Shown here piece by piece: positions 1 to 64,000 of a stretch of 64,000 bases of DNA. Every line of letters begins with the position of its first letter. Positions within the stretch are counted from its first letter, which is position 1. Location: positions 1 through 64,000 of the IMG/VR virus record IMGVR_UViG_3300034031_000046; one strand, written 5' to 3'. Source of the DNA: a virus. The position numbers and the translations under genes are program-made. The notes below the pieces were generated by a model, which was not told where the DNA came from, did no database searches, and worked only from the letters and a program-made list of their open reading frames with translations.

Positions 1-14
1 GGGAAGCGACTCTA

Positions 15-37
15 AGTACGGTCGAGCCGACCGTACT
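15..37. repeat. full palindromic site AGTACGGTCGA-GC-CGACCGTACT
   Basis: Two inverted copies of the dispersed half-site, 14 nt upstream of the first ATG. Confidence 0.9.
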
Positions 38-51
38 CTTTTCACAACACA

Positions 52-876
52 ATGAATTATTTTGAAAAAGACCCGTGCGAGCAGAGGAACTTGGCACCGT
101 ATGATGTCGAGCGTATCGCGCACGAGCTCGACGCAAAGTCCGTGTCTTCCGCTGTCGCTGTACCTCCTCTTGTCCCGACGCCGGTGCGGCCCTTTGTGAT
201 CGACCCGTTACTCATAGAAAGCGTCAATTTCAAACTGGGAGAGAAGACCTGGCTTTCGTGGGATCTGGCAAAACCCGACTCAGAGTTCACCTCGACGCGT
301 TTCTGCATGCCGGAGACGGATAAATTTGCATCGCAGATGTTCGATGGAGCGCCACTTTCCAAGGACTGGACCTTTTCCGCAGAGGACCTGCTCACGGCCA
401 CGACGCCCAGCCAGCCCCCCTACAGTTGCTTCACGGAAGGCTTCGATTTGAAGTTAGAGCTCAAGGAGAAACTGCCCGAGGCGTTTCGCGCGTATCTGGA
501 AAAGCCGATGCCAGCGGTGAGCATCCCTTCCCGCCCTGACGATCTCCCGTTCGGGATTTTTCACACCATGAACTACATGAGCGCGCTCTGTCCCGTCATA
601 CAGCGCCCCGGTCCCATTGTCCGATTCGATGTCCCCGGACCGCCTGTGCTCGCAATGAGCCTCGCGGAACTCCGCCAGTTCAATAAGGTGGCTGCCTACT
701 GGCTCAAGCGCGAGAAACGATTGTTCCGCTCGCATTATCCGCAGCGGCTCCTGACCGAAGCGCCGCGCCACTTTCACGGCGCCACAGGCGACGACCAACG
801 CTACTCGAAATGGCTCATGGCGCGAGAGAGACTTGTCGAACTGGCAGACCACCTGTTAGCCACTCGGGAGTCTTAG
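52..876 (+). CDS. hypothetical protein
   Basis: 274-aa ORF. ATG lies 14 nt after the palindromic site at 15-37. No SD and no motif recognised. Confidence 0.55.
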   Translation: MNYFEKDPCEQRNLAPYDVERIAHELDAKSVSSAVAVPPLVPTPVRPFVIDPLLIESVNFKLGEKTWLSWDLAKPDSEFTSTRFCMPETDKFASQMFDGAPLSKDWTFSAEDLLTATTPSQPPYSCFTEGFDLKLELKEKLPEAFRAYLEKPMPAVSIPSRPDDLPFGIFHTMNYMSALCPVIQRPGPIVRFDVPGPPVLAMSLAELRQFNKVAAYWLKREKRLFRSHYPQRLLTEAPRHFHGATGDDQRYSKWLMARERLVELADHLLATRES

Positions 877-1000
877 GTTCGGGAACCACGCGACTCCGGC
901 CTGCCGTCTAGGGTTTGACCGTCTTCTGCATTTCACTCGTGCGGGACCGTAAAACGAGCCGCCGGAACACCATCATAACCATCAGTCTATTGGAGGAACT

Positions 1001-1519
1001 ATGTCAGCATTAAGAGAACAGCTTTCGACAGCCAGCATCGCCACACTTGCGCTCGTGCACGGTGATCTGTCCCATGCTGTGAGCACACTGGACGAGCAGC
1101 GCGAGAACCTCGCTTTCGCCAACCCGCACCTTTCGACCATCGAAGAGGCGGTCGCCTCTGTGGAGAATTTCGAGCACGGCATCTCGCGCGAAGCCTTTCT
1201 CAACGAAATCGAGCGCATGCAGGTATATCTCCGCGAGAATGCCCTCAAAGTCGAACCCGGCGAGGGAGAAAGAGAAACGCCGGTCACTGACCTGTTTGCA
1301 CGGCTTCACCAGACGTGGCCGACACCGATCGGACGGCACAATATCACCTACAACGTCGATACCGACAAGCTCGAAGTTCGTGTCCTGATCGACGGCCTGT
1401 TCTCGACCTTCGTCTTGCTGAATGAAGACGAACTGGGCAAAGGTGCGGACCTGATTTTCGACTTTCAGCGCCTGCTGGAAGAAAAGAAGCGCAACGCGGC
1501 CATCGCTTCCGCGAACTAA
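1001..1519 (+). CDS. hypothetical protein
   Basis: 172-aa ORF with GGAGGA directly upstream of the ATG. No motif recognised. Confidence 0.6.
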   Translation: MSALREQLSTASIATLALVHGDLSHAVSTLDEQRENLAFANPHLSTIEEAVASVENFEHGISREAFLNEIERMQVYLRENALKVEPGEGERETPVTDLFARLHQTWPTPIGRHNITYNVDTDKLEVRVLIDGLFSTFVLLNEDELGKGADLIFDFQRLLEEKKRNAAIASAN

Positions 1520-1546
1520 GATCGACGCCACTCACAAGGAATTTTT

Positions 1547-2056
1547 ATGTCCGTTATTGCTATCCCCGCGAAATTTGCCGCCTCAGACGGCACTGCGTTC
1601 GATACCAGTGCTGAGGCCGAACGTCACGACAGGCTAGTAAACGCCGTTCGTGGCCTCGCCAGTGCTAAGAAAGAGTTCGTGCGAGCGCTCGTAGAAACGC
1701 AAAAGACAGCCGATGGAAAGATATTCAGTCTGCGACCGAGCGCACGGTACTTTTACATCACCTCCGGCTTTCACGGCATGCCCACTCTCGTTTCCGTGCC
1801 GTGGTTTGGCGGCGACTTTGAACTGTGCGATTATTTCGACAATCACCGGACAAATTCGGTTTCCGTCAGGATAAAAACGATCAACCTGTCGTTAAGCTCG
1901 CGGGAAACTTCCAACGAGACGCAAACCTATCGCATTTCAGATCTGTACGCGTCTGAAGAGGCAGCGCGTGTCGAGCTTCTCAAGCAGCAGGAAGAGTGGT
2001 TGTCAAAGCGTGCCGCCGAAGTCAAAGAGCTTCGTGATGCGCTGGAGCCGAAATGA
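1547..2056 (+). CDS. hypothetical protein
   Basis: 169-aa ORF. Its AAGGAATTTTT-ATG start context recurs at several genes in this window. Confidence 0.6.
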   Translation: MSVIAIPAKFAASDGTAFDTSAEAERHDRLVNAVRGLASAKKEFVRALVETQKTADGKIFSLRPSARYFYITSGFHGMPTLVSVPWFGGDFELCDYFDNHRTNSVSVRIKTINLSLSSRETSNETQTYRISDLYASEEAARVELLKQQEEWLSKRAAEVKELRDALEPK

Positions 2057-2247
2057 CGAAGCGAGAGCGGCGTGCACGCGCCCTGCTTCAATCGGCTCAG
2101 TTCCTGCGAGGTGATCTGCTTCAACGGATTGACGATGAACGCCCGACAGGCGACGCCGCGAAAATTTACTCCGAAGTCCGAGATATCGCCGATGAGTTAG
2201 AGGCGCGCGGTGACGCCATTCTAGACCGCATGGAAGCCCAAAAATGA
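2053..2247 (+). CDS. hypothetical small protein
   Basis: 64 aa. ATGA stop/start overlaps with both neighbours suggest translational coupling. Confidence 0.5.
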   Translation: MTKRERRARALLQSAQFLRGDLLQRIDDERPTGDAAKIYSEVRDIADELEARGDAILDRMEAQK

Positions 2248-2768
2248 ACACCGACGCCCAACTCCACTTTCCGTTGTGGCCCTTTCCTCTGGGCGCTCTC
2301 ACTGTCGAAGTCGAAGAGAGCGACCTCGCCGAAGGGGTACGCTGCAACACGAAGCTGTGCCCTCTCGCGCTCGCGGTGAACCGCGCGACTGGCTGGTTCT
2401 GGTCGCTCTCGCGGACGAACGGCATTGCGCTCAACCTGCATCCCGGCCAGCGTTGCTGGTTCTACCTGCCCCAAGCCGCGTTCGAGCAGCAGCGCCGCAT
2501 CGACCAGAACGAATCGGTGTCTCCCTTTCGTTTCGACATCAATATCGAAATCGCGCCCGAGTATCTGCCACCCGATGAACGTCGTCAGTTCTATTTCAAA
2601 CGCGGCTACCTCGCGCCCGATTGGGGCACTTGGGGCACAACGCGCATCGAAGAGTGGATGCGTCAAACCAACGTGCCCATCAAGAGCAGCTTTCACCCGT
2701 TCTACATGCACTGTAGCGAAGGCCCTGAAGCCTATCTCAATAATTTGCAGAAAACAGGAGCAATATGA
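2244..2768 (+). CDS. hypothetical protein
   Basis: 174-aa ORF, ATGA-coupled at both ends. Confidence 0.6.
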   Translation: MNTDAQLHFPLWPFPLGALTVEVEESDLAEGVRCNTKLCPLALAVNRATGWFWSLSRTNGIALNLHPGQRCWFYLPQAAFEQQRRIDQNESVSPFRFDINIEIAPEYLPPDERRQFYFKRGYLAPDWGTWGTTRIEEWMRQTNVPIKSSFHPFYMHCSEGPEAYLNNLQKTGAI

Positions 2769-3346
2769 ATCCGGTCCCCCTCCAATTGCCTGACGGCCAG
2801 CCCGCAGGCGTTTTTATGTGTTCACAGTGCCAGCGAACCGACACCATCGAAGAGATCGTGCAGGTCTGCTGTGCTCCCAAGGCATGCACCGATTGCGGCG
2901 TGCCCATGAAATACCCTGGCCGCTGTGTCTCTTGTTCCGATGCCTATCTTCTGACTCAGGCCCAAAAACTGGAAACATGGGACGGGCGCGTTTATTTCGA
3001 TGCTCAGGAACGATTCTTTGAGAATCTGGGAGAGTTCGTCGCATGGCTGGACGAAGATGGACCGGGCGTTCCCGCTGTCCGCCCCGAGTGGGTTTCGATT
3101 GCTACCGACCAAGAGTTTCCCGCTCTCGACGCCGGCGATATCTTTCAGGAACTGGAAGAGCAAATGTTCAATGAAGCGGCGGAGGACTTCAACGGCAAGG
3201 TAGAGTTTCGCGCCGCCTGCGAAGCGTTCAACGAAGTCAATCGCGGCATCGACTGGTATCAGTCCGATCACACTCGCGTCGTTCGCGTGCCGCCTGCGGG
3301 CGTCCCAACTACTGCCGACACTGTGGCCGCTGCCGCCTCATTATGA
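2765..3346 (+). CDS. Cys-rich (zinc-ribbon-like) protein
   Basis: Paired cysteines in the first 60 aa (CSQC, CC, CTDC, CVSC). ATGA coupling. Confidence 0.55.
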   Translation: MNPVPLQLPDGQPAGVFMCSQCQRTDTIEEIVQVCCAPKACTDCGVPMKYPGRCVSCSDAYLLTQAQKLETWDGRVYFDAQERFFENLGEFVAWLDEDGPGVPAVRPEWVSIATDQEFPALDAGDIFQELEEQMFNEAAEDFNGKVEFRAACEAFNEVNRGIDWYQSDHTRVVRVPPAGVPTTADTVAAAASL

Positions 3347-4044
3347 CCACTTCTTCCCTGCCCTCCCTCACGGCCACGCCGCTGGCGCTGCACACCGAAG
3401 CCATGGAACTCGCCGAACAGGCCGACCGGTGTCGCCGTGAGGGGGAGAAGGACGATGCGCGCGAGCTCTACAGCCGCGCCTTCGACCTGAGCCGCTACGT
3501 TGCCAACATCTTGTATGACAGCACCGGGTGTGAGCCAACGCGGAGTACTGTGCACCGCAGTGCAGCATGGCTCGCGCTGGAAGCGGGCAGTATTGAGGCG
3601 GCGGAATCCCTGATTTGCGACGGGATGAACGGGCAGCCGCCGGAAGAGATCGAGCACGAGTTGCTGGAAGTGCAGAGGGCCTGTCTGGAGAAGCGCTGCG
3701 ACCGGATCGCGGAAACGCTGCGCCGCCATCGCTATCTCTACAATGACGAGAAACAACTGCAGGACCACATCGAGCGGATATTCCACGAAGCCGGTATTGA
3801 GGCCGAGAGAGAGTACCGCCTCACGGCGCGCGATATTCCCGATTTCTTTACACGCGGCCACATCGCCGTCGAAGTCAAAGTGCAGGGCAGTCAGGCCGCG
3901 CACCTGCGCCAACTCAAACGCTACGCCGATCACCAAGACGTTTCCGCCGTTGTGCTCGTCACGCGACGCGGCGGAGATATGCCTGACACACTCTCGGGCA
4001 AGCCGTTCCGCTGCGTGAGCCTGTGGCGCAATATGATGGGCTAA
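3343..4044 (+). CDS. putative PD-(D/E)xK nuclease-fold protein
   Basis: C-terminal RDIPDFF..HIAVEVKV fits a D..ExK restriction-endonuclease-like core. N-terminus is helical. Confidence 0.4.
   Translation: MTTSSLPSLTATPLALHTEAMELAEQADRCRREGEKDDARELYSRAFDLSRYVANILYDSTGCEPTRSTVHRSAAWLALEAGSIEAAESLICDGMNGQPPEEIEHELLEVQRACLEKRCDRIAETLRRHRYLYNDEKQLQDHIERIFHEAGIEAEREYRLTARDIPDFFTRGHIAVEVKVQGSQAAHLRQLKRYADHQDVSAVVLVTRRGGDMPDTLSGKPFRCVSLWRNMMG
3550..3565. promoter_or_regulatory. GTGCAC-CGCA-GTGCAG imperfect variant
   Basis: Inside CDS 3343-4044. Confidence 0.35.
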
Positions 4045-4046
4045 TT

Positions 4047-4057
4047 TCGACCGTACT
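4047..4057 (+). repeat. TCGACCGTACT half-site
   Basis: Exact 11-mer within a 27-nt box (TAATTTCGACCGTACTTTTCTTATGAA) duplicated at 4428-4454. Confidence 0.9.
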
Positions 4058-4063
4058 TTTCTT

Positions 4064-4408
4064 ATGAACATTCCCCTGTCTTCCCAGAACGCTGAAACAC
4101 TCTGGTTGCGAAACGAACTTAAAGTATTCAATACGTGCAACATGACCACGATGCAAATTGCACCAATGGTCCCACCGGGTGAATTCGCGCGTATCGCGGC
4201 ACCTAATTCGGATGCCGCGCCGCTCTTGGTTCAAGACATCAGCGGGCGGGTGATTCTGACCGTAACGGCTGATGGTAAAACCGAATATGACCCGGCGGAT
4301 ACCGATGAGGTTATCAGGCGTCTGGCAGCTTGTACCCTGACTCTGGTGCCACGCCCCGACATCTGGAGCGTTCGAGAAAAACTGTTACAAGGACCAGCCA
4401 CGTCGTAA
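4064..4408 (+). CDS. hypothetical protein
   Basis: 114 aa. ATG is 6 nt after the TAATTTCGACCGTACTTTTCTT box. No SD. Confidence 0.5.
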   Translation: MNIPLSSQNAETLWLRNELKVFNTCNMTTMQIAPMVPPGEFARIAAPNSDAAPLLVQDISGRVILTVTADGKTEYDPADTDEVIRRLAACTLTLVPRPDIWSVREKLLQGPATS

Positions 4409-4433
4409 TAGCACGCAGGCTGACGGGTTAATT

Positions 4434-4444
4434 TCGACCGTACT
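4434..4444 (+). repeat. TCGACCGTACT half-site
   Basis: Exact 11-mer, 6 nt before the ATG at 4451. Confidence 0.9.
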
Positions 4445-4450
4445 TTTCTT

Positions 4451-4858
4451 ATGAAAACGAGACGAAAACTGAGTGCGCTTGAGTTTGCTGAACGGCAAAA
4501 CGCGCGCAACAAAACAATCGAGAACAAAGAGGGTGCGGCGTGGCATCGGGCAGCGGATGAATTGCCGCCACTCGGTGGCTACGTGGATAACTGCTTCGGT
4601 GAACCGCGCCTCGTTTCGCATTTCGTCGTCGCCCTGAGCCAGTCGAGGGCACCCCTGCCGTTCGTCGCCTATTACGATTACACGGCGTGTACTTGGCGCA
4701 CCTGCCGCAGAACCTCGCGCTGGCTGCGGTGGTGGCCGATGCGCGTGTGGGTCTTTCCTCGCTTTAATCCGCCCGCCTCTGTCGTGCTATGGTCGCACCT
4801 ACCTGACACTCCCGTCACGCGAAAGGCCATCGACGGCATTTACGACAGTCACAAATAA
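4451..4858 (+). CDS. hypothetical protein
   Basis: 135 aa. The box and spacing are near-identical to those upstream of 4064. No SD. Confidence 0.5.
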   Translation: MKTRRKLSALEFAERQNARNKTIENKEGAAWHRAADELPPLGGYVDNCFGEPRLVSHFVVALSQSRAPLPFVAYYDYTACTWRTCRRTSRWLRWWPMRVWVFPRFNPPASVVLWSHLPDTPVTRKAIDGIYDSHK

Positions 4859-4884
4859 ACGCGCTCCGGCGCACTGAGGAACCA

Positions 4885-5553
4885 ATGCCCCGCTTTACCA
4901 AAAATCCTATTCTTTCCGAACGATTCGGAATCGCCCTGAACCATGCCGCCGTGTTGCACTTCTATCAGGTGCGCAAAGGCCCGCTCTCGAAAAACACGCC
5001 CTATCTCGCTCACCTGATGGGCGTCGCCGCGCTCGTGCTCGAAGACGGCGGCAACGAGGACGAAGCGATTGCCGCTCTCCTGCATGACAGCGCCGAAGAT
5101 ATCGGCGCCAACACCATCGATACGATTCGCCAACTCTTCGGCCCGCGCGTCGTGGAGATCGTGATGGAATGCAGCGATAGCGGCCTGACGCTGGACGAGA
5201 AGCTGCCGTGGCGGGAACGCAAAGAAGTTCACCTGCAGCACGCGCGCACGATGAGCGAGAGTGGCCTCAAGGTTTTGCTGGCCGACAAGCGCTACAATCT
5301 CGAATCGCTCATCTCCGAGTGGAACGAACTGGGCAACGAGATCTGGGAGCACTTCAACGCCGGAAAAGAAAACACGCTCTGGTACTATCACGAAATGGAC
5401 GCGATCTTTCAGTGGCGGTGCGAGGGCCGAATGCAGCAGGAATTCAGCGACCGGCTGGAACGCTGGGCGCGTGATATCGCCCGGCGCTCCATGGCCGAGC
5501 ATGGGCTGCTCGACTCCAGCCGGTTTCCCCTTGGGGCGGGTGCTGCCGAATGA
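4885..5553 (+). CDS. HD-domain (p)ppGpp hydrolase-like protein (SpoT/Mesh1-type small alarmone hydrolase)
   Basis: HLMGVA..AALLHDSAEDIG..FGPRVVEIV..LADKRYNL matches the H/HD/ED/D-x-x-N signature of RelA-SpoT hydrolase domains. No synthetase domain. GAGGA RBS. Confidence 0.8.
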   Translation: MPRFTKNPILSERFGIALNHAAVLHFYQVRKGPLSKNTPYLAHLMGVAALVLEDGGNEDEAIAALLHDSAEDIGANTIDTIRQLFGPRVVEIVMECSDSGLTLDEKLPWRERKEVHLQHARTMSESGLKVLLADKRYNLESLISEWNELGNEIWEHFNAGKENTLWYYHEMDAIFQWRCEGRMQQEFSDRLERWARDIARRSMAEHGLLDSSRFPLGAGAAE

Positions 5554-7214
5554 CCACGCGTACTTATGGCGAGATTCGCCTCGATGGTGATGTTTGGCGC
5601 ATCAAGGCTGAACCGCACGTCACGATGCGCCTTAAACAGGTCTTTTCGCGCATCAACAAGCACAAGCATGGCGATGTCGTGGTTCGCAATACGCCCGAGA
5701 TGTGTCGCGACCTGTTGTGGTTTCTGGACCGGTTTCCTCTCCATGTGCACCATCCGCAAGAACTCCGCGCCGGCAGTGATTTTTATGTCCAGACACTCGA
5801 AGAGCTTGAGGCCATCAAGCACCCGGACTTCGTGTCGCGCACCTTCACGTTGACCGAGCCGCTGCGCCAATACCAGGTGGAAGCGAACGAAGTCTATCTG
5901 CGCGTCAAGGGATTGCTCGTCGGCGACGTTGTCGGACTGGGGAAGACCGTGACTGCGATTGGCTCCTTTACGCAGCCGGAAGCCCAGCCCGCGCTCGTCG
6001 TGGTCAAGCCGCATCTGGCGCGACAATGGCGCGAAGCGGTCCAGCATTTCATGCCCGAGGCGAACCCGCACATCATCAAGCAGCGGAAATACTACGATCT
6101 GCCCTCGTCCAGCGTTTACATCATCACCTATCACAAGATGGATGCGTGGGTGGAACCGCTCAAGGGCCTCATCAAGTCGATTACATTCGATGAAGTGCAG
6201 GAACTGCGGCACAGCGACACCGCGCGCTATTCCGCCGCGAAGATGCTCCGTTCTCAGGTGGACTTTGGCCTCGCCCTCAGTGCGTCCCCGATCTACGGCT
6301 ACGGCGGCGAAGCGTTCAATATCTTCGACATCGTTCGCCCCGGTTTTCTGGGTGACAGAGAGGAGTTCGTTCGCGAGTGGTGTTGCACCCGTGGTGACAA
6401 GATTCTTCTCAGCAACCCTGATGCTTTTGGCACCTATCTCCGCGACAACCATCTGATGTTACGCCGCACCCGCTCCGAAGTCGGGCGCGAGTTGCCGCCG
6501 CTTCAGACCGTGGTGGAAGATGTCGAACACGACAGCAAGATGCTCGCAAGTATCGACGCGCTCGCGACCGAGCTCGCGCACCGCATTCTTTCCTCCGATA
6601 CCGAGTATTTCGAGCGAGGACAGGCCGCGCGCGAATTCGATATGCGGCTGCGCCAGATCACCGGCATTGCGAAAGCGCCCTATGTCGCCGCCTATGTCCA
6701 GATGCTGGTCGAGGGAGGGGAAACGGTCCTGCTCGGCGGCTGGCATCGTGAGGTGTATTCCATCTGGGAGCACCACCTCACCAAGGCGGGCATCCCGATC
6801 TGCTACTACACCGGCAGCGAGTCTCCAGCACAGAAAGAAACGTCGAAGCAAAAGTTCCTGTCGGGAGAAGCGAAAGTGATGTTTATGTCGCTGCGTTCCG
6901 GTGATGGTGTGGACGGCTTGCAGGAGGTGTGCAGCGTCGGCGTCATTGGCGAGTTGGACTGGTCGCCTGCGGTTCACGACCAGTTCTTTGGCCGCCTCGC
7001 GCGGGACGGCCAGAAGAATCCAGTTCTCGCGGTTTACGCGGTTTCGGATTCAGGGAGTGACCCGACGGTTGCCAACATCGTCGGCATCAAGAGGACGCAG
7101 TCCGCCGGTATCACCGACCCCGGCGAAGAACGAATTCTCGGCATCCAAAACGATGGTGCGGGACGGGTGACCCTGCTGGCAAAACGTTATCTCAAACAAA
7201 AGGCGGTCAAATGA
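5550..7214 (+). CDS. SNF2-family helicase
   Basis: GDVVGLGKT (motif I), FDEVQELR (DExQ/H box), LSASPIYGYGGEAFNIF (motif III) and ELDWSPAVHDQFFGRLARDGQ (motifs V-VI). Confidence 0.85.
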   Translation: MTTRTYGEIRLDGDVWRIKAEPHVTMRLKQVFSRINKHKHGDVVVRNTPEMCRDLLWFLDRFPLHVHHPQELRAGSDFYVQTLEELEAIKHPDFVSRTFTLTEPLRQYQVEANEVYLRVKGLLVGDVVGLGKTVTAIGSFTQPEAQPALVVVKPHLARQWREAVQHFMPEANPHIIKQRKYYDLPSSSVYIITYHKMDAWVEPLKGLIKSITFDEVQELRHSDTARYSAAKMLRSQVDFGLALSASPIYGYGGEAFNIFDIVRPGFLGDREEFVREWCCTRGDKILLSNPDAFGTYLRDNHLMLRRTRSEVGRELPPLQTVVEDVEHDSKMLASIDALATELAHRILSSDTEYFERGQAAREFDMRLRQITGIAKAPYVAAYVQMLVEGGETVLLGGWHREVYSIWEHHLTKAGIPICYYTGSESPAQKETSKQKFLSGEAKVMFMSLRSGDGVDGLQEVCSVGVIGELDWSPAVHDQFFGRLARDGQKNPVLAVYAVSDSGSDPTVANIVGIKRTQSAGITDPGEERILGIQNDGAGRVTLLAKRYLKQKAVK

Positions 7215-7759
7215 ACGACACCTATCGATGTCAGGAATGCAGTTTTGAGGGTGAGACGAATGTCGCCCAACTGGAAATGGCCTATGGGCGGCCAAAGCTG
7301 CAATGCGACGGTTGCGGACGTTCCATCTGTCTTGTGAAGCCTTCGACTGAAGGGCACAGGTTGTCTGAGGAGATGCTGTCTGAGACAGGCACAGAGGAAA
7401 ATCTGACCGAAGCAGAGAGAGTGAAACAATACTTGGATAAACGCGAAATACGTCAGCGAGAGAACTTTAAAATTGAAGAACTTCTCTTGGCGCAATGCAA
7501 GACCGAACTAGACACTGATCTCTATGACTGGGCTACCAGTTCGTCCGGTTTTTCTGGCATCGCTTGGCGCTACGGCGCAGACGGATTAAGCGGAGAGCGA
7601 ATTACGTTCATGAAAATGATGCACGATTGGTTTCCGGGGCAAAAAGACACTTGCCTCGGGAGCTTTGGCTCATGCCGTCTTGTAGCACTGTGGATTGCGA
7701 AAAATGATCCTGAGTGGGCGAGAAACGACATCAAGAGAATAGAAGGGGTCAAAGGATGA
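7211..7759 (+). CDS. hypothetical protein with N-terminal zinc ribbon
   Basis: CQEC..17..CDGC at the N-terminus. ATGA coupling on both sides. Confidence 0.55.
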   Translation: MNDTYRCQECSFEGETNVAQLEMAYGRPKLQCDGCGRSICLVKPSTEGHRLSEEMLSETGTEENLTEAERVKQYLDKREIRQRENFKIEELLLAQCKTELDTDLYDWATSSSGFSGIAWRYGADGLSGERITFMKMMHDWFPGQKDTCLGSFGSCRLVALWIAKNDPEWARNDIKRIEGVKG

Positions 7760-8328
7760 GAATCGTGTTTTTGGACGTGGACGGCGTGATGAATTCGCAC
7801 CGTCATTTCGCAGCGATGCGACGCGATGGCCGTCCGCCTGTTCCTCAGTCAGTTCATCACCTCTACCACAGCGGCGACGGGCGCATGCCGCTGAGCTATC
7901 ACTTCGACCCCGAGGCGATGGCCGCGCTCAATCACATCATCGAAAAGACCCGCGCCCGCGTCGTTATCAGCAGCACATGGCGCGACTGGAAGCTGACCGA
8001 ACTTCATCAGCACTTTGCATGGCAGGGCTACAGAGGCCCGCGCTTTTTTAGCCGGACACCGAATGGCGGCGGAGTCGCGACGGCGTTGGATAAGCGCCAC
8101 GGCTTTAAGTTGGCTCAAGGCTCGTCGATAATTTACGCCTCGATTTCGCGCGGTGCAGAAATCGACTGGTGGCTCAAAAACGTGGGCATCCGCCACTGTG
8201 TCACCTCGCATGTGATTCTCGACGATGAATCATCAATGGCGATGCATACAGACCGGCTGGTTCAAACCGATGCCCAGTTCGGACTGACCATGGCACAGGC
8301 AGAACGTGCCGTTGCAATGCTCTCGTAA
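7756..8328 (+). CDS. HAD-superfamily phosphatase (RNA-repair-associated HAD type)
   Basis: MRIVFLDVDGVMNS (DxDGV nucleophile motif), VVISSTWR and HVILDD. Start chosen at the ATG overlapping the upstream stop, not the longer 7714 ORF. Confidence 0.65.
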   Translation: MRIVFLDVDGVMNSHRHFAAMRRDGRPPVPQSVHHLYHSGDGRMPLSYHFDPEAMAALNHIIEKTRARVVISSTWRDWKLTELHQHFAWQGYRGPRFFSRTPNGGGVATALDKRHGFKLAQGSSIIYASISRGAEIDWWLKNVGIRHCVTSHVILDDESSMAMHTDRLVQTDAQFGLTMAQAERAVAMLS

Positions 8329-8393
8329 GCGAACTGCCAGGACAAATCGCGCACGGGAACGTGCGGGCGCAGGGTGCCGTCCAAGGTGCGCAA

Positions 8394-8417
8394 AGTACGG
8401 TCGGACTCGACCGTACT
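8394..8417. repeat. full palindromic site AGTACGGTCG-GAC-TCGACCGTACT
   Basis: Second inverted-pair copy, 14 nt before the GTG at 8432. Confidence 0.9.
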
Positions 8418-8431
8418 CTTCAGGAGATTTT

Positions 8432-9109
8432 GTGAGCATTCCTCCCTACCCACCCGAATCGACCGCCCCATCCATTAACGACGCTCAGATTATCTACATG
8501 GGCCAGAAAGCGCGCGTTTGCTGTGATCGCCAGTGCGGCAAAGCGTGGGGCATCAATAACCGCCCCCAAATTCAACTTTCCGAGGAGGACGAAGACGACA
8601 CGGTCTGGCTCAGTGATGGCGAACTGGGTGACGCTCCTAGCGAACCCGGCACTTGGGAAGACGGTTACGGCAAACCGTCCACACCGGACGCCTTTCCCAA
8701 CAAATGGTGCGTTCGCGAGTGTGAGCGCAGCGCAATGTCAGAACCGGGGCGATTCGATGAACCCGTCGAATTGCCGCGTCTCGACGTGCGCCTCTATAAT
8801 CAGCCATCAAAGCACCCCGAAGCAGCAGAATCGCAGAGAAAGACTCCTGTGACTATTGCCGACGACAAACGACTGTCGTTTGATGAGGTGCTCAAAGCGG
8901 CATCGAGTAACCCGGCATTCGTAGCGCAGTTCAATCGTCTCACCGGCTGCGATTTTGGGCGCTCTCTACGCCGCACGCCGATTGAAGTCATGATCGATCA
9001 ATCGACGGGATTTTCCGGTGAGGATGCTGACGACCTCGCGCTCTTTATCGCCGTGGTCTATGACCTCCTCTGGTGCCGTCTGCCGCCCGAACTGTTGAAC
9101 GGTTCGTAG
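8432..9109 (+). CDS. hypothetical protein
   Basis: GTG start 14 nt after the palindromic site at 8394-8417. The longer 8306 ORF would read through that site. Confidence 0.5.
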   Translation: MSIPPYPPESTAPSINDAQIIYMGQKARVCCDRQCGKAWGINNRPQIQLSEEDEDDTVWLSDGELGDAPSEPGTWEDGYGKPSTPDAFPNKWCVRECERSAMSEPGRFDEPVELPRLDVRLYNQPSKHPEAAESQRKTPVTIADDKRLSFDEVLKAASSNPAFVAQFNRLTGCDFGRSLRRTPIEVMIDQSTGFSGEDADDLALFIAVVYDLLWCRLPPELLNGS

Positions 9110-9135
9110 CCCCAACCCCAACTCAAGGAGAATTT

Positions 9136-10206
9136 ATGCAGCGCAAATTAGCCAGCGTCCAACGTGTCCAGGCTCTCGACCCGATTCCCAATGCAGATGC
9201 CATTGAACTGGCCCGCATCAACGGATGGCAGTGCGTCGTGAAGAAAGGAACTTTCGCCCTCCATAATCTGGGCGTCTTTCTGGAAATCGACGCAATTCCA
9301 CCGGACCATCCGGACTTTTCGTTTCTGTGGCAGCCCAAGTCTCCCCTGCCGCTCGACACTGGCGTCTGCACGCCTCGCGCGCCGCGTCCTGAGAAATTCC
9401 GCATCCGCACGATGAAACTGCGCGGCGCTCTCTCGCAAGGATTGCTCTTGCCTCTGACCGACAAGGGTGTGACCGGGCTCCTGCCCGTGAATCATTTTCT
9501 GAGTGAAGGCGACGACCTGACGGAGATGCTCGGCGTTACCAAGTGGGAGCCGCCCGCAACACAGGGAGCCGAAGCGCGCGGCAGCTTCCCCTCGTTTATT
9601 CCCAAAACGGACGAAGCACGGGTGCAGAGTGCGCCGGGAGTGCTTCTCGATATCAAGGGACTGCCGTATGCGATCACGCTTAAATATGACGGGACATCGG
9701 CCACGTATTGCATTGACCCGCGCGACGGTGAGTTTCATGCGTGCAGCCGGAACCTGTCGGTGCGTGATAGCGACAACGTGTATTGGCGTATCGCGCGCCA
9801 GTACGATCTGGAAGGTGTGCTCCGGCGCTCTCTTGGATATTACGCAATTCAGGGTGAAATCTGTGGCCCCGGCATTCAGAAGAACCCACTGGGACTGAAA
9901 GATATCGATTTCTTTGTCTTCAGTATTTATTATCTTCCGCAACACCGGTTTCTCGGTCGTCACGAGGCCGAGAACTATTGCCAGTTCAACGATCTTCGGA
10001 TGGTCGAAACAATTGAAAGAGGCGGCTCATTTAATAAGACGCAGGAAGAACTCCTACAATTGGCCGAGGGGAAATACCCAGGGACAAAGAACGAACGCGA
10101 GGGTATTGTTATCCGCCCGCTGGCCGAAACCCACAGCGAAGCATTGCAAGGGCGCTTGTCCTTCAAGGCGATTTCGAATCGTTTCCTTCTGAAAGGCGGC
10201 GAGTAG
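9136..10206 (+). CDS. ATP-dependent RNA ligase (Rnl5 / DRB0094-like, N-terminal OB domain)
   Basis: Nucleotidyltransferase motif I LKYDGTS, EGIVIRP and SFKAISNRFLLK. N-terminal KLASVQRV..NADAIELARINGWQCVVKKG is OB-like. AAGGAGAATTT-ATG start. Confidence 0.8.
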   Translation: MQRKLASVQRVQALDPIPNADAIELARINGWQCVVKKGTFALHNLGVFLEIDAIPPDHPDFSFLWQPKSPLPLDTGVCTPRAPRPEKFRIRTMKLRGALSQGLLLPLTDKGVTGLLPVNHFLSEGDDLTEMLGVTKWEPPATQGAEARGSFPSFIPKTDEARVQSAPGVLLDIKGLPYAITLKYDGTSATYCIDPRDGEFHACSRNLSVRDSDNVYWRIARQYDLEGVLRRSLGYYAIQGEICGPGIQKNPLGLKDIDFFVFSIYYLPQHRFLGRHEAENYCQFNDLRMVETIERGGSFNKTQEELLQLAEGKYPGTKNEREGIVIRPLAETHSEALQGRLSFKAISNRFLLKGGE

Positions 10207-10217
10207 AGTACGGTCGA
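10207..10217 (-). repeat. TCGACCGTACT half-site (reverse orientation)
   Basis: AGTACGGTCGA on the plus strand, intergenic, 18 nt before the ATG at 10235. Confidence 0.9.
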
Positions 10218-10234
10218 ACACGACAGGACAATTC

Positions 10235-10744
10235 ATGACGAAAACAAAAGAGCGTCTTATTCATAAGGTCAAGGGCATGTATCGTAGTGGAGTGGCGCGC
10301 GCCCTCTGCGTCGAAAAGTCATGCCCCATTGACCCAGAGATTGCCGGTTGGTCCAGAGCCGACAGCGAAGTCACCTGCTCCCAGTGCCTCAAGATGATCG
10401 CAGCGACAGATAAGGAACGCCAAAAAGGGCGCCAGTATTCCCCACGTTGCTTTGGCGGCACACAGAGCGAACTCCGCCTGCTGCGCCATCACCGCGACTT
10501 TTTAGAGTGGCGACGGGACGGCAACGCCGACAGGAACATGGAGCACGCACCCTTCTACCCTTGCTTTGCTTTCACCTATATGTGCCGCGATGAGAACGAC
10601 GACGATGTCTATCTTTCGGTTGAAGACGTGGAGAAAGATATCGAACTGCTGCGCGCAGCAGTTGCAGCGGCCAAGCAAGTCGGGCCGCAAATCGAAGGGC
10701 ACGACCACAACCGGCGCAACTCCAACAGTTGTGAGTCAAATTAA
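10235..10744 (+). CDS. hypothetical protein
   Basis: 169-aa ORF downstream of a reverse-oriented motif copy at 10207-10217. Confidence 0.55.
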   Translation: MTKTKERLIHKVKGMYRSGVARALCVEKSCPIDPEIAGWSRADSEVTCSQCLKMIAATDKERQKGRQYSPRCFGGTQSELRLLRHHRDFLEWRRDGNADRNMEHAPFYPCFAFTYMCRDENDDDVYLSVEDVEKDIELLRAAVAAAKQVGPQIEGHDHNRRNSNSCESN

Positions 10745-10755
10745 GGATCTCTCCA

Positions 10756-11316
10756 ATGAAATACCCTCTCACTCAAAAATATGCTGCGGACAACATGTCA
10801 CAGGAAGAAAAAGAACTGGCGGAAATTGACGTAGTGAAGTGGAAACGAGTCAATTATGAAGTGTATTCCAGCGATGAGGCTGGCGACATCAAGTTTTGGG
10901 TCAACGTCAATATCAAGAGCGCTCGCGACAGTCTCTATCGCCCGTTGTTGCGTCGCGTTGCAGCCTGCCTGAACCTCTGTCGCGGCCTTGCCACTCCCTT
11001 TCTGGAACAATGCGAGTGCGTCACCATCGTAAAACCGGAAATTTCAAAACTCGAAATTACTTATGAGCGGATGTACAGCGCCGCCTATATCTGGCCCTAT
11101 GGCAAGAGCACTTTTGCCGGATACATTCAGGTCAATCTCGATGCGCGCGACGGTGAACCGCAGGTTTGCTGTAATCATTCGTTGCAGAATGTAGACAGCG
11201 CGGAAGCTGTCCGAGATTTCGGTATTGCGATGCTCAAGGCGTGTGAAGTTTTCCAGCATCGCGATGAGTATTTAGCGGCTCGCGAAGAGTGGATTGCATC
11301 GACCAAACAGGATTAG
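10756..11316 (+). CDS. hypothetical protein
   Basis: 186-aa ORF with AAGGA 8 nt upstream. Confidence 0.55.
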   Translation: MKYPLTQKYAADNMSQEEKELAEIDVVKWKRVNYEVYSSDEAGDIKFWVNVNIKSARDSLYRPLLRRVAACLNLCRGLATPFLEQCECVTIVKPEISKLEITYERMYSAAYIWPYGKSTFAGYIQVNLDARDGEPQVCCNHSLQNVDSAEAVRDFGIAMLKACEVFQHRDEYLAAREEWIASTKQD

Positions 11317-11340
11317 TCCCAGACTCTCCAACTCCCCCTC

Positions 11341-11985
11341 ATGAAAACCCCGATTACTTTCAGGCCTATCGAAGCATGGCCGCGTGTCTTCTCCTCAGCG
11401 CGTGGCCGCAGTCGTTTCGATTCGACTTACGCCCAGACGCTGGAGCTTCTCGACCGCGAACTCACGAGCATCAACGCGCGCAGCGTGGTTATTCAACTGG
11501 CGCTGAGCGACTCCGATATTCGTCGTGACGGCTATCCCCGTGCCCAGGCACGCCCGTCCCACCCCGGCGTGATTCTTTCCTTCGAGCTTCGTCCCTACGG
11601 AAAACCGGTCGAACCCTACTCCATGCCCTGCGACACCTTCTCGAAGTGGGAGGAGAATCTACGCGCGATCGCGCTCACGCTTGAAGCACTGCGCAAAATC
11701 GCGCGCTACGGTGTCACGCAGAGCCACGAGCAATACAGGGGATGGGCCGCGCTGCCTCCGGCATCGGGCGACAGTGAAGAATTTTCGACGCGTGAGGATG
11801 CTGCTGCCTTCATCGCGCGCGGCGCCAACACCTCCGCCGTCGCCTCGGACCTGTTGCGCGATGCCGATAACGCGAAGGTGGTCTATCGCATTGCCATGCG
11901 CAAAATGCACCCGGATGCGGGCGGCGACGCGCGCGAGTTCCGCCGTCTGCAAAACGCGTATGCGAAGTTGACTGGAGAAAAGTAA
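11341..11985 (+). CDS. J-domain (DnaJ-like) protein
   Basis: C-terminal YRIAMRKMHPDAGGDAREFRRLQNAYAKL contains the HPD tripeptide of J domains. Confidence 0.8.
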   Translation: MKTPITFRPIEAWPRVFSSARGRSRFDSTYAQTLELLDRELTSINARSVVIQLALSDSDIRRDGYPRAQARPSHPGVILSFELRPYGKPVEPYSMPCDTFSKWEENLRAIALTLEALRKIARYGVTQSHEQYRGWAALPPASGDSEEFSTREDAAAFIARGANTSAVASDLLRDADNAKVVYRIAMRKMHPDAGGDAREFRRLQNAYAKLTGEK

Positions 11986-12411
11986 ATGCAGTTCTGTACG
12001 GGTGACTTTCTGCGGCGATGGGGCTTCGGCGACGGCGATATGCTCGATGCCTTGCTCTGGGACAACGTTCCCGGCGCTTCAGATGCAGATGTCGATATTG
12101 ATTTCGAGCATGAGGTGTTGTGCGAGGTGCTGAAAAAGCACGTCGTTCCCAAAGTCGAAAACAAGCTCACGTTGTATCGGATTGGCACCCTGCACAATCC
12201 CTTGCGAGCATCGGCTGTGGACGGGCGGGAACTGAATAAACTCAATGGCGGTGAACTTGAGGAGATTCGTGCTCGAATCCGGCCCACTGTCGTTGAAGTT
12301 CCAGACCAAGTCATTATCGAGATCGCGCGCGAGATGCTTCCGTTTCTGTTGTCGCGCCCCGTCGAACCCATTGAGCCACCTCCCCTGCCCGCGTCTGCCG
12401 CGAAGGAATAA
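11986..12411 (+). CDS. hypothetical protein
   Basis: 141 aa. ATG immediately follows the upstream TAA. Confidence 0.55.
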   Translation: MQFCTGDFLRRWGFGDGDMLDALLWDNVPGASDADVDIDFEHEVLCEVLKKHVVPKVENKLTLYRIGTLHNPLRASAVDGRELNKLNGGELEEIRARIRPTVVEVPDQVIIEIAREMLPFLLSRPVEPIEPPPLPASAAKE

Positions 12412-12417
12412 ATTCTT

Positions 12418-12798
12418 ATGCCTCGTAACATGAGTTTTATGCTCACCCAACCCCAGTGCCGCGCGCGAACCAAGACCGTCACGCGCCGCCAGAACTGGCG
12501 TCAACTCAAGCCCGGCGATATCTTCCACGGCGTGGAACGTTGTCAGGGCCTGAAGAAGGGCGAAAAGATCGTGCGCCTCTTTCGCGGGCGCTGCGTCACT
12601 AATCGGCGCGAGCCCCTTAACGCAGTTACGCCCGACGAATGCGTGCGCGAGGGCTTTCCCGAAATGACGCCCGCGCAGTTCGTGGAATTCTACTGCCTGC
12701 ACAATAAGTGCAAACCCGAGGATGAAATTTCCCGCATCGAGTTCGAATATTTGGACGATGAGCCCGCCACGGCTGATTTCGGAAGTGTCCATTTATGA
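12418..12798 (+). CDS. ASCH-domain-like protein
   Basis: KTVTRRQNWRQLKPGDIF and a later VREGF resemble the ASCH/PUA-like beta-barrel signature. Confidence 0.45.
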   Translation: MPRNMSFMLTQPQCRARTKTVTRRQNWRQLKPGDIFHGVERCQGLKKGEKIVRLFRGRCVTNRREPLNAVTPDECVREGFPEMTPAQFVEFYCLHNKCKPEDEISRIEFEYLDDEPATADFGSVHL

Positions 12799-13406
12799 AC
12801 GTCATCGTCGCTTGTGGTGCGTCGAAGCAAACCTTGCCGTGTCCTGCGGGAGAGATGTATACCGGAGGCTATCACCGTGCTTGCTTGGAATATGCGCTCA
12901 CCCTCGCGCCGCGCGAGAATGTCTTTATCCTGAGCGCGAGGTACGGTCTTCTCGCCTTGGATACGGTTATCGAGCCGTATGATCAGCGGATGAAAAGAAA
13001 CAATCCCAAGTTCTGGGCGCGTGTCTGGATACAACTGGATGAAGCTGGGGCTCACGCCTCCGAACTGGTCCTGCTCTGCGGCGCGGACTATCGGGAGCCG
13101 CTGCGGTCCCTGTGGCAGGTGAAAGGCTGGCCGGTGTCGGCTCCGCTCGAAGGTATCGGGGGAATCGGGAAACAAAAGGCGTGGCTCAAAGCACAACGGC
13201 AGAATTCAGGAGCATTTTCGCTTTCGCTGCGTTATCACCCACTCGTGGGGACACCCTCAGCCACACAGGATGCCGAACGCGTCAGCTATAATTTATCCAT
13301 GCCGCCCACCTCGTGTTATGCCGGGTGCGCTCCCCTCCAGAAATCCATCACCGACTGTGCCGCTGTTGCGTTTGCAGGGCCGTCAGAGCACAGCAGGCCC
13401 GTTTGA
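12795..13406 (+). CDS. DUF6884-like protein
   Basis: N-terminal IVACGASK..EMYTGGY..ILSARYGLLALDTVIEPYD pattern. ATGA coupling. Confidence 0.4.
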   Translation: MNVIVACGASKQTLPCPAGEMYTGGYHRACLEYALTLAPRENVFILSARYGLLALDTVIEPYDQRMKRNNPKFWARVWIQLDEAGAHASELVLLCGADYREPLRSLWQVKGWPVSAPLEGIGGIGKQKAWLKAQRQNSGAFSLSLRYHPLVGTPSATQDAERVSYNLSMPPTSCYAGCAPLQKSITDCAAVAFAGPSEHSRPV

Positions 13407-13420
13407 GTGCCTTCCCTTCA

Positions 13421-14179
13421 ATGGACTTTCAACCTTCCAGCAAGTACCAGAGTAACGACCGCGTCATGACACCAGAGCCTCTCGCGCAACAGGTCGCCGA
13501 TCATTTTCTCGCGCCCATTTCCCACCGGCTCCGCACCGCACGCTTTCTCGACTGCAGTCGGGGACAGGGCGCGTTCTGGCGGGCTTGCGCTCCGTATTTC
13601 GATGGAGGTGCCATGGACTGGTGCGAAATCGATGAGGGGCGCAATTTCCTTGAATATGACGGTCCCCGCGTCGATTACATCGTGACGAACCCACCATGGA
13701 GTCTGCTCAAAAGTAAGCGGGCCACAAAGAAAAAAGACGCGCAGCCCGGCTTCATCGAGCGCGGGTTTCAGGTCGCGAAGAACGTGATTTATCTTCTCAC
13801 CGCGAACCATGCGCTGGGACTCAAGGCGCGGTTCGATATCATGGACGGCTATGGCTTCGGTCCGCGTGAGATTCTCCTGCTCGACACGCCGCCAAAAATT
13901 ACAGGATGGCCGCAGAGCGGGTTCCAGTTGTGCGCGATGCACTGGCAGCAGGGCTACCTCGGTCCGATCATTCGCAGTGATGGACGTTCTGCCGCGCGCC
14001 TTGCTACTTCGCGACGCACTTACGCAGCCGGTCGCACACTCCAGGAGATTCCCGTCACGTTAGATATAGCCACTGCCATCGGTGGTCCGCCGTGGGACTG
14101 CAAGAAATGCTCTCGTTCAAATACGGCGGAGATGCACAGGTGCATCCGTTGCGGAGAGCCTCGACGGGGGGTTCTTTAA
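13421..14179 (+). CDS. N6-adenine DNA methyltransferase with C-terminal RanBP2-type zinc finger
   Basis: FLDCSRGQGAF (SAM motif I) and IVTNPPW (motif IV). The C-terminus WDCKKCSRSNTAEMHRCIRC fits W-x-C-x2-C-x3-N-x6-C-x2-C exactly. Confidence 0.75.
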   Translation: MDFQPSSKYQSNDRVMTPEPLAQQVADHFLAPISHRLRTARFLDCSRGQGAFWRACAPYFDGGAMDWCEIDEGRNFLEYDGPRVDYIVTNPPWSLLKSKRATKKKDAQPGFIERGFQVAKNVIYLLTANHALGLKARFDIMDGYGFGPREILLLDTPPKITGWPQSGFQLCAMHWQQGYLGPIIRSDGRSAARLATSRRTYAAGRTLQEIPVTLDIATAIGGPPWDCKKCSRSNTAEMHRCIRCGEPRRGVL

Positions 14180-14180
14180 T

Positions 14181-14456
14181 ATGAAAATTGGAACCGAGGT
14201 AATTATCACGGGACCAGTCTTGCACCCGGACAGCGCGAAGTTCATCGGGTATCACGGGACCATCGTACCATCATCGGGAACCCTTTCACCGGGCTGTGTG
14301 ACGGTGCAAACAGAGGCCGGGTGCACGCTTGCCCGTTATGTCAATGTTTCGATGGACTCACTCGCTGTTGCACCATCTGTTGCGCCGTTGACAGCTCTCA
14401 CTCTGACGGAGCAGGAGTACAAAATTGTCGTTCGAAACATTGGACGACTCGACTGA
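14181..14456 (+). CDS. hypothetical protein
   Basis: 91 aa starting MKIGTEVIITGP directly after the upstream stop. Confidence 0.5.
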   Translation: MKIGTEVIITGPVLHPDSAKFIGYHGTIVPSSGTLSPGCVTVQTEAGCTLARYVNVSMDSLAVAPSVAPLTALTLTEQEYKIVVRNIGRLD

Positions 14457-14470
14457 ACAAACCTCCAACC

Positions 14471-14480
14471 CGACCGTACT
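14471..14480 (+). repeat. CGACCGTACT core
   Basis: 10-mer core, intergenic. Confidence 0.85.
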
Positions 14481-14516
14481 ATTCGCGGTGCGAACCGCTA
14501 TTTCACTCTTTCTTTC

Positions 14517-14702
14517 ATGAACCCTACTTCCACTGTTCGCCATGGCTGGACGCTTTTTATTCTGGGTGCCCTGCTCTATGCGCTGTGTCCCGCTCCGCCC
14601 CAACTCTACCAGATTGATTTCAGCCGCTATGCGAAGTTGGCCGAACCATCCAGCCGCAGTGAACGCCGGCGCAATCGGCGCGGTGAATTTCAGCCGATCT
14701 AA
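14517..14702 (+). CDS. small putative membrane protein
   Basis: 61 aa with one hydrophobic stretch (WTLFILGALLYALC). Preceded by a motif copy at 14471. Confidence 0.35.
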   Translation: MNPTSTVRHGWTLFILGALLYALCPAPPQLYQIDFSRYAKLAEPSSRSERRRNRRGEFQPI

Positions 14703-14718
14703 TTTTTAATTCATCTCC

Positions 14719-15786
14719 ATGACACCTACAGACCACCTGAAGTGGGAACCGCAACCTCACGGCGTTTATTACGCGCACATCGGCATGGCCCCCGAAGGCG
14801 ATGCTCTCGGTATGGTCCTCGTTCGCGTGGAAAGCGGGCGTAAACCCTGCAACGGCAACGACTCGGACCCTGACGACGACTATGTCGGTGATGTGCACTG
14901 CAGTGCACAGGGCGCACCGCTGGGGGGGCAAACCGTCCAATACGCTCCGCTTGCCCATATTCTCCAGCCTGACCCCAAAGCTGCTCCTCCGGCGATACCG
15001 GGAATCAAGACGGATTCGCGGGGGCGTCACGTGATCTGGCTCCAGCCAGGACTTTACGGATATCGCTACGTCAACGAAGCGGGCAGTGCCTCGGCATGGC
15101 AGGAAATCGAAGTTGCCAAGGGACACGAAGTCGAGTGGGAATCGGTCGTCGCTGTGCCCGAAGGAGAGACAGAGTCGGGGAGCGATGATGCCGAACCGGA
15201 AACCGTGACCCGTCGCCGTGAAATCGCCTTTGTCTGTCAGGACTTGGTGCTCGACTGGCACCGCGAGGACGGAAAGGATTTCTCACTTCACGAAGCCGAA
15301 GACACAATCGCCCATATCTGCAAACGCGTGCGCGGCCTGCGCCAGGTATCGTTCGCGCGTCCGACTGTTCCATCGCTGATGATCGGGCTCCAGCGGCGCG
15401 GCCTGCCTGTCGTGGATACGATGTGGCGCGATATGGAACTCGCCGCTGCGGGCCGCAACTTCAACGCGCTCGTGAAAGCGCGGTCGATCAAACTCGTGCC
15501 CCACCCGCGCATGATTTTGCAAATCCGTCGCATTCGCGTTGAGAACCGTCGCCTCGTTCCCTCACCGGGCATCCCCTACTATCTGGCGGAAGGCGCTTTC
15601 GCCTCAGCTCACTTCGCGATACAAACCGCTGCCGCAGAAGCGCCGCGCGTCGGGTTTCCGATGCGCAATATGTCAGAAGTTCTGAAACCCGACGAAACAC
15701 GCGGGCGAGGGCTTGATGAGTGTCTGGGTGAATTGTTTGGCCGGGCCTTTGTCGAGTCCCAGAGACAGGATAATTTTTTCGGGTAA
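14719..15786 (+). CDS. hypothetical protein
   Basis: 355-aa ORF. Contains a GTGCAC-N4-GTGCAC variant at 14893. Confidence 0.6.
   Translation: MTPTDHLKWEPQPHGVYYAHIGMAPEGDALGMVLVRVESGRKPCNGNDSDPDDDYVGDVHCSAQGAPLGGQTVQYAPLAHILQPDPKAAPPAIPGIKTDSRGRHVIWLQPGLYGYRYVNEAGSASAWQEIEVAKGHEVEWESVVAVPEGETESGSDDAEPETVTRRREIAFVCQDLVLDWHREDGKDFSLHEAEDTIAHICKRVRGLRQVSFARPTVPSLMIGLQRRGLPVVDTMWRDMELAAAGRNFNALVKARSIKLVPHPRMILQIRRIRVENRRLVPSPGIPYYLAEGAFASAHFAIQTAAAEAPRVGFPMRNMSEVLKPDETRGRGLDECLGELFGRAFVESQRQDNFFG
14893..14908. promoter_or_regulatory. GTGCAC-TGCA-GTGCAC variant
   Basis: Fully palindromic variant inside CDS 14719-15786. Confidence 0.5.
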
Positions 15787-15789
15787 AAG

Positions 15790-15837
15790 AAGATGTTCCG
15801 CTATACAGTTCGTATGCTATAATGCGGCGTACATCTT
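15790..15837 (+). promoter_or_regulatory. extended -10 (TGcTATAAT at 15815-15823) inside an imperfect inverted repeat
   Basis: Arms AAGATGTTCCGC and GCGGCGTACATCTT flank the -10. Upstream of gene 15896. Confidence 0.45.
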
Positions 15838-15895
15838 GATTGCCGGAGTCGGGCGCGAGGCCCACACTGCACGGCAGCCCCCACAAGGACCGGCG

Positions 15896-16369
15896 ATGGA
15901 TACCGAAACACGGGAAACCAATACACGAGGCGCAACCCGCTATGCGGGAGCCGACTGGCTGCGCGCCAACAAGGACGTACTCAAAGAGAAACGGGACCCG
16001 AGCCCCCTCGGTGCTCTTGTCGCCGATGTCCTCGGACAGACGTGGGAGGGCATCTATCACTTGCGGAGTGACGGAATTCGAACAGCCAACTGGGCCGACC
16101 CCCACTTCGTAGAGATCTGCCTGAGCCGAAAGCTCTGCACCGTGGACGGCAATCACCTCACCCGTCTGGTCGTTCTCTGCCACGACCACGCGCTCCGCCT
16201 CGATATCCAACCATGCAACCCGAAGGCGCTGCGTCTGGTGTTCTCTCGGCGCGACCAGAGCGCCGTCGAGTACTATCGGCGCTGCCCCACTCTTGAAGAT
16301 CATGCCGCCCTGATTCGCAGCCATCTCAGCTTCAACAAGAGCCCTGCAGAATCGGACGGCTCCTCTTAG
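15896..16369 (+). CDS. hypothetical protein
   Basis: Start moved to MDTETRE, downstream of the extended -10 element at 15815-15823. Confidence 0.55.
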   Translation: MDTETRETNTRGATRYAGADWLRANKDVLKEKRDPSPLGALVADVLGQTWEGIYHLRSDGIRTANWADPHFVEICLSRKLCTVDGNHLTRLVVLCHDHALRLDIQPCNPKALRLVFSRRDQSAVEYYRRCPTLEDHAALIRSHLSFNKSPAESDGSS

Positions 16370-16412
16370 TCATACCGTTTGCGTCGTATCAATTCACAAA
16401 GGAGTTCCTCCG

Positions 16413-16646
16413 ATGAAACCACGTTTGGAAGTATTGAGCTTGATGGGCCTGATCGGTGCCGTTCGCGACGCGCGCACCCAGCAGCGCACACGCGTTACCA
16501 GCGGTCCTGCGACTGGCCTTCGCTCTCCCCGTCCCAAAGGCCGCAAGCCTCGTATCGGGGCCTCGCACCCCGGCTCGCACCATCACGCGCGCTATCTCAA
16601 GCGCGAGAAAAACCGCCGCCGCGCCCGCCTCGCTGCGGCGCGCTAA
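16413..16646 (+). CDS. small Arg/Lys-rich protein
   Basis: 77 aa and very basic. AAGGAG 8 nt upstream of the ATG. Confidence 0.4.
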   Translation: MKPRLEVLSLMGLIGAVRDARTQQRTRVTSGPATGLRSPRPKGRKPRIGASHPGSHHHARYLKREKNRRRARLAAAR

Positions 16647-16690
16647 ATCCCGCCCCAGTTTTTAAGCCCCAACACCTCACAGGAGAATTT

Positions 16691-17464
16691 ATGTCCACCG
16701 TCAAACAAGTCTCGCGCGCGAACAATCGCCGCAAGCCTCTCAAGCCCGTCTCGGTCCATGGGTCCGGCTCACGCACCGCATCTCGTCCCCGGTCCGCCGA
16801 CTTTCTCACCGGTTCCGGTGAAGTCCTTAGCAAGGGACTTGGCGGAGCCTTTACCAAAGGCGTTGATCCCGTTCAGATTATCCAGTGCACTCTCGACAAT
16901 CTGAGAAGTGAAATCGATGAACTGGAGAACACTGCAAAGAAGTGTTTCAGTCGCCTTGCCCCGGTTGCCGTGAGGGAACTTGATGATTTCTTTGATCCTA
17001 CCGAGGAGGACCCAAGTAAAGAAGCGGAGGGCGATTCCACCATTGCCCGTGTTTTCGAAGGCATCGCCGTCCGGCTCAACTTCATCGGTCGCGGCCTTGG
17101 CTATGCCGAGAACAATCTCGACTTACCGGAAACCCCTGCAGACGATGGGGACACCGGAAACGACGCATGCAAGTCGATTCAATCACGCGACACGATTATC
17201 AGTTTCCTTTCGCGCTGTAACGCGGCTGAACGCGCTGTGCGGGAGAGAATTATCGATCTGGACAGGCGTCTTCAGCCCGTTCTCCGCCCTGATAACAACG
17301 ATGAAGATGATCTCGCCTCCGAAGATGAGAGCCGCAAAATGGCGAACTCGGAAGCAGTGGAGCGCAATACCTGCGAACTGGCTGTATTGGTGGAGGGATT
17401 GACCCATCGGGTCCGTCGCACCACGCGCCATCTTGACGGCATCGTGAATCGTCTCGCAATCTAA
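16691..17464 (+). CDS. hypothetical acidic protein
   Basis: AGGAGAATTT-ATG start (MSTVKQV). The longer 16379 ORF was rejected. Confidence 0.6.
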   Translation: MSTVKQVSRANNRRKPLKPVSVHGSGSRTASRPRSADFLTGSGEVLSKGLGGAFTKGVDPVQIIQCTLDNLRSEIDELENTAKKCFSRLAPVAVRELDDFFDPTEEDPSKEAEGDSTIARVFEGIAVRLNFIGRGLGYAENNLDLPETPADDGDTGNDACKSIQSRDTIISFLSRCNAAERAVRERIIDLDRRLQPVLRPDNNDEDDLASEDESRKMANSEAVERNTCELAVLVEGLTHRVRRTTRHLDGIVNRLAI

Positions 17465-17519
17465 GGCCGCGTAACTCCGAGTTGATCGTTCCCGGTTGAT
17501 TTCTGACAGTAACCCTGCA

Positions 17520-17978
17520 ATGCCCTACCGCCATTCCCATAAGCCCCGAGAAACAACTGCCGCCCCACACCGCGTGACTCTGCGCGACCGGTGGAAGGCG
17601 TTTCGCGCGTTCCTCTGGAAGCACATCGGGCTCGTTGGAGCTTTTGGTGGGGCGAATGCAGGGTTTCTTTTCTGTTATTTGCTGCGCATGGCACCCAACC
17701 GCAGCATCTCTCTGTTTGTGTTGATGTTTATCTTTTGCGGGCTTTGTAGTTTCGTTGTTGGTGGCATTTGCACCGGGATTAAGGAAGAGCACAAGAAAGA
17801 TCAGGAGCGACAGGCGCGGCGCGGACGGGCGCTTTATCTCGTCAACGGTCACGAACTCGATTTAACCGAGGAGGAGACGCTTCAATACCTGATGGACCGC
17901 TGGCTCAACACGTTTCCGGTCGAGCTCGTGCGGCACGCCAACGAGCAGCGCCGCTTTAACCGTCTGTTCCGCGACTAG
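17520..17978 (+). CDS. membrane protein (two predicted TM helices)
   Basis: Hydrophobic segments GLVGAFGGANAGFLFCYLL and ISLFVLMFIFCGLCSFVVGGICTGI. First in-frame ATG chosen. Confidence 0.5.
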   Translation: MPYRHSHKPRETTAAPHRVTLRDRWKAFRAFLWKHIGLVGAFGGANAGFLFCYLLRMAPNRSISLFVLMFIFCGLCSFVVGGICTGIKEEHKKDQERQARRGRALYLVNGHELDLTEEETLQYLMDRWLNTFPVELVRHANEQRRFNRLFRD

Positions 17979-18030
17979 AAACGCGACGAGCAATACCGCG
18001 ATGCGCTCAACAGTAGCAGGAAAGTTTTCG

Positions 18031-18291
18031 ATGCAGCACAAAGGAACACAGCCACGACGATGGAAAGTCGGCAGTACGGTCGTCGTGCTCAGAGGCGTGC
18101 AGGCCGGACGAGTCGGAGAAATCATCTGTATTCAACCGGCCTCGCGACGCGCGGGCGATAGCGCCAGTCCGTTCCCGATCTGTGTTGCCTTCGCCGACGG
18201 CCACAATCCGGCGGAATTCAGCTTCACCGCCGATAACCTCGCCCCGTCTGAGCCCGGTGCACCGGGCTGGAAGAAACGGGGACAACAATAA
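18031..18291 (+). CDS. hypothetical protein (KOW/SH3-like?)
   Basis: AGGAAAG upstream of the ATG. Contains the WKVGSTVVVLRGVQAGRVGEI pattern. Confidence 0.45.
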   Translation: MQHKGTQPRRWKVGSTVVVLRGVQAGRVGEIICIQPASRRAGDSASPFPICVAFADGHNPAEFSFTADNLAPSEPGAPGWKKRGQQ

Positions 18292-18293
18292 TC

Positions 18294-18309
18294 GTGCACC
18301 ACAGTGCAC
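18294..18309. promoter_or_regulatory. GTGCAC-CACA-GTGCAC palindrome (variant spacer)
   Basis: Ends 2 nt before the AAGGA RBS of the TerL-like gene. Confidence 0.7.
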
Positions 18310-18320
18310 AAAAGGATTTT

Positions 18321-19841
18321 ATGGACTCTAACTCAACTCGTAGCACCAACTCGCAAGATGCGGCGGCGGAGGAACGCCGCGAAGCATGTCTAGTTGCCGA
18401 ACTTAACGACCCGTATATCCATGTCGTCGGCATCAATTGCTCGGCTGAGGTTCGCCTGCCCTACCTGTTCTCTTCTGATGTTGCGATCGCTCACGCAGTG
18501 GACGGTGTGCTGCAGACACAAGCTGCGATGGAGAAAACCGAACCGCCGACTCATTTTCGGATTTCCCAAAAGGGGCGACCGACCTTCACCTACAAGGTCG
18601 GCTCGTTGGCGAAGAAACGCACTCTCAAGGACTTGCCCATCGCACTGCAACAGGCAGAGCTGCTGAAAGATATTCAGACCGTTTCAAAATCGGATGCGAT
18701 CAAACACGATGACATTCTCCGAATCGACGAGGGCTTTCGCACGATTCGCCAGTCTCTTCTGACTCTGAACGAGGATAGTTCGGCAGAGATAAAAGTAGAG
18801 ACGCCAGCCTCCGACCCGGTCCCCGACAACCCGGTTCCCGAGGCAGCGCCCGAGCAGCCGTCGCTCTCGTATCGCATTGTCAAAGGTCCTGTCATCGTCA
18901 CGCGCATCGTCTCCCCCGCTGAGGCGGAAGAGAAAGAAACTTTTCGCGCGTTCGTCACGCGGGTTCATCCCAAATTCCAGTGGCATAAGCACGCCAACGT
19001 GATTGCCGATGTGCTGCAAAGTGTTGCCGATGGCAGGCGCCAGCGCGTGATGGTGCTGGGCGGCCCGCGCCTTGGACTTTCCACCCTCTCGCGCCTCTTT
19101 TCTGCTTATTACCTGACACGTCATTATCGAAATCACGTCGGCATCTTCAATCCGCCGGGTGAGTTAGCAAGCTACTCTGCAGCACGCGCGCGTGCATTCT
19201 ATGGCGCATCGCTGCAGCAGCCCTTCGAAGGTAAATGGGAAGAAAACAACGCCGGTGGCTTCATTAGGGGATGGGGAGTCGGAGGAGCCCTGACAGGGAA
19301 CAGACTCGACCTTGCTGTTATCGATGCACCGAGCAAAATCAGCGATAGTGAACAAGACAAGGAATTGGTGTACGAGTGGTATCAAAATGTGCTGAGCCTC
19401 CGTGTGGAGGATGCAGGTGCCATTGTCCTCTTTACCCCGCGTCTAACCGGGACCGATCTCGTGGACCGGCTGGCGAATGAGGACGAAAAGAAACTCAAGC
19501 ACGGCGAGCAGGCCGAGCAGTGGCACGTCGTGGAACTGCCCGAAATCGCTGAACGCGAAAAAGCGGTCTATCCGGCCACCTGGACCGTGGAACCGGACTG
19601 GCGTGTGCCGGGCGAACCGCTGCGCACCGACATCGACCTGATGCGCCTGTATTGTAGCCTGGGTCCCGCGAAATTCGCCGCTCTCTATCAGCAGCGACCG
19701 CAGAAGTCTGGGCTGCCGCCGTGCTTGCGCGACTTCATGGATTTTCTGGGAAGCAAAGGTGCTGTCAAACAGCAGGTAACGATTCTGGAAGCAATTGCTG
19801 TCCATCTGGCTACCGGCGCCTTTCTCAACGAGACACGGTAG
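18321..19841 (+). CDS. terminase-large-subunit-like protein (ATPase-domain homologue, degenerate motifs, no nuclease domain evident)
   Basis: VMVLGGPRLGLSTL, LDLAVIDAPSK, IVLFTPRLTGTDLVDRL, WHVVELPEIAE and FAALYQQRP follow the order of TerL ATPase-domain blocks. Lies upstream of the portal. AAGGATTTT-ATG start. Confidence 0.5.
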   Translation: MDSNSTRSTNSQDAAAEERREACLVAELNDPYIHVVGINCSAEVRLPYLFSSDVAIAHAVDGVLQTQAAMEKTEPPTHFRISQKGRPTFTYKVGSLAKKRTLKDLPIALQQAELLKDIQTVSKSDAIKHDDILRIDEGFRTIRQSLLTLNEDSSAEIKVETPASDPVPDNPVPEAAPEQPSLSYRIVKGPVIVTRIVSPAEAEEKETFRAFVTRVHPKFQWHKHANVIADVLQSVADGRRQRVMVLGGPRLGLSTLSRLFSAYYLTRHYRNHVGIFNPPGELASYSAARARAFYGASLQQPFEGKWEENNAGGFIRGWGVGGALTGNRLDLAVIDAPSKISDSEQDKELVYEWYQNVLSLRVEDAGAIVLFTPRLTGTDLVDRLANEDEKKLKHGEQAEQWHVVELPEIAEREKAVYPATWTVEPDWRVPGEPLRTDIDLMRLYCSLGPAKFAALYQQRPQKSGLPPCLRDFMDFLGSKGAVKQQVTILEAIAVHLATGAFLNETR

Positions 19842-19862
19842 AACCTTCGAGATTGCGCAGAT

Positions 19863-19891
19863 TTTACCGGAGAGGGCGCCTATGTTAGAAT
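19863..19891 (+). promoter_or_regulatory. extended -10 promoter (TTTACC-17-TGtTAGAAT)
   Basis: TGn plus TAGAAT, with a 4/6 -35 match, just after the TerL-like stop. Confidence 0.45.
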
Positions 19892-19897
19892 GAGTTC

Positions 19898-20004
19898 AAC
19901 GCCGGTCCTCTCCTCCAACGCTCGTTCCCTCAACCGTTTTTAATCGCATAACCAAATTCAGGCCCGCAGCCGCCCTTTTCACGAAGGGCGGCTGCTTTGT
20001 TTTT
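19898..20004 (+). ncRNA. candidate short CU-rich transcript / leader (about 105 nt)
   Basis: Runs between the promoter at 19863 and the terminator at 19966. Contains CCUCUCCUCC (anti-SD-like). Confidence 0.3.
19966..20004 (+). terminator. rho-independent terminator
   Basis: Perfect 12-bp stem GCAGCCGCCCTT/AAGGGCGGCTGC, 6-nt loop, then TTTGTTTTT. Confidence 0.85.
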
Positions 20005-20040
20005 GGTTTCGTTCTCGGAGTCTTTCCATCGAGGTGCCCT

Positions 20041-20415
20041 GTGAGTCATTTGTTGCACAATCCCCTGTCCCACCGTAACGAAGTTGCCGCCGACGCCCAA
20101 GACCCAACGGTCGAATACATCAGCGAGCACGGTGGCGACCTTGATCTTTCCAGTGCCGACGAAGCGCGTTTGTTGATCGAATACACCGACGGCACTCCGG
20201 TCGCTCCCAGTCTCGTACTGCGCCCGTTCTGGAAGTGGAACGACCCCGAGCCGAAGTTCTACGCCGGTGAAGCGCTCCCGGAGATCACCGAAGTGGGAGC
20301 CTTTGTCGTCTCGATTCCCGCTCTGGGACCGCGCCTGTTCGTCAAGATCGAGACGCTGGACGGAACCACGCCGCGCTGTAACATCCGCGTCGTCCCGGTT
20401 TTCAAGCGTCCCTGA
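20041..20415 (+). CDS. hypothetical protein
   Basis: GTG start with GAGGTG 4 nt upstream, directly after the terminator at 19966-20004. Confidence 0.5.
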   Translation: MSHLLHNPLSHRNEVAADAQDPTVEYISEHGGDLDLSSADEARLLIEYTDGTPVAPSLVLRPFWKWNDPEPKFYAGEALPEITEVGAFVVSIPALGPRLFVKIETLDGTTPRCNIRVVPVFKRP

Positions 20416-20513
20416 TGCACTGCGTCGAAAACAGAATCGATGCTGACCCCACACCGCGCCGCTAGGGCGTGTGCCACCAAGGCGTATGACGCTGCGGCGG
20501 CTACTTTCCATCT

Positions 20514-22958
20514 ATGAGCGAGTCCACCTCTTCTTCGAGCACCAACGCACCAGAAACCAATGCCAACGGAATGATCACGCTGTCCGAGCGTGCGTTCGTC
20601 GAGCTCGCGGCAGGTGCCGAGCGTGCCGGCCAACCCGCGTTGATGGAAAAGTATTTCGACAAGGCGGTCGAGGCCAGTGTCAACGGCGGAACGGCTCAAC
20701 TCGAAATGCCGCGCCACATGATGATGACCAACGACCCGTCACCAACGGGCCACGCGGCAACGGGTTACCCGCAGGAAGTGCTGCCGCGCATCGATCGCGA
20801 TTCGCCCATCGTGAAAGCCATCGTTGCCAATGGCTACAGCCCGCGCCCTGTTCCGTATCGCGTCAACGATGCACTCATGACGCTCGGGCACTACAACGGC
20901 ATTCGCGACCTCAGTCAGGCCACGTCCAAGACGTTCCAGATGCTGAAAAAAGTGAGTGAGTTTCCGCTCATCGATGCCATCATCGGCTACAAGATCGCCG
21001 AAATTGACCCGTTTCTTTCTCAGCCGACCAACAAGAAAAAGTACGGCTTCGAGATTCGTCAGAAGAACCGCAAGGCCCCCGTCACCCGCCGCTCGCGCAA
21101 GCGCTGCGAAGACCTGACGCACCTGATGCTTCACGGCGGCTTCATGAATCTGCCCGACGGCACGCGTCGCTGCCATCCCCAGACCGGTGAGCCCGGCTGC
21201 TGGGATGGTCTGGGGCTGGAAAAGGCCGTACCGCTGCGCCAGTTCGGCGCGAGCTTTATTCGTGACTCGTTTTCGATGGACTGGGCGTGCGCGCGCACCG
21301 AACCGGGTGGCGACCCACGCGCCTATCCCGTGGTGTTTTTTGCTCCGGTCGCCAGCGAAATGATTCGACGCACCGTCCGTGACCGCTACCAGCCCGATAT
21401 GCTGCCCGACGGGACCTTTGTCGAATACGTGGAAATGAATCCCGGCATGGATGGGCGCGTGGTGCGCGAGTTTCCGTGGACGCACATGTTCTCGATGGTG
21501 CGTCGTCCCCGCACCGACTTTTACGGGCGTGGCTATGGCTTCTCGGAAATCGAAGTTCTGCTGCGCGAAATCGCCTCGCTCCAGTTGAATCTCCAGTTCC
21601 AGAAATCGTTCTTTGACGAGAACCATATCCCGCCCGGTTTCCTGCAAATCAACGGCATGCCTGCCGATATCGACGATCAGGCAATGGACGAAATCCGCCG
21701 CAAGTTCTCCCAGTTCGGCGGTCCCGGCGCGATGTGGAAACTGTGGCTCCTGCTCTTCCCGCCTGGCTCGGAAGGCAAGGCCGAGTTCGTCGCAATGCGT
21801 GACCAGATGGGCGCCGTCCAGACGCTGCAATACAGCCTGCAAGGATTCATTCACATTCTGAATATCGTGACCTCAGTCTTCCAGATGAACCCCGAAGCGA
21901 TTGGCTTTGAGGGGCTGAAGATTCAGGCGACGGCACTCAATGGCGAAGACCCCGCCACGGCTCTGGCGCACTCCAACGACAAGAGCCGTATGTCCACGCT
22001 GGGCAATCTCGAAACGCTGTTCACCGAACACATCATCGAACGCTACGACCCCGATTTCGAATTCGGGTTTGTCGGAGCGGAGTCCCACGATCAGAAAGCC
22101 GAGGACGATCATGTTCAGGTTCTGATGTCACGCGGCTTTCCCCAGAACAAAATCGCCGATCTCAACGATGAGGACCATCTCAAAATCGCGCTGCACCCGG
22201 ACCTGTATGATGCCGTTATCGCCGAATGCGACGAAGAAAAGTTCGACTCACCCTCGGACATGCAGCGCCATATCGAAACCGAATACACGAAGCGCTTCGA
22301 AAAGATCGTTGGCACGGTTGAAGAAGGCTTTTCACCTTGGTGCGATTCACCCAATGCACCTACGGGCAATCCCGAGTCGATGAAAATCTACACCGAAAAT
22401 CGGGGCCGCGTCCTGCAGCAGATTCAAACGAAACAGATGCAGGCCAAAATGGAAGAGTTGGGCCTGCCCAAGGGCATGGACCTCCAGTCGGCGCAACAGA
22501 TGCAGGCGATGGGCTACGAGGTTCCCGGTCTGCCCTCGATGCAGCCGCAGGAGGGCGAGGGAGGCGAGGAAGAAGACCCGAATGAATCCGCTGTCCGGTC
22601 CGCGTTTGGTGGAGCCGCACCGGGACAGGCCACAGGACAGGAACCCGGAGGGAAGCAGGGCGCGCAGGGGGGCGCTCCCTCGGGTCAGGCACAGTCGATG
22701 AAGAAACCACCGGCGCTGCCGCCAGCCCTTCAGTCGCTCACCGAACGCCCGCAAGACGAAGACGAAACCGCTGACGACGACAAGAAGGACAAAGGCGGAA
22801 TGCGCCCTCCACGCCCCAAGACTCGCCCGGCGATGACACCGGCGATGAAGCCCACAAAGCGAAGCGCCGCCGCCTCGCTGAAAAAGGCCGAAGACTTTGC
22901 TCCAAACGACTTTGCGTCGGGCGCACGCGTGATTGAAGTCGTAATTCGTCGCTCCTAA
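20514..22958 (+). CDS. portal protein (putative)
   Basis: 814 aa downstream of the TerL-like gene. Central FYGRGYGFSEIE..FDENHIPPGFLQINGM..DEIRRKF resembles portal core blocks. Gly/Gln/Pro-rich basic C-tail. Confidence 0.65.
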   Translation: MSESTSSSSTNAPETNANGMITLSERAFVELAAGAERAGQPALMEKYFDKAVEASVNGGTAQLEMPRHMMMTNDPSPTGHAATGYPQEVLPRIDRDSPIVKAIVANGYSPRPVPYRVNDALMTLGHYNGIRDLSQATSKTFQMLKKVSEFPLIDAIIGYKIAEIDPFLSQPTNKKKYGFEIRQKNRKAPVTRRSRKRCEDLTHLMLHGGFMNLPDGTRRCHPQTGEPGCWDGLGLEKAVPLRQFGASFIRDSFSMDWACARTEPGGDPRAYPVVFFAPVASEMIRRTVRDRYQPDMLPDGTFVEYVEMNPGMDGRVVREFPWTHMFSMVRRPRTDFYGRGYGFSEIEVLLREIASLQLNLQFQKSFFDENHIPPGFLQINGMPADIDDQAMDEIRRKFSQFGGPGAMWKLWLLLFPPGSEGKAEFVAMRDQMGAVQTLQYSLQGFIHILNIVTSVFQMNPEAIGFEGLKIQATALNGEDPATALAHSNDKSRMSTLGNLETLFTEHIIERYDPDFEFGFVGAESHDQKAEDDHVQVLMSRGFPQNKIADLNDEDHLKIALHPDLYDAVIAECDEEKFDSPSDMQRHIETEYTKRFEKIVGTVEEGFSPWCDSPNAPTGNPESMKIYTENRGRVLQQIQTKQMQAKMEELGLPKGMDLQSAQQMQAMGYEVPGLPSMQPQEGEGGEEEDPNESAVRSAFGGAAPGQATGQEPGGKQGAQGGAPSGQAQSMKKPPALPPALQSLTERPQDEDETADDDKKDKGGMRPPRPKTRPAMTPAMKPTKRSAAASLKKAEDFAPNDFASGARVIEVVIRRS

Positions 22959-22964
22959 TTTTCC

Positions 22965-22994
22965 GCACCCGGCTCCAATGAACCGGGTGCTTTT
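22965..22994 (+). terminator. rho-independent terminator after the portal gene
   Basis: GCACCCGG/CCGGGTGC stem, 10-nt loop, TTTT. Confidence 0.55.
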
Positions 22995-23298
22995 CCGGTA
23001 TCCCTTGAACACCGATGCGTTTACTCCGCCCCCGCATTCATCCCCCTCACCCGTTGAGCCGGAGGAAGGCGGGGCTCATGCCGATGGCTCGCTCGACTAT
23101 GACCATTGGCAGACCCGCACCCGCTTCCAGTCGCTCGGTCATATCTGCGGCTACTGGGGCGATGTGGAGCCGTTGATGGACCTTTTCCGCTCATTCTCTC
23201 TAACCCGTAACGAAACGCCCGCGATGTGCCTGAGCCTTGCAATGGGAGGCTGGGAGCCGTGGCGTGTCTTTTATCAGCAGTATCTTCGCACGCCCTGA
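22978..23298 (+). CDS. hypothetical protein (doubtful)
   Basis: 106-aa ORF of protein-like composition, but its ATG sits in the loop of the terminator hairpin at 22965-22994. Confidence 0.35.
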   Translation: MNRVLFRYPLNTDAFTPPPHSSPSPVEPEEGGAHADGSLDYDHWQTRTRFQSLGHICGYWGDVEPLMDLFRSFSLTRNETPAMCLSLAMGGWEPWRVFYQQYLRTP

Positions 23299-23342
23299 GA
23301 ACACTCCCAGTGTTCACGGCGGATGAAGTTCAGAGGCTCGTT

Positions 23343-24821
23343 ATGTCCCGTTCGAAGAAGTCCACTCCACAGCAGGCGACGCCCAAAACAGTCCGGCGCA
23401 CCAACCCGTCCGGCTGCGGTCGCCCGATCAGCGCCAACTCAAAATTCCGCAAGCTCGCGAGTGAACCGTGGTTCAAGCTGGCACTGGAATCCGAAACCGT
23501 GAGCGCGATTCACAAGCGGCTGGAATCGCACGGCTACGTGTACGAAACCGTGCGCGCAGCAGCGGCTCTTGTCCGTGAAACCAACCCCACGATGGCCGCC
23601 CCGAGCGTCATGCCTCCCGAGTTCACCGGCGAACCTGACGACGCTCCTGCCGGAGAGGCAGAGGAGAAAATCTCCGACGAAGACGAAAACGAGGCCGAAC
23701 CAATCGACCCTGCGGCCACGCGCGCGTCGTTCGATGTCAAGGGCAATAGCGCTGTCGGCAGATCAATCAGCGCGGACATTCGCACGATTGAGGATTTCGT
23801 CACTTATCTCGAAGTCGATACCACCATCTGGCGTGTTAAGGATTGGCGTGCCAAGAAATGGGACGGCTACATCAAGAACAAATCGAAGGAAATTGAGACG
23901 CGCCCTCTTTTCGCCCTCGATGCCAAGTTCGAGCGATTGGTCGCGATTGACGACGCGCGCAGTGAAATCGCCCTCATGGTCGAGGAAGCCAAGGCCGCGA
24001 TGCCGTTTTATCAGCCCGTGGTCCGCCCGGCCCGCACGACGCCCGGCCACCTGCTCGAAATCTCGATTTTCGACCCGCACTTCGGCAAGCTGGCGTGGAA
24101 TCCTGAAACCCGCCACGGCTCCTACGATGTCAACATCGCCGAGCGCGTTTTCTTTGCGGCGCTCGAAGACCTGCTGAACAAGGCGTCGGGCTGTTCGATT
24201 TCACAGGTGCTGCTGCCTCTGGGCAATGACCTGCTCAATACGGACAACCTTGAAGGCAAGACAACCGCCGGCACACCGCAGAGCACCGATGGCCGCCAGA
24301 TTCGCACCTTTACCCGCGTGCGCCAGACGATGGTCGCAGCGATTGAACGCGCGCGCCAGATCGCCCCTGTACACGTCAAGATGGTGCCCGGCAACCATGA
24401 CCGGCTCAGCGTCTTTCACCTCGGTGAAGCGCTGGAAATGCGCTTCCATAACTGCGACGACGTGGTGATCGACAACACGCCACCCAACCGCAAGTACTAC
24501 GAGTGGGGCCGCAACATGCTGCTCTTCACCCATGGCGACAAGCCCAAGCCCGCCGAACTGCACAGCGTCGCAGCGGCGGAAGAACCGCAGATGTGGGGAC
24601 GCACCCGCTTCCGCGAGGCGCATATCGGCCACATGCACAAAACAGCGCTCGACGAAAAGCATGGCTTTCGCGTGCGCACGATTGCCGCTCTCTGTCCGGC
24701 GGACGGATGGCACTCGGAGAACGGGTATATCGGCAACGTGCGCAGTGCCGAGGCTTTTCTTTACAGCCGCGACAACGGCATGGAAGGCTCCTTCGTTCAC
24801 AACGTACCCGAAGAAGAATAG
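23343..24821 (+). CDS. calcineurin-like metallophosphoesterase
   Basis: LPLGNDLLN, VPGNHD, FTHGD and GHMHK occur in the canonical order of metallophosphatase motifs. Start at MSRSKK. Confidence 0.75.
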   Translation: MSRSKKSTPQQATPKTVRRTNPSGCGRPISANSKFRKLASEPWFKLALESETVSAIHKRLESHGYVYETVRAAAALVRETNPTMAAPSVMPPEFTGEPDDAPAGEAEEKISDEDENEAEPIDPAATRASFDVKGNSAVGRSISADIRTIEDFVTYLEVDTTIWRVKDWRAKKWDGYIKNKSKEIETRPLFALDAKFERLVAIDDARSEIALMVEEAKAAMPFYQPVVRPARTTPGHLLEISIFDPHFGKLAWNPETRHGSYDVNIAERVFFAALEDLLNKASGCSISQVLLPLGNDLLNTDNLEGKTTAGTPQSTDGRQIRTFTRVRQTMVAAIERARQIAPVHVKMVPGNHDRLSVFHLGEALEMRFHNCDDVVIDNTPPNRKYYEWGRNMLLFTHGDKPKPAELHSVAAAEEPQMWGRTRFREAHIGHMHKTALDEKHGFRVRTIAALCPADGWHSENGYIGNVRSAEAFLYSRDNGMEGSFVHNVPEEE

Positions 24822-24873
24822 TCGGGAAGAGTAGTCGGCCCGCTGACCGATACGTATAGCGGAAATGTATAAC

Positions 24874-24915
24874 GGGACGGCGTTGCCTGTGCTAAAATGA
24901 GGGCAACGCCGTCCC
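24874..24915 (+). promoter_or_regulatory. extended -10 (TGcTAAAAT at 24890-24898) in the loop of a perfect 14-bp inverted repeat
   Basis: GGGACGGCGTTGCC..GGCAACGCCGTCCC. The loop and right arm resemble 19876-19905. Confidence 0.5.
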
Positions 24916-24934
24916 CCTGCCCACCCACCCGTTT

Positions 24935-24945
24935 TCGACCGTACT
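24935..24945 (+). repeat. TCGACCGTACT half-site
   Basis: Exact 11-mer, intergenic, 43 nt before the ATG at 24989. Confidence 0.9.
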
Positions 24946-24988
24946 CTGTTCCGCGCGAAAGTTTTGCGTGACGGAGAACAAGGAATTT

Positions 24989-25594
24989 ATGAACCCAACC
25001 ACTCCCTCGCGCGCCATTGTCGGCGTCGATGCCGATGGCGTCCTGTTCGATTTCAACGGCGCGATGCAGGCGCTTTTCCTCAGTCACTATGGCATCGAGT
25101 ACCCGCTCGACGCGATCACGGCATGGGATTACACCGACTGTCTGCCGGTGACGCAGGAGCAGTTTCAGTTCTGTTTTGAACGGCTGATGCGCTACGAGTG
25201 CGAGCAAATGCCCCTTGTTCCCGGTGCCGTCGAGGGCATGAAATGGCTGGCGATGGCCGCTGGCGCGGACCAGTGGGTGATTACCGCACGCCCCGACTAC
25301 TCCTATGCAGCAACCAAATGGGCGCTGCGCCATCACGGCGTGCCGCACAGCGCCCTGATTTTCGCGGACGATAAAACCGAGTTCGCGGATGTGCTTTGCT
25401 GCATGATCGAAGACAAGGCCCAGACCGCGATGGAATTTGCCGAACTCGGCGTTCCCGTTGTGCTCCTTGACTATCCGCACAATCGCGACGCGGCGCATCC
25501 GCTCATCACGCGGGTGAGCAACTGGCCTGAAGTGTTCGTCGCGGCGAGTTGCCACGTTAAGGCTTACCAAGAACGGGACTTCGCTCTCGTCTGA
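24989..25594 (+). CDS. 5'(3')-deoxyribonucleotidase (NT5C-type HAD)
   Basis: VGVDADGVLFDFNG nucleophile motif and MIEDK..LLDYPHNRD tail. AAGGAATTT-ATG start. Confidence 0.7.
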   Translation: MNPTTPSRAIVGVDADGVLFDFNGAMQALFLSHYGIEYPLDAITAWDYTDCLPVTQEQFQFCFERLMRYECEQMPLVPGAVEGMKWLAMAAGADQWVITARPDYSYAATKWALRHHGVPHSALIFADDKTEFADVLCCMIEDKAQTAMEFAELGVPVVLLDYPHNRDAAHPLITRVSNWPEVFVAASCHVKAYQERDFALV

Positions 25595-25616
25595 CCCTAA
25601 TTTTCTGAGGATACCC

Positions 25617-26249
25617 ATGTACCTGATTGGACTCACCGGAACCGCTCGTCACGGCAAAGACACCGTTTACACCATCCTCGTGGAGATCTTCCTGCGCTAC
25701 ACACAGGCGAAAGGTTTGCCTCCCGCCGATATTCCACCTGCTACCTTTATTCGGCGCTATGCCATCGCCGACCGGCTCAAGATGGAAGTGGCCGCCGCGT
25801 GGGGCGTCACCCTCGAAGAAATCAACGCCAATAAAGATTTCTGGCGTCCCCTGCTTCAGGCGTGGGGTAACACCAAGCGTGTGACGCATGGCGAAAACTG
25901 CTGGCTGGACCAGGTCGAGCATCAAATTGAGAAGGACCGGCCCCAGATCGCCATTATCACCGACGTGAGTTACCCCAACGAATTCGCGTGGTGCCGCGTG
26001 AAGTACGCTGGCGTGGTCTGGCGCGTCTTGCGCCCCGGCGTCCCCGCGCCCAACAACCACGCCACTGAGCACGGGCGGGCCAACGAACCGGTCGAGTACA
26101 CGATTGTCAACGACGGAACCATCAACGATCTCCGCATCGCCGTGGCGGTCGCTCTGGATGAATGGACCAATCGTTATCACGACATTCCGCCTGCCAATGG
26201 TGCAAGGACTGAAGCCGCAGCCTCTTCCGCAGGCGCGCCCTCCGCATGA
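25617..26249 (+). CDS. deoxynucleoside monophosphate kinase-like P-loop protein
   Basis: MYLIGLTGTARHGKDTV P-loop at the extreme N-terminus, as in phage dNMP kinases. GAGGA RBS. Confidence 0.6.
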   Translation: MYLIGLTGTARHGKDTVYTILVEIFLRYTQAKGLPPADIPPATFIRRYAIADRLKMEVAAAWGVTLEEINANKDFWRPLLQAWGNTKRVTHGENCWLDQVEHQIEKDRPQIAIITDVSYPNEFAWCRVKYAGVVWRVLRPGVPAPNNHATEHGRANEPVEYTIVNDGTINDLRIAVAVALDEWTNRYHDIPPANGARTEAAASSAGAPSA

Positions 26250-27271
26250 ACTCTTCGAGATCGTCCGATAATTCCCTGACTGTCCGCTTCATTCCTGAAG
26301 ACGGGGCCGGTGTCGATGATCTTGTCGCCATCGTGCAGGCGGCTCTTGCCGTCCCCGAGGTCGCGCAGCACTTTTCTCTCAGCGGCTACGGGACAGTGAA
26401 CTCGCTTCTGGAAAAGGCGATTGTGATCGACGCGGAAGGAGAAGCCCGCGCACTGGAGCAAGCGACGGCGGGCATTGAAGAAATCACCGCGCGCTTGATG
26501 GAACTCAAGGACGGGTGGCAGGCGACGTGTGAACTTCACGCGGCAGCGACGCGCGCCGCCGGTCCGGCATGGGCGAACCCGCGCCTTGAGAAAGCACGGC
26601 GCGTTTTCGAACGGCAGGCGCGCAGTGTGATACGCACCTCGCTGCGCCAGATGTGGATGCGCGGGAGGGAGGCGGGAGGGGCCACGGGGCCGCTACGCCA
26701 CGATGAAGAGGTGCAGCTTCAACGCCTCTATCGCGAGGAGCAACAGTATTTTCTTAACCTCCTTGTGGATGTCGAGCAAGGCACGGGGCGCATGGACAAA
26801 GACCGCCGCGTCGCCATGTATGGCCGCGCTTCGCTCGAAGCCTACTGGGCCGGTTTTGTTCTCGCCCAACTGGCCCCCGGTCGCTACGTGCAGTGGATAA
26901 AAAACGACGTGGAATCGTGCGGCGACTGCATCCTGCTCGCGCGCGGTGGCCGCTGGGGAAACGGAATTTACACGGCGCGGGAACTGGCGCGGGCGGGGCT
27001 CTTCCCGCGTTCGGGGAAGCTGCAGTGCTGCACCAATTGCGAATGTGAACTGCGGGCCGTGCCGCGTCCAACCGGGCCACCGGTGCGCGGCCATGTGCTG
27101 CTGAGCGATCTGCCGCTGAAAGGCGTGTCCTCTTCATCCTTCACCGGTCAGGGGCGCAGCGGTCGGCAGGCGCTGGAGAAACGCGCGGCAAAGTATGGTC
27201 GATGGACCCACCAGGGCCGGACGGTGAAACGAGGCAATCCGCTCTGGCGTGCCGGGAGGAAAAAGGTATGA
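26246..27271 (+). CDS. MuF / SPP1 gp7-like head morphogenesis protein (putative)
   Basis: C-terminal WIKNDVESCGDCILLARGG..LFPRSGKLQCCTNCECEL resembles the D-x-x-x-C-x-x-C...P-x-H/x-x-C-x-C end of MuF domains. Divergent. Confidence 0.45.
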   Translation: MNSSRSSDNSLTVRFIPEDGAGVDDLVAIVQAALAVPEVAQHFSLSGYGTVNSLLEKAIVIDAEGEARALEQATAGIEEITARLMELKDGWQATCELHAAATRAAGPAWANPRLEKARRVFERQARSVIRTSLRQMWMRGREAGGATGPLRHDEEVQLQRLYREEQQYFLNLLVDVEQGTGRMDKDRRVAMYGRASLEAYWAGFVLAQLAPGRYVQWIKNDVESCGDCILLARGGRWGNGIYTARELARAGLFPRSGKLQCCTNCECELRAVPRPTGPPVRGHVLLSDLPLKGVSSSSFTGQGRSGRQALEKRAAKYGRWTHQGRTVKRGNPLWRAGRKKV

Positions 27272-27732
27272 GCGTGGCAATCGTAGTTCGGGAAGACCAG
27301 CAGCATCTGATATTTGCGGAGCAAACCTGCATCGTGCCTCTGGAGTGTCAGGCGATCTTCGTGCGCTTGCCCTCCGGCGTCGCTCCCGAGACTCTGGCGG
27401 AGTGTCATGAAAAAATGAACGCGCACCGGCGACGCAACGGCATTACAGCGAATGTGATCTTCCTCGCCAGTGATGAGCCGGTCGAAGCCTACTCCGAGCG
27501 CGAGATGAACGACCATGGCTGGTATCGCCATAATGCCGCGTGTGAAGCGCCTGCGAGTGAAGGGGCTGTGAACGAGGCCGTTCTCAGTGCCGGACCTGTG
27601 GCCGAATTGTGCAGGCCGTTTGCTCCCCCACTCTGGTGGAAACTCCGCGCTGCCGGACTGGTGATTGTCCTTTACCATCTCGCGGTTTTTCTGTGGTCGC
27701 GCTTTGGGCTGCATATCGCGTTCCCTCTCTAA
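27268..27732 (+). CDS. hypothetical protein with C-terminal TM helix
   Basis: ATGA coupling to the MuF-like gene. C-terminal LRAAGLVIVLYHLAVFLW. Confidence 0.5.
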   Translation: MSVAIVVREDQQHLIFAEQTCIVPLECQAIFVRLPSGVAPETLAECHEKMNAHRRRNGITANVIFLASDEPVEAYSEREMNDHGWYRHNAACEAPASEGAVNEAVLSAGPVAELCRPFAPPLWWKLRAAGLVIVLYHLAVFLWSRFGLHIAFPL

Positions 27733-27742
27733 GTACGGTCGA
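27732..27742 (-). repeat. TCGACCGTACT half-site (reverse orientation)
   Basis: AGTACGGTCGA on the plus strand, intergenic, upstream of the 1055-aa gene. Confidence 0.9.
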
Positions 27743-27834
27743 ACTCCCCCGTCTCCTCCCACCGCTGCCTTTTAACAACGACGACAGAGCGATGCACACT
27801 CCGCACGCATTTTCGCATCAACGGTGCCTTTAAC

Positions 27835-30800
27835 ATGACCGCAACGCCATTTACCCAGACCCGGCAGAACCGTTCCCGACAGGGGCGTCCCCACCCCACT
27901 CTCCTGATTGTCAGCGCTCCCGCCGCCATTCCCGCCGTCACGGCTCCCCAGCTTGTGCACTGCGGTGCACACGAGGAAGAGTTACTCAAAGCGCATCCGG
28001 GTTCGGTCGCGGTTGTCAAGACGCGCCGCGACGGCCACCGCCAGCGCTACTGGACCAAGCCCGACGGCCATTTCTGGATTACGCCAAAAGGGGAATCCGT
28101 CCGCCTCAAGGGCACGCACGCGGGTTTCCTGTCGCGCCGTCGCGATCTGCTCAAGCGGTTCGTGCCCGAATATGATGGCGGTCAGGTCGAGGACCATCAC
28201 ATCACGAAGTTCGCGCAGCGGACGGGATGGGTGCGCGCGCGCCACTGGAATATGGCCGGCCACAACTGGCACTCCTATTCGCTTCCTAACGAGCGGCCTG
28301 ACACCTTCGAAGCCGCGCAGCGCCATCACGAGGAGCGCTACGGCAAGGACGGAGATCCGCCGCTCGTCACCGTTGAACTCGATAACGACGCCATCGACTT
28401 GCACCCCGACGCCGGTCAAAGCTGGCATCGTTCCTATCGCCAGATGAAGCGGCTTCACGGCATGGGCATGGAATGGGGACAGCCGCTCTTTAAAGCGACG
28501 GCGTTGCATCCCAAAAGCGATTACGTGCCCGGAGAGGATTGTCCGCACTGCGGCGCTTCGATGGAACAGGGCGGACAGGCCGATTACGATAAAACACAGA
28601 TGCCGTTGTGTAACTCCTGCGGCAAGGAGTGGCCGGACCCGACATGGTCATCCCCGAGTCTGTCGGGGGATGGTGGTCAGGGATGGCACTGCCCATGGTG
28701 CTCGGAGGTCAACTGCTCCGAAACACCGGAGACGAACCGCTCCTGCTACAAGTGCAAGAAAACCGTCGATGTCATTGACGAGGGCGACAGCCCCTCCGGA
28801 AAGGAGATCTGGCATGTTCATCCGGCACGCCAGCACGCGGGGAAAGACGGCGAAGATATCGCTAAGGCGTTCGCCTCGGGTTATCCGCTTCAGGGGCGGC
28901 GCATGTTTCGTGGGCTACATGTCTCCATTGAGAACCGCAAGGGCCGCTATCGCGTGGACAAGCAGCACGACCCACCGCAGTGGAAAAGCCTGATGTATTG
29001 TGATTACGGATACGTGCGCGGCTCCGAAGGTGTCGATGGCGACCACATCGACGTGTTTGTCGGTCCCAACGAAAACGCGCCGGACGTTTACATCGTGCGC
29101 CAGGTCAACCCGTCAACGGGAAAATTCGATGAGCAAAAGTGCATGCTCGGTTTCGACTCGGCGGAGCAGGCGAAGGCGATGTATCTCAAGCATTACGACA
29201 CGCCGAAATTCTTCGGCGGCATCACCGCGATGCCGTTTGACGAGTTCAAAGCCAAATCGCTCGCCAGTCTGCACGGCGAGAAGTTGCTCAAGGCCGTCGC
29301 GCTACGCGCCCTCTCCCCTGCTCCGTCCACCGCGACAAAGAAGAAAAACAAGGCTGCTGCGCCGGGGGCGAAGCCTACCGCTCCCCGCCAGATCGCCGTC
29401 GTGATTCCGTCGGTGAAACCGGCTGCCGCCAAAGGTGCGACCAAAGGTGCCCTCACCGGCGCCCGCCGCGTCGGTGGCGTTGGGCCATCGCACAAGGGCA
29501 GCAAGTGGATTACCGTGCACGATGCCGTTGAAGTCCATGTACCGCGCAAGGGCCGTCAATCTGGGGCCGTTGTTTCAGCCACTAAAAATCACGTCTGGGT
29601 TTTCACACGTCACGGCACGTTCGAAGCGCCGCGCGCCGAAGTCACGCCACTCAAGCGCAAAGTCACCTTTGACTGGCGCAAGGCATCGCAGGTGATACCG
29701 CACCCCGGAAGTGTCGTCACCGTCCGTCCCCTGCCCGAGTCGCTGCCCGCAGGAATGAAACAGGCGCAAAGCGTGAAGCGCGTTCTGGCCGAACCCATCA
29801 AAAACAAGGGCGCCAACGCGAGCGTGAAAGTGCTCGAAGTTCGTCCCGGTCGCAACGACATGAAAACGCACACGGTGAAGCGGTCGCAAATCGCGGGACC
29901 GTACTTGCCGGACAAGTTCATCGACCCGGTCGAGAAGACGCGCACACGTCGCCGCCCCGACGCCGTCAAGACGAAGTCACAGTTGAAGTCCGAAGCGTCG
30001 AACCTCACCTACGTGAAATATCTCGATGCGCGCGGCCAGAAGAACCTGAGCGAGCGGGAAAACAAATGGTTCGCCAAGCACGAACAGCGCATCGAGGGCG
30101 TAGCACGCGGCATCGCGGCGCGCATGATGATCACCGGAGAAAACGTGCAAGACCTGATTTCCCACGCCAACGTCGGTGCGCTCTACGCCTACCGTCAGTG
30201 GGACCGGGACCGCGCGGCGCAACGGGGCATGAAGCTCTCCAACATGGCCCGCCACGCCGCGATTGAGGCCGGTCTGGATCTCGATTCCGAGGAAGGCAAG
30301 GCGTTCGTCAAAGTCGAAGCCCATCGCCTGTCGAAAACGATGTCGGCGACCGCTCTCCGCGACAAACACATCTTCGCGGGTGCATGGATGGAAACGATGC
30401 GGCGCGCGGACGAGGTCATGGATATCACCGGTCTTTCCGGTATCAACCGCAGCGATATCGGGCGCGTGGTGCGCGCGGAACGCGACCTGTCCGCAGAACT
30501 GGGACGCCGTCCCCTGCCCCGCGATATCGCGAACCGTCTGGGTTGGACGAGTGCAGGCGGTGAAGAAAAGGTACGCCTCTGCCTCGCCAAGAAAATCGCG
30601 CGCGCTGCGTCGCGGATGTCGGAACTGGAACGTGAAACCGAAGGCGGCACCGTATCACCGCAGGACACACTCGCAGCGAAACCCGAGGTCGATGCAGCAT
30701 CCAGCGAACGCGCGGAACAAACGCGCGCAGCGGTGATGCAATTGGGCCGTCTCGCCGGACTCGACGAACGCCAGACGCTGATTTTGCGCGAGGGCCTGAG

Positions 30801-31002
30801 CCGCGATATCGCCAACCGTCCCAAAGCCAGCGGTGCCGCGCTTGCGATCGCGCAGCAACTGCGCAAGGAATTCGGCGGTAAGGATTCCGAAGGCTCAGTG
30901 ATTCAGGAGTGGACCGCGATTCAGCAGCACCTTTCCTCCTACGTGCAGGGCAACCGCTTTACGGCGGAAAAGGTCTTGGGCCAGAAGCTCGTCGGCACCT
31001 GA
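27835..31002 (+). CDS. giant multidomain protein: zinc ribbons + inorganic-pyrophosphatase-like domain + C-terminal sigma-70-like domain
   Basis: CPHC..CNSC and WHCPWC..CYKC ribbons. YCDYGYVRGSEGVDGDHIDVFVG resembles PPase YPxNYGFIP..DGDPxDVLV. VQDLISHANVGALYAYRQWD (sigma region 2-like), LSAELGRRPLPRDIANRLGW (region 3-like) and LDERQTLILREGLS (region 4-like). Confidence 0.6.
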   Translation: MTATPFTQTRQNRSRQGRPHPTLLIVSAPAAIPAVTAPQLVHCGAHEEELLKAHPGSVAVVKTRRDGHRQRYWTKPDGHFWITPKGESVRLKGTHAGFLSRRRDLLKRFVPEYDGGQVEDHHITKFAQRTGWVRARHWNMAGHNWHSYSLPNERPDTFEAAQRHHEERYGKDGDPPLVTVELDNDAIDLHPDAGQSWHRSYRQMKRLHGMGMEWGQPLFKATALHPKSDYVPGEDCPHCGASMEQGGQADYDKTQMPLCNSCGKEWPDPTWSSPSLSGDGGQGWHCPWCSEVNCSETPETNRSCYKCKKTVDVIDEGDSPSGKEIWHVHPARQHAGKDGEDIAKAFASGYPLQGRRMFRGLHVSIENRKGRYRVDKQHDPPQWKSLMYCDYGYVRGSEGVDGDHIDVFVGPNENAPDVYIVRQVNPSTGKFDEQKCMLGFDSAEQAKAMYLKHYDTPKFFGGITAMPFDEFKAKSLASLHGEKLLKAVALRALSPAPSTATKKKNKAAAPGAKPTAPRQIAVVIPSVKPAAAKGATKGALTGARRVGGVGPSHKGSKWITVHDAVEVHVPRKGRQSGAVVSATKNHVWVFTRHGTFEAPRAEVTPLKRKVTFDWRKASQVIPHPGSVVTVRPLPESLPAGMKQAQSVKRVLAEPIKNKGANASVKVLEVRPGRNDMKTHTVKRSQIAGPYLPDKFIDPVEKTRTRRRPDAVKTKSQLKSEASNLTYVKYLDARGQKNLSERENKWFAKHEQRIEGVARGIAARMMITGENVQDLISHANVGALYAYRQWDRDRAAQRGMKLSNMARHAAIEAGLDLDSEEGKAFVKVEAHRLSKTMSATALRDKHIFAGAWMETMRRADEVMDITGLSGINRSDIGRVVRAERDLSAELGRRPLPRDIANRLGWTSAGGEEKVRLCLAKKIARAASRMSELERETEGGTVSPQDTLAAKPEVDAASSERAEQTRAAVMQLGRLAGLDERQTLILREGLSRDIANRPKASGAALAIAQQLRKEFGGKDSEGSVIQEWTAIQQHLSSYVQGNRFTAEKVLGQKLVGT
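27955..27970. promoter_or_regulatory. GTGCACTGCGGTGCAC 16-mer
   Basis: Exact copy, 120 nt inside the 1055-aa ORF. Confidence 0.7.
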
Positions 31003-31061
31003 TCTCCCACCGTGTTCTCCCTCCCACCGCTTTTTTATTTGAGGTATTTTTGAGGTTTTCT

Positions 31062-34000
31062 GTGGCACATAAAAACAATCGCACCCGCTCTGCTTCGGCC
31101 CCTTCGTCGCCTGCGACTTCTTCGTCAGACCCTTCGCCGAAACGCTACACCGCACAGGTCGGCGATGCCCGCGTCCCCGTTGCGGTCTGTCATAAAACGG
31201 GAGCCGTGCACCGGCTCGTACCGCGCTCGTGCGACTGCGGGCGGGTGCATCTTCTCAAGGGCAGCATTCACAGCCAGCGCGGCCCCGTCGTGGACGGCGA
31301 GCGCGACTTCTCGATCTGTGATGAATGCGGAAAAATCCACCCACACGGCAACGACGAAGTCACCCTGCAAAAGTCGTTCGACTGGCTGCAGCAGGCGTAT
31401 TTCGCAGGCGATGCGCGGCGCGATGCGCAGGAGTCTCCGGCACAGAAAACCGTGCTCTTGGTCAAGGCGTCGCCGCATGTGATTCCGACTCCCAAGAACT
31501 CGGAGGGTCGTGTTGATTTCGGCGCTGTGGCAACGGGCAAAACGATCTGGATTACCATCACCAAGGAAGGCCCGCTGCGGGGCCGTCGCGTGATGATCAC
31601 CAAGCGCCCTGATGGATTGTTTGCCATCACCGGCGGCGCCAAGGCAGCGCGCGATCGCGGTTATTTTCACGCCGCTCTGGAATTCGGGAAGCAACGCGAA
31701 CTCACCGACGAAGAAAAAGCGTCGCGCGAAAAGTTCCGCGTCAAGGAAGAGGAGAAAAAGCAGCAGCGCCAGGCGTTCTTCAAGGAACACGGCGGAGATC
31801 TCAACAAGCTCAAAACTGCGCAGAAAGATGTGCGCGCCAAAATCTGGCAGTCGATGGGAATCGACTCCGATGAGGAAGCCAGCGAAAAGCTGCGGTCATA
31901 CCGCGCCAAGGCGCGCGACCTGTTGGTTAAGGCCGGATACGAAAAAGACGACGCGGCCAAGATTTCCGATGAGATGGCGAACTCGGAAAAGGCGCGTCTC
32001 AAGTTCGTGCGCGAGCGGGCGCTGAAAGAAGCGATGAAACGCGCCTATGAAGCCGAACGCTCGAAGGCCGCCCAACTGGCGAATCAGCCCGCAGCAGAGC
32101 CACCCAAAGCCAAGGAAGACAAGGGCAGCGCCGAAGACGACGCCCCAGCGGGTGATACTGCCAGGGAGAATGCTGGTGATGCGGCACAAACCGAGGAAAC
32201 GCCAGCAGTTGAAGAAACCCCGCTTCTCTCCGAAGAGCAACGGCAGGAACTGCATGGTCTGGACGCGGACACGCTCACACCCGAAGACATTCCGGCCCCT
32301 GACGCGGGTAAGACCCTGACCGATGAGCAGCGTCAGAAAATCTCCGAGGGAATCAAAGCCCGCCATGAGGAAAAGCGCCGTCTTGCCGCCGAGGAAGCCG
32401 CCGCCGAAGCGCAACGCGCACGCGAAGCCGAGGACCAGAAACGCATGGCCGGGAGCGACTCCAAGGACATGCTCCGCTGGATTGGTGAGCACCGCCATTT
32501 GCAGGAAACCGAGCGCAAGCTGCGCGCGAAACAGGAAAAGGCCATCGGTCCCGAATTCTCGGGCACCATCGCTGCGCTCAATTTCCGCCAGACGGGCACC
32601 GATATCATCGGCGAAGACGAGGCAGTGCAGAAGGCGATGAGCACCATCGAGGACCAGATCGAGGAGGAAAAACGCGGCGACTTTTACGCGCGCCTCGCCG
32701 AAATGGCCCGCAATCCCGAGACGGGTGACCACGACCCGCACAACCCGTTCGGCCATCTGGCCGCGCACTATGAAGCGGGCGGTATCAAAACCCTCAATCG
32801 TATTGCCACCGAGTTCTTGGGCGCGGACATTTTGCGCGGCGAGCTCGTCAAGGGACTGGGATTGCAGGCAGCGACCGAAGTCGTCGTCGAACGCCTCAAG
32901 CGTGAGGGTGCTGACCTTGAGCACGTTCGCGAGTGGGTGCGCCAGCAGGAAGGCCGCGAGATGGACACGCTGGAGCGGGCACTCGAACGCGACGAAACGT
33001 TGCAAACGGAACACACCGAACTGCAGAAGCAGGCGGGCGAAGAGTACGGTAAGGGCACGCGTCTCCACGACGCGGTCAAAGCGCTGTATGAGGCTGATAA
33101 CCTTGCACGCCAGCATGAAAACATGGGAGAGGCTCTGGGAGGACTGGAAGCCATCGGTTCGTTTGCTCTCGCTCTCGATTCGAAACCGGGCGGCGTGATC
33201 GAACTCAGCGTGGGCGAAGACCTTTCCGGCTTCCGCCAGCGCGTGTCCCGGACCGTGAGTGCCGGTGTCGCCAAGCGTATCGTCGGCAAAACCAAGCGTG
33301 ATGGGACGCGTGTCGCCCAGGTGCGCATTGCCGATCTGCGCAACTTCGTTGACCGGATGGGAGCCGTCAACACGACTCAGGTAGCGCTCGCGAAAATCGC
33401 TTCTGGCAAAGAAAATACGGCGGACTTTGTGGTCCCCGGCATCAAGATCGGAGAGGGCCATGACTTCGGCACTTTTCGTCCCGGTCAGCAATCCGACGTG
33501 CGTCATGTGATGAAGCAGTTGGAGGTTCTTGAAAAAGAAAAGAATCTTTCCAACGCCGAGAAATCGCTGCGCACGGCGGGGCTTTTCATCAACCGCGAAG
33601 TCGGCGGTGGCAAGTCACTCATCTCCCTCGCGGTCGCGCAGCAGATGCTCAATCAGAACAAGGACAACAACCGTCCGGTGATTTTCACCTGTCCCGAGAA
33701 ACTTCTCGCCAACTGGCACGGACAGGTGAAACAGTGGTGCGAGGACCCGTCGGCGATGGTTTTCGGCCAGCATCCGGGTGGAAAGCTCTCTGCCGATGAT
33801 GCAGGCGAAGACGGCCAGGCTGCACAATACCTTCAAAACAAGGATGGCCTGCAAAAAATGGTCAACCAGATTCTCTCCGGCAAAGCGCCGCGCCGTCTGG
33901 TAATCGGGCAGAAAGCACTCAACGCCAAGGTCCGCGTCAAGATGCCGGGAATGACCAAGTCTGAAGAAATGACCGTCGCACAGGCGCTCAATTACACCAA

Positions 34001-35204
34001 TCCCCTGCTCGTCGCGCACGATGAACCGCAGACGATGACGACGGCCAAGAAAGGCGTGCTGGGCGAAGCGGGCAAAGCCGCGACGCGAATGGGCGTTGGC
34101 CTCAAGGATGAGAACGATAGTCCCCTGCACTGCGCTCGCCTTGCTCTCACCGCTACACCGGCGCGTCACAACGTCGGCCAATTGTATGATATGGCACGAT
34201 GGGTAACGGGCGGCACCATCGGTACCCGCAAATCCTTCGAAAGCAAAAACGGCACGCTGGGCAAGGGCACGAACGTTTTCGAAGAATCGCAGGGCGATGC
34301 CGTTCTCAACAAGCTGCGCACGCAGATGGTGTCCGAGCGCGGCCAGAAGCAGCACACGCCTTACGTTGGAAAGCGTCTGTCGAACATGGACGAGTGGCAG
34401 AAAACGGCACAGGCCACGACCTCCTCGGAGTACGGTCCCCACATTGAGGCGCTCACCGCCGCGCTGGAGAAACCGCAGTTCCGCGCGGGCAACTTTCAGG
34501 TGAAGATGTCCACCGGCTGGAAGGAAAAGGAGATCACCAACCGGCGTGATGCCGAGGCGTGGCGCGACCGTTTGCTCGAAAAGCACGACGCCGACCAGTA
34601 CGCGCACCTCTACGGCGTTCCTGCTGGCGGCAACTGGAAAGACAATCCCGCGCTGGTCGAGGCGTCGAAGGCATTGCGCGAGCGGGACAAAGCCAATCCC
34701 GGCGAGCAGTCGATTCTATGGGCGCCGCACGAAGACACGCTGCGTGGCCTCAAGCAGATGCTGCGTGAGGAGTACCCGGACGAATCGTTCACGACGATGT
34801 GGAAGGAATCGGAAATGCCCGGCAACTCGGAGGAGTTCAAGTCCGGCAAACACCGTTTTGTAGTCGCATCGCACAAGGCGAACTCCGGTTACAACTTGCA
34901 GAATGCGGGAAGCGCTCTCTTTGTAGGCTTGCCCAAGGAAGCGGTGGAAAACATTCAGGCACGAGGGCGTATCGAGCGAGATCCACGAGCGGGTGACCCG
35001 GTCACCTATCACATCGATTACGAGGATGCGCCCACGGTCCATCGCCAGAATCATATCCGTGCGAACGAACAGCGTCTCATCGAAGCGACCAACCTCGCCG
35101 TACGCGGCAAGAACGATTTGCCGATTCCGGCGGAAACCACCGGCGTGCTCGCGCGCGCCGATGCCTACACCGGCGAATACAGCGAACAGCGTAAAGCGGC
35201 CTAA
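31062..35204 (+). CDS. giant coiled-coil protein with C-terminal SF2 (SNF2-like) helicase
   Basis: GTG start 6 nt after GAGGT; the first start in the ORF track (30909) overlaps the upstream gene. REVGGGKSL (Walker A), LVAHDEPQ (DExQ), LTATPARHNVGQLYDMARWV (motif III) and NIQARGRIER (motif VI). Confidence 0.7.
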   Translation: MAHKNNRTRSASAPSSPATSSSDPSPKRYTAQVGDARVPVAVCHKTGAVHRLVPRSCDCGRVHLLKGSIHSQRGPVVDGERDFSICDECGKIHPHGNDEVTLQKSFDWLQQAYFAGDARRDAQESPAQKTVLLVKASPHVIPTPKNSEGRVDFGAVATGKTIWITITKEGPLRGRRVMITKRPDGLFAITGGAKAARDRGYFHAALEFGKQRELTDEEKASREKFRVKEEEKKQQRQAFFKEHGGDLNKLKTAQKDVRAKIWQSMGIDSDEEASEKLRSYRAKARDLLVKAGYEKDDAAKISDEMANSEKARLKFVRERALKEAMKRAYEAERSKAAQLANQPAAEPPKAKEDKGSAEDDAPAGDTARENAGDAAQTEETPAVEETPLLSEEQRQELHGLDADTLTPEDIPAPDAGKTLTDEQRQKISEGIKARHEEKRRLAAEEAAAEAQRAREAEDQKRMAGSDSKDMLRWIGEHRHLQETERKLRAKQEKAIGPEFSGTIAALNFRQTGTDIIGEDEAVQKAMSTIEDQIEEEKRGDFYARLAEMARNPETGDHDPHNPFGHLAAHYEAGGIKTLNRIATEFLGADILRGELVKGLGLQAATEVVVERLKREGADLEHVREWVRQQEGREMDTLERALERDETLQTEHTELQKQAGEEYGKGTRLHDAVKALYEADNLARQHENMGEALGGLEAIGSFALALDSKPGGVIELSVGEDLSGFRQRVSRTVSAGVAKRIVGKTKRDGTRVAQVRIADLRNFVDRMGAVNTTQVALAKIASGKENTADFVVPGIKIGEGHDFGTFRPGQQSDVRHVMKQLEVLEKEKNLSNAEKSLRTAGLFINREVGGGKSLISLAVAQQMLNQNKDNNRPVIFTCPEKLLANWHGQVKQWCEDPSAMVFGQHPGGKLSADDAGEDGQAAQYLQNKDGLQKMVNQILSGKAPRRLVIGQKALNAKVRVKMPGMTKSEEMTVAQALNYTNPLLVAHDEPQTMTTAKKGVLGEAGKAATRMGVGLKDENDSPLHCARLALTATPARHNVGQLYDMARWVTGGTIGTRKSFESKNGTLGKGTNVFEESQGDAVLNKLRTQMVSERGQKQHTPYVGKRLSNMDEWQKTAQATTSSEYGPHIEALTAALEKPQFRAGNFQVKMSTGWKEKEITNRRDAEAWRDRLLEKHDADQYAHLYGVPAGGNWKDNPALVEASKALRERDKANPGEQSILWAPHEDTLRGLKQMLREEYPDESFTTMWKESEMPGNSEEFKSGKHRFVVASHKANSGYNLQNAGSALFVGLPKEAVENIQARGRIERDPRAGDPVTYHIDYEDAPTVHRQNHIRANEQRLIEATNLAVRGKNDLPIPAETTGVLARADAYTGEYSEQRKAA

Positions 35205-35234
35205 CCGCCAAGCGGCCTAACCGCCAAGCGGCCT
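35195..35234 (+). repeat. tandem 16-bp repeat (AGCGGCCTAACCGCCA x2.5)
   Basis: Spans the stop codon of the 1380-aa gene and the following spacer. Confidence 0.85.
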
Positions 35235-35245
35235 TTGAGAATTTT

Positions 35246-36199
35246 ATGAGTAGTCTTTTTTGCGCCTGTGGCAATGCGCTGCGCTACGATATCCGCCGCT
35301 GCCGCTCCGTCTGCGATCTGTGTGAACAAGATCGACAGGCGGGGCGGCGCTCTTCCTCGGCGCGTGGGCGAACCTCCGGTCGGGGAAAAACCAGTGAAGG
35401 AATATCCAACGGCGGCTTGATCGACCGGGCGGAAATTGCCGCGCGAGCGACGAGCGGCCTGCCCGGTTCTCGTCCATCACGCCAACCATCGCCGCGCGAA
35501 CCGGCGCCCATGGCCGAACTGATTGCGCCCCTGCCCAAGTCCGCCAACGACGGGGCCACTCGCCAGTACAAGCTATCGGGCCTCCAGCCGGGGCGCAGCA
35601 GTGCAAAGCCGAAAATCGCAGAGGAGGAGGTCCAGCGTTCCACGCTTAATAAGCTCCGTCTCGCCGGTTACCGTGTCCTGCAAACAACCGTGCGCTTTAA
35701 ACGGATATTCTGCCAGTGCTCTAACTGCGGGCGTCAGTGGTTTCAGGCACCGTCGTTTGAAACCGGACAGGACCCCGGCATCAGCGACCTGCTGGTGTTC
35801 AGCGAGCGCTGGCGCCATCCCCTCTTGCCTTCGACCCTTTATCTGCCCCTCGAACAGAAAGGCACCAAGTGGACTTACTCATCACCAGAGCAGCAGCAAC
35901 TGGCCGAAGAGGGACACCTGATTGTCGCGCACAGTGCGGACGAGGGCGCCACGCGTGTCGCCCAAGTCGATGCCTTCTGGGAGCGGGTCGAAAATTTGGA
36001 GTGTCTGGCGGACATTGTCCGCGTTAAACTGGCGGCCACAAGTGACGACCCATCCAAAGCAGGCGAGTCCGAGCGGGAAACAGTCTCTTTCCGGCGTCAG
36101 GACTTGGAACGTTTGCTGCAAGGCGTGCCCGAGCGGCCAGTCGAAGGCTTCCGCTCCGGGAACGCACGACGCGCTCCCGTCAAGCGCCGTAAGAAGTAA
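35246..36199 (+). CDS. VRR-NUC domain nuclease with N-terminal zinc ribbon
   Basis: VQRSTLNKLRLAGYRV..GISDLLVF..YLPLEQKG..SPEQQQL fits the VRR-NUC D..ExK..Q pattern. CACG..CDLC at the N-terminus. Confidence 0.6.
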   Translation: MSSLFCACGNALRYDIRRCRSVCDLCEQDRQAGRRSSSARGRTSGRGKTSEGISNGGLIDRAEIAARATSGLPGSRPSRQPSPREPAPMAELIAPLPKSANDGATRQYKLSGLQPGRSSAKPKIAEEEVQRSTLNKLRLAGYRVLQTTVRFKRIFCQCSNCGRQWFQAPSFETGQDPGISDLLVFSERWRHPLLPSTLYLPLEQKGTKWTYSSPEQQQLAEEGHLIVAHSADEGATRVAQVDAFWERVENLECLADIVRVKLAATSDDPSKAGESERETVSFRRQDLERLLQGVPERPVEGFRSGNARRAPVKRRKK

Positions 36200-36227
36200 A
36201 CAAGACCCTGAAAGCAGAAACGCAAAT

Positions 36228-36257
36228 TTGACAGAAGGTCCCGTTTTAATGCACAAT
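36228..36257 (+). promoter_or_regulatory. putative sigma-70 promoter TTGACA-18-CACAAT
   Basis: Perfect -35 and a weak -10, in the 240-nt gap before gene 36440. Confidence 0.35.
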
Positions 36258-36316
36258 GAGGCCGCTTGGCGAGGGGAACAGAATACCGACCCATCCGGTC
36301 TAACGCGCAACATAGT

Positions 36317-36332
36317 GTGCACCGCGGTGCAA
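36317..36332. promoter_or_regulatory. GTGCAC-CGCG-GTGCAA imperfect variant
   Basis: Intergenic, downstream of the putative promoter at 36228. Confidence 0.45.
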
Positions 36333-36439
36333 CGCACTCAGGTGCCCGTTGCGGCGACTTGCGTCGCCGTGGAACAGGGCAACAGGAATGAAGACTGCGG
36401 TAGATTCGGAAGCGCTGAAAAACGGAAAGGGAGAGAATT

Positions 36440-36796
36440 GTGAATACGAAGAAAAGCGGAGTCAAACACGCTCCGCGCTGCTGCCACATGAATGAAGACT
36501 GTCTGCCCTGCCCGCGTCTGGCGTCCTGGCTCATCATCACCGGGCCGAAGGCACAAGACACAACTCATTCCTGCACAAGCCACATTCCGTTTATGTTGTC
36601 CGATGCGCCCTCCCACCATGTTTTTCCGATTGCGATGTCTGGGCACACATCGCAATCGGGCCTGTCACTCGCGGAAGTCGTGACGCTCTCACGTTCCCGA
36701 AAACGCGTCGCACCTGTTTCTGCGCGTGACTCAATCTCCCGCAGGCGGCGCACCCCGCGCCGTCATCCGGGCCACTTTAAAGGGAGGAAAACATAG
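36440..36796 (+). CDS. hypothetical Cys-rich protein
   Basis: GTG start with GGGAGAG upstream. 118 aa. Confidence 0.4.
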   Translation: MNTKKSGVKHAPRCCHMNEDCLPCPRLASWLIITGPKAQDTTHSCTSHIPFMLSDAPSHHVFPIAMSGHTSQSGLSLAEVVTLSRSRKRVAPVSARDSISRRRRTPRRHPGHFKGRKT

Positions 36797-36798
36797 CG

Positions 36799-37275
36799 AT
36801 GAAACTTTATATCTCGCCTCTGCAGCGGCAAATTGCGAATTTGAGCAAAGGAGTGAGTCTCGATGCGCCAACCGCGCAGAAAAAGGGTGGCGTCTCCAAG
36901 GACGCTGCCCCGAAAGACGCCCCCGTAAAAGGCGCCGCCCCTGAAAACACGGCCCATAAGAAGCGTCTCGGTTCGGCGCGAAAGCGCGCCGTCGAGATCG
37001 CGGCGCGCAAGTCGGCTTCGGCGCAAAAAATCCAGCGCGGCATCGCCCAGTGCGATGCTGACATCACCCGGCTCGAAGCGCGAGAAGCCGAGTACCGGTC
37101 GAATCTCGAACGGAAGATGGAATCCGACCGTACTCCCGATGCCGCATTCAAGACGATTCGCGCTGCGCTTGCCAAGGTCCTCCAACAGAAAACCGAAGCT
37201 GCGGAAGCCCGGCGCGTGTATGTTCTCGCGCACGCCAAGCTGATGCAGCCGTTCCGTCAAACCGTGGATGCCTAA
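36799..37275 (+). CDS. hypothetical basic coiled-coil protein
   Basis: GGGAGGA RBS. Lys/Ala/Arg-rich helical sequence. Confidence 0.55.
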   Translation: MKLYISPLQRQIANLSKGVSLDAPTAQKKGGVSKDAAPKDAPVKGAAPENTAHKKRLGSARKRAVEIAARKSASAQKIQRGIAQCDADITRLEAREAEYRSNLERKMESDRTPDAAFKTIRAALAKVLQQKTEAAEARRVYVLAHAKLMQPFRQTVDA

Positions 37276-38659
37276 AGGTGGACGCCTGACTCGCCCGAAC
37301 TTTCCTATGGACCCCTTTTCCTCTCTTCAACTCGCGTTCCAAAAATCGCTGCAGAACCAGTTTCTCGCGAGCGGTCTGATGTTGATGCTGGGCGGTAGCC
37401 TGCTGGCGTTATGCCGCACGGTGCCCGCCCACATTTTTCGCTGGCTCAAGAGCCAGTTCATCGTTTCGGTTGATGTGCTCAGCCCCGACCCTGTTTATGA
37501 CTGGTTGTCGATCTGGCTTGATCAGCACCCGTACAGCAACCGGGCACGTGCCCTCACGGCGACAGCGCGGCGCCATTACCGCCCGATTTCGCAGACGCCG
37601 GACAATTGTGCTGAGCCTTCGCTGCCAGAGATCCTCTTCACTCCCGCTCCCGGTAATCATTTCTTCGTGTATCACGGGCATCTGGCGTGGCTGAGCCGGG
37701 AACGCAAAGAGCCGACCGCCGACAACCCGCTGGTGATGATGCCGCGCGAAACATTCATGATTCGCATCGTGGGACGCCGCCAGTCGCTCGTGCGTGATTT
37801 GTTAGAGGACGTGCGCCTCTGCGCTCATTCGGCGATGAAGGAGCATCGCAACGTCTTTGTGACCGGAGACGGCTACTGGCGTTCTACCGGCATACGCCTT
37901 CAGCGGTCGCTGGACTCGGTGATTCTTCCCGAAGGCGTCGCGGAGGATGCTCTGGCCTCGGTGCGCGAGTTTCTGCAAAGCGCGCCCTGGTATCAGAAAG
38001 TCGGTGTCCCATGGCGCTGCGGCTGGCTTCTCGAAGGGCTTCCCGGCTCGGGTAAAACCAGTCTTATTGGTGCCATCGCCAGTGAACTGAATCTCGATCT
38101 CTATTGCCTTAGTCTCGTTTCGTCTGGCATGAACGACAGTCGTCTGGCCGATATGATTGCGAACATGAATCCCGGCAGCATCCTGCTGATGGAGGATATC
38201 GATGCGGCGACACAAGGCCGCACGATGACCCTCGTCGAGGAAGAGGGGCAGGCAGTGTCGGGCGTCACGTTCTCGGGCCTGCTCAATGCCATTGATGGCA
38301 TCGCCGCGAAGGAAGGCACGCTGCTCTTCATGACGACCAACCATGCGGAACGGCTCGACCCCGCACTGATTCGTCCGGGCCGTATTGACCATCGCATTCA
38401 CTTCTCTCACGCCACGCCGGAACAGGTGGGCCGTATGCTCTGCCGCTTTTATCCCGATTCCGATACGACCTACCGCTTGCGGTTCATGGCCGCTCTCGAA
38501 GCCACTCAGTCCAGTGCAGAGCCATTGTGGCCCCTTAGTACTGCGACTCTCCAGCAACACCTGCTGCGCTTCAAGACGGACCCGGAAGGCGCATTACTCA
38601 ATCTCGAAAGCCGGTTGCAGCGCGGCCCACGCAGAGCACTTCACGCTGTTTTCGGATAG
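37268..38659 (+). CDS. BCS1-like AAA+ ATPase with N-terminal TM helix
   Basis: N-terminal FLASGLMLMLGGSLLAL. WLLEGLPGSGKTS (Walker A), ILLMEDIDAA (Walker B), FSGLLNAIDG and LFMTTNHAERLDPALIRPGRID (SRH/Arg finger). Alternative start at 37306. Confidence 0.85.
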   Translation: MPKGGRLTRPNFPMDPFSSLQLAFQKSLQNQFLASGLMLMLGGSLLALCRTVPAHIFRWLKSQFIVSVDVLSPDPVYDWLSIWLDQHPYSNRARALTATARRHYRPISQTPDNCAEPSLPEILFTPAPGNHFFVYHGHLAWLSRERKEPTADNPLVMMPRETFMIRIVGRRQSLVRDLLEDVRLCAHSAMKEHRNVFVTGDGYWRSTGIRLQRSLDSVILPEGVAEDALASVREFLQSAPWYQKVGVPWRCGWLLEGLPGSGKTSLIGAIASELNLDLYCLSLVSSGMNDSRLADMIANMNPGSILLMEDIDAATQGRTMTLVEEEGQAVSGVTFSGLLNAIDGIAAKEGTLLFMTTNHAERLDPALIRPGRIDHRIHFSHATPEQVGRMLCRFYPDSDTTYRLRFMAALEATQSSAEPLWPLSTATLQQHLLRFKTDPEGALLNLESRLQRGPRRALHAVFG

Positions 38660-38757
38660 CCTCCATCGGATAACCTCCGTGTCACAGGCCCTCACTCAAT
38701 AAGTCCCTCCCCTCCAGCAATCTGCACCAGCAATCTGCATTCGATGAGGCAAGCCGC

Positions 38758-41700
38758 GTGAATTCTCTTTCCGACCGTACTCTCACTCTTTCCCCAGAGG
38801 AACGTTACCTTCAGTCCCTGTTCGCGAGTTCCGCGTCAGCAACTTCAACGTCCCCTACACCGCTCAATCACACGGAACAGTCGGTCTTGAAGGCGCTCTC
38901 TCTCCAGACTTTCCCGTCCGCCGCACCCGTAGCACCGCGCCGCGTGCGTCGCAAGAATCGGAGCGCATCGCAGCTTGTCGTCCTGCAGAAAAGCTGGTCG
39001 ATGGACCTGCACGCCGAGTGCACGCGCAAATTTGGCGGCGATTGTCACTGGGTGACGCTGCACGGCAATCACGGCGGCGGGTCGGCTCATGTGCTGCTGT
39101 CGCCACCACAGGGCAAGGAAAAGCACCGGCGCGTGGTCTGGGCACCAGAGGGCACTGGCCTCGAACATTTGCGCATGGAAGGGTTGGGGAGCAATGACGA
39201 CATTCGTACGCGCGCCAAAGCCAAAGCCAAGCAGCGCGCGGTCGTGAAAAAGACGCTGTCCAAAGACGAGGTTGAGGGCGAGCGCAACCTTGTCAACTGG
39301 AGCCGCGACAAGATGCAGAAACTGCACGGCGAAGTTCACAACGTGCTCAAGGAAGAGCTCGGAGACGAGTTCGGTGAAACGGAACTCTCGGAAAGCACGC
39401 GCGCGATCGCGCGCCGTGCACAGGAAGTTTTGCGCGAGTCCGGCCAGAAGGTCCCGACCGGCTCCGATGGTAAAGTCGCCCGCCCCGATATCGATAGCGG
39501 GGAAGGCACGGAGCCGTCCGCAGGAGAGGAAGCAGAGGACGCGGGCTTCTCTTCGCGTTCGGTGCGCGAAGCGGTCGCCAATCATGCCGCTTCGATTCTC
39601 GCCAGCGAGATCACGGGCGCCCCGCCAATGCGCAGCAAGAAAGTCGATGCCCTGCCCGAACCTCTCCAGCGCAAGATTCAGGAAATGACACCCGAATCAG
39701 CACAGCGAATTCTCCAGCAGATGGCGCGCACCAGCGAGTTCCAGAAGAACGCGAAAAAGGTTTTGCAGGGCCGGATGAGCCGCACTGAGGCCGAAGCCTC
39801 TATCGTGTCTTCGGTTTCACCCGATACGGTCGAAACCGAAATCAAGAAGCGCGTCGCCGATGCGGAACGTGTGCGATATAACAGCGCGCTCTGGCAGCAG
39901 GTTGGTTCGGCGTATGCTGACGGCGCGCGCCATGTGGGCGATGCGTTTACACGCGGCGGAACCGAAGCGATTTCCTCGCTCGTTTCCAAGTCTCTCGGGT
40001 CCGGTGTTTCGCCCGGTGTCGTGGGCAGTCTGGGTCTTTCAGGCATTGCTCACGTTCTCGCGCACGAGCTCGCGCGCACCGGCGGCTATGACGATGTGCG
40101 TTCGGTGCAGGACCTCACCGATTACATCGAGATGGAAGCCGACACGCTCCGGGACGAAGACGGTCCGCTGTCGGAAGTAAACGAACTGCGGGACCAGATG
40201 CAGTTCAATGAAAGCCTGCGCGATACCGATCTCAATGAACGCACCGTCGCCAGCCTCAACGCACGGCTGTCCGCACAGGCGCAGAAAATTCTGGGCAACG
40301 TGGCCGGACGGCTCGAAGCGGGTGCCGAGATGGCAAAAGCTCTCCGCACCGTGCCGCACAGCGCCAACGGAGATCTTACCCTGACCAACGGCATCAACTC
40401 GTCGCTCATCGTCGCCCAGATGGAAGCTGCGGGCCTTTCGCCGGATGATTACACCATCACCGAGCAAAGAGACGATAAGGGCGAGCACCTGGCTGTGACG
40501 ATCAAGGCGGATTCCTTTCCCAAAATCCTGCGCCAGTCGAAGCGCGATGAGGAAAACGAAGAGATTCGTTCGGGGAGTACGGTCAAAGAATACAAGCACC
40601 CTGCCGGATGGACCGACGATCCGAAGCTGCAACTCAAGCCGCAGCAAATCCAGCACGTCCAGTTCTGGCAGAAGAACCGGCGCACCCTCGCCGACGCTTC
40701 CACCGGTTTTGGCAAGACACCCGTCGCTCTAGCGTGCGCGCTCCATCTCAAGGAAGAGATGGCGGCGGAGGGCCGCAAACCGCGTGTGCTTGTGCTCACG
40801 ACCGCCGGTGTGCGTGACCAGTACGGCGAGGAGTGTGCCAAGTTCGCGCCCGGCCTCGAAGGCGATTATCGCGTGGCGGGCGGCACCGGGGAAGAAAACG
40901 CGGCAGCCATCAAGGGCGACCAGACACTCACCATCTGCGCCCACGACGCGCTCGTGCACAACGCCGACGAAATTCTCCAGCAAAACTGGGACGCGATTAT
41001 CGTGGATGAGGCCGACAAGCTGATCTCACCGGCAGCGGGCGAACCCTCGATTCGTGAAGGCGTGTTCAATGCGCTTTCTTCCGCCGCGCCGGACATGCTG
41101 TGCGCGACGGCGACACCGTTGCGTAACTCGGTTCAAGAGTACTGGAAGATGCTGCACCTGCTGCGCCCGACGCGTTTTCCGCGCTACGCGGACTTTGAAG
41201 CGCAATATGAAAATCTGGGAGCGGGCACGCGCGCTTACGACGCCGCAATTTCGGAGGCACTCAACAACGAAACGCGTGACACCGTCCTGTCTTCCCGCAT
41301 GGGCGAGGGTACCAAGCACGAGCACTTCGAATCGGTTGTGCCGGTGATGGACAACGACCAGTGGCGCGAAATGCACGCGGAGATCGAGCGGCAGTTCGGC
41401 GAGGACCGCGCCCACTCCGACCCGGAAATCGCCAGCAAGGCCGCGTCACGGCGTGATGTCGAGCACATGAAGGTTTCTTACGACATCAGCGAAGATAACC
41501 CGGTGCAGACCCATGCTCGCTCGATTGCCGACAAGGCATTTCAGAGCGGAGAACGCGGCATCGTCTTCGCTGACTACATGCCGATTCTCGACACCTTCCG
41601 CAACGCCTATAAGCCCGGCGAATGGATGGAGTATTCGGGACGCGTGGATACGCAGAGCGGACGGCGCGAGGAACTCAAACACGCGCTCAATCATGGCGCT

Positions 41701-42198
41701 CTGATTCGTGGCGTGCGCGTCGCCCTTGGCCATCAGGGCAAAGGTGCCGAGGGCGTTATCGACCAAGTCCACCGTGCGCCTGTGTCCGCCGAGGACCGGC
41801 GCGCGGGCAAACAGGGCGAGATCACCGGCTACACGGTTCAACTCGATGATGGCAGCGGCGAAGGAAAGTACGTGACGGTTCCGGCGGATGCGAACATGAA
41901 GAGCCTGCTGCGTGGCCTTGTCGCCACACGCGCCGCGCAGTATGGACTCAACCTTCAGGAAGGCGGGCGGTACGTGATGCGCATGGGGCATCCCTACACG
42001 CCTACGGCCTATGAGCAGGAAGTCGGTCGATTGCGCAGCCGCGAGCAAAGTGCGGCGGGACGCCCCACCTGGGACCACACTCTTAGCAGCGACCACCCTG
42101 TTGCCGGCGTCCGGCGGCGCAACATCTTCAACCGCAAGGCGCAGTTGACACGCGGGCGCGAGCACTATCTGCGCAGCGATGAATATGGAGTGGGGTAA
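38758..42198 (+). CDS. giant SNF2/DEAD-type helicase
   Basis: ASTGFGKTPVA (motif I), AIIVDEADKL (DEAD), CATATPLRNSVQEYWKMLHLL (SNF2 motif III) and later YEQEVGRLRS. The GTG start is uncertain because a motif copy lies at 38772. Confidence 0.8.
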   Translation: MNSLSDRTLTLSPEERYLQSLFASSASATSTSPTPLNHTEQSVLKALSLQTFPSAAPVAPRRVRRKNRSASQLVVLQKSWSMDLHAECTRKFGGDCHWVTLHGNHGGGSAHVLLSPPQGKEKHRRVVWAPEGTGLEHLRMEGLGSNDDIRTRAKAKAKQRAVVKKTLSKDEVEGERNLVNWSRDKMQKLHGEVHNVLKEELGDEFGETELSESTRAIARRAQEVLRESGQKVPTGSDGKVARPDIDSGEGTEPSAGEEAEDAGFSSRSVREAVANHAASILASEITGAPPMRSKKVDALPEPLQRKIQEMTPESAQRILQQMARTSEFQKNAKKVLQGRMSRTEAEASIVSSVSPDTVETEIKKRVADAERVRYNSALWQQVGSAYADGARHVGDAFTRGGTEAISSLVSKSLGSGVSPGVVGSLGLSGIAHVLAHELARTGGYDDVRSVQDLTDYIEMEADTLRDEDGPLSEVNELRDQMQFNESLRDTDLNERTVASLNARLSAQAQKILGNVAGRLEAGAEMAKALRTVPHSANGDLTLTNGINSSLIVAQMEAAGLSPDDYTITEQRDDKGEHLAVTIKADSFPKILRQSKRDEENEEIRSGSTVKEYKHPAGWTDDPKLQLKPQQIQHVQFWQKNRRTLADASTGFGKTPVALACALHLKEEMAAEGRKPRVLVLTTAGVRDQYGEECAKFAPGLEGDYRVAGGTGEENAAAIKGDQTLTICAHDALVHNADEILQQNWDAIIVDEADKLISPAAGEPSIREGVFNALSSAAPDMLCATATPLRNSVQEYWKMLHLLRPTRFPRYADFEAQYENLGAGTRAYDAAISEALNNETRDTVLSSRMGEGTKHEHFESVVPVMDNDQWREMHAEIERQFGEDRAHSDPEIASKAASRRDVEHMKVSYDISEDNPVQTHARSIADKAFQSGERGIVFADYMPILDTFRNAYKPGEWMEYSGRVDTQSGRREELKHALNHGALIRGVRVALGHQGKGAEGVIDQVHRAPVSAEDRRAGKQGEITGYTVQLDDGSGEGKYVTVPADANMKSLLRGLVATRAAQYGLNLQEGGRYVMRMGHPYTPTAYEQEVGRLRSREQSAAGRPTWDHTLSSDHPVAGVRRRNIFNRKAQLTRGREHYLRSDEYGVG

Positions 42199-42203
42199 GA
42201 ACT

Positions 42204-42665
42204 ATGAAAAACAGTAAAGAAAATTCGTCCACGAAACCCAAGGCATCGCTGGCAAAAGCCGAACGCACAGCGCGTACCGCAGCAAACAGTGTGTATGCAC
42301 TCATGGCCGAATTACGCGACCATGACGAGGCTTCCATCGCGCGTTTGCAGGAACAGCGCGACCATGTTGCCAAGCTGCACGACGACGCGCGCCCGCAAGT
42401 TGAGCGTCTAATGAAGCGTGCGACACGGACCAAGCGACGCTCTGACGTGCAGAAATATGGCACACTGGCGCAGCGTCAACGTCACCGGCGCGAGCAATAT
42501 CATCACACGAATGAACTGATCTCCGAAATCAAAAGCGGGGGGAGTTTTCAGGCAACGGCCCAACGCGGAAAAACCCGAAGCAAGAGCGGGGGGCAGAAAA
42601 CCAAAACGAATCATGGGGAATCCGACAAGGGCGAGAAACGGGGGACGGCGAAACCAGCCTCTTGA
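42204..42665 (+). CDS. hypothetical basic protein
   Basis: 153 aa, Lys/Arg-rich and helical. Confidence 0.55.
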   Translation: MKNSKENSSTKPKASLAKAERTARTAANSVYALMAELRDHDEASIARLQEQRDHVAKLHDDARPQVERLMKRATRTKRRSDVQKYGTLAQRQRHRREQYHHTNELISEIKSGGSFQATAQRGKTRSKSGGQKTKTNHGESDKGEKRGTAKPAS

Positions 42666-42927
42666 ACTGGTAGTCACCGGACCTAAAGCCGCGCCGACAC
42701 CTACCGTCAAATCTCCGGTAAAGCCGGTCATACCATGGGGAGAGGCGTGTCTCACATCCGCAGGAAAATGTCCGCACTGTGCGGCAAAGGTGCGCCTGCA
42801 TAGAGACGGGAGCGACGCCGGGCGCAGCAAGATCAATTCGAGGTGCGTGCTCGTTGACGACCGCTCAGGTCGTGTCTTCGCCAAGTGTCCCGGCTGTCGG
42901 CGCATGGTGGCTCTCACCGCCAGTTAA
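42613..42927 (+). CDS. hypothetical zinc-ribbon protein (doubtful start)
   Basis: CPHC..31..CPGC. Overlaps the upstream gene by 53 nt. No SD. Confidence 0.35.
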   Translation: MGNPTRARNGGRRNQPLELVVTGPKAAPTPTVKSPVKPVIPWGEACLTSAGKCPHCAAKVRLHRDGSDAGRSKINSRCVLVDDRSGRVFAKCPGCRRMVALTAS

Positions 42928-43053
42928 GACGGAACGATGCTTCGCTTGTCCGACGAAGCGCGACGGAATGGGCGCCGAGAATTCGGCTGATACGCGATTG
43001 GTATCGACCTCTACCCGGCTGGTAGTTGTGGGCTATTCCATCGGACACCAAAA

Positions 43054-43081
43054 AAGGCGCGCGGCAAATGCCGCGCGCCTT
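43054..43081. terminator. convergent-block terminator hairpin (T-run on minus strand)
   Basis: 12-bp stem AAGGCGCGCGGC/GCCGCGCGCCTT, preceded on the plus strand by AAAAA. Sits where the plus and minus blocks meet. Confidence 0.75.
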
Positions 43082-43096
43082 AATCGTTAAATTTCC

Positions 43097-43267
43097 CTAC
43101 GTTTTCCCACGTTGCTTCTTTCCTCGCCACGGTGTCCGTTTGCCGATATCGCCGCGCAATTGCTGGCACATTTGAGCAGGCTCCATCGCTAATAATCCAT
43201 CTAAATAAGCCATGTGCTTGGCCCATCGCTGTTTTATTCGCTGTCGTTGCCAGTGGGACAGAACCAT
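43097..43267 (-). CDS. small basic protein
   Basis: ATG 1 nt after the upstream TGA, with GGAGAG upstream. 56 aa. Confidence 0.35.
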   Translation of the reverse strand: MVLSHWQRQRIKQRWAKHMAYLDGLLAMEPAQMCQQLRGDIGKRTPWRGKKQRGKT

Positions 43268-43268
43268 T

Positions 43269-43481
43269 TCACTCTCCGTAAAAGAAATTGATTGTGAATG
43301 CGAGTGCGGGATAAATACCCACCGCCAGCAGCCAGAGCCAGACTGGTGCATTTTCGCGGTCAGCGACAGCAATCGCATTTAGGACGGTGAACATCAGAAT
43401 CGGAAACCGTTGCGACTCGGTCAGGGTAAAGGCACGTTTCAGACGCTTTCTCACTTTAAAACCTCGCCCAGTCAGGGTCAT
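43269..43481 (-). CDS. small membrane protein (two TM; holin-like topology, function unknown)
   Basis: Hydrophobic segments FPILMFTVLNAIAVA and VWLWLLAVGIYPALAFTINFF. Confidence 0.45.
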   Translation of the reverse strand: MTLTGRGFKVRKRLKRAFTLTESQRFPILMFTVLNAIAVADRENAPVWLWLLAVGIYPALAFTINFFYGE

Positions 43482-43962
43482 TTAAAATTGCCTGCACCAT
43501 CGCATCTGTCACGAGGTCCCTGCCCCGCTTGACCGGCTTCTCGGTCGCGGAGGGATTTGATGCAGACGGTTTTGGCCCTGCCGCCTTCTGTGATTTACGG
43601 AGATGTGGCAGACGGTTCTCTCGTGTCTTGCGACGCGAGGCACGCACCAGTTCTCGCCGCCGCTCCGGCGTGACGACAATCGTCCCGTTACGGATTTCCG
43701 TCAGGATGGCGCGAATGATGTGCTTACAGAAATAGTCGGGATGGGAGGTAATGCGGGGCTCATAGCGTACACACCGGTAATTGAAGTCGGGACAATCGAT
43801 GCACTCGACTCGGCAGTCGTTAAGATTGCCCTCGATTTCGATCACCGGTGTGTACTCGTCTTCCTTTTCCTCGGTAAAGGACTTAGTGGTGAACATCGTT
43901 CGGTCGGACAATGCGTCGGTCCGCCGCACCTTGCGATGAATCTTGTACGGGTCATGCCCCAT
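43456..43962 (-). CDS. SWIM zinc-finger protein
   Basis: CIDCPDFNYRC..16..CKH fits the SWIM CxC..CxH pattern. AAGGAGG RBS. Confidence 0.6.
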   Translation of the reverse strand: MGHDPYKIHRKVRRTDALSDRTMFTTKSFTEEKEDEYTPVIEIEGNLNDCRVECIDCPDFNYRCVRYEPRITSHPDYFCKHIIRAILTEIRNGTIVVTPERRRELVRASRRKTRENRLPHLRKSQKAAGPKPSASNPSATEKPVKRGRDLVTDAMVQAILNDPDWARF

Positions 43963-43976
43963 CTAAAAACCTCCTT

Positions 43977-44330
43977 TTAATTGTCGAGTTCGACGCACTC
44001 CACGATGCCGACGAACTGGTTTGGGAATCCCTCCACCGGACTGGTTTCGAGAAATCGGTAGGTCGCCTTGGTGCCGTCTTCCAGTCGGCAAATCAGCAGA
44101 TCCCCCGGCTCGGCACAGGGCGAGTGCATGCCACGAAGCGCCGCAGTGGGCGCTCCCGCTTCGTGCGAGAGCCACTCCCAGTGCGGCGCTTCATCGGGCA
44201 TCAGGAACGTTAAGGGCAGTCGGACGGCGGTCGCCGACGCTTCGACGGAGTTGCGCAGTGTGCGCGGCCTCCGACCTCCTGTCTTCCCGGTGGCCTTTCC
44301 GGTTGTCGGCGGTCCTGTTGGTCGTTTCAT
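43977..44330 (-). CDS. hypothetical protein
   Basis: Start MKRPTG, ATGA-coupled to the upstream gene. The longer 44510 ORF was rejected. Confidence 0.5.
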   Translation of the reverse strand: MKRPTGPPTTGKATGKTGGRRPRTLRNSVEASATAVRLPLTFLMPDEAPHWEWLSHEAGAPTAALRGMHSPCAEPGDLLICRLEDGTKATYRFLETSPVEGFPNQFVGIVECVELDN

Positions 44331-44866
44331 AATTCCACGCTTTGCGCTGTCAGAAGCGCGGCATTCTCTGCTTCGAGTTCCTCCCATGGCAACAAGAGGC
44401 CACCGGCAATCCCGTTTGCGATCTGGTTGTGACCCGGAAGCGCCAGGACATAATAACCGGGCATATAGTCGTAGTGTGCCGCGACGATTGTGCCCTGCTC
44501 GCCCTTCCACTGCACGACATCGTCTTTTTTGAGACGCGGTTTGACATCATACGCTTTGACCCAGTCGCCGACTGCTGCCTCAAGAGCCTCCGACAAAATT
44601 CCTTCGGCACTATCCAAGATTTCAACGACCGCAGCCCGCATCTCGTAACCTTCGTTGTCGAGTTCCTTGCCAAGGTCGTAACCGTCGTAAGGATGTCCCC
44701 ATCGGAGGGCTTCGGTGAGGTCTTGTTTCAGCGTTTCAACGGGCACGCCCATGTACTCCGGCTGGAGCATTTCCGCGAGGCGGTCAGCAACGACGGCTAT
44801 CAGGTGGGCGTCACGGCGCTGTGGCCTTGGCGGGATGATGGTTGTTTTGGTGGGTTCTACAGACAT
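44327..44866 (-). CDS. hypothetical protein
   Basis: AAGGAGATATC-ATG start. A 16-mer palindrome lies 20 nt upstream. Confidence 0.55.
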   Translation of the reverse strand: MSVEPTKTTIIPPRPQRRDAHLIAVVADRLAEMLQPEYMGVPVETLKQDLTEALRWGHPYDGYDLGKELDNEGYEMRAAVVEILDSAEGILSEALEAAVGDWVKAYDVKPRLKKDDVVQWKGEQGTIVAAHYDYMPGYYVLALPGHNQIANGIAGGLLLPWEELEAENAALLTAQSVEL

Positions 44867-44885
44867 GATATCTCCTTTAACTGGT

Positions 44886-44901
44886 GTGCACTGCGGTGCA
44901 C
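44886..44901. promoter_or_regulatory. GTGCACTGCGGTGCAC 16-mer
   Basis: Exact copy, 20 nt upstream of the ATG at 44866 (minus-strand gene). Confidence 0.75.
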
Positions 44902-44908
44902 AAAACCT

Positions 44909-44919
44909 TCGACCGTACT
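44909..44919 (+). repeat. TCGACCGTACT half-site
   Basis: Exact 11-mer, intergenic in the minus block, 7 nt from the 16-mer palindrome. Confidence 0.9.
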
Positions 44920-44922
44920 TTT

Positions 44923-45729
44923 TCAATTCACTGAGGCTGCCGATTCCAAAACGCTCTTCCACGTATGGCGACGCCCCAGCCCCTTGGTCGAGCGTTTTGG
45001 ATGGCGCCCTTCAAGGAAGTTTTCTTCGATTCTCAATGAGCGCTGGAGCAGTTCGGGATGCGCCTGATTGAGCCACACAATTTCACTCTTATGGGACGCC
45101 GGGCAAAAGAAACATGCCGATTTAACAGGGACGGGAAGACCGGCTGCTTTGATGATGTCAATGCACATGTCGCGATCGTACTGCCATTCAATCAGCGGAT
45201 ACCAATACTCGTATTTCTTGCAGGGGTTGGAACGACAGCAGATGCACTTCCCTTTCCCCGTCCCGTCTTGGCCGAATGTTCCGCGACACGAATCGCGCGG
45301 CGAAGCATCGTAGCCAATGACCTTCTTCACCTTAACGCCTGCGGCCCATGCCTCCCGTGCGGGTGCCCAGTTGTTACAGAATTTGTTCTGCGGCCCGACC
45401 TTCCACTTCAAAGAACAGGACTTCATGCCAAACGCCAGTGACGGCAGTGTCTCATTCGTCAGACACTCCGCCTCCAGACTTTCATGCTTGCTGGTCCGTG
45501 TAACCGTGACCACCTGAATCGGCGGCTGTGCGTGCGCTGCAAGATATTCCTGAATGATCGGAAGATAGGCATACGTCTCCGGCTTTTCTCCTTTCGTATC
45601 TGCAAACAAAATAAGGTCTGGGACGATTCCCCGCTTTACAAACTCAACGAGAATGGCGGTGCTGTCCACCCCCATGCCATAGGCCATCGTGAGAGGCGGG
45701 CGAATATCGATTAGCTGTAACTGGCTCAT
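44923..45729 (-). CDS. PAPS-reductase-family (PP-loop-like) protein
   Basis: MAYGMGVDSTAIL..LILFADTKGEKPETY (variant PP-loop and DTG-x-E-x-PET). Cys-rich C-terminus ..SACFFCP. Confidence 0.7.
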   Translation of the reverse strand: MSQLQLIDIRPPLTMAYGMGVDSTAILVEFVKRGIVPDLILFADTKGEKPETYAYLPIIQEYLAAHAQPPIQVVTVTRTSKHESLEAECLTNETLPSLAFGMKSCSLKWKVGPQNKFCNNWAPAREAWAAGVKVKKVIGYDASPRDSCRGTFGQDGTGKGKCICCRSNPCKKYEYWYPLIEWQYDRDMCIDIIKAAGLPVPVKSACFFCPASHKSEIVWLNQAHPELLQRSLRIEENFLEGRHPKRSTKGLGRRHTWKSVLESAASVN

Positions 45730-46877
45730 GACAATTGTTCTCCTTGGGTGTGCTCGATAAACCCGTCGATGAATTCGTTCGTCAGAATCTGAAAGTCCGA
45801 TTCGAGCAGGTTCACGCCATTGCCCTCTTTCAGGGACTCGGCAACGAGCTCGTCCAGATGCTGCCGAATCAAGGCCGCCAGTTTTGGACTGGGAGTGCGG
45901 TCCTTACCGATGGCATAAATTTCGGGTGATGCCTGCATCTTCTGATAAAGTGCCACCTTTTTTCGATAAATGCTTTCGGTCGTTTCCGCCCAGAGGCAGA
46001 ACTGTCCGATGTAATAATTGGCGTAGCCCAGAAACGGCTCGGTCCGCCGTTCGTGCTCCTCCTTTTCGCTGATTTTTTCGAGATAGATCATCACGGTAGC
46101 GATGCCCGTTCCGCTTTCCTTGAACGCGCCGGCTTCGATTTCTGAATACTCCCCAAACGTGAGCACGAACTTGAGGAAGTCTTTTTCGCGTTGGCCCGTG
46201 TTGCGAAGAAATCCGGGAGGTGCAATGGCGACCATGACACCGTGTGGACGAAGCAACTCATAGGCGCGCTCGATGTGCGTGATGTATGCAAGACGGTCAC
46301 CCTGCACCGAAAAAGGCGGGTTAATCAAAATCCGGTCGTAGGTATTGGGTGGCCCATCAAAGCTCAGAAAGTCGTCACCTGCGAGCGCGTAGCCTTTGCG
46401 CTCCAGCACCATGCGATTCAGTTCATCGATCTCGCAGATGTCGATTTGCTCCGGGCGAATTCCGGCTTCCACAAGGGCATCGACAATCGCTCCCTGACCG
46501 GCGGAGAATTCACCGAATCGTGCATCTTCGGGAACATAGTTCATAAATGCCAGTTCGACCATGCGGTCCACAACAGGGCGCTGCGTCGGAAAATAGGCCA
46601 GTGGATTCTTGGGAGGCATCTTGCCCGTTTCCTGCACAGCAGCCAGAAGCGGACGGGGGTCGAATGAAAAGAGATGCGCCTTTTTGCTGCCCTTCCATTT
46701 GCCGCCGATGCGCTCCAAGACCGCGTTCACCGCTTCATATTCTTTCCGGTCAAGTTCACCGCACAGCAGCTTCACCGAGTCCGGCGTGCATTCCACCTGA
46801 TGCCGCAGAATCTCCAGCACCGTGGGTAATACGGGTTCGCTCGCCATCGCAACATCGAATCGATTTACAGTTTTCAT
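45726..46877 (-). CDS. DNA methyltransferase (N6A/N4C class, NPPF motif)
   Basis: FGEFSAGQGAIVD (motif I) and ILINPPFS (motif IV). AGGAGA RBS. Confidence 0.75.
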   Translation of the reverse strand: MKTVNRFDVAMASEPVLPTVLEILRHQVECTPDSVKLLCGELDRKEYEAVNAVLERIGGKWKGSKKAHLFSFDPRPLLAAVQETGKMPPKNPLAYFPTQRPVVDRMVELAFMNYVPEDARFGEFSAGQGAIVDALVEAGIRPEQIDICEIDELNRMVLERKGYALAGDDFLSFDGPPNTYDRILINPPFSVQGDRLAYITHIERAYELLRPHGVMVAIAPPGFLRNTGQREKDFLKFVLTFGEYSEIEAGAFKESGTGIATVMIYLEKISEKEEHERRTEPFLGYANYYIGQFCLWAETTESIYRKKVALYQKMQASPEIYAIGKDRTPSPKLAALIRQHLDELVAESLKEGNGVNLLESDFQILTNEFIDGFIEHTQGEQLS

Positions 46878-46943
46878 AAGTGTCTCCTAGGTAGAGGGTT
46901 GGGCGGGACGCAATAGCCAGGGCTACTCCCCCGCTTCATCAGA

Positions 46944-46967
46944 ACGTAGGTAAAAGGGCATTTTGAC
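46944..46967 (-). promoter_or_regulatory. leftward promoter-like element A (GTCAAAATGCCC-N6-CTACGT on minus strand)
   Basis: Upstream of the methyltransferase operon (ATG 46877). The most divergent copy. Confidence 0.5.
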
Positions 46968-46984
46968 GGTGAGCGTTGCGGTTC

Positions 46985-47485
46985 TTAGGAGGACCGGAGA
47001 GGGATGACCTTTGCGGGAATAACAGCGCGCCCGATTTCAATAGATGCTCCGGCGCCCAGACGTTTCATGCGGTCGAACCAGTTTCCCAGTGTGGCCGCCT
47101 GCTCTTCGCTGAGGGCGTCGCAACAGACTTCTTCGGGCCGTCCCTGTGCGGAGAGGAGAACGCCTTCCAGTACGCGGATATGAGCCGCTGCGGGCTCGGC
47201 ATCGCGCGCCTCTCGCATCTCGGTAATCAAGTCCGTGAGTTGTTCGGTGCGGGTAGGGAGGCGAATCCCCGCGCGCCGGTCGAGCTCGTCGTCGTCGGCA
47301 AGTGTCACTGGAAAATCGATGGCGCCCGAGGGCGGCAAGAGTTCGCCCACAGATTCGCTATCGAAATCGCGCACGATCACAATGACGTTGGGGTTGTTGC
47401 TCAGAATGTCGGTTACGCTGCCGCCGCGCACTTCGACAATGATTCGCTGAACGGCTGGGGTTGCTTCCACAGATGTCGTATTCAC
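46985..47485 (-). CDS. hypothetical acidic protein (candidate anti-sigma partner, speculative)
   Basis: GTG start 6 nt after AAGGAG, 27 nt downstream of the sigma gene stop. Confidence 0.5.
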   Translation of the reverse strand: MNTTSVEATPAVQRIIVEVRGGSVTDILSNNPNVIVIVRDFDSESVGELLPPSGAIDFPVTLADDDELDRRAGIRLPTRTEQLTDLITEMREARDAEPAAAHIRVLEGVLLSAQGRPEEVCCDALSEEQAATLGNWFDRMKRLGAGASIEIGRAVIPAKVIPLRSS

Positions 47486-47512
47486 AGGAGTCTCCTTAAT
47501 CAATTCGGGTTG

Positions 47513-48082
47513 TTATTGGTTCATCAGACTTTTCATCGACGGTCCCATTCGCTTCGCCATCTCGGCACGGCCACGGCACAAACGGGACTTGACGGTGCCG
47601 ACGGGATAGCCGACACGGACGGAGATTTCTTTCACGTCCATACCCTGCACATGGTGCATCACGATGACTTCACGCTGCCAGTCGGGCAGACATTTGAGAG
47701 CATCATGGACGAGGAGGCGCAGACACTGGTGGTACTCATCGTTCTCCAGATCGTGGTGCACAGGCGGCGCGCTGTCTTCGACTTCGAGCACGGTCCCGTC
47801 GATGTCGGAACTATCGAGAGACAGCAGAATAATCGGTGCCGCTGGGTTACGTCCCCGCGTCTTGCGCAGGTAATCAATGACGATGTTGGATGCTGTCGTA
47901 TAAAGGTAGGACGCGACCGCGCGGTCACTCAGACTTTCCATCTCGTCTATCTTCTGCGAAAAGCGGATGAACGTTTCCTGCGTCACGTCTTCGGCATGGT
48001 CGGAATTACAGCCCATCTTTGTGACGTGAGTCAGGATGCGGCCATAAAATCGCTGGTGAATATCGGGGAATAGGGGGGACAT
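47513..48082 (-). CDS. ECF-type sigma-70 family RNA polymerase sigma factor
   Basis: Region 2 (AEDVTQETFIRF..YLYTTASNIVIDYLRK) and region 4 (LPDWQREVIVMHHVQGMDVKEISVRVGYPVGTVKSRLCRGR). AAGGATTATTT-ATG start. Confidence 0.85.
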   Translation of the reverse strand: MSPLFPDIHQRFYGRILTHVTKMGCNSDHAEDVTQETFIRFSQKIDEMESLSDRAVASYLYTTASNIVIDYLRKTRGRNPAAPIILLSLDSSDIDGTVLEVEDSAPPVHHDLENDEYHQCLRLLVHDALKCLPDWQREVIVMHHVQGMDVKEISVRVGYPVGTVKSRLCRGRAEMAKRMGPSMKSLMNQ

Positions 48083-48111
48083 AAATAATCCTTGGGCCTG
48101 AGCCGGTTTTT

Positions 48112-48127
48112 GTGCACTGCGGTGCAC
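48112..48127. promoter_or_regulatory. GTGCACTGCGGTGCAC 16-mer
   Basis: Exact copy between the minus-strand terminator at 48137-48162 and the sigma-factor start at 48082. Confidence 0.75.
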
Positions 48128-48136
48128 AACACAGGT

Positions 48137-48162
48137 AAAAATTAAAGCACCGCAACCGGTGC
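48137..48162 (-). terminator. rho-independent terminator (minus strand)
   Basis: GCACCG/CGGTGC stem, then TTTAATTTTT on the minus strand, after the stop of gene 48170-49153. Confidence 0.55.
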
Positions 48163-48169
48163 GGCTGAA

Positions 48170-49153
48170 CTACGCGATGCTCACTTGATTGGCGAGCCAA
48201 GTTTGCACCCAGCCCGCCGCAATGATGTCATGTTCATCCGTGCTGCCAGGTTCCAAGGTATAGAGCCAGATCATCGCGGCTTCCATCTCCTTAGTGATTT
48301 TATCTTCGGGAATGGTGCCCTCATAACCGTCGTCAGGGTTGTGAAGCACGACAGACTTTTCACCAGTTGCATTCAGAAGTTCAAGCCAGAACGCGCTGTA
48401 CTCTTCATAGGCTTTGTAATCGTGGGCGCGCAGACTCTTTTCTAGACGCCTCGCCGTATCGATGCCAACGAATTCGAGCAGGGCTGCAAAAGATTTTGTG
48501 TAGTGCTCTTCCCTGCCTATGTCCTCGGCCCATTGCCCGCATCCGGCATACCAGTCGAATTGGTCGCACCATCGAATGTGCCTGCACAAATCACAATCTT
48601 CGCGCAACGTGTTGTCATTGCACACGCTGCAATAAATCGTTTCGCCTTCTTGGATATTCCACGAGTCACCAAACGGGTTTGTATTCTCCTCGCCGTGAAG
48701 CGGAAGCGGCGCATCAAGCAAACGATAGTTAAGTGCCGCGATTTCTTCGTCGGAAAGCGGTTCTGGTTCTTTGTCTTTGGAATAGCCGCCCCTGTAGCCA
48801 ACAGGCGTAATCTTCGACCGGTCGAGCCAGAGCGGGGTCGGTTCGTCCCCAGTTATCCGGTCGATTCGTACTGTCGCATCGCCACCACCGCCGCTGTTAT
48901 GGAAGTAGCTCACTTCCTGCGCCTTGCTGTAAGCGAAATCCCAGTGGTTTGGACTCAAGCCGGTGCGGCCTTCGTGGTTATATTCTTCCATCGTCGTGAC
49001 TCCCCACGGTGCCCAGACACCGGGCTTCACTTCCTCGTAATGAATCGCGACAACGTGATGTGTTTCGGTGGGCCGATAGCCACCATAACCGGGAACGAGA
49101 TAAATCATAAAACTCCCAAGAGTGAGGTCGAAACGACCGTACTCCAAATTCAT
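48170..49153 (-). CDS. hypothetical protein
   Basis: 327 aa, tightly coupled to the ParB-like gene. Cys cluster CSVC..CDLC. Confidence 0.6.
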   Translation of the reverse strand: MNLEYGRFDLTLGSFMIYLVPGYGGYRPTETHHVVAIHYEEVKPGVWAPWGVTTMEEYNHEGRTGLSPNHWDFAYSKAQEVSYFHNSGGGGDATVRIDRITGDEPTPLWLDRSKITPVGYRGGYSKDKEPEPLSDEEIAALNYRLLDAPLPLHGEENTNPFGDSWNIQEGETIYCSVCNDNTLREDCDLCRHIRWCDQFDWYAGCGQWAEDIGREEHYTKSFAALLEFVGIDTARRLEKSLRAHDYKAYEEYSAFWLELLNATGEKSVVLHNPDDGYEGTIPEDKITKEMEAAMIWLYTLEPGSTDEHDIIAAGWVQTWLANQVSIA

Positions 49154-49154
49154 T

Positions 49155-50141
49155 TCAGGCCGCTTTCCGCAGTGGCTTTACCGACGGGTTGCCTTTCTTC
49201 GCGCGCCGGAATATCTGTTTGCGTGTCCTCTCCGTCGTCAGGTCCTTACGAACACGGGCCAAGTGTTTCTCCAGCAATTCGATTTCGAGAATCGTGCGGT
49301 CGAGGTCATTGCGGCTGAACGCCGACACCACGAGTTGGCAGCGTTTTGCGTCCCAGGTGTCGGAGCAGAGCTTCGTGATTTTAGCGAGCTTCTCTTCAAG
49401 CGTCTGGCGTGCTCGTGCCGCTCGCTTGGCCTGATAGGGTGTGAGCGCGGCAAGCGCAAAAAACGATTGTTGCTGCGTCATGGCCGCTTGTTGACGAATG
49501 GCACTCACGGCAGATCGAAGTGATGTCCCCTTTTGATAGGCCTTAAAAATCGTGTACTGCGCGTGACGCGGAACCGGCATCAGCCGGGACGCTGTCACGA
49601 TCTGATATGCCTGCCCGATGGAGATCTGCCCGCTATCAGGCTCTGGCGCGTTTTGCACCATGCCGCGCAGCATCGGGTGAAGTTCGAGCAGTGCCAGCCG
49701 GTAATCCACATAATCTTTTGTCTTGCCGATAACGGAGGCAATCGTTTCCGTGGTCCAGTCCAAGTTCTCCTTCAACATCTTCCGGTAGGCTTCCGCTTCT
49801 TCCATCGGCTGCGGGTCGTCGCGTTGCACATTTTCAATGACGCCCATCGTAAAGCACTTGCGCTTGGTCGCCTTGGTGATGGAAACCGGAAGCAGCTTGA
49901 GGCCCGCGATAAGGGCCGCGCGGTAGCGGCGTTCCCCGGCAATCAGCAGGTAGCGTCCGGTTGCTGGATTGTAGGAAAGTTTGAGCGGCTGCAAGATTCC
50001 AAACTCTTGGAACGATGCCGCGAGTTGCTGCAGATTACGAAAGCGCTTGCGGTGCTGGTCGATGTCGGGGTCAATCAGTTCTATGGGTAAATGCGGTTGT
50101 CCATCGATTAAGACAACGTGTGGATAAGAAATCGAATTCAC
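49155..50141 (-). CDS. ParB/Srx-family (ParB-like nuclease domain) protein
   Basis: FGILQPLKL..LLIAGERRYRAA..IENVQRDD matches ParB N-terminal boxes. GTG start with AAAGGAG upstream. Confidence 0.85.
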   Translation of the reverse strand: MNSISYPHVVLIDGQPHLPIELIDPDIDQHRKRFRNLQQLAASFQEFGILQPLKLSYNPATGRYLLIAGERRYRAALIAGLKLLPVSITKATKRKCFTMGVIENVQRDDPQPMEEAEAYRKMLKENLDWTTETIASVIGKTKDYVDYRLALLELHPMLRGMVQNAPEPDSGQISIGQAYQIVTASRLMPVPRHAQYTIFKAYQKGTSLRSAVSAIRQQAAMTQQQSFFALAALTPYQAKRAARARQTLEEKLAKITKLCSDTWDAKRCQLVVSAFSRNDLDRTILEIELLEKHLARVRKDLTTERTRKQIFRRAKKGNPSVKPLRKAA

Positions 50142-50172
50142 GTCGGGCTCCTTTCAAATTGGTTTCTTCACC

Positions 50173-50201
50173 GGTACGTAGATCGATGGGCATTTTGACA
50201 A
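50173..50201 (-). promoter_or_regulatory. leftward promoter-like element B (TTGTCAAAATGCCC-N6-CTACGTACC)
   Basis: 31 nt upstream of the ParB-like gene start. Confidence 0.6.
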
Positions 50202-50223
50202 GCGCGACACAGGTGAACGAAAA

Positions 50224-50234
50224 AGTACGGTCAA
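50224..50234 (-). repeat. near-match half-site (AGTACGGTCAA)
   Basis: One mismatch. Intergenic, next to promoter element B. Confidence 0.5.
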
Positions 50235-50272
50235 CAAACTGTCTGCACTGACCGTAGTTTTTCGCGCTGGAT

Positions 50273-50491
50273 TTAGAGAAGAGCTTTCAGACTGATTCGG
50301 CTGGATTCCAAGATGATGGCCGGCTGCTCGGCTACGATTTGAATGGTTGCAAATGCGTGACAAACTTCTATCGGTGTCATTTGTGCGGCCTTGACGCTGA
50401 CCATCGCTTTATCCGCAATGCCATGGATCACGAGTAATCGCTCTTCCGAGCTCCATGCGTCGCTGATGTTGTCAAATTCTTCAGGGGGCAT
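50273..50491 (-). CDS. hypothetical small protein
   Basis: 72 aa. AAGGAGA 4 nt upstream of the ATG. Confidence 0.55.
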   Translation of the reverse strand: MPPEEFDNISDAWSSEERLLVIHGIADKAMVSVKAAQMTPIEVCHAFATIQIVAEQPAIILESSRISLKALL

Positions 50492-50557
50492 CGTATCTCC
50501 TTTTGTTCGTCTTTATTGTGACAGAGTCCGGTCGAATCCGACCGCCCTTCGCTGTCC

Positions 50558-51685
50558 TCACGCCGCACGAAGCAACTTGCGCTTTTCCTTCTGGTCCTTC
50601 GCTTCCTCTTTCTGGGCGTTCTGTGCCATGAGCCCGCGATATCGCTCGCGTAATTCCTCCGGCTCCGTATAGTCAATCTCCAAGCCGACTGCCGCTGCGA
50701 CACGCTTGCGCACCGTGCAGAGCAGCTTTGCTTCGGCTACCGTAGGAACACAGGTCGGCCAGCCCTTGGTATAGAGCAGGTGCGATGGAATCAATGATTC
50801 GGCATCCTCGCGCTCTTTGGCTTTTTCCTTGGCTCTATCGAGGCGGATGCTAAGTTCAGTGCTCAGCAGCATCGGAGAAACGTCACCAAGCCAGGTATTC
50901 TCCTGAAAACTGAATGTCGATCGCGCCTCCAGTTCGACCATCTCCCGATAGACATCGTGATTGTCGGGACAACTGGCGGACGCCGCCATATCTCCTTTCG
51001 AGGACATGATGCAGAAGGAACACGAAACGCGCGAGGTGCCGTAAATAACATATGCCTCGTGCAGTGGAAAAGACTTTTCTTCCAGATAGCTGAAAATGTC
51101 ATCTTTGAGCCAGCCTGCAATCGGGTGCCAGTCAAGGCCGCGCGTGCCGTGCGTTATGCTGGTGAGCTTGCTTTGCTCTTTGGCCGTTGGTGCTTTGGAG
51201 CGACCGGTACTTTCATCGCGCCGAATGCCTGAAACGGAAAGAATGGTCTGGCCGGGGAACCGTCGAATCAGTTCACGACAAATCACCGCCGTCTTGAGTT
51301 CACTGGTGCAGAACCGCATCGAGGGCGTGCTCCATGGCAGGATGAGCTTGACGCATTCCAGCGCCGCATACCGTGCGACGTTATTATCCCAGCGCACCAG
51401 AAAGCGATCCATCATATCGCCAGCAGCGCGCCGTACAACAATCAGTTCCAGCCCGAGCGCTGTCGCAAGACGTTCGCACGTTGGCAGCGAGTCGCGCCAT
51501 TCGATTCGTCCAAGGTCGCTGTGAACAAGAACGCGCGGGCCGCGATGCCCGACGCTGTCCAGATAGTCATTGGTCGCAAACGCCGCAGCACAACTGTCCT
51601 TCCCGCCGGAAACGCCGATGCAGACTGGTGCTCCCTCATGGAGCAAAGTTTCAATTTCGGGCGTCGATTCGATAGGTAAATTCAT
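50558..51685 (-). CDS. DndC-like / PAPS-reductase-family PP-loop ATPase
   Basis: IGVSGGKDS PP-loop, RFCTSELK, SGIRRDES and a C-terminal SCSFC. ATG with GAGGT upstream preferred over the TTG at 51727. Confidence 0.75.
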   Translation of the reverse strand: MNLPIESTPEIETLLHEGAPVCIGVSGGKDSCAAAFATNDYLDSVGHRGPRVLVHSDLGRIEWRDSLPTCERLATALGLELIVVRRAAGDMMDRFLVRWDNNVARYAALECVKLILPWSTPSMRFCTSELKTAVICRELIRRFPGQTILSVSGIRRDESTGRSKAPTAKEQSKLTSITHGTRGLDWHPIAGWLKDDIFSYLEEKSFPLHEAYVIYGTSRVSCSFCIMSSKGDMAASASCPDNHDVYREMVELEARSTFSFQENTWLGDVSPMLLSTELSIRLDRAKEKAKEREDAESLIPSHLLYTKGWPTCVPTVAEAKLLCTVRKRVAAAVGLEIDYTEPEELRERYRGLMAQNAQKEEAKDQKEKRKLLRAA

Positions 51686-51733
51686 AAGCAACCTCGGGTT
51701 GATTCCCACAGTTTTGAGTACGATCAATGGATT

Positions 51734-51744
51734 TCGACCGTACT
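51734..51744 (+). repeat. TCGACCGTACT half-site
   Basis: Exact 11-mer, upstream of the DndC-like gene. Confidence 0.9.
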
Positions 51745-51791
51745 CTGCACACTTCGCTGTTCCCGCAGTTTTGCGTTGATTTTTCAGACTT

Positions 51792-52154
51792 TTACGCCCA
51801 GCAGCCCAGAGGCTGTTCCAACATCTTCGCGAGAGTTTTTTGCAACTCCTCTTTGTTCTTGTAAGTTGTGGTTTCTTTTTGCTCCCATGTGCAATCGTCG
51901 CCGCTGGGGGTATTGCGGAAATAGCGGCCTACCATCGTCGGCGTAACAACGATGACATGGTCGCCGGGTTCGGTAACGTAGCACGGCGCGACGAAGACGC
52001 GGATGCCGAGGGGCAGACCGGTGTCTGTAAGCGGCGCATTGTCAACCAGTCCCTTCTCGTCGCGATAGCCGAGGCTGAAGCCGCCCGCTTCGAGATAGGC
52101 CGCAATGCGCTCTTCGACCTGTTGCTGTAACGGTGTGAGGTCTTGTCCATTCAC
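51792..52154 (-). CDS. hypothetical protein
   Basis: GTG start with AAAGGA upstream. 120 aa. Confidence 0.5.
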   Translation of the reverse strand: MNGQDLTPLQQQVEERIAAYLEAGGFSLGYRDEKGLVDNAPLTDTGLPLGIRVFVAPCYVTEPGDHVIVVTPTMVGRYFRNTPSGDDCTWEQKETTTYKNKEELQKTLAKMLEQPLGCWA

Positions 52155-52187
52155 GAAAATCCATCCTTTAAACTAAATTTTTTCGAC

Positions 52188-52745
52188 TTAGACGCCGAAC
52201 TTTTCCCTGAAGACAGTGACTTCAGCGGGTGTCAATCCGTATCCGGCGTTGACGCGCTCCATTACCTCTTCAAACGACGGATACACATGCTTTTCGACCC
52301 ACTGGCGATTGCCCTTGGTGTAGGCGTAGCACTGGGAACAAACTCCCGTTTCGCGCACATCCGCTGCTTCGAGAGAGATCGCGTATTTCGTTTGGCAGCA
52401 CGGGCATTGCACCCAGCCATGTTCACGAAAGTCCTGCCACGCTGTATCCCGCGCATGCTGGAGAGCTTCCTTGGTGGGATAAACGGGCCACGCACGAATC
52501 AGCATGAAGCCACTTTCGCGCCGCCAGCGGGGGGCCTGTAGCCCTTCGGCGGCGCGGGTGGCCTGAACGCGTTCATCATCGGACGAGAGCACAAAAAGGG
52601 AATCTGGCTGTGCGGCGCGAATTAGGGCACATCGTTCGCTGCACAGAAAATTGCCCATGCAGGTAAAACCTTCACTGGTTTCGGTCGTGCAGACAACACA
52701 CGGTTCCTTCCGGCAGGCATAGGAGCAGGTTGTGAAATTCAACAT
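52188..52745 (-). CDS. hypothetical Cys-rich protein
   Basis: 185 aa with AAGGA 8 nt upstream. Several CxxC pairs. Confidence 0.55.
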   Translation of the reverse strand: MLNFTTCSYACRKEPCVVCTTETSEGFTCMGNFLCSERCALIRAAQPDSLFVLSSDDERVQATRAAEGLQAPRWRRESGFMLIRAWPVYPTKEALQHARDTAWQDFREHGWVQCPCCQTKYAISLEAADVRETGVCSQCYAYTKGNRQWVEKHVYPSFEEVMERVNAGYGLTPAEVTVFREKFGV

Positions 52746-52782
52746 GAGTGGGTCCTTGGAGTCTGGTCGTATTTTCCGAAAG

Positions 52783-53190
52783 CTAGGCGCGTCGTGCCAC
52801 TCGGGGCCGTCTGGAGACGCGCCGTCGCACGGGCTCGTCTTCGAACCCGAGGCGCAGCCGGTTCTGAGTCAGGCTGATGAACATTTGCATTGGCGGCTTC
52901 GACTTCGCTGCGATGTGAAATTGTTTGACAAGCTCGGGCAGCAGAGGAATGACTTCCTCAGCCGATTCCGAAGCCCCACTGCCAGTACTTGTAGTGTGCA
53001 CCGCAGTGCACCCTTTCGCTCCGCTGTGCAGTGCGAGACGGTCACCCTTCAGCTTGAGGATAAGTGAGGGCTGAGCCGGGTTGCGCTGCACTGAATGATT
53101 CACGACCGCCAGCACTTCGGTTACGGGAAATTTGAGTTTCATAGTTGGTGGTTCCTGCGTGGTTTCTCTTTCACGCCATATTTCGCTCAC
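52783..53190 (-). CDS. hypothetical protein
   Basis: GTGA-coupled start at 53190, or ATG at 53142. Contains the 16-mer palindrome in its coding sequence. Confidence 0.5.
   Translation of the reverse strand: MSEIWRERETTQEPPTMKLKFPVTEVLAVVNHSVQRNPAQPSLILKLKGDRLALHSGAKGCTAVHTTSTGSGASESAEEVIPLLPELVKQFHIAAKSKPPMQMFISLTQNRLRLGFEDEPVRRRVSRRPRVARRA
52996..53011. promoter_or_regulatory. GTGCACCGCAGTGCAC (same 16-mer, opposite strand)
   Basis: Exact reverse-complement copy inside CDS 52783-53190. Confidence 0.65.
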
Positions 53191-53399
53191 AAAACGACTT
53201 CAACGGTGACAACGCCCTGATGCTGTCGGTCGTACTGTTCCTTGAGATAACCGGGGTCGCCGGTTCGCCCGTCGGACTGCGCGTCGTGAGTGAACTCAAT
53301 ATAGCGATCGGGTTCGTTGGTTGTTCCGAAGTCGCGGAGAGAACTCACGGGGCCACGATAGATGGCCCCGTTGCTCATTTTGACAATGACGGTTTTCAT
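53187..53399 (-). CDS. hypothetical small protein
   Basis: AAGGAATTTT-ATG start (MKTVIVK). The longer 53615 ORF was rejected. Confidence 0.5.
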   Translation of the reverse strand: MKTVIVKMSNGAIYRGPVSSLRDFGTTNEPDRYIEFTHDAQSDGRTGDPGYLKEQYDRQHQGVVTVEVVL

Positions 53400-53445
53400 A
53401 AAATTCCTTGAGTGAGATAGGGGTGAGTTGTTATTCGAACGCAGG

Positions 53446-53814
53446 TCAATCGAACGCAGGGCACTCGGGCAGTCGTTCGATTGCGCGCAGCGTGCTCTCG
53501 CGCGCCACCACTTTGCCCGCGATGCGAAGCTCGCAGAACTGTGTGGCCGGATTGTAAATAATGCACTTGTCGGCGTTGCCACGCAGCACAAGGGGAAAGC
53601 AGATCTGCATGACACTTTCCGAAATGCCCCGCAGGGAATAGGACATCGGCACCAGAAACTGCGCGCCGCTGGGAGCGGTGTGGACCCGGCGTCCCTGAGC
53701 CGCCAGAATCCGCACCCCCTTCAATAAACCGTGTCCGATGATGTCGCGCACATCAAACGTTTCTTCTGTCTTCGGACCGGAGTCACAACCGAGCACGCAA
53801 AGATTGTATTTCAT
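53446..53814 (-). CDS. hypothetical protein
   Basis: GAGGGA RBS. 122 aa. Confidence 0.5.
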   Translation of the reverse strand: MKYNLCVLGCDSGPKTEETFDVRDIIGHGLLKGVRILAAQGRRVHTAPSGAQFLVPMSYSLRGISESVMQICFPLVLRGNADKCIIYNPATQFCELRIAGKVVARESTLRAIERLPECPAFD

Positions 53815-53868
53815 GATATTCCCTCGCTTAAAAATTGTTCAACCGGATTGTGGCTCTGCGCTCTGGCT

Positions 53869-54357
53869 TTACCAGACCCCCGCTTGTTTTCGTTCAATCG
53901 TGAAATTGCACTGGTGAATAAACAGCGTGAGCTCGTCGCCGGTGAAGTGCGTAAAACACGTCACATCGCGCATTTGTTCGAGTTGCTCAATGGTGAGTCC
54001 CTTGAGGATCTCATACACCTCGTTCATCACCTCACCGCTCACTGGCGCCGTGCCGATGTGCTCGGAGATCTCGGTTTGCAGCGTTTGAAACAGTTCCTGA
54101 ATCGACGGCGCCAGAACGCCGACTTCGATGGAGGTCGCATCGCGTTTGTGGCGGATCTCGCGTTTCGCACACTCGATATCTTCGTCGGTGTGGTGGCTTT
54201 CGCGAATCAGGCAGAACCAGTAGCCTTCTGAGCCCGAAGGCTCATCCATGAACACCACGCCATTATCGGTGATGTTTTCGAACCTCTTCAATCGGTCGTA
54301 CTCCTCTCGACTGATTTCCCGCACCTGCTTCCCGTCGATTGATATGAACCTAGACAT
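53869..54357 (-). CDS. hypothetical protein
   Basis: Start MSRFISIDGK overlaps the upstream stop. GAGGAGAAGG upstream. Confidence 0.55.
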   Translation of the reverse strand: MSRFISIDGKQVREISREEYDRLKRFENITDNGVVFMDEPSGSEGYWFCLIRESHHTDEDIECAKREIRHKRDATSIEVGVLAPSIQELFQTLQTEISEHIGTAPVSGEVMNEVYEILKGLTIEQLEQMRDVTCFTHFTGDELTLFIHQCNFTIERKQAGVW

Positions 54358-54550
54358 TGGCCTTCTCCTCAAGTTTTTCTTGGGCGAGCGTGGTGATGCG
54401 CTCCCAGATTTTCGCGCCGAAGATGCTGGTCGCGCGCTGGCGCTTCACAGCATCTTCGAAGGACAAACCGTTCTGACGCACCGACCAGAGAATGCTCTGG
54501 ACGTGCTGCTCGATTTTTACTTCCGTCGCTTTTTGCATATCGTCTCGCAT
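54350..54550 (-). CDS. hypothetical small protein
   Basis: First gene after promoter element C. Start MRDDMQK with GGGGGA upstream. Confidence 0.5.
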   Translation of the reverse strand: MRDDMQKATEVKIEQHVQSILWSVRQNGLSFEDAVKRQRATSIFGAKIWERITTLAQEKLEEKANV

Positions 54551-54571
54551 GATTCCCCCTGTAAATTCATC

Positions 54572-54600
54572 GGTACGTAGATCGGCGGGCATTTTGACAA
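54572..54600 (-). promoter_or_regulatory. leftward promoter-like element C
   Basis: 21 nt upstream of the ATG at 54550. Near-identical to B and D, including the flanking CGATGAA. Confidence 0.6.
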
Positions 54601-54612
54601 CGGGCGGTATTG

Positions 54613-55434
54613 CTAAAGCATCGGAGGCCGCTGCGTCGGGAAGTTCAGGCGATCAAGCAGCGCCGTGAGTCCTTCGGTCGTGGCGAAGCAAATCCCCTCG
54701 TGTTCTTTCTGTCCTGCGTTCGCGGTTTCCCATCCCTGCGCGCGAAGCGGGTGATAGTAGAGGCCGAGGCGGTCCGGTGAGGGTGGGACATAGCGCGTTA
54801 CGATACGCCCGTTCCAGTGCCAGAAGTCTTTGCCCCAGTGCCACAGCAACTCGTTGTCTCCGCGCGTGCACAGATCGGACGGCTGGCGCAGGAACCAGTG
54901 GTAGCGATGGTCTTTGGTGAGCGAGGTGTACCAGTCGCTATACCACGTCACGGTCGTGATGCTGGGCACCACGTCAATCGAGCGCAGATGGAATACGGTC
55001 TTGAGCAGATGGGACACGGCATCGAGCACACCCTCTTTTCCCATCCTCCCGCAGGAGAAAGATTCGACCGGCTCTTCATCGATGATAACCAGCCATTCGT
55101 CGCCGCCTTCCACCTGGTCGATGAAGCAGACGTTGCGCCAGTAGAACGGCTGTCCCACGCACCAGTAGGGGCTCTGGAGAATCCGGTCCACCATCAGGCC
55201 GATATCTGTGTACTCCGCGTTGCGAAACGAGTCCCGCGTGAACGGTGGGTCGCTAGCCTTACGAATCGATGGTTTGCTCATGCCGATGCGGAACCACGCT
55301 TCGACCAACTCGGAGCGACGGTTGGAAGAGGGTGTTTCGGTATCGGGGACAGACGCCAGAACCGGGGCCGTTACCGACGCTGCAGGCGCTGTTGGAGCGA
55401 GGTCATTTTTCAGTTGGGCAATTGATGTAATCAT
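54613..55434 (-). CDS. hypothetical Trp-rich protein
   Basis: First gene after promoter element D. AAGGAG 8 nt before the ATG (MITSIAQ). Confidence 0.55.
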   Translation of the reverse strand: MITSIAQLKNDLAPTAPAASVTAPVLASVPDTETPSSNRRSELVEAWFRIGMSKPSIRKASDPPFTRDSFRNAEYTDIGLMVDRILQSPYWCVGQPFYWRNVCFIDQVEGGDEWLVIIDEEPVESFSCGRMGKEGVLDAVSHLLKTVFHLRSIDVVPSITTVTWYSDWYTSLTKDHRYHWFLRQPSDLCTRGDNELLWHWGKDFWHWNGRIVTRYVPPSPDRLGLYYHPLRAQGWETANAGQKEHEGICFATTEGLTALLDRLNFPTQRPPML

Positions 55435-55462
55435 TGAAATTGTCTCCTTGGTTTTCTTCATC

Positions 55463-55491
55463 GGTACGTAGGAAGGCGGGCATTTTGACAA
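55463..55491 (-). promoter_or_regulatory. leftward promoter-like element D
   Basis: 28 nt upstream of the ATG at 55434. Divergent from the rightward consensus promoter at 55508. Confidence 0.6.
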
Positions 55492-55507
55492 AGCGCGAAA
55501 AAATTGC

Positions 55508-55536
55508 TTGACAGCACGCGAGGCCGCCTCTATAAT
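55508..55536 (+). promoter_or_regulatory. sigma-70 consensus promoter TTGACA-17-TATAAT
   Basis: Perfect -35 and -10 hexamers with a 17-nt spacer, in the divergent control region. Confidence 0.75.
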
Positions 55537-55542
55537 TGAAGA

Positions 55543-55698
55543 CGTATAGCAAGCGCGTATAGCTGTTTTAATCGATTTCGTTTCACCTCGTCGTTACTCC
55601 ATTCAGGTCAAGGCATCATGAAATTTTAATTTTCAACTCGTAATTGCATAATTGGCCCGCCGCCGCCCTTTCACTTCGAAGGGGCGGTTTTTTGTTTT
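55543..55698 (+). ncRNA. candidate short leader / small RNA (about 155 nt) from the consensus promoter to the terminator
   Basis: No ORF above 3 codons with an RBS. More AT-rich than its surroundings. Bounded by the promoter at 55508 and the hairpin plus T-run at 55663-55698. Confidence 0.45.
55663..55698 (+). terminator. rho-independent terminator
   Basis: CCGCCCTT..AAGGGGCGG stem followed by TTTTTTGTTTT. Confidence 0.75.
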
Positions 55699-55707
55699 CC
55701 AGTTGTT

Positions 55708-55723
55708 GTGCACTGCGGTGCAC
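55708..55723. promoter_or_regulatory. GTGCACTGCGGTGCAC 16-mer
   Basis: Exact copy 10 nt after the leader terminator and upstream of the late structural genes. Flanks extend the symmetry (GTTGTGCAC..GTGCACACAAC). Confidence 0.75.
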
Positions 55724-55988
55724 ACAACGCCCGACAAACCGGCGAGGCCACGGGTACAGGCTGCGGGGCCAACGACCTTCTCGTGCTGAACAGCACTCCA
55801 AGGGTTCGGGCCGACGTTCAAATGGTGGGACCTATATTCCATTGGTTTGAACACCGCACTGGGAACGGTTGATGCTGACCGTTCCCATGAGAGCAAAACC
55901 CACCGCTGAAAGAGGCGCTTTTGCGAGCGTCCTTTCGTCGGTGGGTTTCTTTTTGAAGTAGGGGCGGGCACAGCCCGCCGGGTGCATC

Positions 55989-56918
55989 ATGAACGCAAAA
56001 GACGGCGTTCTTCAGGCTTTCGAATGGTTCGTTCCTATCGTGAAAAGCGAGCCCATCGGTGACGATGGGCGCGGCCCCATTCGCGTCTATGGCGTGTTCA
56101 CCGACGAGAGCGCCGATCTGGAGAACGACATCGTTAAAGCGGCAACCAACCCGAATGCGTTTCAATGCGCGCGGCACGGTCAGATGCGCTTCAACTACAA
56201 CCATCGCAACAAGATCGTCGGTGATGTGCACGCGGTGCGCTTTTTGACGAACGCGGCAGCGCAGCGCAAGTACGGTCACTTCGGCAAAACGTTCAAGGGC
56301 ATCGTCGGCGAGGTCGAGGGTATTGTTCATCCTCTCACCGAGGAAGCGTCCGAGGACCTCAAGGATGTTCGCCACTTGCTCAAGTGCCAGCGCGAGGTCG
56401 GGACCGCCGTCGGGTTCTCCCTTCAGGGCAAGGCACGCACACAGTCGCACCCGACGCAGCCGGGCTATCGCCTCGCCTATCCCACGTTCGTGCCCCTGAT
56501 TTCGATCGCTCCTGTTCCCAAAAACATGAACACCGTCTGTCTGGCGAAGGGTATCGACCTCAGTCAGATGGAGGATCAATCGATTCTGGAACTCGACAGC
56601 GGACCGGGAGAGATGGACGGCAACGGCGATCTTCCCGCGATTCTCTGGGTCGCGAAAGCGATGGACGTATCGGGCATCAAGGCCGATGGCGGCGTCACGG
56701 GCGGCGATTCCCTCAAGCTCGAATCGAGTGGGAGCGGGGTCGTAAACGCAGTGCGCGATGGCGGACATCTTCGCTCCTGCGCGCGCTGTGGTGTGCCGCT
56801 CGATCACAAACACAAGCATTGCCACCAGTGTGGCGAACGCTATCAATCGTCGGCGGAACTCCTGCGCACAATCGCAGGCGCTGCCAATGCCCGTACCCGG
56901 TGTGAATGCCGGAGTTAG
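55989..56918 (+). CDS. prohead serine protease (HK97/S78-like) with C-terminal zinc ribbon
   Basis: IRVYGVFTDESADLENDIV, FNYNHRNKIVGDV and VGFSLQGK resemble the His and Ser blocks of S78 proteases. Followed by scaffold and capsid genes. CARC..CHQC tail. Confidence 0.55.
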   Translation: MNAKDGVLQAFEWFVPIVKSEPIGDDGRGPIRVYGVFTDESADLENDIVKAATNPNAFQCARHGQMRFNYNHRNKIVGDVHAVRFLTNAAAQRKYGHFGKTFKGIVGEVEGIVHPLTEEASEDLKDVRHLLKCQREVGTAVGFSLQGKARTQSHPTQPGYRLAYPTFVPLISIAPVPKNMNTVCLAKGIDLSQMEDQSILELDSGPGEMDGNGDLPAILWVAKAMDVSGIKADGGVTGGDSLKLESSGSGVVNAVRDGGHLRSCARCGVPLDHKHKHCHQCGERYQSSAELLRTIAGAANARTRCECRS

Positions 56919-57020
56919 AGCAGGACTGAATTTGTATCCAGAGCGCGCTGAGTGCTGTTCGTCGCAAGGCGGAGAGAGAGCAGTGGCCGCTTGAAGATAA
57001 AAACGCAAGGAGGCAAATCT

Positions 57021-58097
57021 ATGCCAAACGAATTACAGAATGGCGGAGCGGATAATTCATTCGATCTCGACCAATGGGAAAAGGAAGCGGACGCCATCAC
57101 CGACCCGGCAGCGCGCAGCCTGTTCCAGAAGGGCGTCGATCTGGTGAAGGGCTTCGTCTCGAAGGCTGATAAAACCAAGTCTGCCAACGCCAGCGAAGAG
57201 GAGGACAAGTCCAAGAAGTCCAAAAAGGATGACGAGGACGAAGAAGGCACCGGCGACGGTGACGCCACTCCTCTGCCTGCCGATACCACCGAGGGCGATG
57301 GTGACGGTGACGGGGAAGTCGATGGTGATGAAGGTGACGGCGATGGCGATGGCGAGCCAGACGACGATGAAGAGTTGTCGGATGAAGCGCCCCCCCCACG
57401 CAACATCAAGAAGGGTCACGATCTTGATGAAAACGATGTGGACAGCCTTCTCGCTGACGACCTCGATCTCAGCGATGATGACTTTCTTCCACAGGAAGCG
57501 ATCAACGTCACCGAGCTCGTCAAAAGCGTCGAGCTTCATCTGGTCCAGTCACAAGAACGCGAGGGCCGCCTCGAAGCGGCGCTGGGCGAAGCGCTCAAGG
57601 CCAATGCGCAGATCATGGAGCAAAACGCCACGTTGCTCAAGTCCTTCGATCTCTTCAACGGCGAAATGACCGAAATCAAAAAATCGGTCGGTGAGCAGCT
57701 TGAACTGCTCCAGGAAGAGGTCACTCTGAACAAAGCATTCGGCGACAAGATCGAAACGCTCAGCATGACCCCGCACCCGTTCGGCACGCCGCGCGGCAAA
57801 GGGAAAGGCGAGCATCTCCTGAGCAAGGGCGTGGACGAGAACTTCGAACCACCGTCCAACGGAGGCGGTTCGGGCAGCATGGGCGGCCTCAACTTCAAGC
57901 GCCGTCACGGCCTGACGGACGGACAGTTCGTCACGGGACTGGGTGCCTATGTCCGTGACAATCCGCACAACGACCTCGGCCTGAGTTCCGACACGCTGAT
58001 GAAGGCGGTGGCACTCGCACCCGAAGAGCGCGGCGAACAAATGTATAAAGCGGCGTGTATCGGTCTGGGTATCGGTTTCGTTGCTGAAAACGAATAA
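57021..58097 (+). CDS. scaffolding protein (putative)
   Basis: AAGGAGG RBS. Acidic (DGDGDGE) low-complexity region plus a coiled-coil segment. Lies between protease and capsid genes. Confidence 0.55.
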   Translation: MPNELQNGGADNSFDLDQWEKEADAITDPAARSLFQKGVDLVKGFVSKADKTKSANASEEEDKSKKSKKDDEDEEGTGDGDATPLPADTTEGDGDGDGEVDGDEGDGDGDGEPDDDEELSDEAPPPRNIKKGHDLDENDVDSLLADDLDLSDDDFLPQEAINVTELVKSVELHLVQSQEREGRLEAALGEALKANAQIMEQNATLLKSFDLFNGEMTEIKKSVGEQLELLQEEVTLNKAFGDKIETLSMTPHPFGTPRGKGKGEHLLSKGVDENFEPPSNGGGSGSMGGLNFKRRHGLTDGQFVTGLGAYVRDNPHNDLGLSSDTLMKAVALAPEERGEQMYKAACIGLGIGFVAENE

Positions 58098-58233
58098 CGC
58101 CACGCGCTCGCGCTAAATCACGCACTCGCGGCAGCACCAGCCATTCTGGTGTTGCCCTCTTTTCATCCTCCAACGCTCCACCTCCCACCTATGAACCTCT
58201 CGAAGAAAAAAAGTAACCCCGGAGGATGAACCA

Positions 58234-59766
58234 ATGTCGAATCCCGTAGCAATTGGATTAGAACACTTTGTCGAGGAGTACCTGCTCGACCCCGAGATCG
58301 CCGACCACGGCGATCGCGCACTTGAAGTTATCGAACGTCGCCTGCAGCGCCACGCTGGCGGAGGTATCGCCGAAATCGCGAAAGCGATGGACATTTCGGG
58401 CGTAAAAGCGGATGGCGGAGTTACTGGAGCCGACGCCCTCAAATTGGAGGATTTGCTCCCCGTCGTAACCAGCGCCACAATTTCCGCGCAGGACTTTGCG
58501 CCCGCATGGAATAAAGTCAACAAGCGCGCGGCCACCTCGGACCGCGTGGAACACACGCTCATCACCGACCTCGGTGGCGAACCCGGTCTTGGCTTCGTGA
58601 ACCCCGGCTCACTCAGCGGTGACGGCGAAGACAACGATCCCGACTTGGAACGCGTTCACCAGAACATCCGCTGGTACGGACATCCTTACAGCACCTCGCT
58701 GCCCGCGACTCTGGTCACGGCGCAGACGATGTCGGGTAAGGCAGTTGCCGGTGGTGTTGACCGCATCAACGAATACGCGGCGCTCAACCAGACGATTATC
58801 GATCTGAACATCCAGCATTGGCATGGCAACAACAGCATCACCAAGCTGGAAGCGGATGGCTTTCTTGCCCAGACGCGCGCCAAGCACGATCGCCACAACA
58901 AGATTTTGCGCTTCAACTGCAACGGCAAGCCGCTGGACTTGAAGAACCTTCCTGACATCGCCGCGATGAACTATGAAAATGGTGCCGTTGCGACCGATTT
59001 CTGGTGGGGGCCAAAGGTTCTTGCGGACATTGAAAAGTCCCTGTTGCCACATGGCCGCTTGAACATGGGCGAGGAAACCGACCTGCTCAACATGCCGGAG
59101 AACTTCCTCGTGAAGAAACTCGGCGGGCAGACCGGTCGCGTGAAAACCAATCGCGACTTGCACCTCGACCCGTACTTGAAGCGTCCGCGCTCGGCGCCTT
59201 CGCGCGCCAACGCTCCGACCAAGCCGTCGGCGGTCGTCGCTTCGTTGGAAGCCGATAACACCGGTAACGTCCTCGATGGCAACAAGCTCAAGGCGGATGG
59301 CCCGTACTACTACTCGGTGCAGGCCGTCGGTGTGAAGGGCCGCAGTGATGCGCGCGTTTCCGCCGGGTCGGTGAGCCCCAACGGCAGCCAGAAGGCCAAG
59401 CTGGTTATCACCAACGCGCACGCTTCGACCCTGCGCTTCGAAATCTTCCGTGGCCCCACGGCAGACATCGCGACGCACAAGTATCTGACTGCGGTCACGG
59501 CCAACGGCATCGCCAATGGCGCGGACCAGACGTTCTACGACGACGGTGAATTCATTCCCGGTTGCTCGACGGGCGTTTTGATGTGCAACACGCAGCAGCC
59601 GGACGGCACGGGCCTGTGGCTCGCTCGCCAGTTGCTGCCGATCTCGCGTTACGACTTGCCTCGTTACGTGTTCAACTTCCCGTCGATCTGGCTCGCGGGC
59701 GTGTGCTTCCAGTTGCGCGCTCCGCAGTTCCAGATCATCGTGGAAAACATCGGTCACATCGACTAA
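58234..59766 (+). CDS. major capsid protein (putative)
   Basis: 510 aa with GGAGGA RBS. Follows protease and scaffold and is followed by a strong terminator. Its N-terminal peptide is shared with the protease C-terminus. Confidence 0.65.
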   Translation: MSNPVAIGLEHFVEEYLLDPEIADHGDRALEVIERRLQRHAGGGIAEIAKAMDISGVKADGGVTGADALKLEDLLPVVTSATISAQDFAPAWNKVNKRAATSDRVEHTLITDLGGEPGLGFVNPGSLSGDGEDNDPDLERVHQNIRWYGHPYSTSLPATLVTAQTMSGKAVAGGVDRINEYAALNQTIIDLNIQHWHGNNSITKLEADGFLAQTRAKHDRHNKILRFNCNGKPLDLKNLPDIAAMNYENGAVATDFWWGPKVLADIEKSLLPHGRLNMGEETDLLNMPENFLVKKLGGQTGRVKTNRDLHLDPYLKRPRSAPSRANAPTKPSAVVASLEADNTGNVLDGNKLKADGPYYYSVQAVGVKGRSDARVSAGSVSPNGSQKAKLVITNAHASTLRFEIFRGPTADIATHKYLTAVTANGIANGADQTFYDDGEFIPGCSTGVLMCNTQQPDGTGLWLARQLLPISRYDLPRYVFNFPSIWLAGVCFQLRAPQFQIIVENIGHID

Positions 59767-59794
59767 TTCTCGGCGTGAACGGTTAAAGTAATTC

Positions 59795-59828
59795 AAAACA
59801 TTGGCTTTCTTCGGAGAGCCAATGTTTT
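59795..59828 (+). terminator. rho-independent terminator after the capsid gene
   Basis: 15-bp stem (one mismatch) with a TTCG tetraloop, ending in TTTT. Confidence 0.8.
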
Positions 59829-59847
59829 GCCTTAAAAGGTGATTTCA

Positions 59848-60165
59848 GTGGACCAACTCGTTTATAATGCGCTCAACACCGCAGCGCCCGGCCTCCCCGA
59901 CGGACAGCAACTGGGCGATTTGATTGCCGCACTGCAAGCAGGACCGGTTACCAAAATTGTGGCCGGCGCGGCGGCTGGCAATGTGGCCGTCGCCGGTATT
60001 GCCGTCGGCGACAAGCTCGTTTCCGTGCTCTATCATTCGGCGGATGACATCGTCGATTTGACGAGCCAGTTTTCGGTTACGGCCGTAAATACGATCAACA
60101 ACACGGGCGGCACGGTAAGCACCGGTGGCAAGCTCATCGTGATTTTCAACGATCTGACGTTCTAG
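59848..60165 (+). CDS. hypothetical small structural protein (decoration-like?)
   Basis: GTG 6 nt after AAGGTG. Gly/Ala/Val-rich, 105 aa. Confidence 0.4.
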   Translation: MDQLVYNALNTAAPGLPDGQQLGDLIAALQAGPVTKIVAGAAAGNVAVAGIAVGDKLVSVLYHSADDIVDLTSQFSVTAVNTINNTGGTVSTGGKLIVIFNDLTF

Positions 60166-60183
60166 TCACTAGGACCGTCTTCT

Positions 60184-60218
60184 CGGGAGACGCCAGCCGT
60201 CTCCCGACTTTCATTTTT
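60184..60218 (+). terminator. rho-independent terminator
   Basis: CGGGAGACG/CGTCTCCCG stem, then ACTTTCATTTTT. Confidence 0.6.
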
Positions 60219-60232
60219 AAGAGGAAATCTAA

Positions 60233-61342
60233 ATGTCCCAAAACGATTCAAAGACCACTGATGATACGACAGTCGCCGTTCCGGCCTCTCATGTTTTTAT
60301 TGAAATCCGCCACGAGAGTCTGCGTGATGAATCCACGAACTTTGCGTCCGGGGAAGCCTATTTCAACCGCGACGGAATTGCTTATGTTTCTCTGGCGATT
60401 GCGATGGATGCGAAGGATGTTCCGCAAATCCGCATCGACGCTTCCAATCGCGAGATTATGGCTCAGCATGCCGAAGTTTTAGCGCCTGTCCCGAATGGAC
60501 ACTATGAGGCGGGACGACGGGTCATTATCAAGTTGCCCCCTCAGTCGCGCAAGTACCGCGCGCTCTGCGGACAACTGACCACGGCGCCGGACAATGTTGA
60601 TGTCCAGTTCAACAACCTGTGCTCCGCTGTCGTTGGCGAACGCACCGCGTATGCACTCCAGGGCGCCTATCCTGATTTGATGATCGAAGATTGTGAAGAC
60701 TCGCCCGCGCGCGCTGCCGAAACATCTCTGACCGAGGATTGGATAAACAACCTCTCGGAAGACGAATCGCCGGAAGATGAAGCACCGGAAGAACCAGAGC
60801 CGGCCTCTGGTGCGGACTCGACTGAATCAGTAGAGGACGAACCTGCGCCAACGGAACCTTCGCCTCTCGAACCAACGCCGGAAGTTGAGACGGTAGTCGT
60901 CGCTGACGACGAACAAACCGAGTCCATTGTCCAAGGCGCCGCCGAGCAGGATTCCTCAGAGGTCAAGGTTGTATCCGAGAGCAGCGAAGTCGAAGCACCG
61001 GTGACCGGCGAAAATGAAACGACCGAAGCAAGTGCATCCGTCGATTCATCGGATAACGATTCGTCGGATGAAGCCAACGCCGATAGCGCTGCAACTGGTG
61101 ATGAAAAAACTGCCGACGCTGGAACGAGTGAGGCCGTCGTGGTCGAAACCACAGACGACGAAGTATCCGAAAACAGCACTGCCAGCCAGGACGAAGTCGT
61201 CACTCCTGATGTCGTTCCTCCGGCAGTCGTCACTCCCGAAGTCCCTGCAAAACCGACTACCCCTACGGCTCCGAGAAAAGCAGCGCCAAAGTCAACGACC
61301 GCCAAAACGACCGCGAAGAAAACCACTGCGGCCAAGAAATAA
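60233..61342 (+). CDS. hypothetical protein: folded N-domain, long acidic Ser/Thr/Glu-rich region, basic AKK-type tail
   Basis: AAGAGGAAA RBS. C-terminus KPTTPTAPRKAAPKSTTAKTTAKKTTAAKK. Confidence 0.55.
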   Translation: MSQNDSKTTDDTTVAVPASHVFIEIRHESLRDESTNFASGEAYFNRDGIAYVSLAIAMDAKDVPQIRIDASNREIMAQHAEVLAPVPNGHYEAGRRVIIKLPPQSRKYRALCGQLTTAPDNVDVQFNNLCSAVVGERTAYALQGAYPDLMIEDCEDSPARAAETSLTEDWINNLSEDESPEDEAPEEPEPASGADSTESVEDEPAPTEPSPLEPTPEVETVVVADDEQTESIVQGAAEQDSSEVKVVSESSEVEAPVTGENETTEASASVDSSDNDSSDEANADSAATGDEKTADAGTSEAVVVETTDDEVSENSTASQDEVVTPDVVPPAVVTPEVPAKPTTPTAPRKAAPKSTTAKTTAKKTTAAKK

Positions 61343-61433
61343 GGCGACTACACGTTATTTGTAAAGATACAGCACCGGCTTTGAATCGAGGCCGGTGCCC
61401 CATTCCCATTCCCCTCTCCCGAGGACACCAATC

Positions 61434-61850
61434 ATGAAACCATCTTCACTCTCGCCGACCCCCGCTCCGACTGTCTTTGCCTCACCGCTCTCGGCTGATG
61501 CTGCCGTGCGTCCTACAATGCCCTGCCTCGTGACCGAAATTGTGCAGGGTGGGCAACTCGAACTGGTTCTTGTCGATGACCTGGAACTCACGGCCTTTCT
61601 CGGTGCTGTCGGCTGGAATCGCTTTGATATCCGCATCGACCCGCACCGTCCCGCACGCGACAACTACCCAGAGCGCAACCTGTTCTATTTGATCTGCCCT
61701 TCCGAAGTCACGGAGCCGCTCGCCTTCATTCAGGACTATTACAGCTTCAATGTAGCGCAGCCGCCGCAGCCGCTCGATATCGCCAACGAGCGCAAGAAAA
61801 TCCAGCGTGAGATTCGCGACAACCGTACCCGCCGCGCTGCTCACAACTAA
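61434..61850 (+). CDS. hypothetical protein
   Basis: GAGGA upstream of ATG (MKPSSLS). Confidence 0.5.
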   Translation: MKPSSLSPTPAPTVFASPLSADAAVRPTMPCLVTEIVQGGQLELVLVDDLELTAFLGAVGWNRFDIRIDPHRPARDNYPERNLFYLICPSEVTEPLAFIQDYYSFNVAQPPQPLDIANERKKIQREIRDNRTRRAAHN

Positions 61851-61885
61851 TTTCCGGGCACCTGTCCCGAATCCCCTGAAAAATT

Positions 61886-62761
61886 ATGTGGCCTCTTGTT
61901 ATCACCGTAAAATCCGTCAAGCAGGAACTTTCCGGCAAGCCGGTGATGTCCTATCTTCTCAAGCTCGCCGCTGTGGAAGCGACGACGGCGGAACAAAAGG
62001 TCGCATCCGTCAATACACAGATCGCCGAAGCGATTCAGGAAGCTCAAGGCGACTATGAGACGCTGACGGGAAATTTTCTCACGCAGCGGCGTGTGCGCAC
62101 AATTCCCGTCGAACCGAAAACGGACGGCGAGCCGCAGGTGCCTGGCATTGATTACGACTGGGAAGAGGAAGGCTACAACTATATCCGCGAAGACTGGGAG
62201 CAGGGTTTTGCGGATATCAAAGTGCGTCATCGGCCATTGATCGAAATCGACCGTGTTGTACTGCGATACGGCCAGACCCTTGATGCCGTCAAAGCCCTTA
62301 ACCTGCCGGAACAGTGGCAGATCAAAAATCGCAAACTGGGCATCGTCCATATCGTTCCGATTATCGGTCTGGGGCCGTTTGCCACTTCTTCGTTGACGCT
62401 CCTCGCTGTCGCCGGTGCGAATCTGGCGGGCCACAACAACATTCCCAACATCGTCACCATCGACTATACCGCGGGATTCCTGCCTCGTGATTTCAACGTC
62501 GAAACCGACGATCCCACGACAGCCTGCCGTTTTGAAGACATGCGCCCGATTCTGGCAGCGGTTCGCTTCAACGCTACCGCTCGCGTCCTCACCCGGATGC
62601 AGCGTGCGGTTTCTCTGACTGGCGGCACCATCTCGATTGATGGCGTGTCGCAATCGATACAGCCCGGCTTCTTCGACAGCTACATCAAAACCTACGAAGA
62701 GAAGTTTCAGGCAGCGGTTAATCAAACCAAACGACCCGGCCTGAAATTCACGACGCTTTAA
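61886..62761 (+). CDS. hypothetical structural protein
   Basis: 291-aa ORF in the late block. Confidence 0.55.
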   Translation: MWPLVITVKSVKQELSGKPVMSYLLKLAAVEATTAEQKVASVNTQIAEAIQEAQGDYETLTGNFLTQRRVRTIPVEPKTDGEPQVPGIDYDWEEEGYNYIREDWEQGFADIKVRHRPLIEIDRVVLRYGQTLDAVKALNLPEQWQIKNRKLGIVHIVPIIGLGPFATSSLTLLAVAGANLAGHNNIPNIVTIDYTAGFLPRDFNVETDDPTTACRFEDMRPILAAVRFNATARVLTRMQRAVSLTGGTISIDGVSQSIQPGFFDSYIKTYEEKFQAAVNQTKRPGLKFTTL

Positions 62762-62774
62762 TGGAGGCCCTGCG

Positions 62775-63470
62775 ATGACCCCGGACCCCGAAGCCTTTCG
62801 CGCGTTATTCGCGGAGCAGGGCGAACCCATTCTCTGGTTCCCCGCGATTCCCTGCACCTGCTATCGCGCTGGCAATAACGACTACACGTTCTCCTGCCCA
62901 CTCAACTGCCAGCACGGCTATCTCTATTCGCAGCAGACGGTGGCCGCCAACGGCCAGACTCTCTCGACGGTGGATGCATCGGGCCTGCCGACGGATGGTC
63001 CGCGCGCGGTCATCCAGATGAAAAAGACCGAGCTCGTCAACACGAGTTCGGGAATGTTTCAGGGATTTGGCGACGGCACCATCATGACGATGGCGGACGA
63101 AATCCCGCTCGCGCGTCCCGACATGTATGTCCGGCTGACCGTCCGGGAACAGTATCGTGAGACGCTCCAGCGCGGCGTTGCCGATAAGCTCACCCATCCC
63201 TACGCCTTTCAGATTCTGGCGCTCGTCGGGACCACGGGGACCCGGCTCACCGAAGGCAAGGATTACCGGCTCGACACGGCGACCAATTCCGTTGTCTGGC
63301 TTTCAAACGCCGTGGCCGAAAACGGAAAGTACTCTCTGGCTTACTACTATCGCCCGCGCTTCTGGTTTCTGGGTGTGCTCGACAAGAGCGCTCGTCCGGC
63401 TCCATCCGGCGGACTGCTCGCTGATCGCGGCGTCATTACGGTGCGCCATCCATCGACGTTTAACGGGTAA
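62775..63470 (+). CDS. hypothetical structural protein
   Basis: GGAGG 7 nt upstream. 231 aa. Confidence 0.55.
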   Translation: MTPDPEAFRALFAEQGEPILWFPAIPCTCYRAGNNDYTFSCPLNCQHGYLYSQQTVAANGQTLSTVDASGLPTDGPRAVIQMKKTELVNTSSGMFQGFGDGTIMTMADEIPLARPDMYVRLTVREQYRETLQRGVADKLTHPYAFQILALVGTTGTRLTEGKDYRLDTATNSVVWLSNAVAENGKYSLAYYYRPRFWFLGVLDKSARPAPSGGLLADRGVITVRHPSTFNG

Positions 63471-63476
63471 ACCTTT

Positions 63477-64000
63477 ATGCCCAACGCGGGACTCTTTCGT
63501 TTCGCACGCGAGACGGCTCATATCTTCGCGCCTACAACCGGCTCCTCGGTAACAGCCAGCGTGCAGTCGCTTCTCTCGCTTCCCCAAGCGGCGTCTCTTC
63601 CACTGGCCCCGGCACGAGCTCGTGCCGCCGGTGCCAACGCGTGGCCGCTGGCGTTGCCGCCGGTGGCAGCAAGTCCCTACGCGACACGTACCCCGACTGT
63701 AGGCAAAACCGTTCCACGCCCGTACCAAGTCCTGACGAGCAGCGACACAGGCGAGATGGAGATCCAGCAGCCGCTTTTGATGGATGTCACGGGCATGCCT
63801 TCGTTTCATCTTTACCAGCACGCGACATCGGGCAATTTCGTGATGTCCCTGCAGCGCAAGACGCAGTACATGAGCGATGTGCAGCCGGGAGATCTGGCTG
63901 GCATTCGCGCCCTTGGCGACGCGATGTATGAAATGCTCAAACACATGTCGCAGGGTCCCTACAAGACGCCGACGCTGCGCGCGATGGGGCATCCCTACGG
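63477..64000 (+). CDS. hypothetical protein, 3'-truncated by the window end
   Basis: My own translation from the ATG at 63477 (MPNAGLFRFARE...) has no stop up to 64000. Absent from the ORF track because it is open-ended. Confidence 0.55.
   Translation, partial: MPNAGLFRFARETAHIFAPTTGSSVTASVQSLLSLPQAASLPLAPARARAAGANAWPLALPPVAASPYATRTPTVGKTVPRPYQVLTSSDTGEMEIQQPLLMDVTGMPSFHLYQHATSGNFVMSLQRKTQYMSDVQPGDLAGIRALGDAMYEMLKHMSQGPYKTPTLRAMGHPY

Follow-up and report, generated by a model that had tools for sequence, protein, structure and literature searches.

The window analysed here, a 64,000-nt stretch of a phage genome, contains a head-morphogenesis operon on the plus strand (55989..59766) that consists of a gene for a prohead protease homolog (55989-56918), a scaffold-like gene (57021-58097) and the major capsid gene (58234-59766). 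This order of protease, scaffold and capsid genes had been proposed in a first-pass annotation and stands as proposed: the protease ATG lies at 55989, and the capsid protein matches phrog_752 (5.5e-34). The gene on the other side of the unit described below (54613-55434, 273 aa) is encoded on the minus strand, which places the unit in a divergent intergenic region of 554 nt. The earlier annotation had overlooked that this gene is divergent.

The intergenic region carries a host-type promoter on the plus strand (55498..55536), in which an UP-like A6 tract (55498-55503) just 5' of the -35 is followed by TTGACA (55508-55513), a 17-nt spacer and TATAAT (55531-55536), with a predicted transcription start at ~55543. 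As claimed earlier, the TTGACA-17-TATAAT at 55508-55536 is a 12/12 match to the sigma-70 consensus, scored with an E. coli-like consensus that may not be the one used by the phage's host. It is the sole perfect match in the 64-kb window and the sole site with at most two mismatches; sites of at least 10/12 on either strand number only four. By our estimate, chance alone would give only ~0.005 such 12/12 matches per window at 58% GC. Back to back with this rightward promoter, and ~25 nt 5' of the divergent 273-aa gene, lies a leftward, phage-specific promoter-like motif, TTGTCAAAATGCCC-N6-CTACGTACCGATGAAG (55456..55491, minus strand), which is ECF-like (GTCAAA..16 nt..CGTA). Near-identical copies are found at 54565-54600 and 50166-50201 and a looser one at 46956-46967, all of them on the minus strand and 5' of leftward genes. 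A second TTGACA, at 55485, was rejected as a promoter, because it belongs to this leftward motif read on the opposite strand.

Downstream of the promoter lies a relatively AT-rich, non-coding leader (55543..55661, plus strand) that ends at a terminator hairpin, T1. Its GC content is 0.35-0.40 (0.40 for 55543-55658) versus 0.58 for the window, and its only open reading frame is an MKF mini-ORF, ATG-AAA-TTT-TAA (55618-55629), both as the first-pass annotation had described. The leader contains direct repeats of CGTATAGC (55543-55550 and 55556-55563), a U-rich box, GTTTTAATC (55565-55573), and AATTGCATA (55642-55650); both the U-rich box and AATTGCATA are found again in the paralogous units at 19.9 kb and 69.6 kb. 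In the predicted fold (z -1.1) the terminator is the only stable part and the rest of the leader has next to no structure, which argues against the earlier suggestion of a put-like RNA at this position. No antiterminator helix pairing with the 5' half of the terminator appeared when the leaders were folded without the terminator 3' half, and no riboswitch or other Rfam family was found at threshold in the whole window, the unit or four related phages. A riboswitch, attenuator or put-like reading was rejected on these grounds, namely the lack of alternative helices or structure and of an Rfam family at threshold. Likewise, the first 38 nt after the -10 contain no TAnnnT pause element in any of six units, but only partial strings of the TATAGC, GATAGC and TATTTG type.

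T1 (55662..55699, plus strand) is a canonical intrinsic terminator with an 11-bp GC-rich stem (55662-55688), a 5-nt loop and the U tail TTTTTTGTTTT (also given as UUUUUUGUUUU), in which 10 of 11 positions are U. With a dG of -20.1 kcal/mol it heads the list of terminators for 50-64 kb, in agreement with the GC hairpin previously placed at 55663-55698. The unit does not lie directly in front of the capsid module, as had been stated; a highly structured segment of ~290 nt (55700-55995, MFE -138.6, z -5.9), which contains a second intrinsic terminator, T2, intervenes. Within this segment, a structured part of the 5' UTR (55762..55887, plus strand) is made up of a branched helix (55762-55858) and a 9-bp hairpin (55861-55886), and has neither a paralog in the genome nor a credible ORF. 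T2 (55895..55954, plus strand) has a long interrupted stem (55895-55948, AAAACCCACCG...CGGUGGGUUU) and the tail UUUCUUUUU (to 55954, also given as TTTCTTTTT), with a dG of -35.9, and ends 35 nt 5' of the protease ATG. A further hairpin, GGCGGGC-ACA-GCCCGCC (55963..55979, plus strand), has a distal AGGGG on its 5' side and the start codon of the protease gene on its 3' side. Neither T2 nor the structured RNA after T1 had been noticed before. The Rfam LOOT RNA (RF03000) aligns over its full model length at 55856-55978, overlapping T2, with 23.8 bits against a threshold of 46.4 and an E-value of 0.013-0.027 that holds for the short searched stretch only. LOOT membership was rejected, as the score is below the gathering threshold and there is no hit in the whole-window search at threshold or in the four relatives. 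Farther downstream there are more terminator-like hairpins, and most of the gaps between genes of the structural operon are taken up by hairpins.

Eight nucleotides after the T1 tail lies an 18-bp palindrome, TGTGCAC-TGCG-GTGCACA (TGTGCACTGCGGTGCACA, 55707..55724). The first-pass annotation had recorded it as a 16-mer at 55708; it is indeed present, but it is not unique: at least 10 copies are scattered over 82 kb, identical in the arms and different in the centre. Several copies lie 11-30 nt 5' of start codons on either strand, including those of the large terminase, ECF sigma and tail tube genes, and the arrangement of a terminator followed ~10 nt on by the palindrome is repeated 5' of the ECF sigma gene (48111-48128). 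The members of this palindrome family are probably bound by a phage regulator that acts as a dimer.

Paralogs of T1 together with its 5' flank occur at two other places in the same genome, before the portal gene (c19) and before the tail-tube gene (c69), so that with the unit described here (c55) there are three T1-type copies in total, all preceding morphogenesis genes (portal, head and tube). These paralogs, too, are absent from the earlier annotation. Unit c19 (19863..20006, plus strand) lies between the large terminase gene and the genes for a 124-aa protein and the portal. It comprises an extended -10 promoter, TTTACC-17-TAGAAT (TG present), a CU-rich leader, GTTTTTAATCGCATAA and a terminator at ~19966-20006 (GCAGCCGCCCUUU..AAGGGCGGCUGC, tail UUUGUUUUU, dG -26.9). 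Promoter, leader and homologous terminator are present in both c19 and c55, while the promoters themselves are not homologous; c69 (69644-69685) is a module without a promoter of its own. The three paralogs share ~55-100 nt, the U-rich box GUUUU(U)AAUC occurs in all three, and the paralogous modules sit within co-directional operons.

Relatives were found only by an exhaustive HMMER search, followed by contig look-ups. The protease and capsid proteins of the window are homologous to the products of the first and third operon genes in L124, L126, L128, L130 and L133, and four of these (L124, L128, L130 and L133), with capsid proteins 30-41% identical, share the layout. Each of the four has the best sigma-70-like promoter of its locus, a leader of 45-80 nt up to the hairpin and a canonical terminator before a protease-scaffold-capsid operon, and in these phages as in the window the unit occupies a divergent intergenic region. 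L124 has a perfect TTGACA-17-TATAAT and a terminator with a dG of -27.8 (UUUCUGUUUUU), which lies 35 nt before its ATG and is thus the positional equivalent of T2. The 11/12 promoter and the 13-bp terminator of L133 are each the best of the locus, as is the 10/12 promoter of L128, which is paired with a 12-bp terminator; L130 combines a 10/12 promoter with an 18-bp terminator. In L128, paralogous terminators at the leader and before the tube gene have been kept independently. Before the tube gene of L128, as at c69, the tail of the terminator runs straight into a strong Shine-Dalgarno sequence and the ATG. The exception is L126, with a 977-nt spacer and only a weak promoter candidate. A 391-aa ORF called across the L124 promoter and terminator was rejected: protease homology does not begin until residue 63, and the ATG assigned to the ORF overlaps the -10.

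What is conserved is the arrangement, not the sequence. Beyond short motifs there is no sequence conservation between the leaders of different phages, no aligned motif is found in the promoter spacers of the window and L124, and the AT-richness of the leader is not kept in the relatives. The short motifs common to the leaders, (T/G)ATAGC at +2, a U-rich box and GGCC(C)AAG before the stem, could be due to chance. Palindromes also occur near some of these units: of the eight copies of TCGAGTACTCGA in L128, two lie a short way 5' of the capsid promoter, and L130 has a perfect 20-bp palindrome after the terminator; none comparable was seen in L124 or L133, and a scan of IMG/VR with the palindrome pattern gave single chance matches only. 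A second assembly, L002, has an identical intergenic region and hence offers no variation to analyse. Other searches added little: neither the DNA nor the capsid protein had a match in the GenBank phage collection, IMG/VR scans with the capsid protein and two capsid-protein alignments gave no relatives, a JGI metagenome scan returned one 1.9-kb fragment, and a word-index protein search returned only the query itself. The phages of this deeply divergent clade are uncultured and have genomes of 90-140 kb, and some have been binned with Abditibacteriaceae MAGs; this family is a lead to the host of the L130 type.

Transcription of the virion genes from a separate downstream promoter had been named earlier as an outcome that would speak against terminator gating. 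The sequence scan found no plus-strand site of at least 10/12 in the 17.5 kb of structural genes downstream (55989-73470), and the leftward phage-specific motif is absent from the plus strand of the same stretch. For L124, L128, L133 and T2 of the window, the gap between terminator and start codon is 20-63 nt, which is too short for another promoter; read-through in these cases is therefore obligatory. In the absence of a competing antiterminator helix in any leader, a factor acting in trans is the simplest way past the terminator.

The search for such a factor agrees with the earlier remark that no recognisable Q, N or other antiterminator is visible: scanning of ~45 proteins and of precomputed Pfam lists gave no match to the Q, N, NusG/RfaH-like or p7-like families. 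No Q gene (Pfam PF03589 or PF06530, PHROG Q families) lies immediately upstream, where the neighbour is divergent and without a family match, and the sole Q-like trace is a match of ECF sigma factor region 4 to phrog_79 with an E-value of 0.08. A conserved SWIM-like zinc protein is encoded beside the cassette in three relatives; neither this protein nor the divergent 273-aa neighbour found a match in Pfam, PHROG or PDB sequence searches, and a single-sequence AlphaFold model of a candidate factor has a pLDDT of 41. The SWIM-like zinc protein (43456-43962) and the phage ECF sigma factor (47513-48082) are regarded as candidate factors.

The occurrence of the layout in five distantly related phages (the window phage and four relatives) makes it likely that the unit acts as a switch holding back the expression of virion genes. 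The explanation to which we give an even chance is that the unit is the point at which transcription enters the virion-gene block of this large, uncultured phage, and that a terminator gates this entry. The host sigma-70 RNA polymerase would start at the consensus promoter (~55543), transcribe the ~120-nt unstructured leader and by default stop at T1, giving an RNA of ~155 nt. A polymerase that continued would pass the 18-bp palindrome and transcribe 200 nt of structured RNA before reaching T2, whose distance from the protease ATG is 35 nt; further downstream it would meet more terminator-like hairpins, including the T1 paralog before the tail-tube gene. The virion genes would be expressed only once termination is suppressed. 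We infer efficient termination in the phage's actual host and temporal regulation of read-through. The likeliest means would be a dedicated, phage-encoded antitermination factor, presumably made from earlier transcripts, that renders the polymerase terminator-resistant and either acts processively or recognises the 5' flank (AATTGCATA..GGCCCGCnGCCGCCC) that is conserved among T1-type modules.

The same elements can be read in other ways. The terminators might be constitutive and partial, doubling as 5' UTR elements, so that a fixed fraction of polymerases passes and no dedicated antiterminator is involved; the hairpins would then stabilise the read-through mRNA, the U-tract would serve as a landing site for ribosomes or S1, and timing would be set elsewhere, for example by a palindrome-binding protein. 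A hairpin and U-tract just before strong ribosome-binding sites, as in the tube genes of the window phage (c69) and L128, also fit a role in mRNA stability or translation, and the hairpins in most intergenic gaps of the structural operon, the dispersed palindromes that adjoin the unit in the window, L128 and L130 and the failure to find an antiterminator homolog all agree with it. This reading is nevertheless unlikely, as the full canonical features (11-18 bp GC-rich stems followed by 7-10 U) are needless for an mRNA stabiliser, two terminators in tandem would cost most transcripts, and the pairing of consensus-strength promoters with strong terminators in five phages looks like an on/off gate rather than a trim. 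The first-pass annotation had offered a stand-alone small RNA as its alternative, and the anatomy is indeed that of an sRNA gene: a promoter of its own, no ORF, an AU-rich unstructured body and a U-tailed terminator, in three paralogs with ~55-100 nt in common and with C/U-rich tracts that resemble anti-Shine-Dalgarno seeds. The 155-nt RNA, the ~105-nt RNA of c19 and perhaps a processed c69 RNA would on this account act in trans, and their position before virion genes would be incidental. We consider it quite unlikely. Nor can it account for everything, since transcription has to pass the terminators to reach the capsid genes: the capsid genes of L124, L128 and L133 have no other promoter, and a role in trans leaves the conserved position unexplained. 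Moreover, no seed is conserved, since the leader sequence differs between phages, c69 has no promoter of its own, there is no Rfam match, and the best duplex with 130 phage translation-start regions (-34.8 kcal/mol) is matched by shuffled leaders, whose values span -31.7 to -40.0.

Two further readings would move the switch away from the terminator. A repressor or roadblock protein bound at TGTGCAC-N4-GTGCACA, and at analogous palindromes in relatives, could block or activate transcription at many genes, this one included, and leave T1 as a backup only. The invariant arms and variable centre of at least 10 copies are what a DNA site for a dimer would show, and the terminator-palindrome pair 5' of the ECF sigma gene, the two copies of TCGAGTACTCGA just upstream of the L128 capsid promoter and the 20-bp palindrome of L130 all point in this direction. 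The palindrome is found after the terminator in the window and L130 but upstream of the -35 in L128, and was not seen in L124 or L133; a roadblock also leaves the conservation of canonical terminators unexplained. As the real switch it is very unlikely, and it is compatible with terminator gating rather than exclusive of it. Finally, in phages such as T7 and T4, transcription primes or activates replication at origins, and a strong promoter with a short transcript through an AT-rich stretch could do the same here. The AT-rich leader in a 58% GC genome, the direct repeats of CGTATAGC and the position at a divergent strand switch would suit an origin. AT-richness is not a conserved feature of the relatives' leaders, there is no clear GC-skew turning point at the unit, the paralogous modules lie inside co-directional operons and the feature that is conserved is the link to the capsid operon, all of which make an origin extremely improbable.

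Should read-through prove to be regulated, a new factor or mechanism of antitermination must exist in the clade. We put forward, tentatively and as a possibility below even, that an undescribed antitermination system times the virion genes in a new clade of large phages. Its factor, unrelated to Q, N, p7 and NusG, would recognise either the terminator-proximal module (AATTGCATA..GGCCCGCnGCCGCCC and hairpin; GGCC(C)AAGG and hairpin in relatives) or the initially transcribed (T/G)ATAGC, and would switch the host polymerase, once started at a consensus promoter, from making a short RNA to transcribing the operons for portal, head and tail. For finding this putative factor, the three paralogous terminator modules provide a defined RNA/DNA target, and the element is compact and directly testable as a reporter.

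To our knowledge, terminator-gated late operons are textbook knowledge only in lambdoid phages (Q, N) and a few others (HK022 put, Xp10 p7), and the phages studied here, a deeply divergent and uncultured clade in which the searches found no known antiterminator, have conserved that logic. The lambdoid late cassette consists of the Q gene, PR', a sigma-dependent pause element, the 6S RNA, tR' and the late genes (bioRxiv 10.1101/651190). Like it, the unit has a strong sigma-70 promoter directly 5' of and co-oriented with virion genes, an intrinsic terminator expected to yield a short non-coding RNA, and one long late operon with further terminators downstream that need read-through. Unlike it, the window unit lacks a TAnnnT pause element, has no Q homolog among the proteins scanned, has a divergent neighbour and two tandem terminators 200 nt apart, and repeats its terminator module before the portal and tail-tube genes, in a genome of ~139 kb with an ECF sigma factor gene of its own and no trace of lambdoid descent. 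The match to PR'-6S-tR' proposed earlier thus holds for the promoter and terminator logic, which recurs in four relatives, but not for the pause element and Q gene; because these two are missing, the unit is not a lambda Q cassette, and a PR'-tR'-like logic is plausible.

In lambda N/nut and rrn-type antitermination, as could be the case here, a leader site between promoter and terminator loads a termination-resistant complex, and several copies are present per genome, as with nutL and nutR. On motif inspection, the U-rich box GUUUU(U)AAUC, which has similar strings in L124 and L128 (CGUUUUUAACA in L128), loosely resembles boxA, whose consensus we take to be GCUCUUUAACAA. This likeness is weak and absent from L130 and L133, there is no conserved boxB-like hairpin, and no N-like protein was identified. 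HK022 put consists of two stable stem-loops. Put and other cis-acting antiterminator RNAs (e.g., EAR) share with the unit a promoter-proximal non-coding leader before phage-operon terminators; in the window the leader upstream of T1 is unstructured (z -1.1), and structured RNA follows T1. The RfaH/ops element, presumably GGCGGTAGCGTG, is matched at positions 2-8 by GCGGTAG in the L128 leader, while the window and L124 share the TAGC core only, and the gene lists contain no NusG-family Pfam match.

The PeSL motifs of T4-like phages flank variable early genes and have been discussed as recombination substrates (PMC2839356, PMC4122927). Like c19 and c55, they are repeated intergenic combinations of a host-type promoter and a terminator-like stem-loop whose copies are more alike than the surrounding genes, but the copies in the window phage precede conserved morphogenesis genes, and the capsid-module unit is positionally conserved across divergent phages. 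In Xp10, the small phage protein p7 makes the host RNA polymerase terminator-resistant for late genes (PMC4513864, PMC6624301). No p7 homolog was detected in the window phage; the resemblance to p7 and other antiterminators that bind RNA polymerase would lie in a modified host polymerase reading the late genes, as it does in this lytic phage with no nut- or qut-type site required.

A promoter matching an E. coli-like sigma-70 consensus, which may not be that of the host, at 12/12 positions lies on the plus strand upstream of the protease-scaffold-capsid operon, with TTGACA at 55508-55513, a 17-nt spacer and TATAAT at 55531-55536. This is the sole match with at most two mismatches from the consensus in the 64-kb window, and counting both strands only 4 sites attain 10/12 there. 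An A6 tract stands immediately 5' of the −35 element, and transcription is predicted to start at about 55543. From that point to the terminator T1, the leader holds ATG-AAA-TTT-TAA (55618-55629) as its only ORF, has a GC content of 0.40 versus 0.58 for the window, and shows no structure beyond the terminator when its fold is compared with shuffled sequence (z −1.1). T1 (55662-55699, plus strand) has a stem of 11 pairs at 55662-55688, a dG of −20.1 kcal/mol and the tail TTTTTTGTTTT, and is the top entry of the terminator list for its region. The perfect promoter, the leader free of ORFs save for this MKF-type mini-ORF, and the strong terminator noticed in the first-pass annotation are thus borne out, and its palindrome (55707-55724) and protease start (55989) are both correct. 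The promoter-leader-terminator feature is real.

The unit had also been placed directly in front of the capsid module, which does not hold for T1, as structured RNA and a second terminator intervene. The neighbouring gene on the 5' side (54613-55434, 273 aa) runs leftward on the minus strand, which makes the 554-nt gap a divergent control region. Within it, the fold of 55700-55995 is much more stable than that of shuffled sequence (MFE −138.6, z −5.9), and the structured part ends in T2, a second canonical terminator (55895-55954, plus strand, tail UUUCUUUUU, dG −35.9) located 35 nt 5' of the protease ATG. The very structured 5' UTR stretch 55730-55990 (z −5.9) is without a paralog in the genome. 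A full-length match to the Rfam LOOT RNA (RF03000) at 55856-55978 is sub-threshold (23.8 bits, threshold 46.4), and no such match is present in any relative.

An environmental metagenome (ENA ERZ27253121) yielded the roughly 139-kb contig to which the window belongs; the intergenic region is identical in a second assembly (Logan SRR10954971). Similar phages are absent from the GenBank phage collection and none were found in IMG/VR; an exhaustive HMMER search, with the capsid protein as query, brought up relatives at 30-41% identity, five of which (L124, L126, L128, L130, L133) have contigs long enough for the upstream region to be visible. The same divergent junction lies directly 5' of the operon in 5/5, with gene homology confirmed. 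In L124 the top site over 17.6 kb is a perfect TTGACA-17-TATAAT with an A-tract 5' of it, and then come a leader of about 65 nt and a terminator (dG −27.8, UUUCUGUUUUU) 35 nt from the true ATG. L133 has TTGACA-17-TAAAAT (11/12, locus-best), a leader of about 45 nt, and the strongest terminator of the locus, whose 13-bp stem contains 11 GC pairs; the ATG is 20-70 nt further on. L128 has TTGACG-18-TAAAAT, the sole site of at least 10/12 in its locus, a leader of about 80 nt, and a 12-bp terminator 63 nt from the start, and L130 has TTGACG-18-TACAAT, a leader of about 65 nt, an 18-bp terminator and, 3' of this, a perfect 20-bp palindrome. In L126, where the promoter candidate is weak and the spacer is 977 nt, a terminator-like hairpin (dG −26.3, UUUUCUUUU) lies about 80 nt 5' of the ATG. 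The leaders of the window phage and its relatives share no alignable sequence; since the capsid proteins are also only about 30% identical, the recurrence of the layout reflects an architectural constraint and not inherited sequence. By a rough estimate, chance would put a locus-best promoter-like site within the right 200-500 nt and in the right orientation in about 1% of loci. Judged from these sequences, the promoter-leader-terminator architecture is conserved. Separately, L130-type capsid-module contigs (L134, L135 and also L131) occur in the bins of two Abditibacteriaceae MAGs that are independent of each other (DASWNL01, JANMKN01), making this family a possible host lead for the L130 branch.

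T1, with about 25-100 nt of 5' flank, has two paralogs in the genome, sharing the U-rich box GTTTT(T)AATC and the motifs AATTGCATA and GGCCCGCnGCCGCCC. One (19863-20006, plus strand) is 3' of an extended −10 promoter, TTTACC-17-TAGAAT with TG; the large terminase gene (18321-19841) flanks it on one side and the 124-aa and portal genes (20514-22958) on the other. The second paralog (about 69534-69685) is flanked by an 828-aa gene and by the gene for the tail tube (PF18906). As their neighbours are portal, head and tail tube, all three copies are 5' of morphogenesis genes. L128 likewise has paralogous terminators, each with GGCC(C)AAGG 5', in the leader of its capsid operon and immediately 5' of the gene for its tail tube; their independent retention hints that the terminator sequences themselves are recognised. 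In L126, an IS605-family OrfB/TnpB (Cas12f-like) gene (12553-13758, minus strand) is inserted just 5' of the tail-tube gene, the position of the terminator module in the window and L128.

The best reading of the unit is a cis-regulatory design that depends on read-through. The distance from U-tract to start codon is only 20-63 nt in L124, L128, L133 and at T2, no plus-strand promoter of at least 10/12 occurs in 55989-73470, and a 36-nt motif found upstream of leftward genes is absent from the plus-strand structural block; transcription of the capsid genes must therefore cross terminators. No helix competing with the terminator is found in any leader, nor a useful leader peptide or Rfam aptamer, indicating that relief of termination must come in trans. 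Given further terminator-like hairpins in the structural block (58130, 60183 and the 69.6-kb paralog), an economical way past them would be processive modification of RNA polymerase or a factor recognising the conserved T1-type module. Efficient termination in the real host, timed read-through and a dedicated antitermination factor are all inferred.

Other explanations deserve weighing. The hairpins might terminate constitutively but only in part, and serve in addition to stabilise mRNA or enhance translation, consistent with the strong ribosome-binding site directly 3' of the U-tract before both tube genes. Stand-alone small RNAs could be the relevant product, as the three paralogs of the module would allow, but seed conservation and a target signal are lacking and the obligatory read-through is left unexplained. 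A primer transcript of the origin type is poorly supported. A palindrome-binding regulator might be the real switch, which is compatible with the read-through design and not exclusive of it. A different palindrome, TCGAGTACTCGA, is dispersed in L128, with 8 copies in 17.5 kb (5504, 5521, 6499, 7864, 12739, 13112, 13496, 14359), two of them in tandem shortly 5' of the capsid promoter and some in terminator loops. In the window phage, the 18-bp palindrome TGTGCAC-N4-GTGCACA is dispersed in at least 10 copies over 82 kb (3549, 14892, 18293, 27954, 36316, 44885, 48111, 52995, 55707, and 69544, which is L118:16770), with invariant arms and a variable centre (TGCG, TGCA, CACA, CGCA). Several copies stand 11-30 nt 5' of a start codon, on one strand or the other, and the genes concerned include large terminase, ECF sigma and tail tube. 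This pattern is more in keeping with a DNA site bound by a dimeric regulator than with an RNA hairpin, and a global phage regulator probably acts at the palindrome.

Two proteins are candidate factors. A conserved protein of 147-200 aa with a SWIM-like CxC...CxH zinc motif (SFT..CxCPDF..R..CKH) has its gene no more than two genes away from the cassette in L128 (4919-5521), L124 (4687-5130) and L130 (3808-4404); in the window its gene lies at 43456-43962 (minus strand). It has no Pfam, PHROG or PDB match, and its single-sequence structure model is poor (pLDDT 41). An ECF-type sigma factor (47513-48082, minus strand; Sigma70_r2 4.9e-12, r4_2 1.6e-14; phrog_1740), whose gene is preceded by a terminator and a copy of the 18-bp palindrome, is common to the window and L133, where the homolog is in the divergent operon (4461-5093, minus strand, 3.7e-14). 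Family and PDB sequence searches found no link to antitermination for either protein. The leftward motif, TTGTCAAAATGCCC-N6-CTACGTACCGATGAAG with the core GTCAAA..16 nt..CGTA, is found on the minus strand 5' of four leftward genes (55456-55491, 54565-54600, 50166-50201, 46956-46967) and looks like a phage-specific ECF-type promoter. The leftward operon (44923-51727, minus strand) contains two PAPS-reductase-like genes (44923-45729, 50558-51727), a ParB_N/HTH_ParB gene (49155-50141) and a DNA methyltransferase-like gene (45726-46877), which may form a DNA-modification module. A 1055-aa protein (27835-31002, plus strand) has an InPase domain (2.3e-40), which also occurs in large proteins that phages carry in the virion or inject, and weak matches to sigma-70 regions 2 (0.004) and 3 (0.0002); a palindrome copy lies 120 nt into its ORF.

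Further elements recur in the genome. The 10-mer GTACGGTCGA has 13 exact copies versus about 0.16 expected, and its family (16, 4047, 4434, 8395-8416, 10208, 24935, 27733, 44909, 51734 and others; about 31 sites in 82 kb) appears singly or as the inverted repeat AGTACGGTCGA..TCGACCGTACT(C)TTT, typically directly 3' of stop codons or shortly 5' of start codons; it is a second family of intergenic hairpins or putative binding sites. Extended −10 promoters (TGnTAnAAT) lie at 15815-15823, 19883-19891 and 24890-24898, the latter two being homologous (CCTrTGyTAnAATGAG..CAACGCCG) with inverted repeats flanking each −10. A 599-nt gap (36200-36798) contains TTGACA-18-CACAAT (36228-36257), a degenerate palindrome 60 nt 3' of it (36316-36333) and an uncalled 118-aa ORF (36440-36796). 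Tracts rich in C/U and poor in G (CCUCC or CCCUCCC type) precede the ribosome-binding site in most 5' UTRs of the plus strand (for example 27733-27834, 31003-31061, 38660-38757, 58098-58233, 61343-61433); these tracts could be rut-like or anti-Shine-Dalgarno-like.

Among known systems, N/nut shares with the unit only a loose boxA-like U-rich box, and RfaH/ops yields leads only, namely 7 matching nt in L128 and a TAGC core common to the window and L124. A put-type RNA is contradicted by the unstructured leader. The PeSL cassettes of T4-like phages, which flank variable early genes, are likewise repeated promoter and stem-loop modules (PMC2839356, PMC4122927). The closest analogue is the lambdoid Q cassette, comprising the Q gene, PR', a sigma-dependent pause element, a terminator and the late genes (bioRxiv 10.1101/651190). 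The unit has the promoter, the terminator and the late-gene position, but a pause element is absent from 6/6 units, the upstream gene is divergent, and no Q homolog was found among the proteins tested by family searches or in Pfam lists. It would thus work in the manner of PR'-tR' without belonging to that family: from the lambda reading of the first-pass annotation, the PR'-tR'-like logic is the best explanation available, with about an even chance of being right, any regulation of read-through is putative, and the specific Q mechanism is not supported. The unit would then be an undescribed phage clade's variant of a terminator-gated late-gene system.
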